A stretch of 64,000 nucleotides of DNA from assembly GCA_964448705.1 (NCBI GenBank), contig CAYUZS010000001.1:45601-109600 (forward strand). The letters are read 5' to 3'. Every line of letters begins with the position of its first letter. Within the stretch, counting starts at the first letter, position 1. A model generated the notes under the pieces. It was not told where the DNA came from. It made no database searches and saw nothing but the letters and a program-made list of their open reading frames with translations. A program made the position numbers and the translations under genes. Origin of the DNA: an uncultured Gammaproteobacteria bacterium. Lineage in GTDB: Bacteria > Patescibacteriota > Microgenomatia > UBA12405. Shown here one piece after another: positions 1 through 64,000 of the stretch.

Positions 1-393
1 GATTACAGCTTTTTTCAAAGTCAGCTTTTCATCTTTTTTGGGCAGATATTTAGAAACAAAAAGGTAAACCGTGGTCAACAAAAAGAAGTACGGCAAAAGG
101 TTGATGCTGCCAAAAATCATTTCTACTTGATCTTTTAGGAGAATCCCAACCAAAGCAGCGGGAAGAGAACCAATGAGAATGTAAATCAGGTTATCAAAAA
201 AGTATTTGAGTTGTTTACGAAAAAAGAAAAATACAGAAAAAAGAGTGGCAGTGTTGAGAAAAATATCGAAAGTTAATGACGGCTGAAAACCTAAAAAATG
301 TTGGGCTAAATTTAAGTGACCGGAAGATGAGATCGGCAAGAATTCAGTGACACCCTGAATAACAGCCAAAATTAAGGAGTGAAATAATGACAT
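1..393 (-). CDS. uppP: Undecaprenyl-diphosphatase UppP/BacA. The gene is partial: the start is at 393 and the 3' end runs off the left edge.
   Basis: Hand translation of the minus strand gives MSLFHSLILAVIQGVTEFLPISSSGHLNLAQHF... This contains the canonical UppP N-terminal motif GxTEFLPxSSxGHL followed by hydrophobic TM stretches. The frame stays open to position 1. It is absent from the ORF track because no stop codon lies inside the window. Confidence 0.75.
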   Translation of the reverse strand, partial: MSLFHSLILAVIQGVTEFLPISSSGHLNLAQHFLGFQPSLTFDIFLNTATLFSVFFFFRKQLKYFFDNLIYILIGSLPAALVGILLKDQVEMIFGSINLLPYFFLLTTVYLFVSKYLPKKDEKLTLKKAVI

Positions 394-438
394 GAGAAAA
401 TAGTAACATACAACTCCGTGGAAACGTAATCAAAAAGA

Positions 439-849
439 TTAACGCTTTGGAGATTGTTTTTGACGTCGGGCTTTACCACCGGTACCAACCATCCGTCTTT
501 CCCGAACCCGGGAATCAACTGTCAACAAACCAGCTGCTCTGAGAGCGGAGGTGTGTGTTTCATCAATTTTCTTAAGACAACGGGAAAGAGAAAGAACCAG
601 AGCATCCATTTGACCGGATTTTCCACCACCAATGATTTTAGCCTGAAAATAGTATTTACCTTCAGTTTCGGTGACGGCAAAAGGACGAAGATAAATTTTT
701 TCGTCATGCTGTCCCGGAAAATATTTGGAAACTTCCATTCCATTTACATGTGATTCAGATTTCCCGGTATACAGTTTAGCTGATGATACGGCAGATTTAC
801 GTCTTCCGATAGCTGCAATATAAGTGTTTTTGTTATTTGATTTTGTCAT
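439..849 (-). CDS. rpsI: 30S ribosomal protein S9
   Basis: The conserved S9 C-terminus (GGGKSGQ...ARRQKQSPKR) is present. The start was chosen at MTKSNN (cat at 847-849), which gives a typical ~136 aa length. It follows rplM, as in many bacteria. Confidence 0.9.
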   Translation of the reverse strand: MTKSNNKNTYIAAIGRRKSAVSSAKLYTGKSESHVNGMEVSKYFPGQHDEKIYLRPFAVTETEGKYYFQAKIIGGGKSGQMDALVLSLSRCLKKIDETHTSALRAAGLLTVDSRVRERRMVGTGGKARRQKQSPKR

Positions 850-1252
850 TGTAAGGATGTTCTGAACCAACAAATATTTTTAATCTAGTCATCCGGTCAT
901 GTCGGAGTTTGTTTTTAGGAAGCATTCCCAGAACACCATGATGAATCACCTTTCGGGGATCGCTTTTCATAAGCTGTCCGAGGGTGAATTCCTTAAGATG
1001 ACCAGCATAACCAGTATGATGATAGTAGATCTTTTCAGTTAATTTTTTACCGGTAACCTGGATGTTTTTAGCATTTATAGCCACAACATAATCCCCAGCG
1101 TCGCGATTAGGAGAATAATCAACTTTATTTTTTCCCTGAAGAAGGGTAGCAATTTTGACAGAGATACGACCAAGAGTCTGACCGTTTAGGTCGACTAAAT
1201 GCCATTGTCTATCAATATTGTTGCCTTTGGTGACTGTGGTTTTAGATTTCAT
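833..1252 (-). CDS. rplM: 50S ribosomal protein L13
   Basis: The protein is 139 aa and shares the L13 profile with E. coli L13 (WHLVDLNGQTLGRIS..AINA.....TGKK). Gene order is rplM-rpsI. Confidence 0.9.
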   Translation of the reverse strand: MKSKTTVTKGNNIDRQWHLVDLNGQTLGRISVKIATLLQGKNKVDYSPNRDAGDYVVAINAKNIQVTGKKLTEKIYYHHTGYAGHLKEFTLGQLMKSDPRKVIHHGVLGMLPKNKLRHDRMTRLKIFVGSEHPYNDKIK

Positions 1253-1719
1253 GATTTCTTAACAGCTTTTTTAACAACCGATTTTTTGGGAGCCGGTTTG
1301 GATTTGGAAATTGCTTTTTTATCTTTAACTTCCTCTTTAACCTCAGCTTTTTTCAAAGTATAAGGTTTAACAAAAGAAAGTTTAACAATTAAAGCATCAT
1401 CACCACGGCGAATTTTGACATTCCACATTTTAGTAAAATTAGAAGTCTGGCCGTTGAATACCTCTAAGAATGAGCGGTAGACATCGCTGACAAAATTACG
1501 ATCCTGAAAATATTTTGATAATTCCCGTTGGGCATTAACAATATCTTTAGTGGTGATGGAATGAGCCAGCTTTTCAACTGTAGGAACAACAGCTTTAGCT
1601 TTAGCCTGAGTAGTTTCGATGGCACCATAGGTGAACATTGATTTGGCTAAAGATTTGAACAAAGCCTGTCGTTCATGATGATTGCGGCCGAGTTTTTTTC
1701 CAAAAATACGATGATTCAT
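1249..1719 (-). CDS. rplQ: 50S ribosomal protein L17
   Basis: The N-terminus MNHR.FGKKLGRN.. matches the L17 signature. It sits downstream of rpoA, as in the alpha operon. There is a Lys-rich C-terminal tail. Confidence 0.9.
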   Translation of the reverse strand: MNHRIFGKKLGRNHHERQALFKSLAKSMFTYGAIETTQAKAKAVVPTVEKLAHSITTKDIVNAQRELSKYFQDRNFVSDVYRSFLEVFNGQTSNFTKMWNVKIRRGDDALIVKLSFVKPYTLKKAEVKEEVKDKKAISKSKPAPKKSVVKKAVKKS

Positions 1720-1722
1720 AGT

Positions 1723-2640
1723 TTATTTCCAAGAAAAATTCTTTTCCTTCAACCAATTATCAATAACTTTTAATGATTTTTCACCGACGTTTTTAGCTTT
1801 GCTTACTTCCTGACGACCACCTTTGATAAGGTTTTCGATAGTGATGTAACCGGCTTTTTTAAGAGCATTGGTAACCCGAAGCGGTAATTCAATTTCTTCA
1901 ATCGACATATCCAATCCGGAAACTGAAGGGTTGGAAGCTAAAGTGACTACTTCCTCATCAAATTCTTTGGGATCAACGATTTGAGACAAAGAATTAATCA
2001 TGTCTTTAGCGGCAAATTTAAGGGCAGTTAAAGGATTAATGGAACCATCGGTCCAAATTTCCATGGTTAATTTGTCGTAATTACTCTTTTTACCTAAACG
2101 GGTTGGCTCAACTTCATAATTAGCTTTGAGAACAGGAGTGAAGGTGGAATCTAAAATAATTTCACCGACGACATCTGTTTTTTGTTCTTTAGCTAAGGTG
2201 TAACCAACTCCCCTCTCAATAGTTAAGGAAATATTGAGAACAGTTTTTGAATCGGTAATAGTGGCAATATATTGATCAGGATTGGAAACATGACAAAGAT
2301 CGTTGCCAATAATATCCTTGGCGGTAACAATACCGGCACCTTTTTTAGTTAATTCCAGAACAATCGGTTCTTCTTTGGAATAAGTAAACTTAACTTTTTT
2401 GAGGTTGAGGGAAATATCGACCAAATCTTCTTTAATGCCCGGAAGAGTGGTGAAAAGATGATTGGCACCATCGACTCTGATTCTGGTGATAGCAGCACCG
2501 GGGATAGTGATTAACAGAATTCGTCTTAAACTGTTGCCGAGAGTGTGACCGAAACCGCCAATTAAAGGTGATAACTCATATTTGCCATAAGTGGCAGAGT
2601 CTTTAATGGCTTTAATATGAAACTTGCTGGTGTCTATCAT
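1723..2640 (-). CDS. rpoA: DNA-directed RNA polymerase alpha subunit
   Basis: The protein is 305 aa with a conserved alpha NTD (GxGxTLGNSLRRILL) and a CTD. It occupies the alpha-operon position. Confidence 0.95.
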   Translation of the reverse strand: MIDTSKFHIKAIKDSATYGKYELSPLIGGFGHTLGNSLRRILLITIPGAAITRIRVDGANHLFTTLPGIKEDLVDISLNLKKVKFTYSKEEPIVLELTKKGAGIVTAKDIIGNDLCHVSNPDQYIATITDSKTVLNISLTIERGVGYTLAKEQKTDVVGEIILDSTFTPVLKANYEVEPTRLGKKSNYDKLTMEIWTDGSINPLTALKFAAKDMINSLSQIVDPKEFDEEVVTLASNPSVSGLDMSIEEIELPLRVTNALKKAGYITIENLIKGGRQEVSKAKNVGEKSLKVIDNWLKEKNFSWK

Positions 2641-2651
2641 ATATTTCTCCT

Positions 2652-3284
2652 TTATCGGGAATAGTATTCAATTATTAAATTAATATCGATTCCTTGGTTG
2701 AGATCCTCAGATGAAGGATCAGAGACGACAGAAACCGTGTATTTGGATTTATTTAGGTCGAGCCATTGAGGCGTTTTAAAATCTTTATCGGCCATACGGA
2801 TAGTATCACCGAATTTTGAAATTGCAACTTTATCTAAGGAGACAATTTCTCCATTTTTTAGATGATGAGAAGCAACATTAAGAGGTTTTCCGTCAACCAG
2901 AACATGTTTATGACTAATCAATTGTTTAGCGTGGGAACGGGAAAGTGAAAGTCCGGATTCAAAAATAACGTTATCGAGTCTTCTGCTTAAGAGAATCATT
3001 AAATTATCACCGACCAAACCTTTTAAGTTTTTGGCTTTAAGATAATAGTTTTTAAATTGAGTTTCCTGAACACCATAAATACGTTTTGCTTTTTGTTTGG
3101 CACGAAGCTGAATACCATAATCAGTCGGTTTTTTAGCTCTTTTTATACCATGCATACCAGGAGCAACAGCGCCTTTCTTTTCGATAGGACATTTAGATGA
3201 AAGACATCTGGCACCTTTAAGATAAAGTTTGGTACCGGCAGCCCGACATAATCGGCATTTGGAATCTAAGGTAATTCTTGACAT
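2652..3284 (-). CDS. rpsD: 30S ribosomal protein S4
   Basis: The protein is 210 aa with the S4 N-terminal Zn-ribbon-like CRLCRAAG..KGARC..KC region and an S4 domain. Confidence 0.95.
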   Translation of the reverse strand: MSRITLDSKCRLCRAAGTKLYLKGARCLSSKCPIEKKGAVAPGMHGIKRAKKPTDYGIQLRAKQKAKRIYGVQETQFKNYYLKAKNLKGLVGDNLMILLSRRLDNVIFESGLSLSRSHAKQLISHKHVLVDGKPLNVASHHLKNGEIVSLDKVAISKFGDTIRMADKDFKTPQWLDLNKSKYTVSVVSDPSSEDLNQGIDINLIIEYYSR

Positions 3285-3288
3285 AAAT

Positions 3289-3708
3289 TTATACTCTTCT
3301 AGCTTTAGGCGGTCTGGGACCGTTGTGAGGAATCGGGGTGATGTCGGAAATCATTTCAACGTCAAAATCTCTTTTGGTACGTAGAAAACGAAGAGTGGCA
3401 TCGCGACCAACTCCGGGACCTTTTAAATAAACTTCTAATTTTTTAATACCATATTTTTTAGCAGATTCGAGTGTTCTCTCGATGGCAGTAGTAGCGGCAA
3501 AAGGAGTAGATTTTTTAGCACCTTTAAAACCACAGTGACCGGATGAAGACCAAGCAAGAGTATTACCTTTACCGTCGGTAACGGAAACGATAGTGTTATT
3601 GAAAGAGGATTTAACGTAAAGTCTGCCCTCGGCAATATTTTTATAGACCTTCTTTTTGGAAGAAGTGACTTTTTTAGAGGTAGAATTTTTGGTTTTAGTT
3701 TCTGGCAT
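3289..3708 (-). CDS. rpsK: 30S ribosomal protein S11
   Basis: The protein is 139 aa with conserved S11 core motifs (...SSSGHCGFKGAKKSTPFAA.....PGVGRD...). Confidence 0.95.
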   Translation of the reverse strand: MPETKTKNSTSKKVTSSKKKVYKNIAEGRLYVKSSFNNTIVSVTDGKGNTLAWSSSGHCGFKGAKKSTPFAATTAIERTLESAKKYGIKKLEVYLKGPGVGRDATLRFLRTKRDFDVEMISDITPIPHNGPRPPKARRV

Positions 3709-3711
3709 AGT

Positions 3712-4131
3712 TTATTTATTGCTGGCAACTGAAGCAGCTTTTTGCTGAGTTTCAATTTTTGCCCAAGCTTCTTTAGTAAGTGAACCGACAGTTTTCTTTT
3801 TACCTTTACGGGTACGAGAATTGGATTTAGTTCGTTGACCACGAGCAGGAAGGCTGACAATATGTCGAATACCGCGATAGCATTTAATGGCTTTTAAACG
3901 ATCAATGTTTTCGCGAACTTCTTTCTTTAAATCTCCCTCGACTACAAAACTTTCCAAAGCTTTCATCAAATTACTGATGTCATCACGGGAAAAATCTTTG
4001 ATACGGGTATTAAGATCAATGTTGGCTAATTTGGCTAATTTAATGACATTAACGGGGCCGATACCATAAAAACGAGTTAAGCCTACTTGTGCTCTTTCGT
4101 TGTCAGGAATTTCTATACCAGATATTCTCAT
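3712..4131 (-). CDS. rpsM: 30S ribosomal protein S13, with a C-terminal basic extension
   Basis: The N-terminus MRISGIEIPDNERAQVGLTRFYGIG is a typical S13 start. At 139 aa it is about 20 aa longer than usual because of a basic tail. Confidence 0.95.
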   Translation of the reverse strand: MRISGIEIPDNERAQVGLTRFYGIGPVNVIKLAKLANIDLNTRIKDFSRDDISNLMKALESFVVEGDLKKEVRENIDRLKAIKCYRGIRHIVSLPARGQRTKSNSRTRKGKKKTVGSLTKEAWAKIETQQKAASVASNK

Positions 4132-4140
4132 ATATTTAAT

Positions 4141-4254
4141 TTAGCCCTGTTTTTGGGTATGTCTTTTAGTGGAACAAATAACCCGCCGAACACCCCTGCG
4201 GATAACAATTTTGCAGTTTTTGCAACGACGTTTTATGCTTGATTTGACTTTCAT
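4141..4254 (-). CDS. rpmJ: 50S ribosomal protein L36
   Basis: Hand translation gives [37 protein letters not shown] (37 aa). This is a near-perfect L36 consensus, including the C..C...C....H zinc ribbon. It sits between infA and rpsM as expected, and was too short for the ORF track. Confidence 0.88.
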
Positions 4255-4269
4255 ACTTGAGACTTGGAT

Positions 4270-4298
4270 ATTGTAACCTAAAACAGCGCCAATATCAA
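4270..4298 (-). promoter_or_regulatory. Candidate sigma70-type promoter for the rpmJ-rpsM-rpsK-rpsD-rpoA-rplQ operon
   Basis: On the minus strand, TTGATA is followed by a 17 nt spacer and TACAAT, about 15 nt upstream of the rpmJ ATG. The match is by eye to the -35/-10 consensus only. Confidence 0.35.
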
Positions 4299-4381
4299 AG
4301 AGTAAATTGCATTTTAACCGTGTTTAAGAAGAATACGGTTTTTAGTAATTATTTTATGTAACTATTAAGTATATAAAACAC

Positions 4382-4585
4382 TTAGCCGCGATAAACAATA
4401 CGGCCTTTTTCACCTTCCGGTGAGAGAACAAGTGAAACTGAGTCTCCTGCTAAACATCGGATATGATTCATCCTTAGTTTACCAGCCAGATGACAAATAA
4501 TTTCCTTATCGGTCTCGAGTTTAACCCGAAATAACTGATTAGGCAAGACTTCAGTGACAATACCACGAACAGTAGGTTCTTTCAT
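4382..4585 (-). CDS. infA: Translation initiation factor IF-1
   Basis: The protein is 67 aa with an S1-like fold sequence (RGIVTEVLPNQLFRVKLE.......GKLR.....L.GD.V) matching IF-1. Confidence 0.95.
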   Translation of the reverse strand: MKEPTVRGIVTEVLPNQLFRVKLETDKEIICHLAGKLRMNHIRCLAGDSVSLVLSPEGEKGRIVYRG

Positions 4586-4591
4586 GAAAGT

Positions 4592-5176
4592 TTAATTAAT
4601 AATTTGATCAATTTTTTTAACAATATCGGCAAAAATAGGCTCGACAGGACGATTGCCGTCGACGTCGAACAATAAATTTTTAGAACGGAAATATTCTTTA
4701 ATCGGATCAATAGTTTCATTATAAGTTTTTTGACGGGTAGCAACGGCTTGGGGAGTATTGTCGGAGCGGGAGGAATCCTGAAATTCGGTTCCCATTTTTT
4801 CTCTTCTGGCGGCAATTTCGTCGAAGGTAAGATTGAGGTGAATTAACAAAGAAAACGGCAAATTTTTCTTTTTAAGAAAAAGTTCAATGATTCTTCCCTG
4901 ATTTAAAACTCGGGGAAAACCATCAATAATAAAGTTCTGATAGTCAATTTGAGATAAGCGGTTGACCAAAATATCAAAAACCAGATCGTCGGGAGCCCAC
5001 GTGCCGGCATCGACATAAGATTTGGCTTCAAGACCGAAGCCGCTGCCGGAAGCAATTTCTTCCCGAAGAATTTCTCCGGTCGAGAGATGTTTTAAATTAT
5101 ATTTTTCGGCGATTAACTTGGCTTGGGTAGATTTACCGCAGCCGCTGGGACCGATGATGAATAAATTTAAAGGCAT
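4592..5176 (-). CDS. adk: Adenylate kinase
   Basis: It has a P-loop IIGPSGCGKSTQ, a LID region and NMP-binding motifs. It lies in the secY-adk-infA arrangement. Confidence 0.9.
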   Translation of the reverse strand: MPLNLFIIGPSGCGKSTQAKLIAEKYNLKHLSTGEILREEIASGSGFGLEAKSYVDAGTWAPDDLVFDILVNRLSQIDYQNFIIDGFPRVLNQGRIIELFLKKKNLPFSLLIHLNLTFDEIAARREKMGTEFQDSSRSDNTPQAVATRQKTYNETIDPIKEYFRSKNLLFDVDGNRPVEPIFADIVKKIDQIIN

Positions 5177-6456
5177 TAGTAAGTTAGTTTATCGTAATTA
5201 TAAGTTTGCACAACATTTTCGATTTTGCGGGTAAGTTCGATGACGACCGAAACCACGATCAGAACAGAGGTACCGCCGATAGTTAAAGCAGTGATGCCAC
5301 TGAATTTCGAGACTAAAGAAGGAGTGACAGCAATCAAACCCAAGAAAACAGCCCCGATAGCAATAACCCGATTAGTTAAATATTTTAATCTTTTTTCAGT
5401 CGCTATTCCCGGACGAATACCCGGTAAGAAACCTCCGGATTTTCTCAACTCTTCAGCAATATCTTTTGGTTTAAAGACAACTGAAGTGTAGAAAAAAGTA
5501 AAACCAATAACCAGCAAAAAGTAAAAAAGAATATAAATGTAACCATTAGTATTAAAGATACGGGAAATAGTAGTAGCAGCGGAAGCAATGGCCTGATTTG
5601 GAACACGACTTAAATATTGACCGGCCAAAGAAGGTACAGTTGCTAAAGAGACGGCAAAAATTATCGGCATAACGCCGGCGGTATCAACTTTTATCGGCAA
5701 ATATGTGGTTTGGGCACGTTTGGCATAATGAATCGGAATCCGGAGAACTGCTTCTTCAACCATAACTATGGCAAAAACCATAACTATAGCCAAAGCTAAA
5801 AAGATGATCATATTGAGGGTGTTTTGGGGATTAGAAAAATCGGTGATGCTGATAGCCTGCATGGCACTGACAGGAAAACGGGAAACGATACCAGCAAAAA
5901 TTATCATAGAAATACCATTGCCAACTCCAAACTGATTGATGAGTTGGCCTAAAAATATCATAATCATAGTTCCGGCCAACATACTGAGAACCAAAGCAAT
6001 CAGAGTAAAGGGATCAAGAGTACCGATGATATTTTGAGAATGAAGAATTCCATACATACCTAAAGCCTGAACGATAGCCAAAGGAATAGTGGCAATCCGG
6101 GTATATTGATTTATTTTAGCCCGACCATACTCCCCTTCTTTACTTAATTCTTCCAGTTTAGGGCTGACCAATTGGAGAAGTTGAAGCATAACTGAGGCAT
6201 TAATATATGGATTAAGACCAAGAGCGACTATGGAAAAATTGGCTAAAGTACCACCGGAAAAGATATCCAAAAGGGATAACAATTGATTTTGAGAGAAGAA
6301 ACTTTTAAGCAAAGCTAAATTGACACCGGGAACAGGAATATGAGCAACAAATCTAAAAAATACCAACACTGCTAAAGTTATTCCTATTTTTTGCCGTAGA
6401 AGTGGGGTTTTTAGACCTTCGATGTATAAAGAGAGAGATTTTACAATCTGATTCAT
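5176..6456 (-). CDS. secY: Preprotein translocase subunit SecY
   Basis: The protein is 426 aa and polytopic (10 TM). Its position after rplO is conserved. Confidence 0.95.
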
Positions 6457-6905
6457 TATTCTATCTTACCACCAGCAGTGATAATCAGGTTTCGAGCATT
6501 TTGAGAAAAGCCAATGCCTTTGAAGACTAAAGCTTTAGTCAGACTACCATTGGATAGAATCTTAACTTTACCGGTAAGAGTTTTTTCGGATATTTTTGTA
6601 ATCTTGGAAATAGCTTTAATGTCGACGACATCATTAGCAGAAAACATTTTTTCGAGATCGTTAAGATTAAAAACAAAAAGTTTTTTCTGGGCAAGAACGC
6701 GGTGTTTACCCCGAAGAAAAGGAGTTCTTTTGATCCAACCTTTTTTGATTTTGGTACCGTCAAAAGTAATTTTAGTTTTTCCACGAACTTTATCACCTTT
6801 AGCTCCACGACCGGTAGTGTGACCACCGACACCGGAACCGTAACCACGGCCGACACGTTTTTGTTGTTTTTTAGTTGATTTTGGAAGTTGAGTTAAGATC
6901 TCCAT
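6456..6905 (-). CDS. rplO: 50S ribosomal protein L15
   Basis: The start was chosen at [13 protein letters not shown].. (cat at 6903-6905). [19 protein letters not shown] is the L15 glycine-rich signature. The ATG lies only 2 nt from the rpsE stop, so there is no room for rpmD. Confidence 0.9.
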
Positions 6906-6907
6906 AG

Positions 6908-7381
6908 TTATTTTTTGAGCAGATCCAAAGCCTGCATAGTAGCCCAAACATTAATTGATTTTGTTTTAGAACCAACGATTTTACTGACCACATCTTTGAT
7001 ACCAGCCAGTTCGATAACTGATCTTACAGGGCCGCCGGCAATTAAACCTGAACCTTCTTTTCCGGGACGAATAATGACAATTGCACCTTTGAATTTAAGT
7101 TTGATTTCATCGGTTATAGTGCCATTGACGATGTTAACTTCAATCATACTTTTTCTGGCTTTTTGAATGGCTTTTTGAATGGCATCGGCCACACTTTTAG
7201 CCCGGGCATGACCAACACCGACACGGGATTTTTTGTCGCCGCTGGCAACCAAAGCAGTAAAAGAAATTTGGTTTCCACCTTTAGTTTTCTTACTGACTCT
7301 TTTTATTTCGATAACCTTATCGGTAAATTCCGATTCCGGTTTATCCATATTTCTGATTTGTTTATTTTCGAAATCTGACAT
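6908..7381 (-). CDS. rpsE: 30S ribosomal protein S5
   Basis: The protein is 157 aa with an S5 dsRBD-like N domain and a C domain (VVGDG.G.VG.G.AK). Confidence 0.95.
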   Translation of the reverse strand: MSDFENKQIRNMDKPESEFTDKVIEIKRVSKKTKGGNQISFTALVASGDKKSRVGVGHARAKSVADAIQKAIQKARKSMIEVNIVNGTITDEIKLKFKGAIVIIRPGKEGSGLIAGGPVRSVIELAGIKDVVSKIVGSKTKSINVWATMQALDLLKK

Positions 7382-7384
7382 AAT

Positions 7385-7723
7385 TTAAAATTTTAGACCT
7401 TTAGCCCGTGCAGCATCGGCCAAAGCTTTAACCCGACCGTGGTATTTGTATAGACCGCGATCAAAACGAATATTGATAATATTTTTTTTAACAGCAATTT
7501 TGGCAATTTCTTCGCCGACCTTAGCAGCGATTTCTGTTTTGGTGCCTTTAACTTTAACCGCTTTTGAGGAAAAAGCAGCCAAAGTTTTTCCATGTTTGTC
7601 GTCTATAATTTGAGCCGAAGTGTAGCGATTGCTGCGAAAAACTGACAGACGGGGAATACCCAAGTTTTTAGCAATTTTGTTTCGGACACGATTTAATCGA
7701 CGTTGTTTTTGATCAGTAATCAT
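7385..7723 (-). CDS. rplR: 50S ribosomal protein L18
   Basis: The protein is 112 aa with the L18 signature (R..RLSV.RSN....Q.ID) and sits in the spc operon position. Confidence 0.93.
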
Positions 7724-7729
7724 AATTTT

Positions 7730-8269
7730 TTAGGCTTTAGCGGTTTTACCGGCTTTGAGCTTGATAAATTCATTAAGATAACGGATACCTTTACCTTTAT
7801 AAGGTTCAGGAGTTCTTATTTTACGAATATTGCTGGCTGTTTGTCCAACAGTTATTTTATCAATTCCGGAAACAGTTAACTTGGTATCTTCATCCAATTG
7901 AAAAAATACACCTTCTGGGGCGACAACTTCAACAGGATTAATGTAACCGGCAGTAACGGTGAGTTTATTGCCGTTGACGGCAAATTTGTAACCGGTTCCC
8001 CGGATTTCTAATTGTTTAATCCAAGGAGTGACCATTCCGGTAACCATATTGTTAAGACGGGCCCGAATAGTACCATGATTGGATTTTACTTTTTTGTCTT
8101 CCGATAAACGGGTAACAATTATTTGATTGTCTTTAATTTCGACATTAATTTTAAGAGGGATAGCCAAAGTTAAAACACCTTTAGAACCGGTGACAGTTAC
8201 CAGGCGGTTGTCCAAAGAGACAGTAACATTTTCGGGGATAGTGATGGGAAGATTTCCAATTCTTGACAT
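7730..8269 (-). CDS. rplF: 50S ribosomal protein L6
   Basis: The protein is 179 aa. The N-terminus MSRIGNLPITIPENVTVSL is a typical L6 start. Confidence 0.95.
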   Translation of the reverse strand: MSRIGNLPITIPENVTVSLDNRLVTVTGSKGVLTLAIPLKINVEIKDNQIIVTRLSEDKKVKSNHGTIRARLNNMVTGMVTPWIKQLEIRGTGYKFAVNGNKLTVTAGYINPVEVVAPEGVFFQLDEDTKLTVSGIDKITVGQTASNIRKIRTPEPYKGKGIRYLNEFIKLKAGKTAKA

Positions 8270-8275
8270 ATTTGA

Positions 8276-8665
8276 TTACCAAATTTCGGCGATTATTTCT
8301 CCACCAAGATTTTTGGCTTTAGCCTCTTTTTGAGACATAACACCGGATGAAGTGGAGACAACAATTAATGAGTTTTTGGTTTTTCCCCAAGGTAAGGCAT
8401 GCTTTTTTTCATAAACCCGACGACCGGGTTTAGAAAAAAGATGAATGTCGTAAATTTTGGGTTCTAAACCATTGTAAGCAAGAGTGACAGTGATTTCTTT
8501 CTTTAAATCATCAGCAACAGAATAATCGGAAATGTAGCCGTATTTTTTCATTACAGCAGCAATAGAAGTGCTGAATTTGGAACCAGGAGCAGTGATAGTC
8601 TTACGACCGGCACGGGATCCATTTTTTATTCTGATTAAGAAATCGTTAGAAAGTGAAAATATCAT
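8276..8665 (-). CDS. rpsH: 30S ribosomal protein S8
   Basis: The protein is 129 aa. The N-terminus DFLIRIKNGSRAG and the C-terminal GGEII.EIW are S8 signatures. Confidence 0.95.
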   Translation of the reverse strand: MIFSLSNDFLIRIKNGSRAGRKTITAPGSKFSTSIAAVMKKYGYISDYSVADDLKKEITVTLAYNGLEPKIYDIHLFSKPGRRVYEKKHALPWGKTKNSLIVVSTSSGVMSQKEAKAKNLGGEIIAEIW

Positions 8666-8671
8666 AATTGA

Positions 8672-8857
8672 TTACCAGCTTGCTTTTTTAACACCCGGTA
8701 GGGCACCGGTATTGGCCAATTTGCGAAAACACAAACGGCAGATACCGAATAAACGAATATAGGCATGTGGACGACCACAAATTTGACAACGATTATGATG
8801 TCTGACAGAGTATTTTAGTTTTTTTGATTCTCTTACTATTTTTGCAGTGGTAGCCAT
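8672..8857 (-). CDS. rpsZ: 30S ribosomal protein S14 type Z (zinc-binding)
   Basis: The protein is 61 aa with a [22 protein letters not shown] zinc ribbon. It lies between rplE and rpsH. Confidence 0.93.
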
Positions 8858-8861
8858 ATGT

Positions 8862-9398
8862 TTAATTTTTCTCGAATGGAAAGCCTAGGGCGGATAATAA
8901 CATTTTTGCTTCAGGTTGAGAAGTAGCAGAAATGTTGAGAGTGATCTGAACACTTCTGATTTTATTTATTTTATCAAGATTTATCTCGGGAAAATAAGTT
9001 TGATCTTTGATAGTGAGGTTGTAGTTACCATCCTTATCAAAAGACTGGAGAGACATACCTTTGAAGTCACGAAGACGGGGAAGAACGATGTTAAATAGTT
9101 TTTCAATGAAATGGTACATTCTTAAACCACGAAGAGTAACTTTGAAAGCCAAAGGCTCGCCTTCACGAAGTTTAAATGTAGAAATAGATTTTTTGGAACG
9201 ACAAAGTTTTGGTTTTTGACCGGTGATAGAGGTGATTTCCACCTCGGCGGCGTTCAAATTTTCCTGGCTGTCGCGGCCATCAGAGACACGATAATTAATG
9301 ACCACTTTCTTGAGTTTAGGAAGAGAGTTGAGATTTCTTTTCGGGAATTCGGCAACTAATTTCTCGGCAACGTTGATTTCAAATTTATTTTTAGCCAT
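8862..9398 (-). CDS. rplE: 50S ribosomal protein L5
   Basis: The protein is 178 aa with an L5 profile, in the spc operon position. Confidence 0.93.
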
Positions 9399-9402
9399 AG
9401 TT

Positions 9403-9726
9403 TTATTTAGTAGTTTTACCGGATAACAAGGATTGACATTTTTTGCAGATCCGATATTTGGTTCCGGATTTGTCGATTTGATAGGCTACCCGAGTAGTTT
9501 TTTGACAGCTGGGGCAAACCAGGATAACTTTGGAAACTAATAGAGGACGTTCTTTCTCGATGATACCGCCTTTTTGATTTTGTTTACCTTTAAGATGTTT
9601 CTTGAAAAGATTCATGCCTTTGACGACAACTTTGCTGGTTTTAGGAAAAACACGGACAACTTCGCCGATACGGCCCTTATCTTTGCCAATCAAGACTTTA
9701 ACTTTATCAGATTTAATAATTTTCAT
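9403..9726 (-). CDS. rplX: 50S ribosomal protein L24, with an unusual C-terminal CxxC...CxxC motif
   Basis: The N-terminus has the KOW motif (KVLIGKDKGRIGEVVRV). The C-terminus reads CPSCQKTTRVAYQIDKSGTKYRICKKCQ. Confidence 0.9.
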   Translation of the reverse strand: MKIIKSDKVKVLIGKDKGRIGEVVRVFPKTSKVVVKGMNLFKKHLKGKQNQKGGIIEKERPLLVSKVILVCPSCQKTTRVAYQIDKSGTKYRICKKCQSLLSGKTTK

Positions 9727-9728
9727 AA

Positions 9729-10097
9729 TTAGTAGACCTCTTTGGCCATGGAAGCTATCTTATTGAAGCCTAAATCTTTAACTTCACGGGCAATCGGCCC
9801 AAAAATTCTGGTGCCGCGAGGATTGTTTTGAGAATCAATAATTACGCCGGCGTTATCGGAAAAGCGAATAAAGGAACCGTCTTTACGACCAATTTCCTTT
9901 CGGGTACGGACAATAATCATTTTTACTTTATCTTTTTTCTTGACTACACCGGAGGGAATAGCATCCTTAACAACGGCCATAACAATATCACCGATTCCGG
10001 CTTGTTTATGAGAGCTACCTTTGTAGATGTGCATAACCATGACGGACTTTGCACCACAATTGTCAGCTGGTTTGATAATGGAACGTAATTGCAACAT
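9729..10097 (-). CDS. rplN: 50S ribosomal protein L14
   Basis: The protein is 122 aa with an L14 profile (DNCGAK......IKG.....A.IGDI). Confidence 0.95.
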   Translation of the reverse strand: MLQLRSIIKPADNCGAKSVMVMHIYKGSSHKQAGIGDIVMAVVKDAIPSGVVKKKDKVKMIIVRTRKEIGRKDGSFIRFSDNAGVIIDSQNNPRGTRIFGPIAREVKDLGFNKIASMAKEVY

Positions 10098-10099
10098 AA

Positions 10100-10348
10100 T
10101 TAGTTTTTCTTAACGATTTCAACAGTAGTAAATCTTTTTAACTTGCTAAGAGGTCGGGTTTCCCGAACTTTAACAGTGTCACCAACTTTAGCAGAAAGGT
10201 TGTTTTCTGAGTATATTTTTTTGTTTTTCTTGACAATTTTTTTATAAAGAGGGTGACGACTAGTGTAGCTAAGAGAAATGACCAAAGTGTTTGTCATTTT
10301 GTCAGAGACGACGATACCGGTAAATGTTTTTCCTGTTTTATTGATCAT
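10100..10348 (-). CDS. rpsQ: 30S ribosomal protein S17
   Basis: The protein is 82 aa with an OB-fold S17 sequence (GIVVSDKM.....V......HP.Y.K). Confidence 0.93.
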   Translation of the reverse strand: MINKTGKTFTGIVVSDKMTNTLVISLSYTSRHPLYKKIVKKNKKIYSENNLSAKVGDTVKVRETRPLSKLKRFTTVEIVKKN

Positions 10349-10535
10349 TTTCGTTTAACAAAGTCGAGATGAAGGAAATCTCGTAACTAATTTTTTTAAA
10401 GACGGAAGTGTCTTTTTGATTGCCAGTAAGGTATTTGGCTTTAGATTCAACCAATTTCTTTTTTAGATCAATCAAAAGTTTTTGGAGCTCCTCTCGGGAC
10501 TTTTGTCTGTAGGAGATTTTATCAGTTTTTTTCAT
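10338..10535 (-). CDS. rpmC: 50S ribosomal protein L29
   Basis: The protein is 65 aa and helical. It sits between rplP and rpsQ. Confidence 0.85.
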   Translation of the reverse strand: MKKTDKISYRQKSREELQKLLIDLKKKLVESKAKYLTGNQKDTSVFKKISYEISFISTLLNENDQ

Positions 10536-10550
10536 AAATTCCAGCTTTAA

Positions 10551-10955
10551 TTAAGCTCTTTTTACAATTTTAGTAACTACCGGTAGTTTAGCAGAGGCTA
10601 AAGTTAAAGCCCGATGAGCTTCGACTTCAGGAACACCGGCAACTTCGAACATAATTCTTCCGGGACGAACTACGCAAACATAGCCCTTAACATCACCTTT
10701 TCCGGCACCTAAAGGAGCGCCGGCACCTTTTTCAGTAAAAGGTTTGTCGGGGAAAACACGAAGCCAGGTGCGACCATTTCTTTTAGTAGCATGAGCGATT
10801 GCCCGACGGGCGGCTTCGATTTGATTGGCGGTTAACCAACCACATTCCATAGCTTTTAATCCATAATCTCCAAATTCAACCATATAACCTTGGGAAAGAC
10901 CATGCATTCGACCACGAAATTGTTTTCTGTATTTTGTACGGCTGGGTTGCAACAT
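10551..10955 (-). CDS. rplP: 50S ribosomal protein L16
   Basis: The protein is 134 aa. The N-terminus MLQPSRTKYRKQFRGRM is a typical L16 start. Confidence 0.95.
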   Translation of the reverse strand: MLQPSRTKYRKQFRGRMHGLSQGYMVEFGDYGLKAMECGWLTANQIEAARRAIAHATKRNGRTWLRVFPDKPFTEKGAGAPLGAGKGDVKGYVCVVRPGRIMFEVAGVPEVEAHRALTLASAKLPVVTKIVKRA

Positions 10956-10959
10956 AATT

Positions 10960-11601
10960 TTAAGCTAAACAAAGGTAAACTTTAACACCGATATAACCTG
11001 ATCTGGTAAGAGAAGGACATTCGGCATAATCGATTTTTGATTTTATAGTGGAAAGAGGAACTTTACCCTGAGAAAATTTTTCCCGACGGCTGATTTCAGC
11101 ACCGTTGATACGTCCGGAAAGAATAATCTTGATGCCTTTGGCACCGGCAGCCATTGATTTTTCCATAGAGGAAAGAACTACCCGACGATAGGGCATTCTT
11201 TTAGTAAGTTGGAAAGCAATTTTTTCAGCAATTAATTTAGCAGAAAGATCAAAATGTTTAAATTCTTCAACCTGAATATCGATATTTTGTTTACCGCTTT
11301 CTTTGGAAATCAGTTTTAAAACATCTTTTTTAATGGCTTCTAATTCTTTACCACCGCGACCGATTACTAAACCAGGACGGGAAACGACTAACGTTAATTT
11401 AATCTTTTTGACAGATCTCTCGATGTGAACAGAAACGATTCCGGCAGCGTTTAATTTTTTTTGCAAAAAATCACGAATTTTCTTGTCTTCCATCAGGAAG
11501 ATGGCATACTTTTTCTTTTCAGCATACCAGGAAGAAAGCCATTCCGGGCTGTTCTTGACGGTTTCGAGTCTGAATGAGATTGGATTAACTTTTTGACCCA
11601 T
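10960..11601 (-). CDS. rpsC: 30S ribosomal protein S3
   Basis: The protein is 213 aa. The N-terminus MGQKVNPISFRL and the KH domain are S3 features. Confidence 0.95.
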   Translation of the reverse strand: MGQKVNPISFRLETVKNSPEWLSSWYAEKKKYAIFLMEDKKIRDFLQKKLNAAGIVSVHIERSVKKIKLTLVVSRPGLVIGRGGKELEAIKKDVLKLISKESGKQNIDIQVEEFKHFDLSAKLIAEKIAFQLTKRMPYRRVVLSSMEKSMAAGAKGIKIILSGRINGAEISRREKFSQGKVPLSTIKSKIDYAECPSLTRSGYIGVKVYLCLA

Positions 11602-11638
11602 AATAATATGATTTTAATTTCAAATTTAAAATTTTAAA

Positions 11639-12142
11639 TTAACTTTGTATTGTACCAGATAAAACAATAACCAGACGACTATGACGTTTCTGAATAATTC
11701 CCCTGGCAAACCGGGAACCATGAGATTTGTCCATTCTTTTGATTTTCATGCCTTCATCAACCCGGAATTCACCGAATTTTAGTGATTGAGGCAATAATTT
11801 GTAGTTATGAACAGCTGAAGCAATAGCGTCTTCGACACATTTGGCAAGAATTCTGGCGGCATTGGAGTTGGTGAATTTTAGACGAACCACAACTTCGGAA
11901 GGATTCATTTTTTTAATTTCGCTAACAACCAAACGTAGTTTGCGGGGAGATACTTTCAAATTTTTATTGATATATCGGGCCGAACCAAGACTGGTTGCCG
12001 GCATTTCTGTCTTTTTTTCGACAGCAGTTTTAACTTTTGTTGTTTTAACTTTAGTTGTTTTAGCATCCAGTTTAACCACCGGGGCTTTTTTAGCCAGAGT
12101 GACCTTAGCGGGAGTAGTTTTTTTAGTTTCAATTTTGGCCAT
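11639..12142 (-). CDS. rplV: 50S ribosomal protein L22, with a ~45 aa Lys/Thr/Ala-rich N-terminal extension
   Basis: The L22 core starts at MPATSLGSARY... The long form starts only 5 nt after the rpsS stop, which is operon-like spacing and favours the extended start. The extension is repetitive and basic (TTKVKTTKVKT). Confidence 0.85.
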   Translation of the reverse strand: MAKIETKKTTPAKVTLAKKAPVVKLDAKTTKVKTTKVKTAVEKKTEMPATSLGSARYINKNLKVSPRKLRLVVSEIKKMNPSEVVVRLKFTNSNAARILAKCVEDAIASAVHNYKLLPQSLKFGEFRVDEGMKIKRMDKSHGSRFARGIIQKRHSRLVIVLSGTIQS

Positions 12143-12147
12143 ATTAA

Positions 12148-12423
12148 TTAGGTTTTCTCTATAACTCTCTTAACAACACGTCCATGACCTTTGAAAGTCC
12201 TGGTGGCGGCAAATTCACCAAAATAGTGACCGACCATATCTTCGGTGACATAAACATTGATAAATTTGTGACCATTGTGAACGGAAAAATTACGACCGAC
12301 AAATTCCGGAGCGATTTGGCTTTTTCGGGCATATGTCTTGATAGCATCGGTGCCGGTGGTTTTAGAAACCTTCTTTTGGAGATTGGCGTCGATGTATGGA
12401 CCTTTTTTTGAACTTCTTGACAT
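12148..12423 (-). CDS. rpsS: 30S ribosomal protein S19
   Basis: The protein is 91 aa. [12 protein letters not shown] and GHKF..V.VTE...GH..GEF are S19 signatures. Confidence 0.95.
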
Positions 12424-12443
12424 AAGTTTCTAGTTAGAAAAAA

Positions 12444-13190
12444 TTATTTTTTTCTCCGTTGAACTATTAAACGATTGGAAGCTTTTTTACGGGAACGGGT
12501 GCGTTTACCCATAGCCGGTTTACCCCAAGGTGTCTTAGGATTCATACCAATTGATGATTTACCTTCTCCACCTCCGTGCGGATGAGAGTAAGGATTCTGA
12601 GCCACTCCGCGAACACCCGGTCTGAATCCCCGATGACGGGAATCTCCGGCTTTAACTAATTTTTCGTTGGAATGTTCAATATTACTGACCTGGCCGATAG
12701 TGGCAAAGGCAGTTCCCGGGAAAATTCTTAATTCTCCGGAGGGAAGTTTGATGGTAACTTTATTGTTATCTATGCTTTGAATATAGGCGGATGATCCGGC
12801 ACTTTTTACCATCTGAGCACCTTTTCCGGGTTGAAATTCCAAAGCGTGAATCGGGACACCGACAGGAATATTTTTAAGAGGCAAACGATTGCCATCTTTA
12901 ATCGGAGCGGATTCGGAGGTAATAATAATATCGTTTACTTTTAAGTTGGAAGTAGCCAAAATATAGGTTTTAGTACCATCCTCGTAGACAACAAGGGCTA
13001 ATTGAGCAGTGCGACCGGGGTCGTACTCAATAGAGGTAACTTTAGCTTTGATATCGAGTTTATTTCTTTTCCAGTCTACCAAACGAAGAAAACGCTTTTG
13101 TTCTCCACCGCGATGACGGACAGAAATATGCCCCTGGGAATCACGACCGGAGCGTTTCTTTTTGATAGTTAATAAATGTCTGTTTTTCAT
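12444..13190 (-). CDS. rplB: 50S ribosomal protein L2
   Basis: The protein is 248 aa with an L2 C-terminal signature (GVAQNPYSHPHGGGEGK). Confidence 0.95.
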   Translation of the reverse strand: MKNRHLLTIKKKRSGRDSQGHISVRHRGGEQKRFLRLVDWKRNKLDIKAKVTSIEYDPGRTAQLALVVYEDGTKTYILATSNLKVNDIIITSESAPIKDGNRLPLKNIPVGVPIHALEFQPGKGAQMVKSAGSSAYIQSIDNNKVTIKLPSGELRIFPGTAFATIGQVSNIEHSNEKLVKAGDSRHRGFRPGVRGVAQNPYSHPHGGGEGKSSIGMNPKTPWGKPAMGKRTRSRKKASNRLIVQRRKK

Positions 13191-13492
13191 TTTTGTTTTA
13201 GATGTAATATATCAAGTTTTTGATCCTTATCAAGAACAACAATGGCTTTTTTACGGTCAGATTTTTGAATCGGCATTCTTTTTTTCCAGTCGGTCTTAAT
13301 TTTTCCCCACTGTTTTGTAGTACGGACAGCTTTTGGTTTGACGGAAAAAACAGATTCAACTGCCTGAGCGATTTGATTTTTATTGGCTGAAAGTTTTACC
13401 CAAAAAGTATAGATACCTTTTGATTGAGCGAGAATTGATTTCTCGGTGACAATCGGGCCGATAATAATTTTTTCAGGATGAATATTGGTCAT
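13187..13492 (-). CDS. rplW: 50S ribosomal protein L23
   Basis: The protein is 101 aa and sits between rplD and rplB. Its profile is L23-like. Confidence 0.9.
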   Translation of the reverse strand: MTNIHPEKIIIGPIVTEKSILAQSKGIYTFWVKLSANKNQIAQAVESVFSVKPKAVRTTKQWGKIKTDWKKRMPIQKSDRKKAIVVLDKDQKLDILHLKQK

Positions 13493-13493
13493 A

Positions 13494-14129
13494 TTATTTT
13501 AATGATTCAATTGCTTTTTGAGAAAATATCAAAAAGTTTTGATTAGATAAATCAATGGTATTTAGAGATTTAGTAGACAGTAAGGTGAATCCGGCGATAT
13601 TACGAAAGCCCCGAATAACATTGTCACTGGCAACGTCGGTAATGATACCAATTTTTTTGCTTTTAGCCAGAGTCTGATTGTCTTTTTCGAGCAAATCAAT
13701 AAAATTCCAAGCCTGTTTGGTTTTAGGTTCTAAATCTTTGAAATCTTCGATTACTAAAAGAGACTTTTCTTCTGCAAAGTGAGAAAGCAGGGAATTTAAG
13801 GCTAATCTTTTGGTCTTTTTATTTAGTTCAAGAGAGAAATTTTGATTCCCCTGAGGACCATGGACACTACCTCCGCCGACAAAGATACCGACTTTAGCGG
13901 TACTATGTCTGGCACGACCGGTACCTTTTTGAGCCCACATTTTTTTGGTGGTGCCGGCAACCTCGCCGCGATCTTTGACTTTAGCAGCGGCGGATCGACG
14001 ATTGGCCAAATAAACACGAATTGACTGAGCAATTAATTTAGGAGAATATTTGACTTCAAAAACACTCTTAGAGAGTGTGATCTCTTTAATTTTTTCACCT
14101 TTCAAATTGTAAAGTGGTGCTTTAATCAT
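13494..14129 (-). CDS. rplD: 50S ribosomal protein L4
   Basis: The protein is 211 aa with L4 motifs (KKMW.QKGTGRAR). Confidence 0.93.
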   Translation of the reverse strand: MIKAPLYNLKGEKIKEITLSKSVFEVKYSPKLIAQSIRVYLANRRSAAAKVKDRGEVAGTTKKMWAQKGTGRARHSTAKVGIFVGGGSVHGPQGNQNFSLELNKKTKRLALNSLLSHFAEEKSLLVIEDFKDLEPKTKQAWNFIDLLEKDNQTLAKSKKIGIITDVASDNVIRGFRNIAGFTLLSTKSLNTIDLSNQNFLIFSQKAIESLK

Positions 14130-14134
14130 AATTT

Positions 14135-14755
14135 TTAAGATTTCTTAATAGTTATCCAGGAATTTAAGTGTCCAGGAACTGAACCGGTAACAAAAATTTC
14201 GTTGTTTTCCGGATTAACGGAGTAAACTTTGAGTCCGGAAACATTGGCGGTAGCATTACCGTAGTGTCCAGGCATCTTTTTACCTTTAATGACTTTACCG
14301 GGTGTTTGAGCACCGATAGCTCCGGGAGCACGAACACGATCGGATTGACCGCCGGATACAGGCTGTCTTTGAAAACCGTATCTTTTAATAACTCCGGCAA
14401 AACCGCGACCCTTAGAAGTACCAACGACATCAATTTGATCACCGGCAGTAAAAACATCTTCAATTTTGATAGCAGTACCAATTTCGGGAAGAGTTTCAGT
14501 GGTAGGAGCAAATTCAGCAAAATATTGTGGTTTAATGTCCAATTTCAATTTAGAAATCTTTTTGGAAGTAGACTGATCTAAATTTTTCTTGGTACCATAG
14601 GCAATTTGTATGGCTTGATAGCCATCTTTGTCGATGGTTTTAATCTGAGTAACAATCAGGGGTTTAACCACACATTTGGTAACAGAAATTCTTTTACCTT
14701 CTGGGGTGTAGAGACTGGTCATTTGACCTTTTTTAGCGATAAATCCGGAAATCAT
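14135..14755 (-). CDS. rplC: 50S ribosomal protein L3
   Basis: The protein is 206 aa with L3 motifs (GRGFAGVIKR..F...P..GG). Confidence 0.93.
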   Translation of the reverse strand: MISGFIAKKGQMTSLYTPEGKRISVTKCVVKPLIVTQIKTIDKDGYQAIQIAYGTKKNLDQSTSKKISKLKLDIKPQYFAEFAPTTETLPEIGTAIKIEDVFTAGDQIDVVGTSKGRGFAGVIKRYGFQRQPVSGGQSDRVRAPGAIGAQTPGKVIKGKKMPGHYGNATANVSGLKVYSVNPENNEIFVTGSVPGHLNSWITIKKS

Positions 14756-14757
14756 AA

Positions 14758-15069
14758 TTACATCTTAACTTCTATTTCGACACCAGAGGGAAGATCCAAA
14801 TGTTGGAGGCTATCTACGGTACGAAGACTAGTATCAGAAATATCGATTAAACGCTTGTGGGTGAGAACTTGGTAGTGGTCACGAGCGTTCTTGTCGGTAT
14901 GAGGACTAGTTAAAACAGTAATAATTTTGCGATCAGTAGGCAAAGGGATAGGTCCTTGAACAGTGGCACCGGCAGTAACAGCAGCGTCAACAATTTTGTT
15001 GGCGGCTTGGTCGATGATTCGATGATCAAACGACTTAAGTCTGATTCTAATTCGATTACCCTTAGCCAT
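14758..15069 (-). CDS. rpsJ: 30S ribosomal protein S10
   Basis: The protein is 103 aa and is the first gene of the S10 operon. RIRIRLKSFDHRIID is the S10 signature. Confidence 0.95.
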   Translation of the reverse strand: MAKGNRIRIRLKSFDHRIIDQAANKIVDAAVTAGATVQGPIPLPTDRKIITVLTSPHTDKNARDHYQVLTHKRLIDISDTSLRTVDSLQHLDLPSGVEIEVKM

Positions 15070-15120
15070 ATTTTTAATTTTTAATTTAAATTTTAATTTT
15101 TAAAATTATTCTTAACAGAA

Positions 15121-15142
15121 CCCTCCGATATGCATCGGAGGG
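15121..15142 (-). terminator. GC-rich hairpin between tuf and rpsJ: candidate tuf terminator or S10-operon leader attenuator
   Basis: CCCTCCGAT-atgc-ATCGGAGGG is a perfect 9 bp stem with a 4 nt loop. It lies 15 nt downstream of the tuf stop. On the minus strand it is followed by TTCTGTT, which is only moderately U-rich. Confidence 0.45.
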
Positions 15143-15157
15143 CTACATAAAAACAAT

Positions 15158-16330
15158 TTATTTTATGATTTCTGTAATAGCTCCAGCACCGACGGTTAAA
15201 CCGCCTTCACGAATAGCGAAACGGAAACCTTTTTCCATGGCTACTGGTTTAATTAATTTGATGATAACATCGGCATTATCTCCTGGCATGACCATTTCCA
15301 TACCTTCAGGAAGAGTGACATCTCCGGTAACATCAGTAGTTCTGATGAAGACCTGAGGTCGGTATCCGGTAAAGATAGGAGTGTGGCGACCACCTTCTTC
15401 TTTTTTAAGAAGAAGTACCTGAGCTTTGAACTCGGTATGAGGAGTAATGGTTCCCGGTTTGGACAAAACTTGGCCCCTTTCAATATCGTCTTTTTCGATA
15501 CCGCGAAGAAGAATACCAACATTGTCGCCAGCTTGACCTTGATCAAGTTGTTTGTGGAACATTTCAACACCGGTAACAACAGCTTTTTTAGTATCTCTAA
15601 GTCCGACGATTTCGACTTCATCGTTAATCTTAACGATTCCCCTTTCAATTCTACCGGTAGCAACTGTGCCACGGCCTTTGATAGAGAAGACATCCTCGAT
15701 CGGCATTAAGAAAGGCTGATCAAGTTCACGCTTAGGTTCAGGAATATAAGAATCCAAAGCTTCCATCAATTTCTTGATAGATTCAACACCTTCGGCTTCG
15801 TCATTAAGAGCTTTAAGAGCGGAACCGCGGATGATAGGAACTTCATCACCGGGATAACCGTATTTGGTAAGAAGATCACGAACTTCCATTTCGACCAGGT
15901 CGAGGAATTCAGGATCGGTAACCAAATCACATTTGTTTAAGAAAACAACCAAAGCCGGAACGTTAACCTGTTTGGCCAAAAGAACGTGTTCTCTGGTTTG
16001 AGGCATCGGACCATCTGGAGCCGAAACAACCAAAATAGCACCATCCATCTGAGCAGCACCGGTGATCATGTTTTTAACATAATCTGCATGTCCCGGACAG
16101 TCGATGTGGGCATAATGACGTTTCTCAGTTTCGTATTCGATATGAGAAATAGCGATAGTGACGATTTTAGAAGCATCACGAACGGTACCGCCCTTAGCGA
16201 TATCGGCATATGATTTAGGATTTCCCTGAACTTTAGCAATAGCAGCAGTAAGTGTAGTTTTTCCATGATCAACGTGACCAATAGTACCGACGTTAACATG
16301 GGGTTTATTTCTTTGATAAGAATCAGCCAT
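15158..16330 (-). CDS. tuf: Elongation factor Tu
   Basis: The start is at [27 protein letters not shown] (cat at 16328-16330). The protein is 390 aa with the full EF-Tu G domain and domains II and III. Confidence 0.97.
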
Positions 16331-16422
16331 TTTTTCTCCTTTTTTTATTTGTCTTTTAGACAGGTTCTCCCGCATTCGCGGGAAAAAAATTTAACAATTA
16401 ATTATAGCTAAAACGCTTTAAG

Positions 16423-16451
16423 ATTGTATCAGTAAGATATTGGCTTTGCAA
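16423..16451 (-). promoter_or_regulatory. Candidate promoter upstream of tuf (TTGCAA-N17-TACAAT, with TGn extended -10)
   Basis: The minus strand reads TTGCAAagccaatatcttacTGaTACAAT. It lies about 95 nt upstream of the tuf ATG, inside the fusA-tuf intergenic region. Confidence 0.4.
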
Positions 16452-16507
16452 GGCGGAAAATAAGCAAATTTTGCCATATCCCACTGAAGGGTGTCGATAA
16501 GTATTGG

Positions 16508-18616
16508 TTATTCCTTACCGGCAGTCTTAATAGTTAGTTTTTCTTGGATTTCACGAGGAACCGGATCGTAGTGTGACGGTTCAATGTAAAATGATCCACG
16601 ACCTTGAGTTAAACTACGAATGACAGTGGCATAACCCCTGACAGCATCCAACGGCACAAAGGCGAGGATGGTAGTAAAACCAAAAGCATCAGTTGTACCA
16701 TTGATTTGTCCACGACGTCCGGACAAATCTCCGATAACAGTACCCAAAAATTCTGAAGGTGTGGCCACCTCCATTTTCATGATAGGTTCCAAGACCAAAG
16801 GTCGGGCGGCCTCAACGGCATTCCTAATGGCATAAGCACCAGCTAATTTAAAGGCAGCTTCGGAAGAATCGACTTCATGATAGGAACCATCATAAACAGT
16901 AACTTTAAGGTCGGTACATGGATATCCGGCAATAATGCCTTTCAAAAGTGTTTCTTTGACTCCTTTTTCAATAGCGGGAACAAAGTTGGCAGGAATTACT
17001 CCTCCCTTAATACCATTCACAAATTCGACGCCTTCACCTCTGTTTTTAGGTTCAATTTTGATTTTACAATGTCCGTATTGACCATGACCTCCTGACTGGT
17101 GAATATATTTACCCTCACCTTCGGCATTTTGCGAAATAGTTTCCCGATAGGCAACCTGAGGAGCGCCGGTTTTAACACCGACATTAAATTCACGGCGAAG
17201 ACGATCCACAATAATATCGAGATATAGTTCACCCATACCGGCAATAATAGTCTGTCCGGTTTCCTGATTGTAGGTAACTTGAAAAGTTGGATCTTCAATG
17301 GCTAAACGGTTAAGGGCTGAACCCATTTTTTCCTGATCATCTGAGGTTTCAGGTTCAATCGAGAGTGAAATAACCGGATCAGCAAATTGAATCGGAGACA
17401 ATGAAATTTGAGAATTTCGATCACAAAGAGTATCGCCGGTTGTTGATTCTTTCAAACCGATACAGGCAATAATTTCTCCGGCAAAACCTTCTTCAATTCC
17501 TTCACGCTTGTCGGCATGCATTAAGAGCAAACGACCAATACGTTCAGTTTTTTGTTTGGTGGCATTGTAGACTTCTGAACCGGCTTTAATAGTACCGGAG
17601 TAAACGCGGATATAAGAGAGAGTGCCAACGTGAGCATCTGATTGAACTTTAAATAGCAAAGCTGAAAGAGGTTCATTTTTTAATGGTTTTCTGGTTATTT
17701 TTTCCTGAGTGTTGATATCAAAACCTTCAACCGGAGGCAAGTCTAAAGGTGAAGGCAGATAATCGACAATGGCATCCAAAATCGGATGAATACCTTTATT
17801 TCTCCAAGCAGCACCGCAAAAAACAGGGAAAAGACGACGATCAATGGTGGCCTGACGGAGAACAGCCTTTAATTCGGGAACAGATATTTCCTCATCATTA
17901 AGGAATTTTTCCATTAGTTTTTCATCTTCACCGGCGATTTTTTCGACCATTGAAGCTCTGGCTTTGGCGACAGCATCCTGATATTCCGGAGATACTTCTT
18001 TAATAGTGAACTCCATACCTTCTTCGTCTTTGTCATAAACAATCATTTTCTGGGCCATCAGATCGATGACTCCCATGAAATCATGTTCTTCACCAATAGG
18101 CAGAACCATAGGAATGATAGGAGCATGAAGTTTTTGAGTGATGGAATCGAGGGTGCTTTGAAAAGAAGCACCGATTTTATCCATTTTATTTACAAAGGCG
18201 ATTCGGGGAACACCATACTTATCAGCCTGACGCCAAACAGTTTCGGATTGAGCCTGAACACCGGCGTTGCCGTCAAAAATCATGATGGCACCATCAAGAA
18301 CGCGGAGTGATCTTTCGACTTCGGCAGTAAAATCAACGTGTCCCGGAGTGTCGATAATATTGACACGATAATCATGCCAAAAAGTAGTGACACATGCAGA
18401 CTGGATGGTAATACCCCGCTCACGTTCCTGAACCATAGTGTCAGTAGTAGTGGTGCCGGCATCGACAGAACCAATTTTATGGATGTTTCCGGTATAAAAA
18501 AGAAGACGTTCAGTGGTGGTGGTTTTTCCTCCGTCAATGTGAGCAATAATTCCTATATTTCGGACTTTTTCCATAGGAACATCACGGTTTTTGGTAAGTT
18601 TAATAGCGTCAGCCAT
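16508..18616 (-). CDS. fusA: Elongation factor G
   Basis: The protein is 702 aa with G domain motifs AHIDGGKTT and DTPGHVDF, and domains II to V. Confidence 0.97.
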   Translation of the reverse strand: MADAIKLTKNRDVPMEKVRNIGIIAHIDGGKTTTTERLLFYTGNIHKIGSVDAGTTTTDTMVQERERGITIQSACVTTFWHDYRVNIIDTPGHVDFTAEVERSLRVLDGAIMIFDGNAGVQAQSETVWRQADKYGVPRIAFVNKMDKIGASFQSTLDSITQKLHAPIIPMVLPIGEEHDFMGVIDLMAQKMIVYDKDEEGMEFTIKEVSPEYQDAVAKARASMVEKIAGEDEKLMEKFLNDEEISVPELKAVLRQATIDRRLFPVFCGAAWRNKGIHPILDAIVDYLPSPLDLPPVEGFDINTQEKITRKPLKNEPLSALLFKVQSDAHVGTLSYIRVYSGTIKAGSEVYNATKQKTERIGRLLLMHADKREGIEEGFAGEIIACIGLKESTTGDTLCDRNSQISLSPIQFADPVISLSIEPETSDDQEKMGSALNRLAIEDPTFQVTYNQETGQTIIAGMGELYLDIIVDRLRREFNVGVKTGAPQVAYRETISQNAEGEGKYIHQSGGHGQYGHCKIKIEPKNRGEGVEFVNGIKGGVIPANFVPAIEKGVKETLLKGIIAGYPCTDLKVTVYDGSYHEVDSSEAAFKLAGAYAIRNAVEAARPLVLEPIMKMEVATPSEFLGTVIGDLSGRRGQINGTTDAFGFTTILAFVPLDAVRGYATVIRSLTQGRGSFYIEPSHYDPVPREIQEKLTIKTAGKE

Positions 18617-18717
18617 ATTGTTTAAATCTTCCCTGCATCCCTTCTTACAAAATCAGTTTTCCGATTTTGAACAGAGAAAAAAGCAATTTAGATGTTTAAA
18701 TATAATTTATAAATTAA

Positions 18718-18743
18718 AAAACGGGCATAAATATCCCCGTTTT
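18718..18743 (-). terminator. Hairpin upstream of fusA: possible minus-strand terminator or insulator
   Basis: AAAACGGG-(10 nt loop)-CCCGTTTT is an 8 bp stem. On the minus strand it is followed by TTAATTTATAAATT. It lies about 100 nt upstream of the fusA ATG, at the boundary of the inserted rfb block. Confidence 0.35.
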
Positions 18744-18825
18744 CGGATGGATTTATGATATCACAGCTAAATAAAATTAGGAAGAGAATTCAATAGACAA
18801 AACTTTGAACAGTTATAATAGTAAT

Positions 18826-20019
18826 ATGAAAAATAAAAATGTAGTCATTATCGGGGCGGGAATGACCGGGCTGGTGACAGGATATGAATTAAGCAAAGAG
18901 GGATATAAAGTTAATCTCTACGAGAAATCGGATAATATCGGCGGATTAATGGGTGGTTTTAAGATTAATGAAACTTCTTTAGAGAAGGCTTATCATCACA
19001 TTTTTAAAACCGACAGCGAAATAATCGGCTTAATTAAGGAATTAGGTCTGGAAGACAAACTAAAGTGGCACGAAGAAAAAACAGGGCTGTATTTTGATAA
19101 AAAGATTTATCCTTTTATGGGAGCAGTCGACTTGCTGAAATTTAAGCCATTGGACTTGATATCCAAAATCAGATTGGGATTAGTTAAGATTTGGCTGGAA
19201 AACGATAATAACTGGGAAAAATATCACCAGGTTACAGCCAGTAATTGGATGAAAAAGTGGTGTGGAGAGAAGGCTTACCGAGTTATTTGGGAGCCGTTGT
19301 TAAAAGGTAAATTTCATGAACACTACGATAAAGTTTCGATGGCCTGGCTGTGGGCGAGAATTCATACCAGAGCAAATTCGGATGGAACTTTAGGATATAT
19401 GGATGGAGGTTTTCAACAAATTGCCGATGAATTGGCAAAAAGAATAAAAAACAACGGCGGGAATATTAATTTAGCGACCGAATACAAACCTGATTCTGAT
19501 AAAGAGGTAGTGATTTACACCGGTTCACTGAATGAAATTAAATATTTAGGGGCAGTCTGTTTAATTTTTACCAGTAAACAATCTTTGTCATCATTCTATT
19601 GGCATAATATTAATGACGAGAAGTCCCCTTTTCTGGCTTTTATCCAACACACAAATTTGGTCGATAAACAACAATACGGAGGAAAGGAAGTATATTATCT
19701 TGGCACTTACGTTCCCAATGAACACCGTTATTTTAGAGAAAATGAGGGGAATATCGCAAAAGAATTTTTTGATTATCTTAAAAAGATAGTGCCCGATTTT
19801 GAGCAAAATAAGATTCAGGACAAATGGCTGTTCAGATTTAAAAATGCCCAGCATATAGTGACGACCGATTACAAAGTTCCGGAGTATAAAGTCGGGAAAA
19901 ATCTCTATCGGGCTAACTTTGCACAGATATTCCCCGAAGACAGAGGAACAAATTTCTCGGTGAGAGAAGGCAGAAAAGTTGCCAAAATGGTGAAAAAAGA
20001 TTTTAAGCTTTCTTCTTAG
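18826..20019 (+). CDS. FAD/NAD(P)-dependent oxidoreductase of the amine oxidase / protoporphyrinogen oxidase-like superfamily. It could be a nucleotide-sugar-modifying flavoenzyme such as a UDP-galactopyranose mutase-like protein.
   Basis: The N-terminal Rossmann motif is VVIIGAGMTGLVTGYEL..GY.V.LYEKSD.IGG. The start was taken at ATG 18826; the ORF track used an upstream TTG. Its 3' end overlaps rfbA convergently by 17 nt. Confidence 0.6.
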   Translation: MKNKNVVIIGAGMTGLVTGYELSKEGYKVNLYEKSDNIGGLMGGFKINETSLEKAYHHIFKTDSEIIGLIKELGLEDKLKWHEEKTGLYFDKKIYPFMGAVDLLKFKPLDLISKIRLGLVKIWLENDNNWEKYHQVTASNWMKKWCGEKAYRVIWEPLLKGKFHEHYDKVSMAWLWARIHTRANSDGTLGYMDGGFQQIADELAKRIKNNGGNINLATEYKPDSDKEVVIYTGSLNEIKYLGAVCLIFTSKQSLSSFYWHNINDEKSPFLAFIQHTNLVDKQQYGGKEVYYLGTYVPNEHRYFRENEGNIAKEFFDYLKKIVPDFEQNKIQDKWLFRFKNAQHIVTTDYKVPEYKVGKNLYRANFAQIFPEDRGTNFSVREGRKVAKMVKKDFKLSS

Positions 20020-20713
20020 CCATATAGTTTGAAACTTCAAGTAGACTGTCGAAAGTACCCGCATCTTCCCAAAGTCCATTGAAAGTGTTGACTTTAAGAT
20101 TACCTGCCTGAAGATAAACATTGATTAAATCGGTAATTTCGAGTTCTCCCCTGGCTGAAGGTTTTAAATTTGAAGCATATTCAACCACTTTATTATCACA
20201 AACATAGAAACCGACTACGGCATAATTACTTTTGGGTTGAGTAGGTTTTTCTTCCAGAGAAACAACCTTTCGGTTAGCATCGAATTCAACCACGCCAAAG
20301 CGTTGGGGATCAGCAACTTCCTTGGCAAAAACCATGGCTCCGGATTCAAAATTACTGATTTCGGTGGAAAAATCCTGGTCAAAAATATTGTCCCCTAAAA
20401 TCATAGCCACAGAATCGGTGCCGATGAAATTTTTTCCAACAATAAAGGCATCCGGGAGACCTTTTGGTTCTTTCTGAACGGCATAACTGAAATGAGCATT
20501 AAAATCGGAACCATCACCTAAAAGATTTAGAAATTGTCCGGAATAATCGGGAGCAATGATAATTAAGATGTCTTTTATCCCGGCCTTGAGCAGGGTTTGG
20601 ATAGGATAATAGATCATCGGTTGATCGTAAATCGGCAGCAGTTGTTTACTGGTAACTAAGGTCAGAGGTCGAAGACGGGTGGCCCGGCCACCGGCAAGAA
20701 TAATTCCTTTCAT
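20003..20713 (-). CDS. rfbA: Glucose-1-phosphate thymidylyltransferase
   Basis: The N-terminus MKGIILAGGRATRLRPLT is the RmlA signature. The protein is 236 aa. The start has an ATGA overlap with rfbD. Confidence 0.9.
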   Translation of the reverse strand: MKGIILAGGRATRLRPLTLVTSKQLLPIYDQPMIYYPIQTLLKAGIKDILIIIAPDYSGQFLNLLGDGSDFNAHFSYAVQKEPKGLPDAFIVGKNFIGTDSVAMILGDNIFDQDFSTEISNFESGAMVFAKEVADPQRFGVVEFDANRKVVSLEEKPTQPKSNYAVVGFYVCDNKVVEYASNLKPSARGELEITDLINVYLQAGNLKVNTFNGLWEDAGTFDSLLEVSNYMAKKKA

Positions 20714-21585
20714 AATGATTGTTTAATAAATTGTAAACCTTCTTTTAGAGTTTTCGGACGAATACCAAATTCCGAAATCACTTTTTCATTAGACAGAGCT
20801 AAGTTGGGAGCGTACGGCCGAGCTTCAGGAGTCTTTAGATATTCAGCCAAAGATGAGGGTTGAACCAGGTCACTATTTAAATCAAAAACTTCAGCGATGG
20901 TTTTAGCCATATCGTAAGCAGACTGCGAAGATGAGCCAACCAAATGATAAATACCGGATTTTTCTTTACTGATCATCGTGCCAAGAACCAGGGCAATATC
21001 GTCAATGAAGGTCGGAGTGGTGAACTGATCATTAAACATGGTAACGGTTTGGTTATCAGCAAGTTTGGATATAATTTTGCGGACTATATCAATTTTGGCA
21101 GGAAAGTTTTGACGGTAAGGAAAAGCGATTCTGACAATAGCGGCATTTACGGAGGCAGCAATTTTTTCGGCTTCGAATTTAGTCTGACCATACCAATCCA
21201 AAGGATGGGGAGAATCCGTCTCGACATAACTACCCGTCTTTTGGCCGTCAAGAACAGAATCGGTGGAAATATGGATTAGATGTTTATCATGTTTTTGGCA
21301 AAGATCAGCAATATTTTTAGTACCAACAACATTGAGTTGATAACACAAGCCGGTTTTGTCGCCCCGTTGAGCCCAAGCGGCATTAGTATCGGTAAAAGCG
21401 GCAAAATGGATAACAACTTTGGCGGGACTGTTTTTAAAGATACTATCTAAAGAATCGGGCTTTAAAATGTCATAACCAGTATCAAGGGAAAGATCGGTGA
21501 ATTGATATTGAGGATTCAGTTCGACAACCCGGGAACCAACCAAGCCGGAAAGACCAGTGCCAATGATTTCTTTGGAAGAACTCAT
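20710..21585 (-). CDS. rfbD: dTDP-4-dehydrorhamnose reductase
   Basis: It has an SDR-like glycine motif GTGLSGLVGSRV and an RmlD-like length. The start ATG at 21585 forms an ATGA overlap with the rfbC stop; the ORF-track start was a TTG. Confidence 0.8.
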   Translation of the reverse strand: MSSSKEIIGTGLSGLVGSRVVELNPQYQFTDLSLDTGYDILKPDSLDSIFKNSPAKVVIHFAAFTDTNAAWAQRGDKTGLCYQLNVVGTKNIADLCQKHDKHLIHISTDSVLDGQKTGSYVETDSPHPLDWYGQTKFEAEKIAASVNAAIVRIAFPYRQNFPAKIDIVRKIISKLADNQTVTMFNDQFTTPTFIDDIALVLGTMISKEKSGIYHLVGSSSQSAYDMAKTIAEVFDLNSDLVQPSSLAEYLKTPEARPYAPNLALSNEKVISEFGIRPKTLKEGLQFIKQSL

Positions 21586-22214
21586 AATTTTTGATTCCAA
21601 TCAATTTTTTCCAGGTCAGAGCGAATTGATGAAAAAATAGGTAAAGCCAAATCTTTTTCTGACAATTCCAACGTTTGGTGAATATCCAAATTCCAATCAA
21701 TATTTAATTCCGGATCATTCCAGAAAATTCCTTTTGAAGCCGGCCCATTGTATAAGTTGTCGCATTTATAGGCAAAGATGGCTTTATCGGAAAGCACCTT
21801 AAAACCGTGGGCAAATCCGGAGGGAATGAAAAACTGATTGTTTTTTTCAGCAGTTAAAATTTCTTTTTCATATTTACCAAAAGTCGGAGAATCAGGACGA
21901 ATATCCAAGGCAACATCGAGAACTTCTCCGGAAATAACCCGGACCAATTTGGCTTGAGCATACGGAGGCAGTTGAAAATGTAAACCTCTGACTACATTTC
22001 CGGTGGAATAAGATTGATTATCTTGAACAAATTTATTGGTTATACCCGCTTTTTCAAAGATTTCCTGACTGTAGGATTCGAAAAAATATCCCCGATTATC
22101 TCCCCAAATTTTGGGTTGAATTCTATAGATTCCCCGTATTAAAGGCGATTCTACAAATTGAACATTGTTAACGGTTATCTCGACCGGAGTATATGCCGAA
22201 TCTTCTTTGTTCAT
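21582..22214 (-). CDS. rfbC: dTDP-4-dehydrorhamnose 3,5-epimerase
   Basis: It has a cupin fold with RmlC motifs (RGLHFQ....QAKLVRV..G...DV.VD.R..SPTFGK). Confidence 0.9.
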   Translation of the reverse strand: MNKEDSAYTPVEITVNNVQFVESPLIRGIYRIQPKIWGDNRGYFFESYSQEIFEKAGITNKFVQDNQSYSTGNVVRGLHFQLPPYAQAKLVRVISGEVLDVALDIRPDSPTFGKYEKEILTAEKNNQFFIPSGFAHGFKVLSDKAIFAYKCDNLYNGPASKGIFWNDPELNIDWNLDIHQTLELSEKDLALPIFSSIRSDLEKIDWNQKL

Positions 22215-23230
22215 GATTTTATATTTTGATAATTGTTAAGTTTTTTATAAAATTCTTCGGCTTCTACTTTTGACTGCCGCCACCAGGATTCACGGCTTAA
22301 ATACCATTCGATTGTTTTTTTAAGTCCGGATTCCAAAGTTTCTTTCGGCTCCCAACCAAGTTCGGTATGAATTTTATTCCAACTGACAGCATAATTATCG
22401 TGTGCCGGCCGGTCAACAACATACTCGATCATGTCCTCCGATTTACCCATGAAAGAAATAACTTTTTTGATGATATCAACGTTTCGACAAGTTTCCTTTA
22501 GTCCGCCGACACAATAGGTTTCACCTAATTTGCCTTTATTTATGACAGTTTCGATGGCAGAACAATGATCGTCGACATACAGCCAATCGCGAAAATTTTC
22601 ACCCTTGCCATAAACGGGAATTTTTTTACCATCAATCAGATTAGTTATCATTCTGGGAATTAATTTCTCCGGATGTTGGAAGGGACCGTAATTATTGGAA
22701 CAGTTAGTGATGGTAACCGGGAGTCCGTATGTTTTACCAAAAGAACGGACAAAATGATCTGATGAGGCTTTTGAGGAAGCATAGGGTGAAGAAGGATCGT
22801 AAGGAGTGGATTCGGAAAATTCAGCTGATGAACCGAAAGGGATAGAACCAAAAACCTCGTCGGTAGAAATGTGATGAAAGCGGATGTTTCCATTTCTTTT
22901 TGCAGCCGATAAAAGAGTGTAAGTACCTAAAACATTGGTCTTAACGAACAATAAAGGATCATCGATGGAGCGATCGACATGAGATTCTGCGGCAAAATGA
23001 ACGATTAAATCAGTTCCGGGGATAATTTTATCGAGCAATTCGGAATTTAAAATGTCGCCTTCGACAAAGGTATAACGGGAATCATCTTTAAAATCGAGGA
23101 GATTTGACTGATTGGCAGCATAGGTGAGTTTATCCAAATTGGTGATTTGGTCGTCCGGATGATGCTGAAACCAAAAACGGATAAAATTTGAACCGATAAA
23201 ACCTGAGCCACCGGTGATCAGTATTTTCAT
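22211..23230 (-). CDS. rfbB: dTDP-glucose 4,6-dehydratase
   Basis: The N-terminus MKILITGGSGFIGSNF and the catalytic YxxxK (YASSKAS) identify it as an RmlB-type extended SDR. Confidence 0.92.
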   Translation of the reverse strand: MKILITGGSGFIGSNFIRFWFQHHPDDQITNLDKLTYAANQSNLLDFKDDSRYTFVEGDILNSELLDKIIPGTDLIVHFAAESHVDRSIDDPLLFVKTNVLGTYTLLSAAKRNGNIRFHHISTDEVFGSIPFGSSAEFSESTPYDPSSPYASSKASSDHFVRSFGKTYGLPVTITNCSNNYGPFQHPEKLIPRMITNLIDGKKIPVYGKGENFRDWLYVDDHCSAIETVINKGKLGETYCVGGLKETCRNVDIIKKVISFMGKSEDMIEYVVDRPAHDNYAVSWNKIHTELGWEPKETLESGLKKTIEWYLSRESWWRQSKVEAEEFYKKLNNYQNIKS

Positions 23231-23236
23231 TTTTAT

Positions 23237-24589
23237 TTATTTTGTTGGGGTAGGGATTTTTTCGGTACTTAATTCAGCACCAATTATAAAGACGACATCA
23301 TATGTGGCACTGTCTTTAAGATCGGCAGTAATTTCAGCATTGGAAAAATCTAATATTTTGTCTTTAAAATAGGCAGATTCAGAACTAAGGCTGGCCTTGG
23401 TTTGAATCGAATTGGCAGTAGCAGATTCTTTGCTGTTGCCGACAGCGACACTGGTGAAACCTAAAGCGGTAAGTTTTTCTTTAAGAACAGCCGCTTGTCC
23501 ATTAATATCGGTACCATTTAGAACCTGAATCTTTAGTTTTTTGCTAATTTCAGCGACAGTCGGAACAGGGGTATTGGTGGGCATTTCGACAATGGAGGTG
23601 GGAGAGACAGAGTCACTTACCGGGGTTTCAATATTGGTATTAGTAGAATCTTTGGTAAGGACATACCAAATAATTCCTGAAGCGATCAAAGCAGTGACCA
23701 CAAAGACAATGATAAAGGGCAGTATATTATGACTTTTTTCCATTTTTCTAGTTGATGAATTGCTATCTACAGACTGGCTTATTATAGCAGGTACAGCGTT
23801 TGAGGAAATAATCAAACCTATAACCGGAAGAGGCAAATTAGCAGCTTTTTTAAATTCCTGAGCGATTAAGGCCGGAGAATACGGAGTTTTATCCAGAGAA
23901 CTGGTGGCATTAATTTCTAAATCATGTTCGGCGGGGATATAGAACTTGGTAGTTAGAGTGGGAAAATATAAGTTTGAGTAGTTAACTATTTTTTGGACAT
24001 CCAGCTCGGAACCTTTTAAATTAGCAGTTAAATAAACCGAATCTTTTTTGGATAAGGAAAGAGTATATTCCCCTTTGGCCAAAGGATAGATTAAAAAGTA
24101 TTCTCCATCAAAACGAAGAGAAATAACTTTAGAGATGGCCTGAGAAACCGATTCAAAAGCGAAAGATTTAAGTTTTAAGAGATCAAGATTGGCCTTAAGA
24201 GCCTCAATTTTTGACTTGTCAAAAAGGTGAGAAAGAATTATGGTTTTGCCGGAAGTAGGGATAAGTTTGAAGTCCATAAAATCCGGGTGGATTTTAAAAT
24301 GGACAGCACTCTGGGCCAAACCGATAACTTCGGCTTTTTCAATAGAAGTAATTTCGGAATCGTAGATAAATGATTTGGTGATGACAACATCATCCGGGAT
24401 GAGGATGGTGCATTCGTCAACTTTATTTTGACTAAGAAGAAGAACCAGAGATTGAATTTCGACATCTGAACAAGGTTTCCAAAGATTTATATCAACGGAA
24501 AAGGTATTGTTCTCCGTTTTGTCCAGATAGAGGTCGGTGACATCTGATTTCGGCCACAAAACGGCTTTTGGTTTGGAAAAGAGTGACAT
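23237..24589 (-). CDS. Membrane protein with an N-terminal cytoplasmic domain (PilM/FtsA-like is a tentative assignment), one TM helix and a C-terminal LytR_C (LytR cell-envelope-related attenuator) domain
   Basis: The TM helix is ILPFIIVFVVTALIASGIIWYVL. The C-terminus KIQVLNGTDINGQAAVLKEKLTALGFTSV.VGN.......SIQTK........D.....VVFIIGAE fits the LytR_C pattern. The start is at MSLFSK (cat at 24587-24589). It is tightly packed between rpsG (12 nt gap) and rfbB (6 nt gap). Confidence 0.55.
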   Translation of the reverse strand: MSLFSKPKAVLWPKSDVTDLYLDKTENNTFSVDINLWKPCSDVEIQSLVLLLSQNKVDECTILIPDDVVITKSFIYDSEITSIEKAEVIGLAQSAVHFKIHPDFMDFKLIPTSGKTIILSHLFDKSKIEALKANLDLLKLKSFAFESVSQAISKVISLRFDGEYFLIYPLAKGEYTLSLSKKDSVYLTANLKGSELDVQKIVNYSNLYFPTLTTKFYIPAEHDLEINATSSLDKTPYSPALIAQEFKKAANLPLPVIGLIISSNAVPAIISQSVDSNSSTRKMEKSHNILPFIIVFVVTALIASGIIWYVLTKDSTNTNIETPVSDSVSPTSIVEMPTNTPVPTVAEISKKLKIQVLNGTDINGQAAVLKEKLTALGFTSVAVGNSKESATANSIQTKASLSSESAYFKDKILDFSNAEITADLKDSATYDVVFIIGAELSTEKIPTPTK

Positions 24590-24619
24590 TGAATAATGGT
24601 AGCACAAAAGGTTTTATGA

Positions 24620-25102
24620 TTACCAGCGCAAGTGAGCGAAAGCTTTGTTGGCCTCGGCCATTCTTTCAATTTCCTGACGTTTAGAGACAGAAGCACCTTC
24701 ATTTTTGAGAGCTGAAAGCAATTCAGCGGACAATTTGCTGCCAAAAGAATGATGTTGTTTACTGGAGAGGGAACGGGAACTATTGACCAACCAGCGAATA
24801 GCCAAAGATTGTTGACGATTTCCACGAACCGGAGTCGGAACCTGATAAACAGCACCACCAATACGGCGGGGACGAACTTCAATTTTTGGTTTAATACTGT
24901 CGAGGGCCTGTTCCAGAACCGTAACCACATCATCGGTTTTAGTTTCTTTTTTTAGGATTTCTAAAGCAGCATAGACTTCCTTTTGAGCAGGAAGTTTTTT
25001 ACCGTCTTTCTGGCAATAATTTATTATCTTACTGACAGTGACACTGTTGTAAAGAGTATCGGGAGCGATGTCTCTAATTTTTGATTGACCTTTTCTGGAC
25101 AT
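24620..25102 (-). CDS. rpsG: 30S ribosomal protein S7
   Basis: The protein is 160 aa with the S7 profile (...RPRRIGGAVYQVP..V...R....A.RW). Confidence 0.95.
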   Translation of the reverse strand: MSRKGQSKIRDIAPDTLYNSVTVSKIINYCQKDGKKLPAQKEVYAALEILKKETKTDDVVTVLEQALDSIKPKIEVRPRRIGGAVYQVPTPVRGNRQQSLAIRWLVNSSRSLSSKQHHSFGSKLSAELLSALKNEGASVSKRQEIERMAEANKAFAHLRW

Positions 25103-25126
25103 AAGTTTTTATATTAATTTAGAATT

Positions 25127-25549
25127 TTAAGCGGCAGTCTTGGTGGGGCGTTTAGCTCCATATTTACTGCGGGATTGCAGACGTCCGGCAACAGCTCCGG
25201 CGTCATATTTTCCACGGATAACATGATAACGAATACCCGGTAAATCCCGAACACGACCACCACGAATAGAGACGATACCGTGTTCAGCCAAGTTGTGACC
25301 GATTCCGGGAATGTAAGCAGTGACTGAGCTTCGGTTGCTAAGTTTAATCCTAGCCACTTTCCGCAAAGCGGAATGTGGCTTTTTAGGAGTCATAGTTTTG
25401 ACAACGGTAACCACTCCCCTCTTAATAGGATTAAAAGTGTTAACCGTACGATTTTTAATGCTGTTAAAGTTGTTGCGTAAAGCACCAGCCTTAACTTTAA
25501 AAATACGAACTTTGCGGCCTTTTTTGATTAGTTGGTTAAATGTTGGCAT
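25127..25549 (-). CDS. rpsL: 30S ribosomal protein S12
   Basis: The protein is 140 aa. [12 protein letters not shown] and PKKPNSALRKV are S12 signatures. It starts 6 nt after the rpoC stop. Confidence 0.96.
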
Positions 25550-25555
25550 GATTTT

Positions 25556-28500
25556 TTATTTTGTGATTTGTTCCCGATTAACAGGAATAAGACGTCCGAT
25601 AATAACATTTTCCTTAAGACCAATCAAGTTGTCGACTTCGGCCAGAAGTGAAGCTTCGGTCAAAACCGATGTGGTTTGCTGGAATGAAGCGGCTGATAAC
25701 CAACCACCAGCAGACAAGGCGGTTTGAATAAGTCCAAGTAGAATTTTCTTGCCTTTTGCCGGTTTACCGTTATTGGCCTTGGCTTTATCGTTCTCAGCAT
25801 TGTATACAGCCTTGGTGACGGTTTGACCATACAAGAAATTTGTATCTCCGGGATCTTCAATCTTGATTTTGTCACTCATTTCTTTAACCATGACCTCAAT
25901 GTGCTTATCATGGATGGAAATTCCCTGAGATTCATAAACTGATTGAATACTGGCGATTAGATATTTCTGAGCAGCTTCGATGCCCTTAATATCCATGATT
26001 TCCCGAACATCCAGAGAACCGGAACTGAGCTGTGTTCCCTGAGCGACTAAGTCACCATCAGAAACCATGATATTAACATTGCTGGGAAGCAAATAAGTGA
26101 CGGTTTTATTGGCATTATTTTTATCTTTGCCGGTAAGTTTAATTTCAAAACCATCAATATTTTCTTTAACTCTAATTTTGCCATCAAATTCGGCCAAAGG
26201 TGAAGGAAGTTTAGGAGTTCTGACTTCAAAAAGTTCCTGAATACGGGGTAAACCTTGAGTCACGTCGACACCGACAACTCCTCCGGTATGCTTGGTACGA
26301 AGAGTTAACTGTGTACCAGGTTCTCCGATGGATTGAGCAGCAATAACACCAACCGGAACTCCGAGTCTGACCAGTTTTCGGGTGGAAAGATCCCAGCCGT
26401 AACATTTGCGGCAGACACCAATGGTAGCCTTACAGGTTAATGGTGAACGAACATCAACAGATTCGATATTGCCGGATTCCAAAATCGCGACATGATCGTT
26501 GTCGATAAGAGTGCCCTTAGCCAAAATAACTTTATTGGTTTTGGTATCTATAGCGTCATTAGCTAAAACTCTGCCTAAAATACGACGACCAAAATAGCGT
26601 TCGCGGCCTTTTTCATTTTTGTCGACAGTGACGAATTTACTGGTGCCACAGTCATCTTCTCTGGTGATACAGACATGAGCGGCATCAACTAAACGACGGG
26701 TTAAGTAACCGGCGTCGGCAGTTCTTAAAGCGGTGTCGGCTAAACCTTTACGGGTTCCTCTGGCTCCGGTAATGTATTCGAAGACAGATAAGCCTTCACG
26801 GAAGTTGCTCTTTGTAGGCAAAGGTACGATGTGACCAGTAGGATCAACCATCAATCCCCGCATACCTGAAAGCTGTTTAATCTGATCTTTTGAAGCCCGC
26901 TTGATACCGGCGGCAGCCACAATTTTGATCGGAGAATCGCTATTAAGAGTTTCCCAAGTTTTCTCGGCAATCTCTTCAGTGATTTCCATCCACAAACTTT
27001 GACTAAGCCGTTTCTTTTCTTCATTACTGATTAAACCCATTTTGAAATTGTCTTCAATTTCGGAAATGCGTTGATTAGCAGAATGAATAATGTCTTCTTT
27101 ACCGGCAAGATAGCCGCAATCGGACATAGAAAGTGACAAACCGGAAAGGGTGAAACCTTCAAAACCAATATCTTTCAAATCGTCAATCAATTTGACGGCT
27201 CTCATCCGACCAACTTGTTCCATAGTCCGGATTACCAAGTCAGAAACTGACTTTTTACCGGCCATAGGTTCGTTGAGGAAACCAAATTCCTTAGGAACAA
27301 TCTGATTGAACCAAATACGACCGTAAGTAGTTTTTATTAATTTACCGTCGATCCGAACACCAATAAGTTGACGTAATTGTATTTTACCCAATTGATAGGC
27401 CAAAATTACTTCTTCTTTGTCAGAGAACAAAGGTAAGTTTTCAAAACTATCCGCTTGTTCCATAGAAAGGTCTGACTCCTGAACGGAAGTTACATAGTAA
27501 CAACCGACAGCCATTTCCTGTCCGGGAATAGAGATCGGGTTGCCATCAGATGGTTTTAATAAATTGTGTGAAGGCAGCATTAAGTTTCTGGCTTCTTTAA
27601 GAGACTCTTTGGACAAGGGTAAATGAACACCCATTTGATCTCCATCGAAATCAGCGTTAAAACCGGCACACATACACGGATGAAGCCTTATGGCCAATCC
27701 GTCAGTGAGAATAGGTTTGAATGCCTGAATCGACAGTTTATGCAAAGTCGGAGCGCGATTTAGAAGAACATAACTATCCTTAGTAATTTTTTCCAAAATG
27801 TCGTAGACCTCACTAACCCGATGGTCAATAAGATTCTTAGCACTTTTAATGTTGGCAGCTAAACCGCAGGAAATTAGTTCTCTTAATACAAAAGGACGAT
27901 AAATTTCCAAAGCAATTTCTTTAGGAAGACCGACTTGATTCAATTTCAAATCCGGGCCGACAACGATAACTGAACGACCGGAATAATCTACCCGCTTACC
28001 TAAAAGGTTGCGACGGAAACGTCCTTTTTTACCGCGAAGCAAATCAGACAGAGCACGCGGAGTACGTTTACTTGATTTACGTTTATTCTTGGAGCTTTTA
28101 GCAGCATCGATTAAAGTGTCGACAGATTCCTGAAGCATTCTTTTTTCGTTACGAAGAATGATTTCCGGGGCGCCAAGTTTCAAAAGTTTTTTGAGACGGT
28201 TATTTCGATTAATTAAACGACGATAAAGATCGTTCAAATCGCTGGTAGCAAAACGACCGCCGGTTAATTGAACCATAGGACGAAGATCCGGTGGAATAAC
28301 CGGAATTTGGGTAAGAATTGTCCATTCAGCGCGGATACTATTTTCAATCATGCCGTTCAAGATTCGGATCTTGTACATGATTTTCTTTTTCTTGAGTTTA
28401 GAACTGGTTTTAACCAATTCTTTCTTCAAGTTTTTGACAGTGGCGGGAAGATCTAATTTCTTAAGAACATCATAGATAGCCTCGGCGCCCATGCTGGCTT

Positions 28501-29290
28501 TATAGAAAATATCGGCTTTGAATTGGGAAAGATAAAAACTTTCTTCATCGCTAAGAGTGGATAAGACTTCAATAGAATTAATCTTGTCTTCCAAGAATTT
28601 CATTAAACTTTCGATTCGGTTCTTTTCACTTAAAGCCCGATTTTCCAGTTTTTGGATTTCCTGCTTAAGACGAACATCTCTCTCTTCAGTCGCGATTAAC
28701 AGCTGGTCTTTATTTTTAATTTTAGTCTTAAGAACCTTCTTTTCTTCCTCTGTTTGTTTGGTTTTATCGACAATTAATTTTTTAGTATCAACATCGATTT
28801 GAGAAAGACGGGATTTGGCATTGGAGTTAAGATTGTTCAAAGCTTCTTTTCGCTTATCACTGTCGACTGAAACTATCAGATATTTAGTGAAATAAACAAC
28901 TGATTCAAGTTCTTTTTGAGGAACATCCAGAATCGTGCTTAAAGGTGAAGGAGTGTTGCGAAGGTACCATAAATGGGTTACCGGAGCAGCCAAAGTGATG
29001 TGTCCCATGCGTTCACGTCGAACTTTGGAAGTGGTAACTTCCACACCGCACTTGTCACAAATAATCCCCTTGAATCGGATCTTTTTGTACTTTCCGCAAT
29101 AACATTCGTAATCGTGGCTGGGCCCAAAGATCTTTTCACAGAAAAGACCATCTTTTTCCGGACGCCAACTTCGATAATTAATTGTTTCCGGCTTAAGAAC
29201 TTCTCCATGTGACCAGGAAAGAATTTCGTCAGGCGAGGCCAGTTTGATTTTAAGACCACTAAAATCGATCATGCTTTTAAATTTAAACAT
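25556..29290 (-). CDS. rpoC: DNA-directed RNA polymerase beta' subunit
   Basis: The start was taken at MFKFKSMIDF..IKLASPDEILSWSHGEV (cat at 29288-29290), abutting the rpoB stop. The NADFDGD catalytic motif is present. Confidence 0.95.
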   Translation of the reverse strand: MFKFKSMIDFSGLKIKLASPDEILSWSHGEVLKPETINYRSWRPEKDGLFCEKIFGPSHDYECYCGKYKKIRFKGIICDKCGVEVTTSKVRRERMGHITLAAPVTHLWYLRNTPSPLSTILDVPQKELESVVYFTKYLIVSVDSDKRKEALNNLNSNAKSRLSQIDVDTKKLIVDKTKQTEEEKKVLKTKIKNKDQLLIATEERDVRLKQEIQKLENRALSEKNRIESLMKFLEDKINSIEVLSTLSDEESFYLSQFKADIFYKASMGAEAIYDVLKKLDLPATVKNLKKELVKTSSKLKKKKIMYKIRILNGMIENSIRAEWTILTQIPVIPPDLRPMVQLTGGRFATSDLNDLYRRLINRNNRLKKLLKLGAPEIILRNEKRMLQESVDTLIDAAKSSKNKRKSSKRTPRALSDLLRGKKGRFRRNLLGKRVDYSGRSVIVVGPDLKLNQVGLPKEIALEIYRPFVLRELISCGLAANIKSAKNLIDHRVSEVYDILEKITKDSYVLLNRAPTLHKLSIQAFKPILTDGLAIRLHPCMCAGFNADFDGDQMGVHLPLSKESLKEARNLMLPSHNLLKPSDGNPISIPGQEMAVGCYYVTSVQESDLSMEQADSFENLPLFSDKEEVILAYQLGKIQLRQLIGVRIDGKLIKTTYGRIWFNQIVPKEFGFLNEPMAGKKSVSDLVIRTMEQVGRMRAVKLIDDLKDIGFEGFTLSGLSLSMSDCGYLAGKEDIIHSANQRISEIEDNFKMGLISNEEKKRLSQSLWMEITEEIAEKTWETLNSDSPIKIVAAAGIKRASKDQIKQLSGMRGLMVDPTGHIVPLPTKSNFREGLSVFEYITGARGTRKGLADTALRTADAGYLTRRLVDAAHVCITREDDCGTSKFVTVDKNEKGRERYFGRRILGRVLANDAIDTKTNKVILAKGTLIDNDHVAILESGNIESVDVRSPLTCKATIGVCRKCYGWDLSTRKLVRLGVPVGVIAAQSIGEPGTQLTLRTKHTGGVVGVDVTQGLPRIQELFEVRTPKLPSPLAEFDGKIRVKENIDGFEIKLTGKDKNNANKTVTYLLPSNVNIMVSDGDLVAQGTQLSSGSLDVREIMDIKGIEAAQKYLIASIQSVYESQGISIHDKHIEVMVKEMSDKIKIEDPGDTNFLYGQTVTKAVYNAENDKAKANNGKPAKGKKILLGLIQTALSAGGWLSAASFQQTTSVLTEASLLAEVDNLIGLKENVIIGRLIPVNREQITK

Positions 29291-29291
29291 A

Positions 29292-32200
29292 TTAGTTTTC
29301 CTCCTCCACTGGAGTATTTGTAACTGCGGAAGCGTCAATTTCAGTTTTTTCTTCATCGACAACTTCTTTGACACCTGTAGGACTGATGTCGATAGCTAAA
29401 CCGGCAAGTTCTTTGGTAAGAACTTTGAATGATTCAGGGATTGCCGGTTCGGGAATGGGCTGACCTTTGATAATAGCTTGGAAAGCGTGTGTCCGCCCTT
29501 CAATATCATCGGATTTAATAGTCAACATTTCCTGAAGAGTATGGGCAGCGCGATGTGCTTCCAAAGCCCAGACTTCCATTTCTCCAAGTCTTTGTCCACC
29601 CATACGGGCTTTTCCACCCAAAGGTTGTTGAGTGACCAAGGAATAAGGTCCGGTAGAACGGGCATGAACTTTGTCGTCAACCATGTGAACCAGTTTGACG
29701 ATATAACCAATACCGACAACAGCTTTCTGATCGTAGGCGTCACCGGTTCGGCCATCATAAAGTTGGGTTTTTCCGCTAATATCCAAACCAGCTTGTTTTA
29801 ATTCATCAGCAATTTGGGATTCGGAATATTTCTCGAAAACAGGAACGGCATATTTTTTGCCAAGTTTCCAACCGGCGTAGCCTAGGGTAACTTCCAAAAT
29901 CTGTCCCAAATTCATACGGGCGATAACTGACAAAGGCGACATGACCATATCCACCGGAGTACCATCAGCCAAACGAGGCATATCATATTCCGGCATAATA
30001 CGGCAGATAACACCTTTGTTTCCATGACGTCCGGCAATTTTGTCTCCTTCCTGAATACGGCGGATTTGGGCAACATAAACTTTGACAACTTTATTGACTC
30101 CGGGATCAAGTTCATCACCTTTTTCTTTATCCAAAATATCGACTTTGATGACAACTCCACCTTCACCATTGGCAACTCTTAAGGAAGTGTCTTTAACTTC
30201 ACGAGCTTTTTCACCGAAAATAGCACGTAAAAGACGTTCCTCAGCCGTCAACTCTTTTTCACCGCGGGGTTCTACTTTACCAACAAGAATATCGTTGGGT
30301 CCAACAGTGGCACCAATCATCACAATACCGTCCTCAGTTAATTTAGCCAATTCGGCTTCGGAAACATTGGGGATATCTTTGGTTAATTCTTCACTGCCTA
30401 ATTTAGTTTCGACAACCTGAGCAACATTTTCATAAATTTGAATGTTGGTTAAAACATCTTCTTTAATCAAACGATCGGAAACTAAGAATGAATCTTCGTA
30501 GGAAAGACCGTCAATAGAAGCATAAGCGACTAAAAGATTACGGCCAATTGACAATTCACCATTATCAGTGGAAGGACCGTCAATAAGTACATCTCCTTTT
30601 TTAACTGTATCACCCAAGTTAACTAATACTTTTTGGTTGTAACAGGTACCGTAAGGTGAAGTGCGTTCAAATTTGGAGGTGTAATAGGTTTCAGTTTTAC
30701 CATCAGAAGAAATTTCGCTGTGCTTACCAACCTCTTCTTTAACGAGTTTGGAATCTAAGGTAACAACGACTTTTTCACCGTCAATATAGGTTACTTTTCC
30801 CGGATGATTGGCCACAATTGACCTGTTCATCGAGGTGGCGATTACTCCTTCCATCCCGGTACCGATGATAGGAGATTCAGGACTGACCAGAGGGACAGCC
30901 TGAGTCTGCATGTGAGAACCCATAAGGGCACGGGTAGCATCATCATGATCAACAAAAGGAATCAAAGAAGCAGAGGCACCAACAATTTCGTTGGGAACTA
31001 AGTCAATATAAGAAACACCTTCGACAGGACCTTCGATAAATTCGCCCTGATAACGAATTGGCAACCATTCTTGTTTAATGTTGTTATTTTCGTCAATTTT
31101 TACACCAAGATGGGTTATATTTGCATTATACTCATCATCGGCATCCAAATAGACAACATCATCATCTATATGGTATTGACTGCCTTTCTTAATAACCTTT
31201 CGGAAAGGAGCTTTAACAAAACCATATTTATCGACATCGGCATAGAGAGCCAAGTAGGTAACTAAACCAATGTTCGGACCTTCAGGAGAACGGACAGTAC
31301 AAATACGGCCATACTGACTGGAATGAACGTCACGAATAGAGAAAGCAGCTCTTTCCCGAGTTAAACCACCGACACCGACAACGGTAACACGGCGGAGAAG
31401 GTCAATTTCCGAAAGAGGATTGGTTTGATCCAAAATAGCGGAAAGTTGGTTGCTTCTAAAGAAAGTATTGAGTGAAGAAATAAGAGGTTGAGGATTGATC
31501 ATCTGGCTCGGGAGCGGTTTTTCTTTGGTGGAAATAAGCGACATTCTTTCTTTAACCATTCTTTCGAAACGGGCTAAAGCAGGACGGATGGCGACTTGGG
31601 AGACGATTTCGCCACAACGTCGGAGACGGCGGTTGGCCAAAGAATCGATGTCATCCAGACGGGTAACTTCTCTTTTTTGAAGTTGGATTAGGTATTTAAT
31701 AGTGGCAATTAAATCTTCTTTACGAATTACCCAATTTTCCTGATCATCATCGTCAAATTTGAAACCAAATTTTTTATTGACTTTGTAGCGGCCGACATTT
31801 CCCAATTCATAGGTCCTTAAATCAAAAAATCTTTCGGTAAAAAATTTCTGGGCATTTTCCAAAACCACCGGCTCTCCCGGTCGAAGTTTTCGATAGAATT
31901 CCAAAACAGCCTCTTCAGAAGTTTTGGTAGGATCAGCTTGAATAGTAGCATTTATAAAATCTGAAAACTCGCCAACTAATTGTTTGTCTCCCATCTGGCA
32001 GGCAGCACGAAGAAGAATAGTAGCGGGAAATTTCTTTTTGCGGTCGATTCTGGCAAAAATAACATCTTTTTTACCAATGAAAAACTCCAGCCAAGAACCT
32101 CGGACAGGACGAATTTCAGCATTAAAAAGTGTTTTACCGGTTGAAGGATCGGATTCTCCGGTGAAATAAACACCAGGAGAACGAACGAGTTGATTAATGA

Positions 32201-32579
32201 TTCCCCTTTCAATACCGTTGACAATATAAGTACCCTCTTCGGTCATGGTGGGAAGATTAAGGAAGAAAACATTTTCTTCTCTAACATCGCCGGTACGTTT
32301 GTTGGTTAATTTAGCTTTTATTTTGACAGGAATGGTGTAATTAAGACCTTTTCTTTTAGCAATTTCGGGAGATAAAGAGATCGGATCGAAGGCTAGTTCA
32401 CCTAATTGAAGTTCCCAGTTGTTTCCGGTGTAGTCTGAAATCGGAGAGATGGTCTGAATGGTTTTAGAAAGTTCTTGGTTTAAAAATTCTTTCCAGGATT
32501 CTTTTTGGATTCTTAACAAATCTAACTTAGGAAGATTGGGATATTTTTTACCCCAGTTGGTTCTTTTTGCGGATGGCAT
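29292..32579 (-). CDS. rpoB: DNA-directed RNA polymerase beta subunit
   Basis: The protein is 1095 aa with conserved beta motifs (e.g. GGQRLGEMEVWALEAH). Confidence 0.97.
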   Translation of the reverse strand: MPSAKRTNWGKKYPNLPKLDLLRIQKESWKEFLNQELSKTIQTISPISDYTGNNWELQLGELAFDPISLSPEIAKRKGLNYTIPVKIKAKLTNKRTGDVREENVFFLNLPTMTEEGTYIVNGIERGIINQLVRSPGVYFTGESDPSTGKTLFNAEIRPVRGSWLEFFIGKKDVIFARIDRKKKFPATILLRAACQMGDKQLVGEFSDFINATIQADPTKTSEEAVLEFYRKLRPGEPVVLENAQKFFTERFFDLRTYELGNVGRYKVNKKFGFKFDDDDQENWVIRKEDLIATIKYLIQLQKREVTRLDDIDSLANRRLRRCGEIVSQVAIRPALARFERMVKERMSLISTKEKPLPSQMINPQPLISSLNTFFRSNQLSAILDQTNPLSEIDLLRRVTVVGVGGLTRERAAFSIRDVHSSQYGRICTVRSPEGPNIGLVTYLALYADVDKYGFVKAPFRKVIKKGSQYHIDDDVVYLDADDEYNANITHLGVKIDENNNIKQEWLPIRYQGEFIEGPVEGVSYIDLVPNEIVGASASLIPFVDHDDATRALMGSHMQTQAVPLVSPESPIIGTGMEGVIATSMNRSIVANHPGKVTYIDGEKVVVTLDSKLVKEEVGKHSEISSDGKTETYYTSKFERTSPYGTCYNQKVLVNLGDTVKKGDVLIDGPSTDNGELSIGRNLLVAYASIDGLSYEDSFLVSDRLIKEDVLTNIQIYENVAQVVETKLGSEELTKDIPNVSEAELAKLTEDGIVMIGATVGPNDILVGKVEPRGEKELTAEERLLRAIFGEKAREVKDTSLRVANGEGGVVIKVDILDKEKGDELDPGVNKVVKVYVAQIRRIQEGDKIAGRHGNKGVICRIMPEYDMPRLADGTPVDMVMSPLSVIARMNLGQILEVTLGYAGWKLGKKYAVPVFEKYSESQIADELKQAGLDISGKTQLYDGRTGDAYDQKAVVGIGYIVKLVHMVDDKVHARSTGPYSLVTQQPLGGKARMGGQRLGEMEVWALEAHRAAHTLQEMLTIKSDDIEGRTHAFQAIIKGQPIPEPAIPESFKVLTKELAGLAIDISPTGVKEVVDEEKTEIDASAVTNTPVEEEN

Positions 32580-32599
32580 CGATGATAGGTATAACTACT

Positions 32600-32626
32600 A
32601 AAAGAAAGACCCCCGTGGTGACGGGA
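32600..32626 (-). terminator. Hairpin plus U-run between the upstream secreted-protein gene and rpoB: candidate terminator or attenuator in the rpoB leader
   Basis: The minus strand reads tCCCGTcaccACGGGg followed by GTCTTTCTTTT. It lies about 75 nt downstream of the 32702 gene stop and about 20 nt upstream of the rpoB ATG. Confidence 0.4.
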
Positions 32627-32664
32627 AAAGCGAGTTATGTTCCAACCGCTCGCCGAATGCGGAG

Positions 32665-32693
32665 ATTATATACTTAATTTATGCGTAGAGCAA
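32665..32693 (-). promoter_or_regulatory. Candidate promoter for rpoB-rpoC (TTGCTC-N17-TATAAT)
   Basis: The minus strand reads TTGCTCtacgcataaattaagtaTATAAT, beginning 9 nt after the upstream gene's stop. It was identified by consensus only. Confidence 0.3.
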
Positions 32694-32701
32694 GAGGGAG
32701 A

Positions 32702-33286
32702 TTATTGAGTAAATTTGAAGGTGGAGAGAATTTGCTTAAATTCAGCTAGTTGTTTTCCATCACAGCCAGTGTCGCTATTACATGTCATCTCGAAACATGC
32801 TCCTTTATTAAAAAATATAGCTGATTTGTAATTTGGCCCTTCGTAACCGTTAATGGCATAAACTGTGTAATTTGGGGCACTATACATAATTTGTCCGTCG
32901 CCGACAATGTCTGAAGGTTCACAGACGATATTTAGGCCAAAATTGTAAAAAGATCCGGTATATTTATCCCCAAAATCATTTGATACCAGTTTATAATCAG
33001 AACCTTTGAGAACGACAAAAAGATCGCGTGAAATATCCTTATTGTCGGCAAAATAGGTAGATGGATAGTTGAAGGTGAAACCTTCCTGAGTGTCCGCATA
33101 GGTATTCCAAACAAGGAGAGGATCAACAGAGGGAACTACCGTCTCAACAGGAATTACTACCGGAGCAGAATTTGAGGTCGATGGCCGTTGGCTAAAAAAA
33201 TAAAGATAGATCAAAGAGACGTTAAAAATAAATAGAACGGCGATGATAAACAAATAAAATACTTGAGAAAATCCAGATTTTTTCAT
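32702..33286 (-). CDS. Type-II membrane / secreted protein, paralog family member 1. It has an N-terminal signal anchor and a conserved C-terminal domain ending QILSTFKFTQ.
   Basis: The N-terminal TM helix is FYLFIIAVLFIFNVSLIYLYFF. The motif WNTY....GFTFNYPS and the C-terminal KQILSTFKFTQ are shared with ORFs 33290-34444 and 50785-51270. Confidence 0.6.
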   Translation of the reverse strand: MKKSGFSQVFYLFIIAVLFIFNVSLIYLYFFSQRPSTSNSAPVVIPVETVVPSVDPLLVWNTYADTQEGFTFNYPSTYFADNKDISRDLFVVLKGSDYKLVSNDFGDKYTGSFYNFGLNIVCEPSDIVGDGQIMYSAPNYTVYAINGYEGPNYKSAIFFNKGACFEMTCNSDTGCDGKQLAEFKQILSTFKFTQ

Positions 33287-33289
33287 AAT

Positions 33290-34444
33290 TTAGAGAATTT
33301 TGAAGGTGGAAAGAATTTGCTGAAGTTTTTCTTCTTCAGAGGTAGGATACGTGATTGAATACAAGATTGAATTTTTTTCGTTTTGTAAACCTATATATTT
33401 ATTTGGCAACTGAAATAGAGACCAGGATATGCCATTAATGTTTTTCTTTCCAGTTGAAACCGTGTCGTTCATATATTTTGGTTGATTAATAGGATAATTG
33501 GATGAAGCACTTATATCAAAAGCAGCGTTTGATGTTTTGTTAAAAATTAACTGAACATAATTAGCGGTATCAACATTGTTTATTTCCATACTTAGGTCCG
33601 ATGGATATTGAACGGAAAATTTATATTCATCACTGGTATATGTTTTCAAATCTTTTAGACTGGCGGAGGAAGAAGAAGTGGATTCACAGGCTTTTTCGGT
33701 ACAAGAAATAGTTAAGTCGGGAGTGCAGGTGCAGGTATTACAGCCATCAGCGGCAGCAAAAGCCTCATTGACCTGATATGTTTGGTCGTTTAGCTGACAG
33801 ACATTTCCCGGAGCAGCTGTTGGTGAGGTATCGGAAACTTTAGGAACAGAAGTTGAAGGATTAGAAGTGCCGCCTGGATTACTAAGAAAAACAGTATAGA
33901 CAATGGCACCGCAAACAGTGAGGAAAATAAATAAAGCGACAAAAAATAAATATTTAAAAATATTACTTTGGCGAGGAACCTCCTGTTGAGAATCAAAAAC
34001 AGGGGCGGGAGGAAGATTACTGTTTTCCGGTTGAGGAGTTGGAGGGAGATCATCATTTTCCGGTTGTGGAGTTAACGGAAGATCGTTGGTTTTCGGTTGA
34101 GGAATGGGAGGGAGTTCGTAGCTTTCTGCCTGAGGAACGGAAGAAAGAGGCTCTTCAGAAACCGGTTCCGGTGGATTTGGAACTTCGGTTAAAGCAATAT
34201 CGTCAGGAACAGAGGTCATTAAAGTATCTTCGGTTTCAGCGGCAGGAATAACAGCCGGATCTTCAGGAGCATCGATAGGTTTTGGGGATGAATTGTCAAC
34301 AGATTCAGGAGGCACCTGTGGAGTTTTAGAGGCTAGTTCTTGTGAATAATGATCTAATATATCCTGATATTGTTTGGCTAAATCTACATCCTGAGAAGGC
34401 TGAGTAGAATTTTGATCTTTAACATCCATATATAAATATCGCAT
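33290..34444 (-). CDS. Type-II membrane protein, paralog family member 2. It has an acidic/Pro-rich cytoplasmic N-terminal region with LPxTPQPEN repeats, a TM helix, a Cys-rich module and a conserved C-terminal domain ending QILSTFKIL.
   Basis: The TM helix is IFKYLFFVALFIFLTVCGAIVYTVFL. The Cys cluster is CQLND....CNTCTCTPDLTISCTEKAC. The C-terminus KTYTSDEYKFSVQYPS...LQQILSTFKIL aligns with the other two paralogs. An alternative start at MDVKDQ (34429) is possible. Confidence 0.6.
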   Translation of the reverse strand: MRYLYMDVKDQNSTQPSQDVDLAKQYQDILDHYSQELASKTPQVPPESVDNSSPKPIDAPEDPAVIPAAETEDTLMTSVPDDIALTEVPNPPEPVSEEPLSSVPQAESYELPPIPQPKTNDLPLTPQPENDDLPPTPQPENSNLPPAPVFDSQQEVPRQSNIFKYLFFVALFIFLTVCGAIVYTVFLSNPGGTSNPSTSVPKVSDTSPTAAPGNVCQLNDQTYQVNEAFAAADGCNTCTCTPDLTISCTEKACESTSSSSASLKDLKTYTSDEYKFSVQYPSDLSMEINNVDTANYVQLIFNKTSNAAFDISASSNYPINQPKYMNDTVSTGKKNINGISWSLFQLPNKYIGLQNEKNSILYSITYPTSEEEKLQQILSTFKIL

Positions 34445-34470
34445 TTAGAGAATATGGAGTCAATGGTAAA

Positions 34471-35538
34471 ATGATTAACCATAAAATGAAAACTAAAAAA
34501 GTCTATATTAAAACTTTCGGCTGTGCCCAAAATACGGCTGATTCCGAGAGGATCAAAGCTTACTACTGGGAAAAAGGAGCGGATTTTGTCGATAATTGGA
34601 AAAAAGCTGATGAAGTAGTAATTAACAGCTGTGTAATCAGAGAATCGGCAGAAAATCGGGTATATGGATTGATTAACAATATTAAGACTTTAAGACCAAA
34701 AACAAAAGTGGTTTTAACCGGATGTTTGGCGGGAATAGCAAAAAAGAAAATTGACGGAGTGGATGAACAAAAAAATATCAATGATTTTTTAACCTGGGAA
34801 CCGATTCGAAACAAGAAAGGAGCGGCGTTGGTATCGATCAGCACCGGCTGTAATAATATGTGTTCATTCTGTATCGTCCCCTTTTCCAGAGGCAGAGAAA
34901 TTTCCCGACCAATGGAAAAAATATTAGAAGAAGTTGATAAAGCCATTAAAATCGGTTTCAAAGATGTGGTATTAATAGGACAAAACGTGAATAGCTACGG
35001 CAGTGATTTTGGCGGCGAGTCGTGGGTACATTTGGGTAAAAAGAGAATCAAAAGCCAATTTCCAAAACTACTGGAAGAAGTAGCTAAAAGGGAATTGAAG
35101 GATATTTCTTTTGTTTCCAGTAACCCATGGGATTTCTCCGATGAACTAATTGAAGTGATTGCCAAATATAAAAATATCAACCGACTGCTGCATCTTCCGT
35201 TTCAGTCTGGAGATGATGAAGTGTTGAAAAGAATGAACCGCAGTTATACCCAACAAGAATATCTGGATTTGGTTAATAAAATCAAAAATGAAGTTGAAGG
35301 AGTCAGATTTTCAACAGATATTATTATTGGTTTTCCGGGAGAAAACGAAAAGGCTTTTGAAAACACAGTCGATGTTTGCAAAAAAGTAGGTTTTGAAATT
35401 GCTTATATTAATAAATATTCACCCAGAAGAGGAACGGTGTCGGCCAAGATTTTTGAAAACGATATTCCACAAAGTGAAAAGAAAAGAAGATGGAAAATTC
35501 TGGATGAACTGGTAAACCACAAATTAGCTGCGAATTAA
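34471..35538 (+). CDS. Radical SAM methylthiotransferase of the MiaB/RimO family (tRNA or ribosomal protein S12 methylthiolation), with a short C-terminus
   Basis: It has an MTTase N domain (VYIKTFGCAQN..DSE) and a radical SAM CNNMCSFC (CxxxCxxC) motif. At 355 aa it is shorter than canonical MiaB, so the TRAM domain is reduced. GGAG lies 11 nt upstream of ATG 34471. Confidence 0.75.
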   Translation: MINHKMKTKKVYIKTFGCAQNTADSERIKAYYWEKGADFVDNWKKADEVVINSCVIRESAENRVYGLINNIKTLRPKTKVVLTGCLAGIAKKKIDGVDEQKNINDFLTWEPIRNKKGAALVSISTGCNNMCSFCIVPFSRGREISRPMEKILEEVDKAIKIGFKDVVLIGQNVNSYGSDFGGESWVHLGKKRIKSQFPKLLEEVAKRELKDISFVSSNPWDFSDELIEVIAKYKNINRLLHLPFQSGDDEVLKRMNRSYTQQEYLDLVNKIKNEVEGVRFSTDIIIGFPGENEKAFENTVDVCKKVGFEIAYINKYSPRRGTVSAKIFENDIPQSEKKRRWKILDELVNHKLAAN

Positions 35539-35605
35539 GGTCGACAGCTGTAACTGAAATAACACTTTTTTATGGGGTCTGGAAAAATAGAGTATAATAC
35601 AGTAG

Positions 35606-36034
35606 ATGGAAAAAGAAATTTCTTCGCAAAGACAAGGCAGAATTTTAGTTTTGGGGACAAATAATGAAGATCAAGTAGCAATGGTGTACGGGAGATTAAG
35701 AGAGTTTTTGGATAATCATAATTTACCGAAAGTGCGGGTTGAGGTTGTGAGAGATGGAGTCTTCTTTGCAACTGCCATCAAAATGAATAAGGAAGGTGAA
35801 CAAATACCGGCAAATATAGTATTAGTAGGAACCAAGGCCAGAATCTACAACGGATTCAATTGCATTACAGAAGATATGGATAATCATATCGAGACAGTTT
35901 CGAAAACTTGTGAGGAAGTAGGGGCAAAAATGGTTAGGTTTAGGGTTAACTCCGAGACTAATTTGCCGGAAATTGATGGAAAAATAGAAGATATTTGTCG
36001 ACGTTTGAACGAAGTGAACGGGATAAATCAGTAA
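35606..36034 (+). CDS. Hypothetical protein, 142 aa
   Basis: It is a complete ORF. The -10-like TATAAT lies 7 nt upstream of the ATG and there is no SD. I recognise no family. Confidence 0.45.
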   Translation: MEKEISSQRQGRILVLGTNNEDQVAMVYGRLREFLDNHNLPKVRVEVVRDGVFFATAIKMNKEGEQIPANIVLVGTKARIYNGFNCITEDMDNHIETVSKTCEEVGAKMVRFRVNSETNLPEIDGKIEDICRRLNEVNGINQ

Positions 36035-36390
36035 ATTGTAAATCAATCGCGGACTGAAAATGATTTTTGCGGTATAATACGAATAATATGGAATAACAAT
36101 GGTATCGTTTACAAGTAGAAAGCGGTCATGTCGGGACAGGCAAAAGGGAAAAACATTTCGATTATGTCCTGGCACAAGATGCAGGTGAGGCTTACACTAT
36201 AGGTTCAAAAAACCCAGGAAAAGGCAGGATATTAAGAGTTGATCTACTGGATGAAGAACAATCAAAAAGTTTAGAAGCAGCGATAATTGAAATTGGAAAA
36301 AGGGAGGGATGAGTTGATTTCCTGGACAGTGTTAAAAACAGTCAAACATTTTTTGGCAGAAGAAAGAGCGGGGATAGAGTAGAAATTTAG

Positions 36391-37311
36391 TTATCTTAAA
36401 TACTTGGCAATATTGGCATTGTGCCCATCAAGAGTGGAGGAATAATACATTTTTCCGTCATTACCCGTAATATAGTAGAGATAATCGTTGTCAGCGGGAT
36501 GATAGGCAGCATAAAGGGAATCGTATCCGGGATTGCAGATAGGACCGGGAGGAAGGCCGGGGTGAAGATAAGTATTATACAGAGAATTTATGGAAAGATC
36601 GGGTTTACTTAATGGTGTCCAAAATTCTTTAGTGGATAATTTGCTGTCCCGGGCATACTGAACAGTGGCATCGATTTGCAGAGCCATATCAATAGAAAGA
36701 CGATTCAAGATAATACCGGCAATTTGCTGCTTTGACTGCAAACTCCGACCTTCACGCTCTAAAAGAGAAGCTAAAGTAACAATTTCTTTTAACGACAGCT
36801 GATTGTTAGTAGGATTAATTTGGGCGGCTGCAAGCTGGTTGTCGAAATTCTTTTTAATTATTTCTGAATAAATACGCTCCGGCTGATAATCGGCAGGCAC
36901 CAGATAGCTATCGGGGAAAACATAACCTTCAAGTGCTTCGTCAAATTTAACGGTTAGCTCGTCTAAACGCTGACCTTCAATAATTTTTAACCAATAATCA
37001 TTGTTGCCCTTAGAGATAAGTTTGGAAATAATTTCCGGAGTGGTGAGAGAAGGTTTTAGTTCAAAAGTACCCGCCTGAAGCCGACCGTTCAGACCGGAAA
37101 AATAAAGGTAAGTCAAAAAGACATATCGATTTCGAATAAGACCATTGTTTTCCAGTTGACGGGAAATAATTTTAGAACTGTCGCCCTGGTTAACAACAAA
37201 CACTTTAGTGGATGTATCCGAAGAAAACGCACTAAGTTCGTAAATATAAAATACAAAAGAAACTAAAATTAAAACAAACGGAATAAGAAGAAATAAAAAC
37301 AGTTTTCTCAT
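36391..37311 (-). CDS. mltG: Endolytic murein transglycosylase MltG (YceG family)
   Basis: It has an N-terminal TM anchor, the YceG-like motif NTYLHPGLPPGPICNPG, and a conserved catalytic Glu region (LASLLEREG). Confidence 0.88.
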   Translation of the reverse strand: MRKLFLFLLIPFVLILVSFVFYIYELSAFSSDTSTKVFVVNQGDSSKIISRQLENNGLIRNRYVFLTYLYFSGLNGRLQAGTFELKPSLTTPEIISKLISKGNNDYWLKIIEGQRLDELTVKFDEALEGYVFPDSYLVPADYQPERIYSEIIKKNFDNQLAAAQINPTNNQLSLKEIVTLASLLEREGRSLQSKQQIAGIILNRLSIDMALQIDATVQYARDSKLSTKEFWTPLSKPDLSINSLYNTYLHPGLPPGPICNPGYDSLYAAYHPADNDYLYYITGNDGKMYYSSTLDGHNANIAKYLR

Positions 37312-37508
37312 TAGATTTCATCAAACAGAGCGCGGCGATAAGAGTTTTTCTTTGTATCATGAACAAATATCCGACCGCAGCGGCAAGTTACCAAATCCAA
37401 ACCTTTGTTTTGACTTTTTTTACCATGTGTAAGGGAATCTCCGCAACCGACGCAACGCTCCTGAGACAACAACCACGATTGAATTGGAGAAATTAAATTT
37501 TTGAACAT
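37311..37508 (-). CDS. Small zinc-ribbon protein (CxxC ... CxC), 65 aa
   Basis: The sequence reads CVGCGDSLTHG....LVTCRCGRIF. It sits between ruvX and mltG, with a 1 nt overlap with the mltG start. Confidence 0.4.
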   Translation of the reverse strand: MFKNLISPIQSWLLSQERCVGCGDSLTHGKKSQNKGLDLVTCRCGRIFVHDTKKNSYRRALFDEI

Positions 37509-37518
37509 TTTTTTCTTT

Positions 37519-37902
37519 TTAATAATTAGTAACCCGCCGAAGGATAACAGCAGCGGAAACAGAATCTACCATTTTTTTATAATCTTTTTTCTTACCCTGA
37601 TTTTGTTGGTAGATTTCGGTAGCTTCAATGGTGGAGACAGCCTCTTCAACGGTCTCAACAGGTAATTTTATCATGTTCTGAAGACCAGCCACAAACTTTA
37701 GAGTTTGAAGTGCAAAATCACCTTCGGATAGACCAACGTATATTTTGGATATTGAATATTGCGTAATAATCCGAGAAAGATTGTCGATTAAGCGGTCGTC
37801 ATTTTTGAGAGCCGGCAAGGTAGAAATTACACCGGATACTGAATAAGCCAAACCGACATTTTTAGTGCCGTAATCAATGGCTAAAAGATTTAAATTATTC
37901 AT
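37519..37902 (-). CDS. ruvX: Putative pre-16S rRNA nuclease / Holliday junction resolvase-like YqgF/RuvX
   Basis: LLAIDYGTKNVGLAYS is the RNase H-like YqgF N-terminal motif. The protein is 127 aa. Confidence 0.85.
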   Translation of the reverse strand: MNNLNLLAIDYGTKNVGLAYSVSGVISTLPALKNDDRLIDNLSRIITQYSISKIYVGLSEGDFALQTLKFVAGLQNMIKLPVETVEEAVSTIEATEIYQQNQGKKKDYKKMVDSVSAAVILRRVTNY

Positions 37903-38632
37903 TAATATCAGCGATACGACTTTTAATTACTAAACGACGAAGAAAGGTTCCGGGAGGACTGCAGGTGATCAAACTAAAATAACGTCCATCATAACGCTGC
38001 TCCAGAACTGAGAGGTCGGTTGGCTGGACCTCGAACATTTCTTCGACTAAATATTTATAGCGAATATTATCATAATCAATATAAATCTCATCACCGGTTT
38101 TTAAACGGTAAAGAGTGGAAAAAATTGTTAAGTAAGATTTGGGATTATAAAACTGGGGCAAAACCGAATGTCCAAAAACAATACCGTTACCGGGTTGGCC
38201 GGGAAGAGCAGTATTGGGATATTGAATTAAACTTTTTTTAAGATCCATGCTGCCAACTTCAACGACGGCATCTTCAATTTTCAAAACCGGAATAGAAAGA
38301 CGATAAGAGGAGGTCGGATTGTTGGAAAGAACGGAGGCAGCCGAAGAATCCGAGTGGTTATCGGCTACAAACCAGTTATTTAATTGAGTATAGTCAGTGG
38401 AAGATAAATCACCCAAAATACTACCGGTGTGATTATAAAATTTTGAAGATAATGGGTTTAATATTTGACCAAACTTAGTTGAATATTCCAACTGAAACTG
38501 GACAATAGGTAAAAGGGCTGAAGAAATAAAGAACAAACTTACGGCAAAAAGAGCACCGGCTAAAATTTTCTTGCGACGAGGTGACGGCTTTTTGGGAGCA
38601 GTCTTGATTTCTTTTATGTAGATATAACCCAC
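37895..38632 (-). CDS. Sortase family transpeptidase (class E-like)
   Basis: It has an N-terminal TM anchor. The catalytic triad context is present: His (IVFGHS), the TLxTC motif (SLITCSPPG) and Arg (RRLVIKS). Confidence 0.8.
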   Translation of the reverse strand: MGYIYIKEIKTAPKKPSPRRKKILAGALFAVSLFFISSALLPIVQFQLEYSTKFGQILNPLSSKFYNHTGSILGDLSSTDYTQLNNWFVADNHSDSSAASVLSNNPTSSYRLSIPVLKIEDAVVEVGSMDLKKSLIQYPNTALPGQPGNGIVFGHSVLPQFYNPKSYLTIFSTLYRLKTGDEIYIDYDNIRYKYLVEEMFEVQPTDLSVLEQRYDGRYFSLITCSPPGTFLRRLVIKSRIADINE

Positions 38633-40759
38633 TTATTTAACCTCAACAGTAATATTGGAATGTAAAAAAGGCAGAGGATTTACTGCCCGGAGAAAACGAA
38701 AATTAGTTTCGATTTCAAAATTATATACCCTGGGATAATTTGTTTTAATAAGATTCTGAGCAGTTTTAATATTTTTCCCGGAAAGAAGTTTAACCACATC
38801 CGACTGGTCGAATTTGGGCAACGAAGTACCTTTAATCGATAAGGTTCCGGAAACTATCCCGGAGGACTGAGTGACTGAAGAAAGTGAAAGCTCAAAGTTG
38901 TCGGGGTTTAAAATTATTTCATTGAAACCCGGTTCCGACGAGAGCAAGGCGGTTAACATTTGACTTTTTTGATCGTGATTAAGGTAATAAACAGTAACAG
39001 TGCTGGTGGCGGTAGCCGAGAGTTGATCGGCTTCTTCCCCTACCTCACGACTATAAGTTAGACGACTTTTTTTGACCTGGGTTGAATTTTTTATTAAGCC
39101 GTTGACACTGTTGGCCTGGGAAAGTTTGTCATTAACTGCCTGATCGATAGCCATAGTCATTTGAGATTCCAAAGCAGTTTTATCGGCACTGCTGACAGCT
39201 TTAATTTGGCTTTTACTACCACCACTGATGGCACCACTGACTTTAGCTACCAAAATCGTTTCGGCAAAATCTTTAAAATGCAATTGAGTGTCGGCCGGTA
39301 AATTATATTCGGGACCAATGTCGGTGGCAGAGACAATGACTTTGGTCTGACCTAAAGTAATGACTCCGGCCTGTAAATCGGAACTGCTGGAGGCAATTTG
39401 GACCGAAGAACCGAGTTCGTATTTATTACCTTTACTGTCGATTAAAATAGTACCTGAGGAGAGATTTTGAACTTTATCCTGTTTATTAAAAATCACCACT
39501 TCACCTTTTGATTTATCACCGACAGTTTTTTCACCGGTAGTTGGCACAAAAGCACTGGTGCCGATATCAAAAGTCTGCTGACTAACAGGAATTACTTTTT
39601 TAGCCGGGTCATAAGCGGAGGCCGACGGATCTAAAGTTACAGAAATTTGTTTATCGAAATTATAGGGGGTAAAAGATAAAGTAACCTTGGCTTTTGACAA
39701 GAAAAAGGGAATTAAAATCAATAAAGGCAGAACTACCAGCGGGGCAATTAAAATATTAAAGGCCGGCAGGCGGAGAACAGGTAATTTAAATTTAAATTTA
39801 TTTTTTTTGGCAGACGGTGGCGGTGAAGCAACCGGCGGTTCAAAATCTGCAACCAGCTCTGCCGGAGGCGGAATCAACGGATCAAAAGAGGAAAAAACAA
39901 AATTATCGGTGTCAACTATTTCTGTGGTTTCGGGAACAGAAAAACCCAATTCGGAGGCAGAAACTTCATCCAAATTTGATTCAACCATTTCTGATTCTGT
40001 CGGCACCACCTCCTGACTCAAAACAGGATTTGCTGTCTGCGGGGAAAACTGCGAGGTGATCGCCCGGGTATAAATTTGGGCGACTTCCAAAGGAGAATAA
40101 GTTTTAATATCCGGAAAATGGAGAAAAGTTTCGACATCTTTTTTACCTATCCATGGGTAATTTTTTATCGAATCAACAACATTTTCGCCGACGTCGCCAA
40201 AAATAATAATCTGAGGAGGCAATGTTGATTCGGTGTGAAATTCAGTTAAAACATTTTCGAGCATGATCGGCTCGAAGGGAATATTCAGAGGCTTTAAAAG
40301 CCGTTCGGTAACTTTGCCGAGATAAATCAAAGAGACAGACATTTCGGATAAGGTAAGATTCACCAAGACAAAACTGACAGGAAAACCTTCGGCATGGTTA
40401 AAGTCTTCAACAACAGCTTCATCGTTGGTGATGAAACCCATAGGTTTTAGACCTAAGTCGTGGCAAAGAAATTCCACCAGTTTTAAATATTCACCGGAAA
40501 TTTTTCCATCAGAACCGATCCATAAAGGAGGTAAAATCAGAGCCGCAGAATCCGGTTCCTGATCTTCCGGCAGACTGATGGATTCGGCGGCAAAATTCAA
40601 AGATTTATCGGCGGCGGTATTTAGAGATTCTCTTTCGACGACAAAATCCTCCCTGGAACCGACAGCAGAAACAACATAAGACTCGTCAACATAATTGACC
40701 AGGGAAACCGTCACTGTTGAAGGGTGAAGATCAACCAGCCAAAATGATTTGTTATCCAT
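38633..40759 (-). CDS. Large membrane protein of 708 aa. It has an N-terminal cytoplasmic domain (PilM/FtsA actin-like fold is a tentative assignment), a Pro-rich linker, one TM helix and a ~370 aa extracellular Ser/Thr-rich domain.
   Basis: The N-terminus MDNKSFWLVDLHPSTVTVSLV..... resembles the start of PilM/FtsA-like proteins. The TM helix is LIAPLVVLPLLILIPFFL. Its architecture parallels the 456 aa LytR_C protein at 23237-24589. It lies directly upstream of the sortase. Confidence 0.5.
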   Translation of the reverse strand: MDNKSFWLVDLHPSTVTVSLVNYVDESYVVSAVGSREDFVVERESLNTAADKSLNFAAESISLPEDQEPDSAALILPPLWIGSDGKISGEYLKLVEFLCHDLGLKPMGFITNDEAVVEDFNHAEGFPVSFVLVNLTLSEMSVSLIYLGKVTERLLKPLNIPFEPIMLENVLTEFHTESTLPPQIIIFGDVGENVVDSIKNYPWIGKKDVETFLHFPDIKTYSPLEVAQIYTRAITSQFSPQTANPVLSQEVVPTESEMVESNLDEVSASELGFSVPETTEIVDTDNFVFSSFDPLIPPPAELVADFEPPVASPPPSAKKNKFKFKLPVLRLPAFNILIAPLVVLPLLILIPFFLSKAKVTLSFTPYNFDKQISVTLDPSASAYDPAKKVIPVSQQTFDIGTSAFVPTTGEKTVGDKSKGEVVIFNKQDKVQNLSSGTILIDSKGNKYELGSSVQIASSSSDLQAGVITLGQTKVIVSATDIGPEYNLPADTQLHFKDFAETILVAKVSGAISGGSKSQIKAVSSADKTALESQMTMAIDQAVNDKLSQANSVNGLIKNSTQVKKSRLTYSREVGEEADQLSATATSTVTVYYLNHDQKSQMLTALLSSEPGFNEIILNPDNFELSLSSVTQSSGIVSGTLSIKGTSLPKFDQSDVVKLLSGKNIKTAQNLIKTNYPRVYNFEIETNFRFLRAVNPLPFLHSNITVEVK

Positions 40760-40966
40760 TATTAATAAGGATACAACATCAAAAGGCAGGATTCTAATTT
40801 ATTTGGAAAGCAAATGAGAGATATTGTTATGGTCTGATAGATTATGATTTAAGAGATGAAGATATAAGTTATACAAAGCTGACCCTGACTATAATAACGC
40901 GGTAGTTTTGAAGAAAATTTTTACAAATTAAGAAAGGGTGGAGACGTAAAAAAGTTGGTCTAAAAA

Positions 40967-42733
40967 TTAAGACAAGCCGGCGTAGATACGACGTTTGCCC
41001 GAACCGGCAGACTCTTCTTTGGTAATTTTGAAATTTCCTAAAACTCCGGTATTTTTAACATGAGGGCCGGTGCAGACTTCACGGGAAAAATAGTTTTTAT
41101 CGTCGCCGACAGTGTACATCGTCACTACTTTAGGATATTTGGCGCCAAAAAAAGCCAAGGCACCGGAATTTACAGCTTCTTCAAAAGGAAGTGTCTTCAC
41201 CGAAACCGGCAAGTTTAACTTTATTTGTTGATTTACCAAATCTTGAACTTGCTGCAACTGACTATCGGTTAATTTGTCGGGAAACGAGAAATCAAAACGA
41301 AGACGTTCTGAAGTAATGTTGGAACCCGACTGCTGGACATTGGGACCAAGAATTTTTCGCAGAGAAGCATGAAGCAGATGAGTGGCAGTGTGATATTTGG
41401 TGATAATTTCGGAATGGTCGGCAAGACCGGATTTAAATTTACCGGCGGAAAGGGTTTGTGATTGTTGTTGATGCTCTGATTTGTATTTATTAAATTCATC
41501 GACATCCAGCGATAGATTATTTTTCCGTAATTCTTCCTCGACCATTTCAACCGGAAAACCAAAACTTTGATAAAGATCAAAAGCCTCTTTACCGGAAACG
41601 GATTTTTGCCGGTCAATTAATTTTTGGATTTCTCTTAATCCATTGTTTAACGTTTTGCGGAATTTTATTTCTTCAAGATCAATAATTTCAATGATTTTAT
41701 CTTTATTCTGACTTAACTCGGGATAAACACCGCCATAATTTTCCTGATTACCAATAACTGATAAAGCAACTTCTTTAGTAAAGTTGTTTTCCAAACCGAG
41801 CAGTTTACCCTGACGAATCGAGCGACGGATAAGACGACGAAGAACATAACCGGCTTCTTTATTTGACGGCTCAATTCCGTCTGCAATCATGAAAACTGCG
41901 GCTTTAATATGGTCGGCGATAATCCGAAAAGGTTTCGGACTATCCATGTATTTTTTACCCGATATTTCCTCGATTTTTTGGATAATTGGCTGCCAGATAT
42001 CGGTTAGATAATTATCCGATAAACCGGATAAAACAGCAGTGGTCCGTTCAACTCCCATACCGGTGTCGACATTCATTTGAACTAAGGGTTCATATTTTCC
42101 GTCAGCGGTTTTGTTGTACTGCATAAAAACGTCATTCCATATTTCCAACCAACGATTATCATCCGGATCAAATTTAAGAGGAGCATCGCCCTCTTCTTTC
42201 CAAAAAAACATTTCGGTATCAGGACCACAAGGACCGACGGTTCCAGCCGGACCCCACCAGTTGTTTTTCTTTGGAAGATAGGCAATTCTATCGGGAGAAA
42301 TCCCCTGAGACTGCCAAAACTCAGCACTTTCTTTGTCTCTGGGAGCATCACTGTCCCCTTCAAAACAAGTAACAGCTAATTTGTCTTTTGGCAATTTTAA
42401 AACCTTAGTGAGAAACTCAAAAGAAAATGAGATCATCTCTTTTTTAAAATAATCACCCAAAGACCAGTTGCCAAGCATTTCAAAAAAGGTGTGATGATAA
42501 GTGTCCCCGACTTCATCAATATCTCCGGTGCGGATGCATTTTTGAACGTCAGTAAGCCGTTTACCAAGAGGATGGGGTTGACCTAAAAGAAAAGGCACCA
42601 GAGGATGCATACCGGCAGAAATAAAAAGAGTCGTCGGATCATTTTCGGGAACGATTGAAGCACTGGGAATTTCGACATGACCTTTAGAGACAAAAAACTC
42701 AACATATTTATTTTTTAGTTCTCTGGCATTCAT
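40967..42733 (-). CDS. alaS: Alanine--tRNA ligase, compact form of 589 aa
   Basis: The start is at MNARELKNKYVEFFVSKGH (cat at 42731-42733). It has class II motifs, an editing domain HxxxH (HTATHLLH) and a C-terminal Cys/His (CTGPHV). It is much shorter than the 875 aa E. coli enzyme. Confidence 0.9.
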   Translation of the reverse strand: MNARELKNKYVEFFVSKGHVEIPSASIVPENDPTTLFISAGMHPLVPFLLGQPHPLGKRLTDVQKCIRTGDIDEVGDTYHHTFFEMLGNWSLGDYFKKEMISFSFEFLTKVLKLPKDKLAVTCFEGDSDAPRDKESAEFWQSQGISPDRIAYLPKKNNWWGPAGTVGPCGPDTEMFFWKEEGDAPLKFDPDDNRWLEIWNDVFMQYNKTADGKYEPLVQMNVDTGMGVERTTAVLSGLSDNYLTDIWQPIIQKIEEISGKKYMDSPKPFRIIADHIKAAVFMIADGIEPSNKEAGYVLRRLIRRSIRQGKLLGLENNFTKEVALSVIGNQENYGGVYPELSQNKDKIIEIIDLEEIKFRKTLNNGLREIQKLIDRQKSVSGKEAFDLYQSFGFPVEMVEEELRKNNLSLDVDEFNKYKSEHQQQSQTLSAGKFKSGLADHSEIITKYHTATHLLHASLRKILGPNVQQSGSNITSERLRFDFSFPDKLTDSQLQQVQDLVNQQIKLNLPVSVKTLPFEEAVNSGALAFFGAKYPKVVTMYTVGDDKNYFSREVCTGPHVKNTGVLGNFKITKEESAGSGKRRIYAGLS

Positions 42734-42934
42734 AGAGGAAATTATATCAAAAATAAGATAAAATACCCGGCAATGACTGAAAATTATTGTCAGGAACATG
42801 AATGCAGCGAATGCTGTATCGGTATGATTCATAGAAGAATCAAAGTGTCTGAGGCCAGCCATTTGGCGGGTGAAGAACCGCGGGTATATTTTTCAAAACG
42901 TAATCAATTCGAACAATCAACCAATGGAGTAATA

Positions 42935-43156
42935 ATGTCCACTTTTGGCAATGAAAAAAATGATTTAATACGTATTTTTCGTCAAAACGGCAGTGGGGCG
43001 AATAAAAAAATCGATTTGTATCATCCGGAGGAATGCCGACATCTGAACGGACAAGGTTTATGCGGAGACCACCCAAATAGGGCTAGCTCGTGTAAGCAAT
43101 TAATACCCGGCGGAAATGAATGTTTAAAAATAAGAAGGGAAAGAGGAAAAGAATAA
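42935..43156 (+). CDS. Hypothetical small Cys-rich protein, 73 aa
   Basis: The start was taken at MSTFGNEK, where GGAG lies 6 nt upstream; the longer ORF-track form overlaps the alaS start. The sequence reads YHPEECRHLNGQGLCGDHP...SCKQL..GNEC. Confidence 0.4.
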   Translation: MSTFGNEKNDLIRIFRQNGSGANKKIDLYHPEECRHLNGQGLCGDHPNRASSCKQLIPGGNECLKIRRERGKE

Positions 43157-43157
43157 C

Positions 43158-43469
43158 TTATTTTTTGGGTTTAATGAATTTTCGCGGTCGGTTCATCGAT
43201 CTGACAGGAACAGTTTCAACAGAAGAGACAGGATGCGGCAAAACAACCGCTACTTTTGGCGACTTTGTTTTGACTTCTGAAGTATCACCGGTAAATTTAG
43301 AGAAATATTTTTCCAAGTTTTCTTTGAGATCAGCAAAGACTTCCGATTTATTATTTTTGTAAATTAAAACAGCAATAACAGCACCGATAATTGCCCCAAT
43401 TAATATGCCAAAGATAAAACCGCTGCTGTCGGAACCGGAATCTTGTTGACAATTTTTGAAGTCGCACAT
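43158..43469 (-). CDS. YtxH-like membrane protein
   Basis: GFIFGILIGAIIGAVIAVLIY followed by an amphipathic region fits the YtxH pattern (GxxxGxxxGAxxG). Confidence 0.5.
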   Translation of the reverse strand: MCDFKNCQQDSGSDSSGFIFGILIGAIIGAVIAVLIYKNNKSEVFADLKENLEKYFSKFTGDTSEVKTKSPKVAVVLPHPVSSVETVPVRSMNRPRKFIKPKK

Positions 43470-43514
43470 ATTAGTTCGTCAAGTTATAAAGTAAAAAGTT
43501 TATAAAGTTTTAAA

Positions 43515-43766
43515 TTAATCTTCTTTCTTAAAGAAGGAATTAAAGAGATGAAAACCATTTTTAAAACCCATTAAAAAATCAGAAAAAGAAGTAACCGGTT
43601 TGGCGACAGAAGCCGTGATTTGATGAGCATCATCGAGAATAGAAGTAGCAGAAATTACGGCGTTTTTTAGCTCTTTAATCAGAGAAATTAAATAAACAGT
43701 ACAGGTGACGATTGCGGCGGCAATAGCAACTAAACTAACGGCAATTAGAATTTGGGTTAGATCCAT
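43515..43766 (-). CDS. DUF948-like small membrane protein
   Basis: It has an N-terminal TM helix (ILIAVSLVAIAAAIVTCTVYLISLI) followed by a helical region typical of DUF948/YtxG-like proteins. Confidence 0.4.
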   Translation of the reverse strand: MDLTQILIAVSLVAIAAAIVTCTVYLISLIKELKNAVISATSILDDAHQITASVAKPVTSFSDFLMGFKNGFHLFNSFFKKED

Positions 43767-43780
43767 ATAAAAATTATAAA

Positions 43781-44407
43781 CTAATTTTCTGAATTTTCAT
43801 TCAAGAGGTAAGTTCTTTGTTCAGTTTTTACTTTACCACTGGGAGATTTTGATTCAACTACAATAGTAGAAGAACCGGAACCAGGAAGAGTTATTTTTTT
43901 TTCAAAGGAACCGTCGGCATTAACAATAATCAAATCACTGTTGATACGAATTGTTGAGTCGGGATCGGTGATACCAGTTAAATCAAAAGTAGGCTGAACA
44001 AGAGTTTCCGTTGTCGGCCAGTTAACTTTAAGGTCGGGAGGGTGATTAAACTTGACGTATTCCATGACTAAATATGAAGCAAAGACTATTATGGAAAAAA
44101 AGACAGCGATCTTGAAGGTAAACTGAGGGGTAAAAAACCACCTTTTAGAATCTGAAGTTTTACTTTTAGTGACATTGGCAAAATCACGACGAAACAGAGA
44201 AAGGACATCATCACTATTTAAACCCAAAAAATTGGCATAATCTTTGATTATTAACGAACAATAGGGTTCTTCCGGAAATTGGGATCTATTTTCCGACTCG
44301 ATAGCTTCGATATATTTGGCAGATATCTTGAGTTTTTTACAAACCTCATTGATTTCCAAATCCCGATCTTCACGGGCATTTTTAAGTATAACGGAGGCTC
44401 TGAACAT
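43781..44407 (-). CDS. rodZ: RodZ-like cytoskeleton-associated protein (N-terminal HTH, TM helix, extracellular domain)
   Basis: It has an XRE-type HTH (LKNAREDRDLEINEVCKKLKISAKYIEAIE), then a TM helix (IAVFFSIIVFASYLV) and a C-terminal periplasmic domain. It lies directly downstream of ftsK. Confidence 0.6.
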   Translation of the reverse strand: MFRASVILKNAREDRDLEINEVCKKLKISAKYIEAIESENRSQFPEEPYCSLIIKDYANFLGLNSDDVLSLFRRDFANVTKSKTSDSKRWFFTPQFTFKIAVFFSIIVFASYLVMEYVKFNHPPDLKVNWPTTETLVQPTFDLTGITDPDSTIRINSDLIIVNADGSFEKKITLPGSGSSTIVVESKSPSGKVKTEQRTYLLNENSEN

Positions 44408-44415
44408 AATGATAA

Positions 44416-46536
44416 TTACTCGGTATTATTAGAATTGCGATGAGGAATAAGAATATTCCTCGGCTTCGCACCATTAACCGGGCCAACAATATTTGCCTGT
44501 TCCAGTTCATCCAATAACCTGGCAGCCCGAGCATAACCAATTTTAAAATGCCGTTGAAGATAGGTGGCAGAGGCCTTACCGGTATCCTGAATAAAGGCAA
44601 TGGCGTCGTTGAACATAGTATCGTGTTCTTCACCGGAAACAGAAACCACATTCGGATTCTTAGAACCGGGAATAGCCACCGGCTGAGCGACAATGTCGTT
44701 GTTATATTCTGTGGGTTTTTGCTGTTTAAGAAATTCAATTAAGTTATTGATGTCTTTATCGGAAACGAAACAACCCTGAACACGAACCGGCTTAGCCAAT
44801 TCAGGAGGAATATAGAGCATGTCTCCCTTGCCTAATAATTTTTCTGCTCCCGGAGAATCTAAAATTACCCGAGAGTCGGTCATAGAAGAAACGGCAAAAG
44901 CAATTCTAGTAGGAATATTGGCTTTAATCAAACCGGTAATAACGTTTACCGAAGGTCTTTGAGTGGCTAATACCAAATGTATACCGACAGCTCTGGCCAT
45001 TTGGGCAATGCGGCAAATATTATCTTCAACCTCTGATGGAGAAAACAACATAATTTCTGCTAACTCATCGATAACAATGACGATATAAGGCATGGATTGG
45101 AAACCGGCCATATTGTTATAAGTTTCAATATTCTTAGCTCCAACTTCAGTGAAAGTTTTATAGCGACGCTCCATCTCCGAAACTGCCCATTTTAAGGCAG
45201 AAACGACTTTCTCCGGTTCAACAATAACCGGGGTTAATAAATGAGGAATACCATTATAAGGTGTCAACTCCACCCGTTTTGGATCGACCATAATCAAACG
45301 AACCTCTTCAGGAGAGGCACGAAATAAAAGTGTGGAAATCCATGAATTGATACATACAGATTTTCCGGAACCGGTTTGACCGGCAATTAAAACGTGGGGC
45401 ATCTTGGTGATATCGGCCACTTTTGGATTGCCGGCAACGTCCAGACCTAAAGGTACGGCAATCTTTGATTTATGGTCTTTCATGACTGATGATTCCAAAA
45501 TGGAACGAAGAGGAACAACTTCCAGTGAACGATTGGGGACCTCGATACCAACCAAAGAACGTCCGGGGATCGGAGCTTCGACTCTGATTTGTCCACCGGG
45601 GGCGGCCAAAGCCATTGCTAAATCATTGCTTAAACTGACGATCTTGGCTAACTTAGTTCCCAAGGCCACCTCCAGAGCATATTGAGTAACTGAAGGACTA
45701 TCGTTAACCTCGGCAACTCTGGCAGTAATTCCAAAGGAATCAAGGGTGTCTTCAATAACCTGAGCATTTTTGTGAACATCTCCCCTATCAGCTTTTGCTC
45801 CGGGAGTACCGTCAAAAATGGAAAGAGGCGGATACTGCCAAATCTGATTCTTCGGTGATTTAATTGAAGAACCTGATAAATCAATTTGTTCGGGAGTATT
45901 TTTCAAGACCGGAGGGATATTGACGACACCTAAATCGTCCTTGTCTTTTGATAAATTTTTAGATTGATTTTCGTTATGGGAAATATAAACAGTATCTTCG
46001 TTTTTAGACTTGGCTGCCTTTGTTTTTGAAGCAGCCACACCAAGCGTATATTTTTTGACGATTTCAAAAACTTTAATTAGGAATTTGACAACAGTCATAA
46101 CGTCGGTGTCAAAAAGAACGACAAAACCGACGATAAAAGCAAAAATAAAAATAATAAAAGCGGCGACCTGACCAAAAAGAGATAAAATTTGATCCCAGAA
46201 AAAACGACCGACAACTCCCTGACGGAAGAGACTGACCAGAGAAATAAACATGACAATTGAACCGAGAGAAATATTTGGTTCTTTTAAAGGGATTTTAAAC
46301 TTGGAAAAAGTGAGAGCAATAAGTAACAATAAAAAAGGAATAAAAATAGAAGTGATACCGAAATATTTGTCTAAAAACAGGTTATATTGAGTGGGAATCG
46401 GACCGGCTTGTAAAAAAGAGACAACCGACAGAGCCGACATAATAGAAAAGAAGACAAAAAAAATTGTCTGAACAGTTGAAGGTTTTAGTTTTAGAGACGG
46501 CAAAAGATGCCTTTTTTTACGACCACGCTTGGACAT
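44416..46536 (-). CDS. ftsK: DNA translocase FtsK/SpoIIIE
   Basis: It has N-terminal TM helices, a RecA-like motor with Walker A (GQTGSGKS) and a C-terminal gamma winged helix. Confidence 0.93.
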   Translation of the reverse strand: MSKRGRKKRHLLPSLKLKPSTVQTIFFVFFSIMSALSVVSFLQAGPIPTQYNLFLDKYFGITSIFIPFLLLLIALTFSKFKIPLKEPNISLGSIVMFISLVSLFRQGVVGRFFWDQILSLFGQVAAFIIFIFAFIVGFVVLFDTDVMTVVKFLIKVFEIVKKYTLGVAASKTKAAKSKNEDTVYISHNENQSKNLSKDKDDLGVVNIPPVLKNTPEQIDLSGSSIKSPKNQIWQYPPLSIFDGTPGAKADRGDVHKNAQVIEDTLDSFGITARVAEVNDSPSVTQYALEVALGTKLAKIVSLSNDLAMALAAPGGQIRVEAPIPGRSLVGIEVPNRSLEVVPLRSILESSVMKDHKSKIAVPLGLDVAGNPKVADITKMPHVLIAGQTGSGKSVCINSWISTLLFRASPEEVRLIMVDPKRVELTPYNGIPHLLTPVIVEPEKVVSALKWAVSEMERRYKTFTEVGAKNIETYNNMAGFQSMPYIVIVIDELAEIMLFSPSEVEDNICRIAQMARAVGIHLVLATQRPSVNVITGLIKANIPTRIAFAVSSMTDSRVILDSPGAEKLLGKGDMLYIPPELAKPVRVQGCFVSDKDINNLIEFLKQQKPTEYNNDIVAQPVAIPGSKNPNVVSVSGEEHDTMFNDAIAFIQDTGKASATYLQRHFKIGYARAARLLDELEQANIVGPVNGAKPRNILIPHRNSNNTE

Positions 46537-46573
46537 ATAGACAGTATAAAGTAAAAATTCAGAAAATTAAAAT

Positions 46574-47995
46574 CTAATAAGAAAGACCAAATAACCAACG
46601 GTGATGAGATGGCTGGCCACAGTGGACACATTTTCCCACCTCTTCCTTGGCATCAAGAGGCAAACAACGAGTAGTGGCTTTAGTTTCGGTTTTTATTTCT
46701 GCCTCACATTCCGGATTTTCACACCAATGAGCAGAGATGAAACCACGGGTAGTACTCATTATTTTTTTAAATTCTTCATAAGAATCAACTTTAAAAGTGT
46801 GCTCTTGAGTAAATTTTTTATGGCGGTCATAAAGTTGCTGTTGAATATCCACCAACAACTTATCCAGAGTTTCAGACAATTTATCCAATGAGACGGTTTG
46901 TTTCTCGCCGGTATCACGACGATAGACAATCACTGTATTAGCCGAGACGTCGCGATCCCCCAGTTCGATTCTTAGAGGAACACCTTTTAATTCCCATTTA
47001 TTAAACTTATAGCCGGCAGTTTCACTCTCGGCATTATCTAATTTTGTTCTGTATTTACTATTAATCTCTGTGTAAATTTCCAAAGATTTTTTCGCGGCCT
47101 GTTCATGATTGGGAATGGGTACGATCACAATTTGGATAGGAGCAATTTGAGGAGGCAAGACTAAACCGTTTTCATCCCCATGAGCCAGAATTAATCCGCC
47201 AATAGATCTGGTGGAAAAACCCCATGAATTTTGCCAGGGATAAACTTTTTGGCCATCTTTGTCCTGAACGGTCCAGTCAAGAGAATGGGAAAAGTTTTGG
47301 CCGAGATCATGTGAAGTGCAGGCCTGGAGAGATTTACCGTTGGGCATCAAAGATTCAAAAGTGTAGGTATCACCGGCACCAGGGAATTTTTCTGATTGGC
47401 TCTTGCGGCCCTTTATCCCGTACATGGACATCAAATCTTTATAAGTGGATTCGTACATATTGAGAGCCCATAGGACTTCATCCATACTCTCCTGGTGAGT
47501 CAAATGAGCACAGTGACCTTCCTGCCATAAAAATTCAGAGGTCCGCAAAAAAATATAGGTACGCTTTTCCCAACGAACAATGTTGCACCACTGATTCATA
47601 CGGACCGGCAAATCACGCCAAGAACTGGTCCACTTTTTATACATATCGTACATCACCATTTCAGAAGTGGGACGGACAGCTAATTTTTCTGACAATTCTT
47701 TACCTCCGCCGATAGTTACAACAGCTAATTGGGGAGAAAAACCTTCAACATGCTCTTTTTCCTTCTGAAGATAATTCATGGGAATAAAAAGGGGGAAATA
47801 AGCATTAGAGACTCCCCTTTCTTTGATCAAAGGATCCATAAATTTTTGAATGTTTTCCCAAAGAGCATAACCATAAGGACGGATAATCATACACCCCTTT
47901 ACAGGAGCATAATCTGCAAGTTCTGCCTTCAAAACAATGTCATTGTACCAATCCGAAAGATCGGATTTAATATCTTTAAGCTGCGACTTAGTCAT
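46574..47995 (-). CDS. proS: Proline--tRNA ligase, archaeal/eukaryotic-type (no INS editing domain; C-terminal zinc-binding domain)
   Basis: The protein is 473 aa with class II motifs and a C-terminal CLPLD...CVHCGQ Cys motif typical of archaeal-type ProRS. Confidence 0.9.
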   Translation of the reverse strand: MTKSQLKDIKSDLSDWYNDIVLKAELADYAPVKGCMIIRPYGYALWENIQKFMDPLIKERGVSNAYFPLFIPMNYLQKEKEHVEGFSPQLAVVTIGGGKELSEKLAVRPTSEMVMYDMYKKWTSSWRDLPVRMNQWCNIVRWEKRTYIFLRTSEFLWQEGHCAHLTHQESMDEVLWALNMYESTYKDLMSMYGIKGRKSQSEKFPGAGDTYTFESLMPNGKSLQACTSHDLGQNFSHSLDWTVQDKDGQKVYPWQNSWGFSTRSIGGLILAHGDENGLVLPPQIAPIQIVIVPIPNHEQAAKKSLEIYTEINSKYRTKLDNAESETAGYKFNKWELKGVPLRIELGDRDVSANTVIVYRRDTGEKQTVSLDKLSETLDKLLVDIQQQLYDRHKKFTQEHTFKVDSYEEFKKIMSTTRGFISAHWCENPECEAEIKTETKATTRCLPLDAKEEVGKCVHCGQPSHHRWLFGLSY

Positions 47996-48051
47996 GCCAT
48001 ATTTTAACGGAAAAATTTAATTTTATATAAACTTGTTGATAAAATCATCAA

Positions 48052-48285
48052 ATGAAAAATGAATTGTGCCACCACTGCCAAAGAGAAGGACAAAAGATTT
48101 GTCCTTTTGAAAGAAGAATGGGAGATCTCCAAAGAAGAGTGAACCATGTTGACAAAAATGATTTAGAGGCTTTAGCCAAACTGGTAAATAATGAAAAAGA
48201 AATTCATGCTGAAGCGAGAAAGTGGGAATGCACCAAACACAACGAGTTTACTTTAAATATTCCAAAAATAAGCCCGTCCTGTTAA
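48052..48285 (+). CDS. Hypothetical small Cys/His-containing protein, 77 aa
   Basis: It starts MKNELCHHCQREGQKICPF... TGaTAAAAT lies 6 nt upstream of the ATG and there is no SD. Confidence 0.35.
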   Translation: MKNELCHHCQREGQKICPFERRMGDLQRRVNHVDKNDLEALAKLVNNEKEIHAEARKWECTKHNEFTLNIPKISPSC

Positions 48286-48339
48286 AAATAAATTTTTAAC
48301 AAAGGCGGGCAAGAGACAAAACTATAAAAAATAGTTTGG
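48273..48339. terminator. Two adjacent inverted repeats between the convergent genes 48052-48285 (+) and rnj (-): candidate bidirectional terminator region
   Basis: Hairpin 1 is cccgtcctgttaaaaat/atttttaacaaaggcggg (GC-clamped, AT-rich interior, overlaps the plus-strand stop) and on the minus strand it is followed by CTTATTTTT. Hairpin 2 is CAAAACTAT-aaaaa-ATAGTTTGG. Confidence 0.4.
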
Positions 48340-48359
48340 TCTAGAAAAATTTTAGCAAA

Positions 48360-50138
48360 TTAATCCTCGATAATTAATGGCAGAACCATGGGCTGACGGC
48401 CGGTTTTATCCAGAATTATCTGTTCAATATGAGCCTGGATTTGAGTACGTAAATACTCAAAATTAGCCGGTGTGCTGGTAGTTTCGTTGAATTTTCTAAT
48501 TACTTCCTGCTTTAGAAATTCTAAAAGATCACTATTTTCTTTGACAAAAACAAACCCACGACTAAGAATTACCGGATCTTTAGTCATTTCTCCACTGTTC
48601 TTATTGACGAGAACGACCACTGAAAACATTCCGTCTTCAGCTAATAGTTTTCGGTCACGAAGAACGGTAGCGCCAACATCGCCAATACCCAAACCGTCGA
48701 TCAACACCTTACGGAGAGGAATATGGGTTTTAGTATCGAAAGTGCCATTACCATAAAAAGTGACGGCGGAATCGATATCGGGGTTAACAAAACTGTTTTC
48801 GGTATAACCAATTTTTTTAGCGATAGATTGATAACTTTTTATATGACGGTAATTTCCGCCAATAGGAAGCAAGAATTTCGGCTTAACCAGGTCGATAAGC
48901 AAAGCGTGTTCTTTTTGATAACCATGGCCGGAAACATGCAGCTCCTCTTTTTCACCATAAACAACACTGGCTCCCATTTTAGAAAGAGTGTCGATTAAGC
49001 TATAAATATTGCTGGTAGTTCCGGGAATATAATCCGGTGAAGAAAATATGACCTTATCTCCGGATTTAATTTTTATACGATGTTTTCCCATAACCATTTT
49101 GGAAAGAGCAGAATCCGGCTGAGCAGCGAACCCGGCAACCAAGAAAATCAATTTATTGTCGGCAAAGTTTTTAATCCTTTCGGGGGCGACGATATCCGTA
49201 TCGGTGAGATTAATGTAACCTAACTCTTTGGCAATCTTAATGGCTTTATCAACGGAGTATCCGACGATAACCACCTTTCGACCGGAGCGTTTACCGTACT
49301 CGATAGCCTGACTCCAGCGGATAATATTACTACTGATAGAGGTAACAAAAACCCGTCCGGCTGCGTTTTTAATTTCGTATTCGAAATTTTCAGCAATGGA
49401 GCTTTCAGAAGGAGAAAATCCTTCGTGATCGGCACCAAGACAGTCTGACATCAGAGCAATAACTTTCTTTTCACCAACACGGGCAATATGACTGAAATCC
49501 GGAGATTTACCGTCCAGAGGGAACATATCGAATTTAAAGTCTGAGCCGTGATAGAAAATGCCAATCGGGGTGGTGATGGCAAAATGATTAGTATCCGGAA
49601 TTGAGTGTGTAACCCGAATTGAATCAACAGTAAACGGACCTTTGACGATAACATCGCCGGATTCGTAAACGTTAATTTTGGCCCGAACATTATCTTCTAC
49701 CAAACGGGATTCGATGAAAGCAGCGGCCAATTTTGGAGCATAGATAGGAATATCCGTACCTAAGATAGGCAGGATAAAACGAATAGCACCAATGTGATCT
49801 TCGTGGCCGTGAGTAATAAAGATACCTAAGATACGGTCTTTTTTATCCTGTAAATAATGAGTGTCGGGGATTTGAAGATCGACACCAAAGGCATCTTCCT
49901 CTGGGAAACCAACACCGCAGTCAACAATAATAATCTGGCTTTTAGTTTCGTCACCATTAGGAATATATTCGTAAACGAACATATTTTGAGTAACATCACC
50001 AAAACCGCCCAGAGAAATTACTCTGACAGCATCATGGGGACTGTTAAACTGTCTAACCTGATTTGTAATTCCGGAAAAAGCGGCTTGTGGCCTAGCAACC
50101 GGAGTGCTTTTGTTTGAAAAATTTTTGTTATTTATCAT
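48360..50138 (-). CDS. rnj: Ribonuclease J (metallo-beta-lactamase / beta-CASP)
   Basis: It has the HGHEDHIGA motif, beta-CASP motifs and an RNase J C-terminal domain. The protein is 592 aa. Confidence 0.9.
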   Translation of the reverse strand: MINNKNFSNKSTPVARPQAAFSGITNQVRQFNSPHDAVRVISLGGFGDVTQNMFVYEYIPNGDETKSQIIIVDCGVGFPEEDAFGVDLQIPDTHYLQDKKDRILGIFITHGHEDHIGAIRFILPILGTDIPIYAPKLAAAFIESRLVEDNVRAKINVYESGDVIVKGPFTVDSIRVTHSIPDTNHFAITTPIGIFYHGSDFKFDMFPLDGKSPDFSHIARVGEKKVIALMSDCLGADHEGFSPSESSIAENFEYEIKNAAGRVFVTSISSNIIRWSQAIEYGKRSGRKVVIVGYSVDKAIKIAKELGYINLTDTDIVAPERIKNFADNKLIFLVAGFAAQPDSALSKMVMGKHRIKIKSGDKVIFSSPDYIPGTTSNIYSLIDTLSKMGASVVYGEKEELHVSGHGYQKEHALLIDLVKPKFLLPIGGNYRHIKSYQSIAKKIGYTENSFVNPDIDSAVTFYGNGTFDTKTHIPLRKVLIDGLGIGDVGATVLRDRKLLAEDGMFSVVVLVNKNSGEMTKDPVILSRGFVFVKENSDLLEFLKQEVIRKFNETTSTPANFEYLRTQIQAHIEQIILDKTGRQPMVLPLIIED

Positions 50139-50143
50139 AATTT

Positions 50144-50785
50144 TTAAAATAATTTTAAGTTTTTTGCTTCCGAATTTGAATTTTGTTTTACTAACGGCTC
50201 GGAGGCAGGAATACCGTTTTGTAAATAGTCACCGATTCTTAGAAAATCCATTTCAAGAGCGGTTAACATGGCGCCATTTCGCAAACCAGCTGACGGGTGG
50301 TAAACCGGAATAATTGTTAAATCTAAATTACGCCAATTAAGCTGTCTGATTTGCCCGTGAACACGGGAAATAGATTCTTCCGGAAAAAAATAGTTCATAG
50401 CGAACCGACCTAAGGTAATAACTACCTTGGGTTGAATAATTTCCAATTGAGCTTTTAAGTAAGGAGTGCATACTATTATTTCTTCAGGGAGAGGATCGCG
50501 GTTTTCGGGTGGACGGTGTTTTAAAATGTTGGCGATATAAACGTCTTGCCGATCGACTTGAATCGTATTCAGAAGCTTGTTTAACAGTTTACCAGAGTTA
50601 CCGACAAAGGGCAAGCCCTGTTCATCTTCCTGAGCTCCCGGAGCTTCGCCGATAAAAACAATCTGAGCGTCGGGATTGCCGTCGCCGGGAACGGGATTAT
50701 GTGCAGTTTTATAGAGCGGACATTTTTGACATCCGGCAACCAAACCAGAGATGTATTTTAACTTTTGTTCCTTAGTTGCGGACAT
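50144..50785 (-). CDS. udg: Uracil-DNA glycosylase family 4 (Fe-S cluster type)
   Basis: It has GEAPGAQEDEQGLPFVGNSGKLL and the N-terminal CQKCPL Fe-S ligands. Confidence 0.88.
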   Translation of the reverse strand: MSATKEQKLKYISGLVAGCQKCPLYKTAHNPVPGDGNPDAQIVFIGEAPGAQEDEQGLPFVGNSGKLLNKLLNTIQVDRQDVYIANILKHRPPENRDPLPEEIIVCTPYLKAQLEIIQPKVVITLGRFAMNYFFPEESISRVHGQIRQLNWRNLDLTIIPVYHPSAGLRNGAMLTALEMDFLRIGDYLQNGIPASEPLVKQNSNSEAKNLKLF

Positions 50786-51270
50786 TATTGAGTAAATTTA
50801 AATGAGGAGAGAATTTGATCAGAAATTTTGGTATCTAAAAGTTCATCCACATTAAAACTGAATTTAAAATGATTTTTATCAGTATAGTATTTATAAATTT
50901 TTTCTGAACTTTGAATCTGATAAAAACGGTTGGAACCAAAATTCTCTTCTTTAAGAAGAGTGCAAGTTTCTTTTGGACAGGAAAATTTGTTTAGATAATC
51001 GACCGTAAAGACATCTGTACCATTTTTATCTGAAAGATAAATAGAAAAAGAAGAATCACTCTGGGTTTGCGACCAAAGAGTAAGATTGGAGGGATATTGA
51101 AATTCAAAACCGTATTCTTCATTGCGGTAGGTCTGCCAGGCGGAGGTGTTGTGCGAACCAGAGGGAGGGTTAATAATATTTTTTGTACTTAAGGGAGAAA
51201 AAATAATAATGAAACAGGAGAAAAAGATAACTGCCAGTGATAAGGGCCAAAGAAAAATTTTATTTTTCAT
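50785..51270 (-). CDS. Type-II membrane / secreted protein, paralog family member 3 (conserved C-terminal domain ending QILSSFKFTQ)
   Basis: It has an N-terminal TM helix. WQTYRNEEYGFEFQYPS and the C-terminal DQILSSFKFTQ align with the 32702 and 33290 proteins. Confidence 0.6.
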   Translation of the reverse strand: MKNKIFLWPLSLAVIFFSCFIIIFSPLSTKNIINPPSGSHNTSAWQTYRNEEYGFEFQYPSNLTLWSQTQSDSSFSIYLSDKNGTDVFTVDYLNKFSCPKETCTLLKEENFGSNRFYQIQSSEKIYKYYTDKNHFKFSFNVDELLDTKISDQILSSFKFTQ

Positions 51271-51273
51271 AGT

Positions 51274-51558
51274 TTAGAGGGCGGCACCCTGAAAGTCCGG
51301 ACAATTGTTTTTGGCCCAGTCAAGATATCCGGGTTGACACTGAGCTTTGGTGGGACCGGGACCGGGCATACAATCAACCCATTCACTTTTTGGGCAAGTG
51401 TATTTAAAAATATTAACGGTCGGAACCGGGATAGGCCGGGTGACGGCCGGAGGAGATACTTGGTAATACGGATAGAGAGTTAATAACAAAACCACAAAAG
51501 CAGTGGCTAACATAATCAAAGGAAGAATTAGATTTGAAAAAGTTTTTTCGGATTTCAT
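51274..51558 (-). CDS. Small membrane-anchored Cys-containing (4 Cys) secreted protein, 94 aa
   Basis: It has an N-terminal TM helix (ILPLIMLATAFVVLLLTL) and four Cys in the ectodomain. Confidence 0.45.
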   Translation of the reverse strand: MKSEKTFSNLILPLIMLATAFVVLLLTLYPYYQVSPPAVTRPIPVPTVNIFKYTCPKSEWVDCMPGPGPTKAQCQPGYLDWAKNNCPDFQGAAL

Positions 51559-52028
51559 AGGGCAACTAATTTTCCATTACTATTGATACATTCCGAAACC
51601 ATGGATTTGGGAAAATCATAAGGGCTAATGGTTTTACAGGGAATACTTTCGTTACCATCAAAAACAACCAGCCAATTATTGGTGTCTTTGACTGCCAAAA
51701 ATAAACCGCCTTTCATGGCTAATTTAAAAGTGACTGTGCCCTTTAGATAAGGGGTTTCTTTTTGATCGATATCAATTTGAATATCAGAAATGTTTTTGTT
51801 ATATTTTTCGGCAAAAAATTTCTTTAAAGACTCCGGATCGAGATTATCGCTGACCACAGTCGGTGCAACGGTAATAGAAGGATAGATCGATACATTAGGG
51901 TTAATAGTAGGTGTAACCACCGCCGGCTGGTTAGCACTAAGTAGAGGGAGTTTGTTTTGAAAATGAAAGTAATATCCCCAGACGCCAATAAACAAAAAAA
52001 CTATTAACCAAATGGGGAAATTTTTCAT
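51555..52028 (-). CDS. Membrane-anchored hypothetical protein, ~157 aa
   Basis: The start was taken at MKNFPIWLIVFLF (52028), which avoids overlap with the Lon-like gene. It has one TM helix and a beta-rich ectodomain. Confidence 0.45.
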   Translation of the reverse strand: MKNFPIWLIVFLFIGVWGYYFHFQNKLPLLSANQPAVVTPTINPNVSIYPSITVAPTVVSDNLDPESLKKFFAEKYNKNISDIQIDIDQKETPYLKGTVTFKLAMKGGLFLAVKDTNNWLVVFDGNESIPCKTISPYDFPKSMVSECINSNGKLVAL

Positions 52029-52032
52029 AAAA

Positions 52033-53094
52033 TTACCACTGAGGAATAAAATTTTTAACATTGGTATCGTCGATCACCACCTGTTTTTGTCTTTCCGAAA
52101 GAATAATCATGGCTACCTTACGGCACAGACCTTCAATATTTCTTTTTAAGGTACGGACACCGGCATCAAAGCCGAGAGGACGAACAATATTTGTCCACAC
52201 TTCCGGTTTAATTACTAAGTCCTGAGGAGTTAAACCCGATTCTTTTAGGGCTTGCGGCAATAAATAATCACGACCGATAGTTATTTTTTCCTCATCGTTA
52301 TAAGACGGCATTTGAATTACTTCCAAACGATCCATAACAGCAGTCGCGATTCGGGAAGTGTTGTTACAAGTGGCACAGAAAAAAACCTGAGAAAGATCGA
52401 AGGGATAGTCTATATAGTGGTCAGTGAAACGATTGTTTTGTTCCGGATCAAGCAGCTCAACCAAAACACCCATAATAGTGTTCAGTGCATCATCGGCAAC
52501 CCGGTCGATTTCGTCAAGAAGAATAACCGGATTTCTAGTTTTGCACTGAGCCAGACCGCGAATAATAGCACCGGGTTCGGATTCCGGATGCTGACGGGAT
52601 TGGCCGCGAAGATAAAGAGGATCACCTAAACCACCAAAAGGAATACGAATAATTTCCCGTCCAAGAACGGTGGCAATGGATTTGGCCATTGTTGTTTTAC
52701 CGGTGCCGACCAGTCCGACAAAAAGCATCACCGGAGCCCGAAGTTTTTGATCGGGCTGACGATTTTTTTGAAGGGTGAGGACGGAAATATATTCCAAAAT
52801 TCTTTCTTTGACACTATCCAAACCATAGTGTCCCTCGTTTAGTTTTTCGTGGGCAAACTGAAGATCGAGAATGTCCTGTGATTCTTTTTCCCAAGGTAAG
52901 GAAATAATCCAATCTATATATTTAGAAATTGACTGATAATTAGCCCAAAAAGTTTCCTCTGAACGGGCATTAATCTGAAGTTGGGAGAACATGTCTGCCA
53001 ACTTTTCTTTAAGTCCGTCAGGAAGGACAATATTTTTGCTTTTTTCAACCAGTTTATTAATCGCCTCTTCTGTCGAGAGCTGCGGAGTATCCAT
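52033..53094 (-). CDS. Lon-type AAA+ ATPase module, lacking both the N-terminal LAN domain and the C-terminal S16 peptidase domain
   Basis: HYGLDSVKERILEYISV..., Walker A GLVGTGKTT, Walker B ILLDEIDR and LLDPEQNNRFTDHY..PFDLSQVFF are Lon-specific motifs. The ORF ends where the Lon protease domain would begin, and a different gene starts 4 nt later. Confidence 0.75.
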   Translation of the reverse strand: MDTPQLSTEEAINKLVEKSKNIVLPDGLKEKLADMFSQLQINARSEETFWANYQSISKYIDWIISLPWEKESQDILDLQFAHEKLNEGHYGLDSVKERILEYISVLTLQKNRQPDQKLRAPVMLFVGLVGTGKTTMAKSIATVLGREIIRIPFGGLGDPLYLRGQSRQHPESEPGAIIRGLAQCKTRNPVILLDEIDRVADDALNTIMGVLVELLDPEQNNRFTDHYIDYPFDLSQVFFCATCNNTSRIATAVMDRLEVIQMPSYNDEEKITIGRDYLLPQALKESGLTPQDLVIKPEVWTNIVRPLGFDAGVRTLKRNIEGLCRKVAMIILSERQKQVVIDDTNVKNFIPQW

Positions 53095-53108
53095 TAGAAA
53101 AGTATACC

Positions 53109-55301
53109 TTATCTTCGAGGCCTCTGGGGGGCAGAACGGAAATTACTGAAACTACGATTACGATCAAAGTTTGGTCGATCAGGCTGACCTTCCGGCCGTG
53201 GTTGGCCAGGGTGAGCTAATTTGAATTCAGGAGAGCTCAACTTTATTTGATGATTATCGTTGAAACCGGCAATCTTAACTTTAAGTTTGTCGCCTATCTT
53301 GATGATTGAAGAAGGATCGGATAAGAAACCGCCGCTCATTTCGGAAACGTGAAGCAAGGCTTCCCGTCCCGGAAGAAATTCAACAAAAGCGCCATAGGCT
53401 TCAACCCGGGTAACAACGCCATCGTATTCTTCACCAATCTGAACTTCCTTAATCATAGATTCTATTTCAAAAGCGCAGGCATCTATTTTATCGGAATCGA
53501 CGGCAGAGATTGAAGCCCGGCCATCATCATCAATATCAATTTGAACACCGTATTTTTCCATCAAAGCCTTGATGGTTTTACCACCAGAGCCAATAACTTC
53601 ACCAATTTTGTCTTCAGGTAAAGTGACCAGTTTAATTTTCGGAGCATAGGATGACAATTGAGGACGCGGAGCAGATAAAACTGAATCCATAACATCCAAT
53701 ATTTGCATTCGAGCCTTAGTGGAAGCAGCAAAAGTGTCAGTGATCATCTGCAGAGAAAGTCCCATTCTTTTAATATCCAACTGGATGGCAGTGATACCAT
53801 TTCTGGTTCCGGTAATTTTGAAGTCCATATCACCACAGTGATCTTCGATACCGGCAATGTCGGTTAAAAGAACGTATTTTCCATTATTATCAGAAACCAT
53901 TCCTACAGAAATACCGGCCACTTTGTCTTTAATAGGCACACCGGCATCCATCAGAGACATGGTAGAACCGCAAGTGGAAGCCATGGAAGATGAACCGTTT
54001 TGAGACATGACTTCAGAAGTTAAGACGATAGTGTAAGGAAAATCTTCAATAGAAGGAATCACCGGAACTAACGCCTTTTCTGCTAATGCTCCATGACCAA
54101 TTTCCCGACGTCCGGGACGACCGACACGACCGGTTTGACCGGTAGAAAAGGGAGCGGCAGAATAATAATGAATATAACGTTTGGCAACTTCACCATTACT
54201 ATCCTGAAGATATTGCTGTTCGGCCAGAGAACCGAGAGTGGTGATAGTTAAAGCCTGAGTTAAACCTCTTTGAAAAAGGGCGGAACCATGAGTACATGGC
54301 AGAACTCCGGCTTCAATATGGAGAGGACGAATTTCATCAAAGGCCCGCTTGTCATAACGATGACCATTTAAAGTGGCTTCGCGTAGATATTTACGGACTA
54401 AAATGTCGACTCCTTCCATTAATTGACTCTCTTCAACTACTTCCTGATCGATCTTTTCCTGATAAAGTTCTTTTATTTTTTCTTTAAGAAGATCTTCTCC
54501 GGCAATATGAGCGCCATCAACTCCATCGGTAAGGAATTTTTCCAAATCCGTTTTTAGTTGTGCTTCAATTTCGGCCAATAAATCGGCTGAGAGAGATAAA
54601 TTTTCGTATAATATCTTTTTCTTGCCAACTTTGGCGGTGAAGTCGGTAATTTGTTGATTGATTTCCTGTCCGGCCTTATCAGCGGTAGACATAGCGGAAA
54701 GAACGAGATCATTACTAACGATGTTGGCGTTAGCTTCGATCATATTGATACCTTCGGCATCACGGCAAATAAGCAAGTCGAGTTGAGATTTCACCTGATC
54801 TTCAAGATTCGGGAAAAGAACAATCTGATTGTCGATTAAACCGGCACGCACCGCGGAAACAGGTCCATTAAAAGGAATATCAGAAATATTCAGAGCTGTG
54901 GAAGCGGCTAAAAATGCAGGAATAACCACATCGTTAACTTTATCGTTGCTGAGAACAGTAACCATTAATTGAACTTCGTTTTTGAAGCCTTCGGGGAAAA
55001 GCGGACGAACTGAACGGTCGATAATACGGCCAAAAAGAATGGCTGTATCAGAAGGATTACCTTCGCGTTTAATCCATTTACCGCCTTTAATTAAGCCGCC
55101 GGCATAAAGTTTGTCCACAAATTCCACTGAAAGCGGAAAATAATCTTTAGTTTTATCAAGTTTACCGAGAACAACGGTAGCTAAAACAATAGTATTGCCT
55201 GATTGGGCAAGAACAGCAGCATTAGCTTGAGGTGCTAATTGACCAGTAGTTAAGGTGATTTTTTTGTCGCCAGTGACAACATCAAAGGAAATTTTTTCCA
55301 T
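53109..55301 (-). CDS. pnp: Polyribonucleotide nucleotidyltransferase (PNPase) with an Arg/Pro-rich C-terminal tail
   Basis: The protein is 730 aa with two RNase PH domains, a KH domain and an S1 domain. It sits downstream of rpsO. Confidence 0.95.
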   Translation of the reverse strand: MEKISFDVVTGDKKITLTTGQLAPQANAAVLAQSGNTIVLATVVLGKLDKTKDYFPLSVEFVDKLYAGGLIKGGKWIKREGNPSDTAILFGRIIDRSVRPLFPEGFKNEVQLMVTVLSNDKVNDVVIPAFLAASTALNISDIPFNGPVSAVRAGLIDNQIVLFPNLEDQVKSQLDLLICRDAEGINMIEANANIVSNDLVLSAMSTADKAGQEINQQITDFTAKVGKKKILYENLSLSADLLAEIEAQLKTDLEKFLTDGVDGAHIAGEDLLKEKIKELYQEKIDQEVVEESQLMEGVDILVRKYLREATLNGHRYDKRAFDEIRPLHIEAGVLPCTHGSALFQRGLTQALTITTLGSLAEQQYLQDSNGEVAKRYIHYYSAAPFSTGQTGRVGRPGRREIGHGALAEKALVPVIPSIEDFPYTIVLTSEVMSQNGSSSMASTCGSTMSLMDAGVPIKDKVAGISVGMVSDNNGKYVLLTDIAGIEDHCGDMDFKITGTRNGITAIQLDIKRMGLSLQMITDTFAASTKARMQILDVMDSVLSAPRPQLSSYAPKIKLVTLPEDKIGEVIGSGGKTIKALMEKYGVQIDIDDDGRASISAVDSDKIDACAFEIESMIKEVQIGEEYDGVVTRVEAYGAFVEFLPGREALLHVSEMSGGFLSDPSSIIKIGDKLKVKIAGFNDNHQIKLSSPEFKLAHPGQPRPEGQPDRPNFDRNRSFSNFRSAPQRPRR

Positions 55302-55336
55302 GTAAATAAAAATAAAATAATATGACTAATTGTACC

Positions 55337-55606
55337 TTACTTCTTCATACCCAGTTCCTTGATGATCTTGGTGTATCGGTCAAGATTGTGACTTTGAAGG
55401 TAGCGCAAAAGACGACGACGTTTAGCAATTTTGCTTAAAAGACCTCTTTTTGCAGGAGAATCGTGCTTGTTATCGCCTAAATGAGATTGTAGTTTTTCCA
55501 ATTCTTTAGTTAGAATCGCAACTTGGATTTCGGGAGAACCGGTGTCGCCTTTAGCTTGAGAATACTTGGTAATAATTTCGTTTTTTTCTTCTTTGGTTAA
55601 TGCCAT
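55337..55606 (-). CDS. rpsO: 30S ribosomal protein S15
   Basis: The protein is 89 aa with the S15 signature (...HL..N.HD..S.RGLL..I..RR.LL.YL). Confidence 0.95.
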   Translation of the reverse strand: MALTKEEKNEIITKYSQAKGDTGSPEIQVAILTKELEKLQSHLGDNKHDSPAKRGLLSKIAKRRRLLRYLQSHNLDRYTKIIKELGMKK

Positions 55607-55690
55607 AGATTATTCGGCTATTTGTCGGTTAAATATTAATGTATTGGAATGGCTACCAACGCACCGATGTAATAGTCAGGTAGGATTATA

Positions 55691-55930
55691 TCACGGTATC
55701 AATTTAATAGTGTAGTTTTCTTTAACTCTTTTTTCTTCGGGAACCCAACAAAGATTTCTAACCTGAATACCGGTAATTTCTGGTTGACCAGATTTAGTAG
55801 TGACTTCAACAAAACAACCGCCGCATTTATCTTTGAGAAAAGAAGTGCGTTTTTTGTCGGGATGAACATATTGTCTATCAGCTGCATTGCATGGATCAGG
55901 TGCTATCACGTCATAAAATTCTGCTGTCAT
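55691..55930 (-). CDS. Hypothetical small Cys-containing protein, 79 aa
   Basis: It has four Cys including CGGC. It lies between a DHH-like gene and rpsO, where rbfA/truB are often found, but it matches neither by eye. Confidence 0.35.
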   Translation of the reverse strand: MTAEFYDVIAPDPCNAADRQYVHPDKKRTSFLKDKCGGCFVEVTTKSGQPEITGIQVRNLCWVPEEKRVKENYTIKLIP

Positions 55931-55954
55931 AAGTTTATCTATTTTAATTATAAA

Positions 55955-56749
55955 TTAAACAGTTGTATTTGGGTTGGGCTGATTAGTGCCGGCGGATAAG
56001 TTTCCACTTTTTTCAACCGATTCTATGGGCATTTGGTTAAGTGTCGGATCTTCGACTGGCTGAGTAGCTCTGAGACAAATTGCTCCGGCTTCGAAAGTTT
56101 CCGGAGAAACGTTAACAGAGAAAGACTGGGTAGCCACCCGAAGACCGATTAACAGATCTTTGGCGGAATCCATATCCAATTGCAAACCAAGCATCGGCAA
56201 AAAGAAGGTAAAAATTTCAGAAAAAGGAGCATCGGGATCAATTAAAGAGGCTTTAGCCCAAGCTTTGGAAACGTTAGTTGGGGAAATAAATACCCAATTA
56301 CCTTTAGCAGTTAAAGAAGCATTGGCACCTAAAGCTGTTTCTTCACCAAGCATGAAACAAAGATCGGCAGCAGCGGTATCGTTGTTGACGATGATCTTGT
56401 CATTACCAATTTTAGGAAAATCAGGTTTAGTGGTGACAACTAAGTTTAGACGTCCACCATCGTCGTTATAGGAAACATTTTCAATCTGATCAACTGGATA
56501 ATCAAAAGAGATTACCAAATCATTTTTAATAAGATTATCGGTTAACAATTCCAAACCACTAAGCTTGGAATAATTTTGATCCGGTTTTTGGGGACAAAAA
56601 ACTTTAACGTCTTTACCGGATTTTTTAAGTGAAAGCGCCAAAGCCAAACCGGCACCAACGCTGTCAACATTCATCTGAGGAATAACAACCAAAGCAGTTT
56701 TGGCGTTGTCAACTAAAACTTTGATATCAGAAACGTTGTAATTTTTCAT
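55955..56749 (-). CDS. DHH-family-like protein (NrnA-like position downstream of infB); apparently degenerate, with no DHH motif
   Basis: The N-terminus ALVVIPQMNVDSVGAGLALALSLKKSGKDVKV resembles the NrnA motif I/II region (h.H..PDGDA.GS.LAL...L...GK.V). However, the metal-binding His/Asp residues and the DHH and GGGH motifs are absent. Confidence 0.35.
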   Translation of the reverse strand: MKNYNVSDIKVLVDNAKTALVVIPQMNVDSVGAGLALALSLKKSGKDVKVFCPQKPDQNYSKLSGLELLTDNLIKNDLVISFDYPVDQIENVSYNDDGGRLNLVVTTKPDFPKIGNDKIIVNNDTAAADLCFMLGEETALGANASLTAKGNWVFISPTNVSKAWAKASLIDPDAPFSEIFTFFLPMLGLQLDMDSAKDLLIGLRVATQSFSVNVSPETFEAGAICLRATQPVEDPTLNQMPIESVEKSGNLSAGTNQPNPNTTV

Positions 56750-56764
56750 AATTTATGTTGTTTT

Positions 56765-58204
56765 CTATTTCTTATAGGCTATTATATCATCGTTTATTTT
56801 AAAGTCAACATAGGGCTTAAAGGTCATACCACAGTCGTTTCCGGACTTGATTTTTTCGATAATGTTTTTACCCTGACGGATACCTTCAACTTTAGTGTCC
56901 TTGATAATGTCTGTATCACGCTTAAGGTGAATAGCATCATTCTTGCTGATTTCACCCTTGGTTATCTTAATACCGGCAATGCGGACCTTATCGATCTTAA
57001 ATTCAGCAATAATTTTTCCTTCACCTATAATTGTTTCTTCAATGGTAGGATCGAGCATTTTTAATACCTGAGCCTGGATATTGTCGATAATTTCGTAAAT
57101 AATTTTAGACTGATGGATAACAACTTTTTCGTTGTCAGCTAAATTTTTGATGAATTTGGGAATAGAAACATTAAAGGCAAAAATTTGGCTCTTGGCAGCC
57201 GAAGCGACAAAAACATCATGGTCGGTAACAGGGCCAACTCCGGCATAAATAACTTCTACGTCATCAGAAAAACTATTCTTTAGAGCTTCAAGAGTGCCCT
57301 CAACATCGGCTTTTATGACTACCGGTAAACGGGAAATATTCTGATCTGAAGAAGTTTCATGATCTTTTTTAGCTTCTTCTACCAGTAATTCCTGTTTGAC
57401 CGAAGTAATTAAACAACCGGTTGAAGGAGTTTTTTCAAATCCAAGTATTTCTACCGGAGTTGAAGGCGGAGCAACGGTGAGTGAATGACCATTGGAATCC
57501 AAGAGAGCTTTAACTTTTCCCGATATCTCTTGAGCATAGATATAATCACCCAAACGGAGAGTGCCTCTTTTAATAATGACTGAAGCGACCGGCCCACAGT
57601 TTTTATCAAGCCGGGATTCGACCACAAAAGCTTCTAAAGGAGCATCGGCTTCGTTTTTCAACTCCATAACATCAGCATGTAAAAGAATTAAATCCAACAG
57701 TTCCTCGATCCCCTGTCCGGTTTTAGCGGAAACAGGAACGATAGGCACCTGGCCGCCATATTCTTCTGGAACCAAATCCTGTTCAACAAGCTGGCCTTTG
57801 ATTTTTTCCGGATTAGCATCAGCTAAATCCATTTTGTTTAAGGCAATAATTACCGGTAGATTGGCTTTTTTAATCTGAACAATGCTTTCCTTGGTCTGAG
57901 CCATAACGCCATCGGTAGCCGAGATCACTAGAACTACTAGGTCAGTGATATGAGCACCTCTGATGCGCATGTTATTGAAGGCGGCATGACCGGGAGTATC
58001 AATAAAAGTAATAAGGCTCTTTTTGCCGTTTTTTAGGGTAACTTCAGTTTGATATGAAGAAATATGCTGGGTAATTCCGCCGGCCTCTTTTTTGGCAATG
58101 TTAGCAGAGCGAATACGATCTAAAAGTGTTGTTTTACCATGATCAATATGACCCATGACAGCAACGATAGGCGGGCGAAAATTAGTGTCATTATTTACGG
58201 TCAT
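56765..58204 (-). CDS. infB: Translation initiation factor IF-2, minimal form of 479 aa (G domain plus C-terminal domains only)
   Basis: It starts directly at the G domain (PPIVAVMGHIDHGKTTLLD). It lies downstream of nusA. Confidence 0.92.
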   Translation of the reverse strand: MTVNNDTNFRPPIVAVMGHIDHGKTTLLDRIRSANIAKKEAGGITQHISSYQTEVTLKNGKKSLITFIDTPGHAAFNNMRIRGAHITDLVVLVISATDGVMAQTKESIVQIKKANLPVIIALNKMDLADANPEKIKGQLVEQDLVPEEYGGQVPIVPVSAKTGQGIEELLDLILLHADVMELKNEADAPLEAFVVESRLDKNCGPVASVIIKRGTLRLGDYIYAQEISGKVKALLDSNGHSLTVAPPSTPVEILGFEKTPSTGCLITSVKQELLVEEAKKDHETSSDQNISRLPVVIKADVEGTLEALKNSFSDDVEVIYAGVGPVTDHDVFVASAAKSQIFAFNVSIPKFIKNLADNEKVVIHQSKIIYEIIDNIQAQVLKMLDPTIEETIIGEGKIIAEFKIDKVRIAGIKITKGEISKNDAIHLKRDTDIIKDTKVEGIRQGKNIIEKIKSGNDCGMTFKPYVDFKINDDIIAYKK

Positions 58205-58225
58205 ATTTAGTTTTAAACTACTATT

Positions 58226-59221
58226 TTATTTTCTGGCAGTGGTCGAACCGCTGACCTTTATTTCCAGGCCAGTCAAAATACCTGCCAAGCGAACGTTTTC
58301 CCCACCAGCACCGATGGCTAGAGCCAAATCGGTTTCAGGAACCTCAACGGTAGCTAAACCGTTGGCAACAGAACTGACCGTAACATTTTGTGCCGGAGAC
58401 AAAGCATTAGCAATAAATTGATTGATATTTTTGGAAAAAGCGATAACGTCCACTTTTTCGTCCGAAGGTAACTCATTTAAAACTGCCTGAATACGGGAAC
58501 CTTTTTGGCCGATACAGGAACCGACAGGATCGACTCCGGGTTGGGTGCTGCTGACGGCAATTTTGGTTCTTTCACCGGATGATCGGGCAATTCTTTCGAT
58601 AGTAACAATCCGATTTCCAACTTCGGGAACTTCCCGAATAAAAAGTTGTTTAATAAATTCAGGATCGCGGCGGGAAAGAATAATGTCTTTACGACCGGTA
58701 TCATCTTCAATTATTGATTTTAAAAGAAAGAGTTTTTTTGAACCCAAGATAAGCTCCTCATTTCGAATTTGTTCATCTTTAGGGCAAATAGCTTCTGTTT
58801 TGCCGATACCGACTGTCATTTTGTAAGGATCAATGCGTAAAACAACTCCCGGAATCAAAACACCGATTTTATTGGAATATTCAGCCACAACAGTATCTCT
58901 TTCCGCTTCACGAATTTTTTGATCGATAACCTGTTTGGCGGTTTGGGCGGCAATACGGCCAAAACCCGGAGGAGTGACATCCGTACGTTGATCACCGACA
59001 ACTTTAAAAATTGAAAATGATCCTGAAGCAGGCACAATTTCAACTTCAAAAATATCCTCGTCGGGGACAATAATACCGTGTTCTTTTTGATCCCTTTTAT
59101 AGGCAGAAACTAAACCAAGTTCGATGGAATCCAGAATATCCTGAACGTCAATATTACGCTCGCCGGCGATTTGAGCGACAGCGGCAGCAAATTCGGTTTT
59201 AGGCAGTCTTTTAATATCCAT
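58226..59221 (-). CDS. nusA: Transcription termination/antitermination factor NusA
   Basis: The start was taken at MDIKRLPKTEF (cat at 59219-59221), because the longer ORF would include the upstream terminator hairpin. It has an S1 domain and two KH domains. Confidence 0.9.
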   Translation of the reverse strand: MDIKRLPKTEFAAAVAQIAGERNIDVQDILDSIELGLVSAYKRDQKEHGIIVPDEDIFEVEIVPASGSFSIFKVVGDQRTDVTPPGFGRIAAQTAKQVIDQKIREAERDTVVAEYSNKIGVLIPGVVLRIDPYKMTVGIGKTEAICPKDEQIRNEELILGSKKLFLLKSIIEDDTGRKDIILSRRDPEFIKQLFIREVPEVGNRIVTIERIARSSGERTKIAVSSTQPGVDPVGSCIGQKGSRIQAVLNELPSDEKVDVIAFSKNINQFIANALSPAQNVTVSSVANGLATVEVPETDLALAIGAGGENVRLAGILTGLEIKVSGSTTARK

Positions 59222-59249
59222 TTTGTTTCCTTTTAGTAAGGGAACTACT

Positions 59250-59273
59250 AAAAAAGGGGACACAAACGTCCCC
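59250..59273 (-). terminator. Intrinsic terminator or attenuator immediately upstream of nusA
   Basis: The minus strand reads GGGGAC-gtttgt-GTCCCC followed by TTTTTT. It lies 40 nt downstream of the 59314 gene stop and 29 nt upstream of the nusA ATG. Confidence 0.6.
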
Positions 59274-59313
59274 CATTCCACTTACTACATTTAACTGTGG
59301 GTATTATAGCAGA

Positions 59314-59808
59314 TTATTCAGTAAAGAATTCAATCACGGCCAAGGCAGCAGACAGCGGCAGACCGGCAATTTTATTTTTGAATTTCGGATCGATACTTTT
59401 TCGAAAACGACGGTTGATCTTGTCACAAAATTCTTCGGGGGTGATAACTTCGACAGCAACCGCTACCAAGTCGGCGGCCAATTGACGGGCGCCCCGGGTT
59501 TTATCCCCGGCGATACTGCGGGGGTAGTCAGCACATTCTTTCCGAATCATTGTTTTAAACTCTGATAATCGATCACCTAAAACAGCTTTCATGGCAATAC
59601 CCCGGCCAGACTGATAGTTGCGAAATTTAGATATTTCCAAAGAAGCAAGTTGAGATTCATCAAGTTCAAGATTAAAACCATTTTCTATTATTTTTTGTCT
59701 TATATCTGGGATATTCAGCATGTCCGGAGAAAAAGGAGGCATGATATTACGGTTGAAAATATCCTTGAGCGGGGATGAGGGCAAAGGAGAAAGTTTTTCG
59801 GTTGACAT
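59314..59808 (-). CDS. Hypothetical protein, 164 aa (no recognisable family; it occupies the position where rimP is usually found upstream of nusA)
   Basis: It is a complete ORF with SD-compatible spacing after dnaJ. It is not RimP-like by eye. Confidence 0.4.
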   Translation of the reverse strand: MSTEKLSPLPSSPLKDIFNRNIMPPFSPDMLNIPDIRQKIIENGFNLELDESQLASLEISKFRNYQSGRGIAMKAVLGDRLSEFKTMIRKECADYPRSIAGDKTRGARQLAADLVAVAVEVITPEEFCDKINRRFRKSIDPKFKNKIAGLPLSAALAVIEFFTE

Positions 59809-59814
59809 AACTAA

Positions 59815-60678
59815 TTATAAACCAAGCTCGCGGAGAAGATCTTTTTGTTTAGCAGAAAGACGGGTGGGGACAACAACAGAAACACGAATGTAGAGATCAC
59901 CTACTCCAAAACCGTTGACGTCACGAATTCCCTGGCCGCGTAGGCGAACGAGAGTGTTTGGCTGGGTACCGGCTTTGATACGAATTTTAAGCTGGCCGTC
60001 CAGAGTAGGAACTTCTATTTCTGTACCCAAGGCAGCCTGAGAAAAAGAAATTTCCGACTGAACATAGACATCGTTGCCATCACGCTTAAATACTTTATCG
60101 GGAAGAACATCGATATAGAGGACAAATTCGCTAAAACGTATTTGCTGACCATCGTCGACACCAGCAGGGATTTTAATGGTTTTTCTTTTTCCTTCGATGT
60201 TTAGAGATTTTTCGCAACCTTTGGCGGCTTCGAGAAAAGTTAGTTGGATTTTAAAAGTCGACAAACGACGGGAGCGATTTTGCTGACTGCTGAATCCCCC
60301 GCCAAAAAATTGTTCAAAAATGTCGAAAGGATTGGAGAAACCACCAAAATCAAAATCGGTGCCGCCGAAGGGATTTTGACCGCCGCCGCTTTGCCAGGTG
60401 TACGTGAAAGGCCCATTTTGCTGAGTATGGGTTTGGCCGCCAAAACCGCCTGAAGACGGGTCAAAAGCAGCGTGCCCGAACTGGTCGTAGGCACTTTTTT
60501 TCTGATCATTACTGAGAACTTCATAAGCCTCGTTGATTTCTTTAAATTTTTCCTCGGCATCGGGTTCTTTGTTGCGGTCGGGATGATATTTCAAGGCCAT
60601 TTTACGATAGGCGCTTTTAATCTCGTCTTTCGATGAAGATTTAGGGACGCCAAGAATATCGTAAAAATCACGTTTCAT
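59815..60678 (-). CDS. dnaJ: DnaJ-class chaperone lacking the zinc-finger domain (CbpA-like / type II J-protein)
   Basis: It has a J domain with HPD (YHPDRN), a G/F-rich region and C-terminal substrate-binding domains. There are no CxxCxGxG repeats. Confidence 0.85.
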
Positions 60679-61085
60679 AAGCTAAGAGAAGGAAACTGTT
60701 TACCCGGAGTTAAAACTGACAGAACAGAATTAGCTCTCTTAATTGATTGATTAAGAATATCTTTATACTCTTGGTGATTGCCTCTTGGACAAGCGAAACA
60801 AAAATGGCTTTCTCCTGAGGTGTCTGTAAACGTAACAGTACAATTATTAAATTTGGTTAACTGTCCACTTTTGAACATAGTATCTAAAATATAGGTGCCT
60901 AATATATCAGCAAATGCTTTAACCTCTTCCTCAGTTGATTTTGGAAACGAAAATACTTCCGGAATACAAGATAAACCTTTTTCAAGTTTTTTATCCAGAA
61001 AATTGATACTATCTTTGTCTAAATCCTGGAGAATGCAAAACTGGTTATCCAAATGGATATCTTTCTTATTTTCAACTTCAGACAT
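60675..61085 (-). CDS. Hypothetical protein, 136 aa, encoded between dnaK and dnaJ
   Basis: It is a complete ORF with an ATGA-type overlap with the dnaJ start. It contains [25 protein letters not shown]. Confidence 0.4.
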
Positions 61086-61100
61086 TTTTTAACTTAAAGA

Positions 61101-61361
61101 TTATTTTTCCAATTCTTTGATTTTTTTAAGTCTTTTGGTGTTGCCGATAAGAGTATAAATAGCGTAACCGATGGCATAAACAAAAATAGCAATGTTTATG
61201 TAGAAAAGATAGATTTCCGGGACGGCGCCAAAACTGGCCACCAAGCTGATTAATGATGAAGCCACCAAGGACATAATGCCGATAGCAACGGTTTCGGTAG
61301 CATAAATAAGTTTATCCTGTCGAAGACGGGAAATTTCCAATTCAGTGTTTTTGATTTTCAT
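61101..61361 (-). CDS. Small two-TM membrane protein, 86 aa
   Basis: There are two hydrophobic helices (IGIMSLVASSLISLVASFG; IAIFVYAIGYAIYTLIG). It lies downstream of dnaK. Confidence 0.4.
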   Translation of the reverse strand: MKIKNTELEISRLRQDKLIYATETVAIGIMSLVASSLISLVASFGAVPEIYLFYINIAIFVYAIGYAIYTLIGNTKRLKKIKELEK

Positions 61362-61385
61362 TTTGTTTAAATTTTTAATCTAATA

Positions 61386-61414
61386 AAGGGCATCCCGATT
61401 CCCGGGATGCCCTT
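61386..61414 (-). terminator. Strong GC-rich hairpin immediately downstream of dnaK: candidate terminator or attenuator
   Basis: AAGGGCATCCCG-attcc-CGGGATGCCCTT is a perfect 12 bp stem. On the minus strand it is followed by TATTAGATT, which is a weak U tract. It lies 12 nt after the dnaK stop. Confidence 0.5.
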
Positions 61415-61426
61415 ACTTTACCATGT

Positions 61427-63331
61427 TTATTTAACAATTTCTCCTTCTTCAGCCTCTTTGGCATCAGATTTTGGTTCAGAAGACGAATCCGGTTGTTGAG
61501 GATTACCCTGAGCACCGTCGGCCTGGTTTGGTTGACCATATACTGCCTGGCCAATAACCTGAAGAATCTGGCTTAGTTCTTCATTTGCCTTATCGTATTC
61601 ATCTTTTTTAGCATCGGTTTTAAGGAGAAGCTCTTTACCGGATTTAATCATATCCTCTATTTTGGTTTTATCTTCCGGTTTAACTTTGTCAGTAAAATCT
61701 TTCAAAGTTTTCTCGGCGCTAAAAACAGTGGCATCAAAACGATTTCGGGATTCGGCCAGGGCATGCTTGTCCTCGTCTTCACGGGCATGCATCTCGGCAT
61801 CTTTTTTCATCTGCTCGATCTCGTCTTCTTTGAGATTGGTAGCATTCTGAATAGTTATCTTTTGTTCTTTATTAGTCCCTTTGTCTTTAGCAGAGACGGA
61901 AAGAATACCGTTACTGTCGATATCAAAAGTAACTTCTATCTGAGGAATACCCCGGGGAGAAGGAGCGATACCGTCGAGAATAAAACGACCGAGCGATTTA
62001 TTGTCGGATGCCATAGGACGTTCACCCTGAAGAACATTAATCTCTACCTGCGGCTGGTTGTCGGCGTAAGTAGTAAATATTTGTGATTTTTTGGTAGGTA
62101 CGGTAGTATTTCTATCTATCAAAGGAGTACGAACTCCACCGGCAGTTTCGATACCAAGAGTTAAAGGTGTAACGTCCAGGAGAACAACATCTTTAACTTC
62201 TCCGGTAAGAACAGCTCCCTGAACAGCGGCACCGACAGCGACGACTTCGTCGGGATTAACGGTGGTATCCAAATCTTTACCAAAAAAGTTTTTGACTACT
62301 TCAACCACTTTAGGCATTCTGGTCATACCGCCGACCATAACAATATCAGTGATATCGTTTTTGGAAACACCGGCATCTTTCAAACATTTTTCGACCGGAG
62401 TAATTGTTTTTTGGATTAATTCATCAACCAAATTTTCCAACTGTGCCCGGGTTAACTTGGTAGTTAAATGAAGCGGTTGACCATCTTTTTGAGTGATAAA
62501 CGGAAGATTAATTTCCGTTTCGATGGTAGTGGAGAGCTCGATCTTGGCTTTTTCGGCAGCCTCACGAAGACGTTGAAGAGCCTGAGGATCTTTGGTTAAA
62601 TCGACACCGTTTTCTTTTTGGAAATTTTCCAAAAGCCAGTGGAGAATTTTTTGATCAAAGTCATCTCCGCCAAGGAAGGTGTCACCATTTGTGGCTTTAA
62701 CTTCAAAGACACCATCACCGATTTCCAGAACAGAAATATCAAATGTGCCTCCTCCCAAATCATAAACAGCCACAATCCCCTTTTTCTTTTTATCCAAACC
62801 ATAGGCTAAAGCTGAAGCTGTCGGTTCATTAACAATTCTTTTAACATCCAAACCAGCAATTTCTCCGGCCTGTTTAGTGGCCTGACGCTGGGAATCATCA
62901 AAATAAGCCGGAACAGTGATGACAGCCTCGGTAACTTTTTCGCCCAAATATTTCTCGGCATCAGCTTTGGCTTTTTGCAAAATCATAGCGGAGATTTCCT
63001 GTGGAGTATAAACCTTGCCTTCCACTTCAACACAAGCCATTTTGTCTTTTCCGGCGACAATTTTATAAGGAGCAATCTGAATCGTCTTGACCACTTCAGG
63101 ATCATCAATCCGACGGCCCATTAGACGCTTAACGCTGAAAATAGTATTTTTAGAATTAAGGACCATTTGGCGTTTAGCCAAATCACCAACTAATTTTTTA
63201 ACCGGCTCAACGATTGAAGGGATAGTATTGCGGCCTTCAGAAGTAAAGATAACTTTTGGGGTACCCCCCTCCATAACGGCAACGCAGGAGTTGGTTGTAC
63301 CTAAATCGATTCCAATGATTTTGTTTGACAT
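61427..63331 (-). CDS. dnaK: Chaperone DnaK (Hsp70)
   Basis: The protein is 634 aa with the Hsp70 signatures [18 protein letters not shown] and VGGMTRMP. Confidence 0.97.
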
Positions 63332-63358
63332 ATTTTTTATAATTTTTAACCTTATAAT

Positions 63359-63796
63359 TTATAATTTTTTGCCCACAACAACCTGGGCTGGACGAATAAC
63401 CTGAGAATTGAGGGTATAACCTCTTTTTCTGACAGAAATAACTTTGTTTTCATCACCGTCAACAACATCGACACATTCCATAGTGTTGGGATCAAAATCG
63501 AGATTTTCGACTTTTATTTCCTCGAGACCTTCTGACTTTAAAACATTAATAAATTTGTCGATGGTAATTTTTAAACCCTGATCCTGAAGATTGTCCTGAG
63601 CCAATTGAAGATCATCCAGAACATCGATCATTTTAGAAATGATAGAGACAGTGGCTAAGGTAACAAACATCTGCCGCTGGCTATCAATTCTTTTTTCTAA
63701 ATTGGCATAATCGGCTAAGGACCGATCAAGTTTTTCCTGTAGCTGAGCCAGTTGCGGCTGCAGGTTAACAGAAGGAGTACTCTTTTTTTTCTTCAT
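63359..63796 (-). CDS. grpE: Nucleotide exchange factor GrpE
   Basis: The protein is 145 aa with a coiled-coil N-terminal half and a C-terminal beta domain. It lies upstream of dnaK and has an ATGA-like compact junction with hrcA. Confidence 0.85.
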   Translation of the reverse strand: MKKKKSTPSVNLQPQLAQLQEKLDRSLADYANLEKRIDSQRQMFVTLATVSIISKMIDVLDDLQLAQDNLQDQGLKITIDKFINVLKSEGLEEIKVENLDFDPNTMECVDVVDGDENKVISVRKRGYTLNSQVIRPAQVVVGKKL

Positions 63797-63803
63797 AATA
63801 AGA

Positions 63804-64000
63804 TTAGCGAGTAATGGATGTTAACAAACCGGCAAAGTAATCAACCACCGGAATTAAAGTTTGATATTGACAGCGGGCTGGGCCGACAATACCTAAAATT
63901 CCACGGTGAGGACCGGCTTCGTATGTTTGATAAATAAAACCGCAGGGCTCGAGATGCTCTAAACCAAGATCTTCGCCGATTAAAAGATGAATTACTTCCT
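63804..64000 (-). CDS. hrcA: Heat-inducible transcription repressor HrcA (partial; only the C-terminal ~65 aa are in the window)
   Basis: Hand translation gives ...GILGIVGPARCQYQTLIPVVDYFAGLLTSITR*, which matches the conserved HrcA C-terminus (G.IGPTRM.Y...IP.VDY.A..L). Its stop lies 7 nt before the grpE ATG. It is absent from the ORF track because it is edge-truncated. Confidence 0.7.
   Translation of the reverse strand, partial: EVIHLLIGEDLGLEHLEPCGFIYQTYEAGPHRGILGIVGPARCQYQTLIPVVDYFAGLLTSITR

Follow-up and report, generated by a model that had tools for sequence, protein, structure and literature searches.

A stand-alone Lon-clade AAA+ ATPase without a protease domain, conserved beside pnp and rnj in Microgenomatia

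Within the 64-kb stretch of DNA that was analysed (64,000 nucleotides, called the window below), one gene, named lonAAA, encodes a Lon-type motor which stands alone, and its short form is shared by all of the related loci compared. The protein is probably a descendant of LonA that has kept the motor and lost both the LAN and the S16 domains, and it is predicted to be a functional stand-alone AAA+ ATPase. The gene and the elements of its product discussed below are located as follows.

52033..53094, minus strand: lonAAA, stand-alone Lon-clade AAA+ ATPase of 353 aa, with an NTD three-helix bundle, an alpha/beta ATPase domain and a lid
52900..53073, minus strand: NTD-3H bundle equivalent, residues 8-65, with modelled helices 8-20, 26-44 and 46-65
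52693..52716, minus strand: Walker A, G127-LVGTGK-T134, with G127, G130, G132, K133 and T134 invariant
52570..52608, minus strand: pore loop 1, residues 163-175, RGQSRQHPESEPG, in place of Lon RGHRRTY[IV]GAMPG
52510..52521, minus strand: Walker B, L192-L193-D194-E195, invariant
52465..52503, minus strand: pore-loop-2 region, residues 198-210, RVADDALNTIMGV, conserved in the family and unlike Lon KMSSD[FWM]RGDPSSA
52363..52365, minus strand: sensor-1 N244, invariant, the counterpart of N473 in Yersinia/E. coli Lon (PMC7239648)
52327..52329, minus strand: trans-acting arginine finger R256, invariant, the counterpart of R484 (PMC7239648)
52153..52155, minus strand: sensor-2 R314, invariant, equivalent to R542 (PMC7239648)
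52036..52050, minus strand: C-terminal tail FIPQW, of the family form [FY][ILM]PQ[WY]

Domain content and conservation of lonAAA

The Pfam matches of lonAAA are AAA (E 2.5e-17) and Lon_lid (E 5.4e-11) and no others, Lon_C being absent, and the NCBIfam model TIGR00763 'lon' aligns with an E-value of 3.4e-96 over model positions 252-572 of 795, with a score of 323.5 bits which is about half of the equivalog cut-off (608.05) and falls below it. Among solved structures, B. subtilis Lon 3m6a matches best (E 6e-77), in an alignment that stops at the lid/linker sequence NLQDFIG. An AlphaFold monomer model (pLDDT 90.9) compared by Foldseek gave a TM of about 0.85 with LonA structures and a TMt of 0.86 with the isolated E. 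coli Lon AAA+ domain 6n2i. The Lon-type AAA+ module with its Lon lid, which the first-pass annotation had recognised from motifs, is thus confirmed by Pfam, PDB matches and Foldseek. The same holds for its statement that the 353-aa frame ends where the S16 domain should begin, since the ORF stops after the lid and the peptidase domain with its Ser-Lys dyad is absent. The LAN (LON_substr_bdg) domain is likewise absent, the TIGR00763 match beginning at model position 252, and the PNPase stop, just 14 nt upstream of the lonAAA start, leaves no space for an N-domain.

The truncated form proved to be conserved in related genomes, a form of about 350 aa with the same end point being found in all 82 non-redundant related Microgenomatia loci. 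In 80 species-level genome loci the protein has 50-78% identity to lonAAA and each copy ends just past the lid; more than 120 protein clusters (348-374 aa, 71-100% identity) were also recovered, together with more protein matches in Dojkabacteria. Distant branches in Dojkabacteria, Levybacteria and Woykebacteria measure 342-483 aa, none of them with Lon_C. The N- and C-terminal extensions seen in relatives are of low complexity and rich in Q, P, S and T.

The gene is undamaged and purifying selection on it is strong, with an identity of 0.88-0.91 at codon position 2 and of only 0.38-0.48 at position 3 in the five closest comparisons. Furthermore, in 59 related CPR genomes lonAAA is conserved as strongly as the genes for PNPase, RNase J and S15, the median identity being 69% for lonAAA and 67, 73 and 72%, respectively, for the three others in the same genomes. 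A neighbour-joining tree built from 120 modules groups the 23 protease-less sequences in a split of their own that holds no others; the protease-less label in this tree was set by the pore-loop signature, as contig-end fragments of ordinary Lons are also short. Taken together, these data make it rather likely that lonAAA is a vertically inherited core gene in the Microgenomatia/Dojkabacteria part of the CPR.

Catalytic residues, pore loops and predicted mode of action

Across the 82 family sequences 66 residues are invariant, including Walker A and B, N244, R256 and R314, and all residues of nucleotide binding and hydrolysis are among the invariant ones, the inter-subunit acidic bridge E218 included. 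In these motifs lonAAA agrees with the active ring-forming AAA+ ATPases of the HCLR clade. The roles of Y398/I399, R484, E447, N473 and R542 in Lon have been described (PMC7239648). In the helical bundle, Y59 and W62 are nearly invariant in the family and match Y294 and W297 of Yersinia Lon (PMC7239648). [quoted passage not shown]

The pore is where the family departs from Lon. The consensus of pore loop 1 is RGQSR-x-[H/Y/F]-P-[E/D]-A-E-P-G, with a net charge of about -1 as against +2 in Lon, and the aromatic-hydrophobic pair Y398-I399 (RGHRRTY[IV]G) is missing, its place being taken by H169-P170 in the window and by [H/Y/F/other]-P-[E/D] in the family. Among 150 representatives, RGHRRTY[IV]G..PG occurs in all ordinary Lons and ...[PD][DE]AEPG in all protease-less ones, so that the acidic replacement pairs one-to-one with the absence of the protease domain. 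Of the 82 Microgenomatia members, 68 retain H, Y or F at the position matching Y398, and some gripping of substrates is therefore possible.

Judged from its sequence, lonAAA would assemble as a Lon-like ring and cycle ATP, the polypeptide-gripping and threading pore loops of Lon having been swapped for a different, conserved and net-acidic loop. Such a ring would not feed a proteolytic chamber, and threading is presumably absent; it may instead act as a protease-free remodeller or chaperone which holds or pries substrates, perhaps basic ones. A stand-alone ring ATPase remodelling proteins without degrading them is the most likely role predicted for lonAAA.

Gene neighbourhood and alternative readings

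The genes around lonAAA in the window have the following positions.

48360..50138, minus strand: rnj, RNase J, downstream of lonAAA and conserved there across the clade
50144..50785, minus strand: udg, family-4-type uracil-DNA glycosylase, a variable occupant between lonAAA and rnj
50785..51270, minus strand: d3, 161 aa, N-terminally anchored, of the W.TY...YGF.F.YP ... ILSxFKF family, with a weak PsbP_2 match
51274..51558, minus strand: d2, 94 aa with 4 Cys, N-terminally anchored and lineage-specific
51555..52028, minus strand: d1, 157 aa, N-terminally anchored, with a linker rich in Pro, Thr and Val and 2 Cys in its C-terminal domain
53109..55301, minus strand: pnp, PNPase, conserved upstream neighbour of lonAAA
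55337..55606, minus strand: rpsO (S15), belonging to the collinear backbone

This setting could suggest an accessory role in RNA metabolism, in which lonAAA, co-transcribed with PNPase and RNase J, would remodel RNP or a degradosome in analogy to the DEAD-box helicases of known degradosomes; we hold this reading to be doubtful. It is strengthened by the gene order: of 71 loci, 65 have pnp on the same strand upstream of lonAAA and 69 have rnj downstream. In distant subclades whose pnp side carries insertions, some of them on the opposite strand, lonAAA still lies immediately before rnj. The packing of the window, where the genes from pnp to rnj overlap or are separated by gaps of at most 14 nt, is also in agreement with it. 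However, the conserved backbone rpsO-pnp-lonAAA-(udg)-rnj-ftsK belongs to a larger block, infB-(DHH-like)-rpsO-pnp-lonAAA-rnj-ftsK, which is collinear in nearly all genomes compared, and because the whole block is collinear the adjacency to pnp and rnj is weak evidence of a functional link. Tight adjacency is intermediate for lonAAA-pnp (36/63) and lonAAA-rnj (38/69) compared with rpsO-pnp (64/64), a pattern which looks like inherited synteny. Two distant members (L088 and L089) moreover have no rnj nearby, one of them lacking pnp as well, and an acidic pore loop would be unsuited to RNA binding. A scan of positions 46000-58500 for promoters and terminators gave counts at the shuffle expectation.

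Two-component AAA+ proteases are known, and lonAAA could likewise be one half of a split Lon, either working with a separately encoded S16 ring to reconstitute an ATP-dependent protease of the ClpXP or HslUV kind, or entering mixed rings with full-length Lon. The exact end of the family at the Lon lid/protease linker, with its conserved aromatic tail, is consistent with this, as is the extent of the sequence covered, which amounts to 64 kb of the host genome and about 20 kb per relative. We nevertheless judge a split Lon unlikely, since the two halves of a gene that had split recently should still lie side by side, and neither an S16 nor a LAN domain was found by tblastn, motif search and HMMs in the window and in 89 loci around lonAAA (1.5 Mb in total), nor within about 10 kb of lonAAA in about 85 genomes. 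For the P-domain, the queries were an approximate E. coli Lon P-domain (tblastn), then 21 real P-domains together with an HMM, and protease relics were also sought with a regex for the Ser-Lys dyad; the LAN-domain HMM, made from 21 N-domains, had no matches in the window and loci, and Lon_C similarity was absent from every frame of the window and of the related loci. The protease half that the first-pass annotation had envisaged elsewhere is thus not to be found in the window or in the loci around lonAAA. The TY[IV]G translocation loop used by a chamber-feeding motor (PMC7239648) is also lost in every protease-less member. Meheust 2019 places all forms of Lon in one family, present in 911 CPR genomes, 56% of its members showing the full architecture; within the available entries of supplementary file 4, Lon_C (PF05362) appears only in the Lon family entry fam11706, which is weak evidence against a separate protease half.

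The three small proteins that follow lonAAA were described correctly from the sequence: d1, d2 and d3 each have one N-terminal hydrophobic segment, and d3 does belong to an ILSxFKF family, its single paralogue in the window (32702-33286, minus strand, 18 kb away) sharing the W.TY...YGF.F.YP and ILSTFKF motifs. The spacing also stands, d1 starting at the ATG at 52028, 4 nt past the lonAAA stop, a start supported by alignment with the homologue that lies right after lonAAA in a relative (L005, 38% identity). What did not survive is the dedicated membrane-protein neighbourhood. An unfoldase devoted to d1-d3, for example in extraction, assembly or quality control, would fit the 4-nt spacer, the d1 homologues directly after lonAAA in some relatives such as L005, and the N-terminal hydrophobic segment predicted in 25 of the 60 ORFs inserted between lonAAA and rnj. 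Yet homologues of d1, d2 or d3 are detectable downstream of lonAAA in only 15 of 71 loci, d1 directly follows it only in some of the close relatives, and no gene at all separates lonAAA from rnj in 40 of 69 loci, although every one of the loci has lonAAA, conserved at 50-78%. Dedicated membrane partners are rejected on this lack of co-conservation, and such a role is very unlikely given also that d3 comes from a dispersed paralogous family, that only about 3-9 residues of each of the three proteins are predicted to be cytoplasmic, and that no member of the lonAAA family has a membrane anchor. The single-sequence AlphaFold model of d1 has a mean pLDDT of 46.9 with only the N-terminal helix confident, and is for this reason unfit for a fold search. 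We infer that d1-d3 are extracytoplasmic, N-terminally anchored proteins inserted into a variable slot in a Shapirobacteria-like sub-lineage only, and that they are not partners of lonAAA.

Finally, a decaying gene or an ordinary lon broken by a frameshift in the assembly, to which the short length alone could point, has a practically negligible probability and is refuted by the equal length in 82 of 82 non-redundant related loci, the invariant catalytic motifs, the codon-position pattern of purifying selection, the identical protein encoded on three independent Logan assemblies and the absence of Lon_C similarity in any frame downstream of lonAAA.

Relation to known systems and significance

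The stand-alone remodelling ATPase proposed for lonAAA can be set beside several known systems. With LonA (endopeptidase La, MEROPS S16; e.g., B. subtilis 3m6a, Yersinia 6on2 and human LONP1), to which it is 35-45% identical, it has in common the NTD three-helix bundle, the AAA+ alpha/beta domain and the Lon-specific lid, as well as Walker A/B, sensor-1, the Arg finger, sensor-2, the LDPEQN acidic bridge and the pre-sensor-1 hairpin Tyr. It differs from LonA by the lack of the LAN domain, of the long helix and of the S16 Ser-Lys peptidase domain, and by the replacement of pore loops 1 and 2, with an acidic HPE(A/S)EPG where LonA has YIGAMPG. LonC of Meiothermus taiwanensis, a Lon-like protease that lacks ATP-powered unfolding (PMC3391209, PMC13069640), is also a natural Lon derivative that has given up one of the two activities, but as a mirror image, LonC having kept the protease with a dead ATPase whereas lonAAA has intact ATPase motifs and no protease. 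The boundaries of E. coli 6n2i are near residue-for-residue those of lonAAA; however, 6n2i is a laboratory truncation, and lonAAA is natural, conserved in its clade and altered in its pore loops. BrxL of BREX is a Lon-related AAA+ protein which is not a conventional protease, but it retains a C-terminal domain resembling the Lon protease and is found in defence islands, whereas the setting of lonAAA is a housekeeping one. PADLOC returned only weak generic AAA+ matches and no BrxL, and a defence-system reading was rejected on these matches and on the housekeeping context.

Protease-free relatives of AAA+ proteases are known in the chloroplast FtsHi/Ycf2, in ClpB as compared with ClpA, and in ClpX acting without ClpP. 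They have in common with lonAAA the reuse of the motor of an AAA+ protease, in their case as a non-proteolytic remodeller, and may offer it a working model, although they belong to AAA+ families other than Lon. Our literature search found no Lon derivative with motor reuse of the FtsHi/Ycf2 or ClpB type, and no paper on a natural protease-less Lon in CPR or elsewhere. The first-pass annotation had called a protease-less Lon with a membrane-protein neighbourhood an undescribed system; its first half agrees with this search, and its second half falls with the missing co-conservation of that neighbourhood. The review literature (PMC9569914) describes Lons as all containing both motor and peptidase domains.

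A wider proposal, tentative and on balance improbable, is that lonAAA represents a previously undescribed Lon-derived, protease-less AAA+ machine with an acidic pore, a core gene of Microgenomatia, Dojkabacteria and relatives, which would remodel possibly basic ribosomal or RNA-binding proteins, or a co-transcribed RNase J/PNPase degradosome, and which may replace Lon proteolysis in these minimal cells. Lon is the textbook AAA+ protease with fused motor and peptidase, and the lonAAA clade is a natural experiment on what the Lon motor can do without proteolysis, as well as a clean test of the co-evolution of pore-loop chemistry with the presence of a degradation chamber. The label 'ATP-dependent Lon protease', given to these proteins by some sources, is misleading, and lonAAA bears on how proteostasis is organised in the reduced genomes of CPR bacteria.

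Domain content of the Lon-type ATPase gene

The gene analysed here, lonAAA, encodes a stand-alone Lon-type AAA+ ATPase:
52033-53094, minus strand: lonAAA open reading frame, 353 aa
52036-52050, minus strand: extreme C-terminus of lonAAA, [FY][ILM]PQ[WY] in 70 of 82 relatives

Pfam recognises an AAA domain (residues 123-261), the Lon-specific lid (284-338) and no others, and the match to the NCBIfam equivalog model of endopeptidase La (TIGR00763, E 3.4e-96) covers only model positions 252-572 of 795, with a score of 323.5 bits, below the cut-off of 608. The closest solved structures are LonA proteases, such as B. subtilis 3m6a (E 6e-77), with which the alignment extends to 'NLQDFIG', the linker before the protease domain. 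The AlphaFold model, for which the input alignment held 33 sequences, is confident (pLDDT 90.9) and contains three N-terminal helices then a complete AAA+ fold, matched by Foldseek to LonA structures (TM approximately 0.85) and to 6n2i, a laboratory-made AAA+ fragment of E. coli Lon (TMt 0.86). The PNPase gene ends 14 nt upstream, 4 nt lie between the stop codon and the next gene, and the three small proteins encoded downstream (d1, d2 and d3; 157, 94 and 161 aa) each carry a single N-terminal hydrophobic segment. The first-pass annotation had described a Lon AAA+ module that stops where the peptidase should begin, followed by three small anchored proteins; domain models, structure matches, gene spacing and hydrophobic segments agree with this description in every detail, and the product is clearly a Lon-clade AAA+ ATPase. 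Membership of LonA was rejected, three defining features being missing: the S16 peptidase domain, the substrate-binding LAN domain and the pore-loop pair.

Gene order and variable flanks

With each species represented by a single genome, scanning gave 80 lonAAA loci at 50-78% identity, hosted by Shapiro-, Woese-, Gottesman-, Levy- and Cerribacteria and Microgenomatus. Many records with this CPR block (L015, L016, L018, L020-L022, L075, L080 and others) bear titles such as 'uncultured Gammaproteobacteria', 'Pseudomonadales', 'Methanoperedens', 'Methylomirabilota' or 'Lysobacterales', and are probably mislabelled or mis-binned MAGs. Of the 71 loci with enough flank for neighbourhood counts, 65 have the PNPase gene (pnp) upstream and 69 have the RNase J gene (rnj) downstream, both on the lonAAA strand; the gap to rnj is at most 200 nt in 37 of the 69. 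The order rpsO-pnp-[variable]-lonAAA-rnj-ftsK is kept even in the most distant subclades, where opposite-strand genes split pnp from lonAAA and lonAAA still directly precedes rnj. This persistence is suggestive of a role in an RNA degradosome, a minority hypothesis that we consider unlikely: the adjacency argument is weakened because nearly all genomes compared share the entire collinear block infB-DHH-rpsO-pnp-lonAAA-rnj-ftsK and the tightness of lonAAA is only intermediate (tight adjacency in 36/63 loci with pnp and 38/69 with rnj, between 64/64 for rpsO-pnp and 12/61 for rnj-ftsK), and two distant lonAAA members are located elsewhere.

Of the earlier interpretation, the protease-less Lon AAA+ module stands as genuine; the dedicated membrane-protein neighbourhood does not, the association being incidental. 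Only 15 of 71 loci have a detectable homologue of d1, d2 or d3, and most of these loci share at least 72% identity with the window; no ORF separates lonAAA from rnj in 40 of 69 loci, a uracil-DNA glycosylase gene is another variable occupant of this slot, and d3 is one of a dispersed family that includes a paralogue in the window and multi-repeat relatives in other genomes. Only a handful of residues of each is left in the cytoplasm. We therefore read d1-d3 as extracytoplasmic proteins specific to a lineage, in a slot prone to insertions, rather than as conserved partners of the lonAAA product, a cytoplasmic ATPase.

Other features of the window are:
32702-33286, minus strand: d3 paralogue, 194 aa, N-terminally anchored, with the W.TY...GF.F.YP and ILSTFKF motifs of d3 and no Pfam match
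37895-38632, minus strand: sortase-domain protein
38633-40759, minus strand: adjoining 708-aa protein without Pfam match
55691-55930, minus strand: between infB and rpsO
55955-56749, minus strand: between infB and rpsO

The sortase-domain protein possibly has the 708-aa neighbour as its substrate; alternatively, the two could form a pilin-like pair. Relatives of the d3 unit elsewhere have up to three repeats and a Gmad2 domain (L005 12105-13700). The infB-rpsO interval, occupied by rbfA-truB in E. coli, holds in this lineage a conserved 254-264-aa protein, which gave a weak DHH match in one relative (L090), together with a second conserved protein, of 78-79 aa, that has no Pfam match. In one distant relative, L091, the stretch between pnp and lonAAA (4712-5824, minus strand) contains an opposite-strand insertion of a TIR-domain gene (CAP12-PCTIR_TIR) plus a small ORF; other flanking inserts are MntP (L004) and a PIN/HTH pair and DUF4012 (L088). 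The lonAAA flanks seem to be insertion hot spots.

Retained residues, pore loops and protease-less relatives

Mapped to the residue numbers that Shin et al. 2020 (PMC7239648) use for Yersinia Lon, the lonAAA family keeps Walker A (G127..K133-T134), Walker B (D194-E195), sensor-1 (N244 = N473), the trans-acting arginine finger (R256 = R484), sensor-2 (R314 = R542), the inter-subunit acidic bridge (E218 in LDPEQN = E447), the pre-sensor-1 hairpin Tyr (Y227 = Y456) and the NTD-3H aromatics (Y59, W62 = Y294, W297). As the trans-acting finger and the bridging Glu would have no purpose outside an oligomeric ring, we infer that the product would assemble into one. Pore loop 1, RGHRRT-Y398-I399-GAMPG in Lon, is RGQSRQ-H-P-ESEPG in lonAAA (family consensus RGQSR-x-[H 40 / Y 18 / F 10]-P-[E/D]-A-E-P-G), with a net charge of approximately -1 in the family versus +2 in Lon, and family-specific sequence likewise takes the place of the pore-loop-2 region. 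The C-terminal tail could be a docking element, its conserved terminal aromatic recalling the docking tails of other AAA+ unfoldases.

Such a tail could serve a split Lon, in which a separately encoded peptidase acts in trans; we hold this to be unlikely, since a chamber-feeding motor would be expected to retain the Tyr-Ile/Val pincer, which is gone. Searches of the 64-kb window and of 89 loci (1.5 Mb) by tblastn, with a motif for the Ser-Lys dyad and with HMMs derived from the P- and N-domains of 21 genuine Lons yielded neither an S16 nor a LAN domain, and Pfam identified no S16-type peptidase in the window's larger unassigned ORFs.

An exhaustive HMMER search over 1.84 billion representatives matched lonAAA to ordinary Lons of approximately 780 aa (approximately 40% identity) and to protease-less relatives of 343-669 aa (39-53%), which have only AAA and Lon_lid in Pfam and whose extra N- or C-terminal residues are Q/P/S/T-rich and low-complexity, with no LAN, transmembrane or peptidase domains. 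In some members (P0143, residues 1-335; P0137, P0142, P0154; P0160, residues 350-548) long extensions of this type, of up to 330 residues, stand in place of the LAN or protease domains. Among 150 representatives, every ordinary Lon has RGHRRTY[IV]G[AS][ML]PG or a near variant, and every protease-less member has ...[PD][DE]AEPG without a conserved aromatic. The 23 protease-less members among 120 single-module sequences form an exclusive split when these are placed in a neighbour-joining tree, and profile searches with distant members retrieved proteins of 342-483 aa from Dojkabacteria, Levybacteria and Woykebacteria, separated from full-length Lons by a clean score gap. The pore-loop split, the tree and the distant relatives indicate that the losses of the peptidase and of the canonical translocation loop go together and are both old. 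The HMMER match list is topped by multi-module Lons, not a textbook architecture, with two to three tandem Lon-type AAA+ modules before a single Lon_C (P0121, 1113 aa, Candidatus Dependentiae; P0122, 997 aa; P0124-P0139 and others) and pore loops that vary from module to module (e.g., LRGHNRTW...).

Conservation and place among known Lons

An identical lonAAA protein is encoded on three independent assemblies, and a search of 5.8 billion proteins gave more than 120 clusters of relatives (348-374 aa, 71-100% identity), all lacking Lon_C, the named ones from Shapirobacteria, Woesebacteria and the Microgenomates group. The short form is present at all 80 related loci, the frame ending just past the lid in each; ORF length is mostly 343-385 aa, the few longer ones reflecting upstream start codons or short N-terminal extensions. 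Sixty-six positions are invariant in 82 sequences, and codon identity with the five closest relatives compared is 0.88-0.91 at position 2 and only 0.38-0.48 at position 3. A decaying gene or an assembly frameshift is contradicted by the identical assemblies, the shared stop, the codon pattern and the invariant positions. Conservation of lonAAA is on a par with that of its housekeeping neighbours: over the same 59 genomes its median identity is 69%, compared with 67% (PNPase), 73% (RNase J) and 72% (S15).

The nearest described analogue, LonC, is a mirror image, with the protease kept and the ATPase dead (PMC3391209). A 2022 paper on Lon subfamilies gives all Lons an ATPase and a protease domain (PMC9569914), and Meheust et al. 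2019 place all forms in one Lon family, which occurs in 911 CPR genomes and of whose members only 56% have the full architecture. The literature searched held no description of a natural protease-less Lon, in agreement with the first-pass annotation, which had called the arrangement undescribed. Proteins of this type are named 'AAA family ATPase' or 'ATP-dependent Lon protease' in databases, and the latter label is misleading. The lonAAA product is genuine and conserved, a Lon-derived ATPase that has no protease and whose pore loops are re-tooled.
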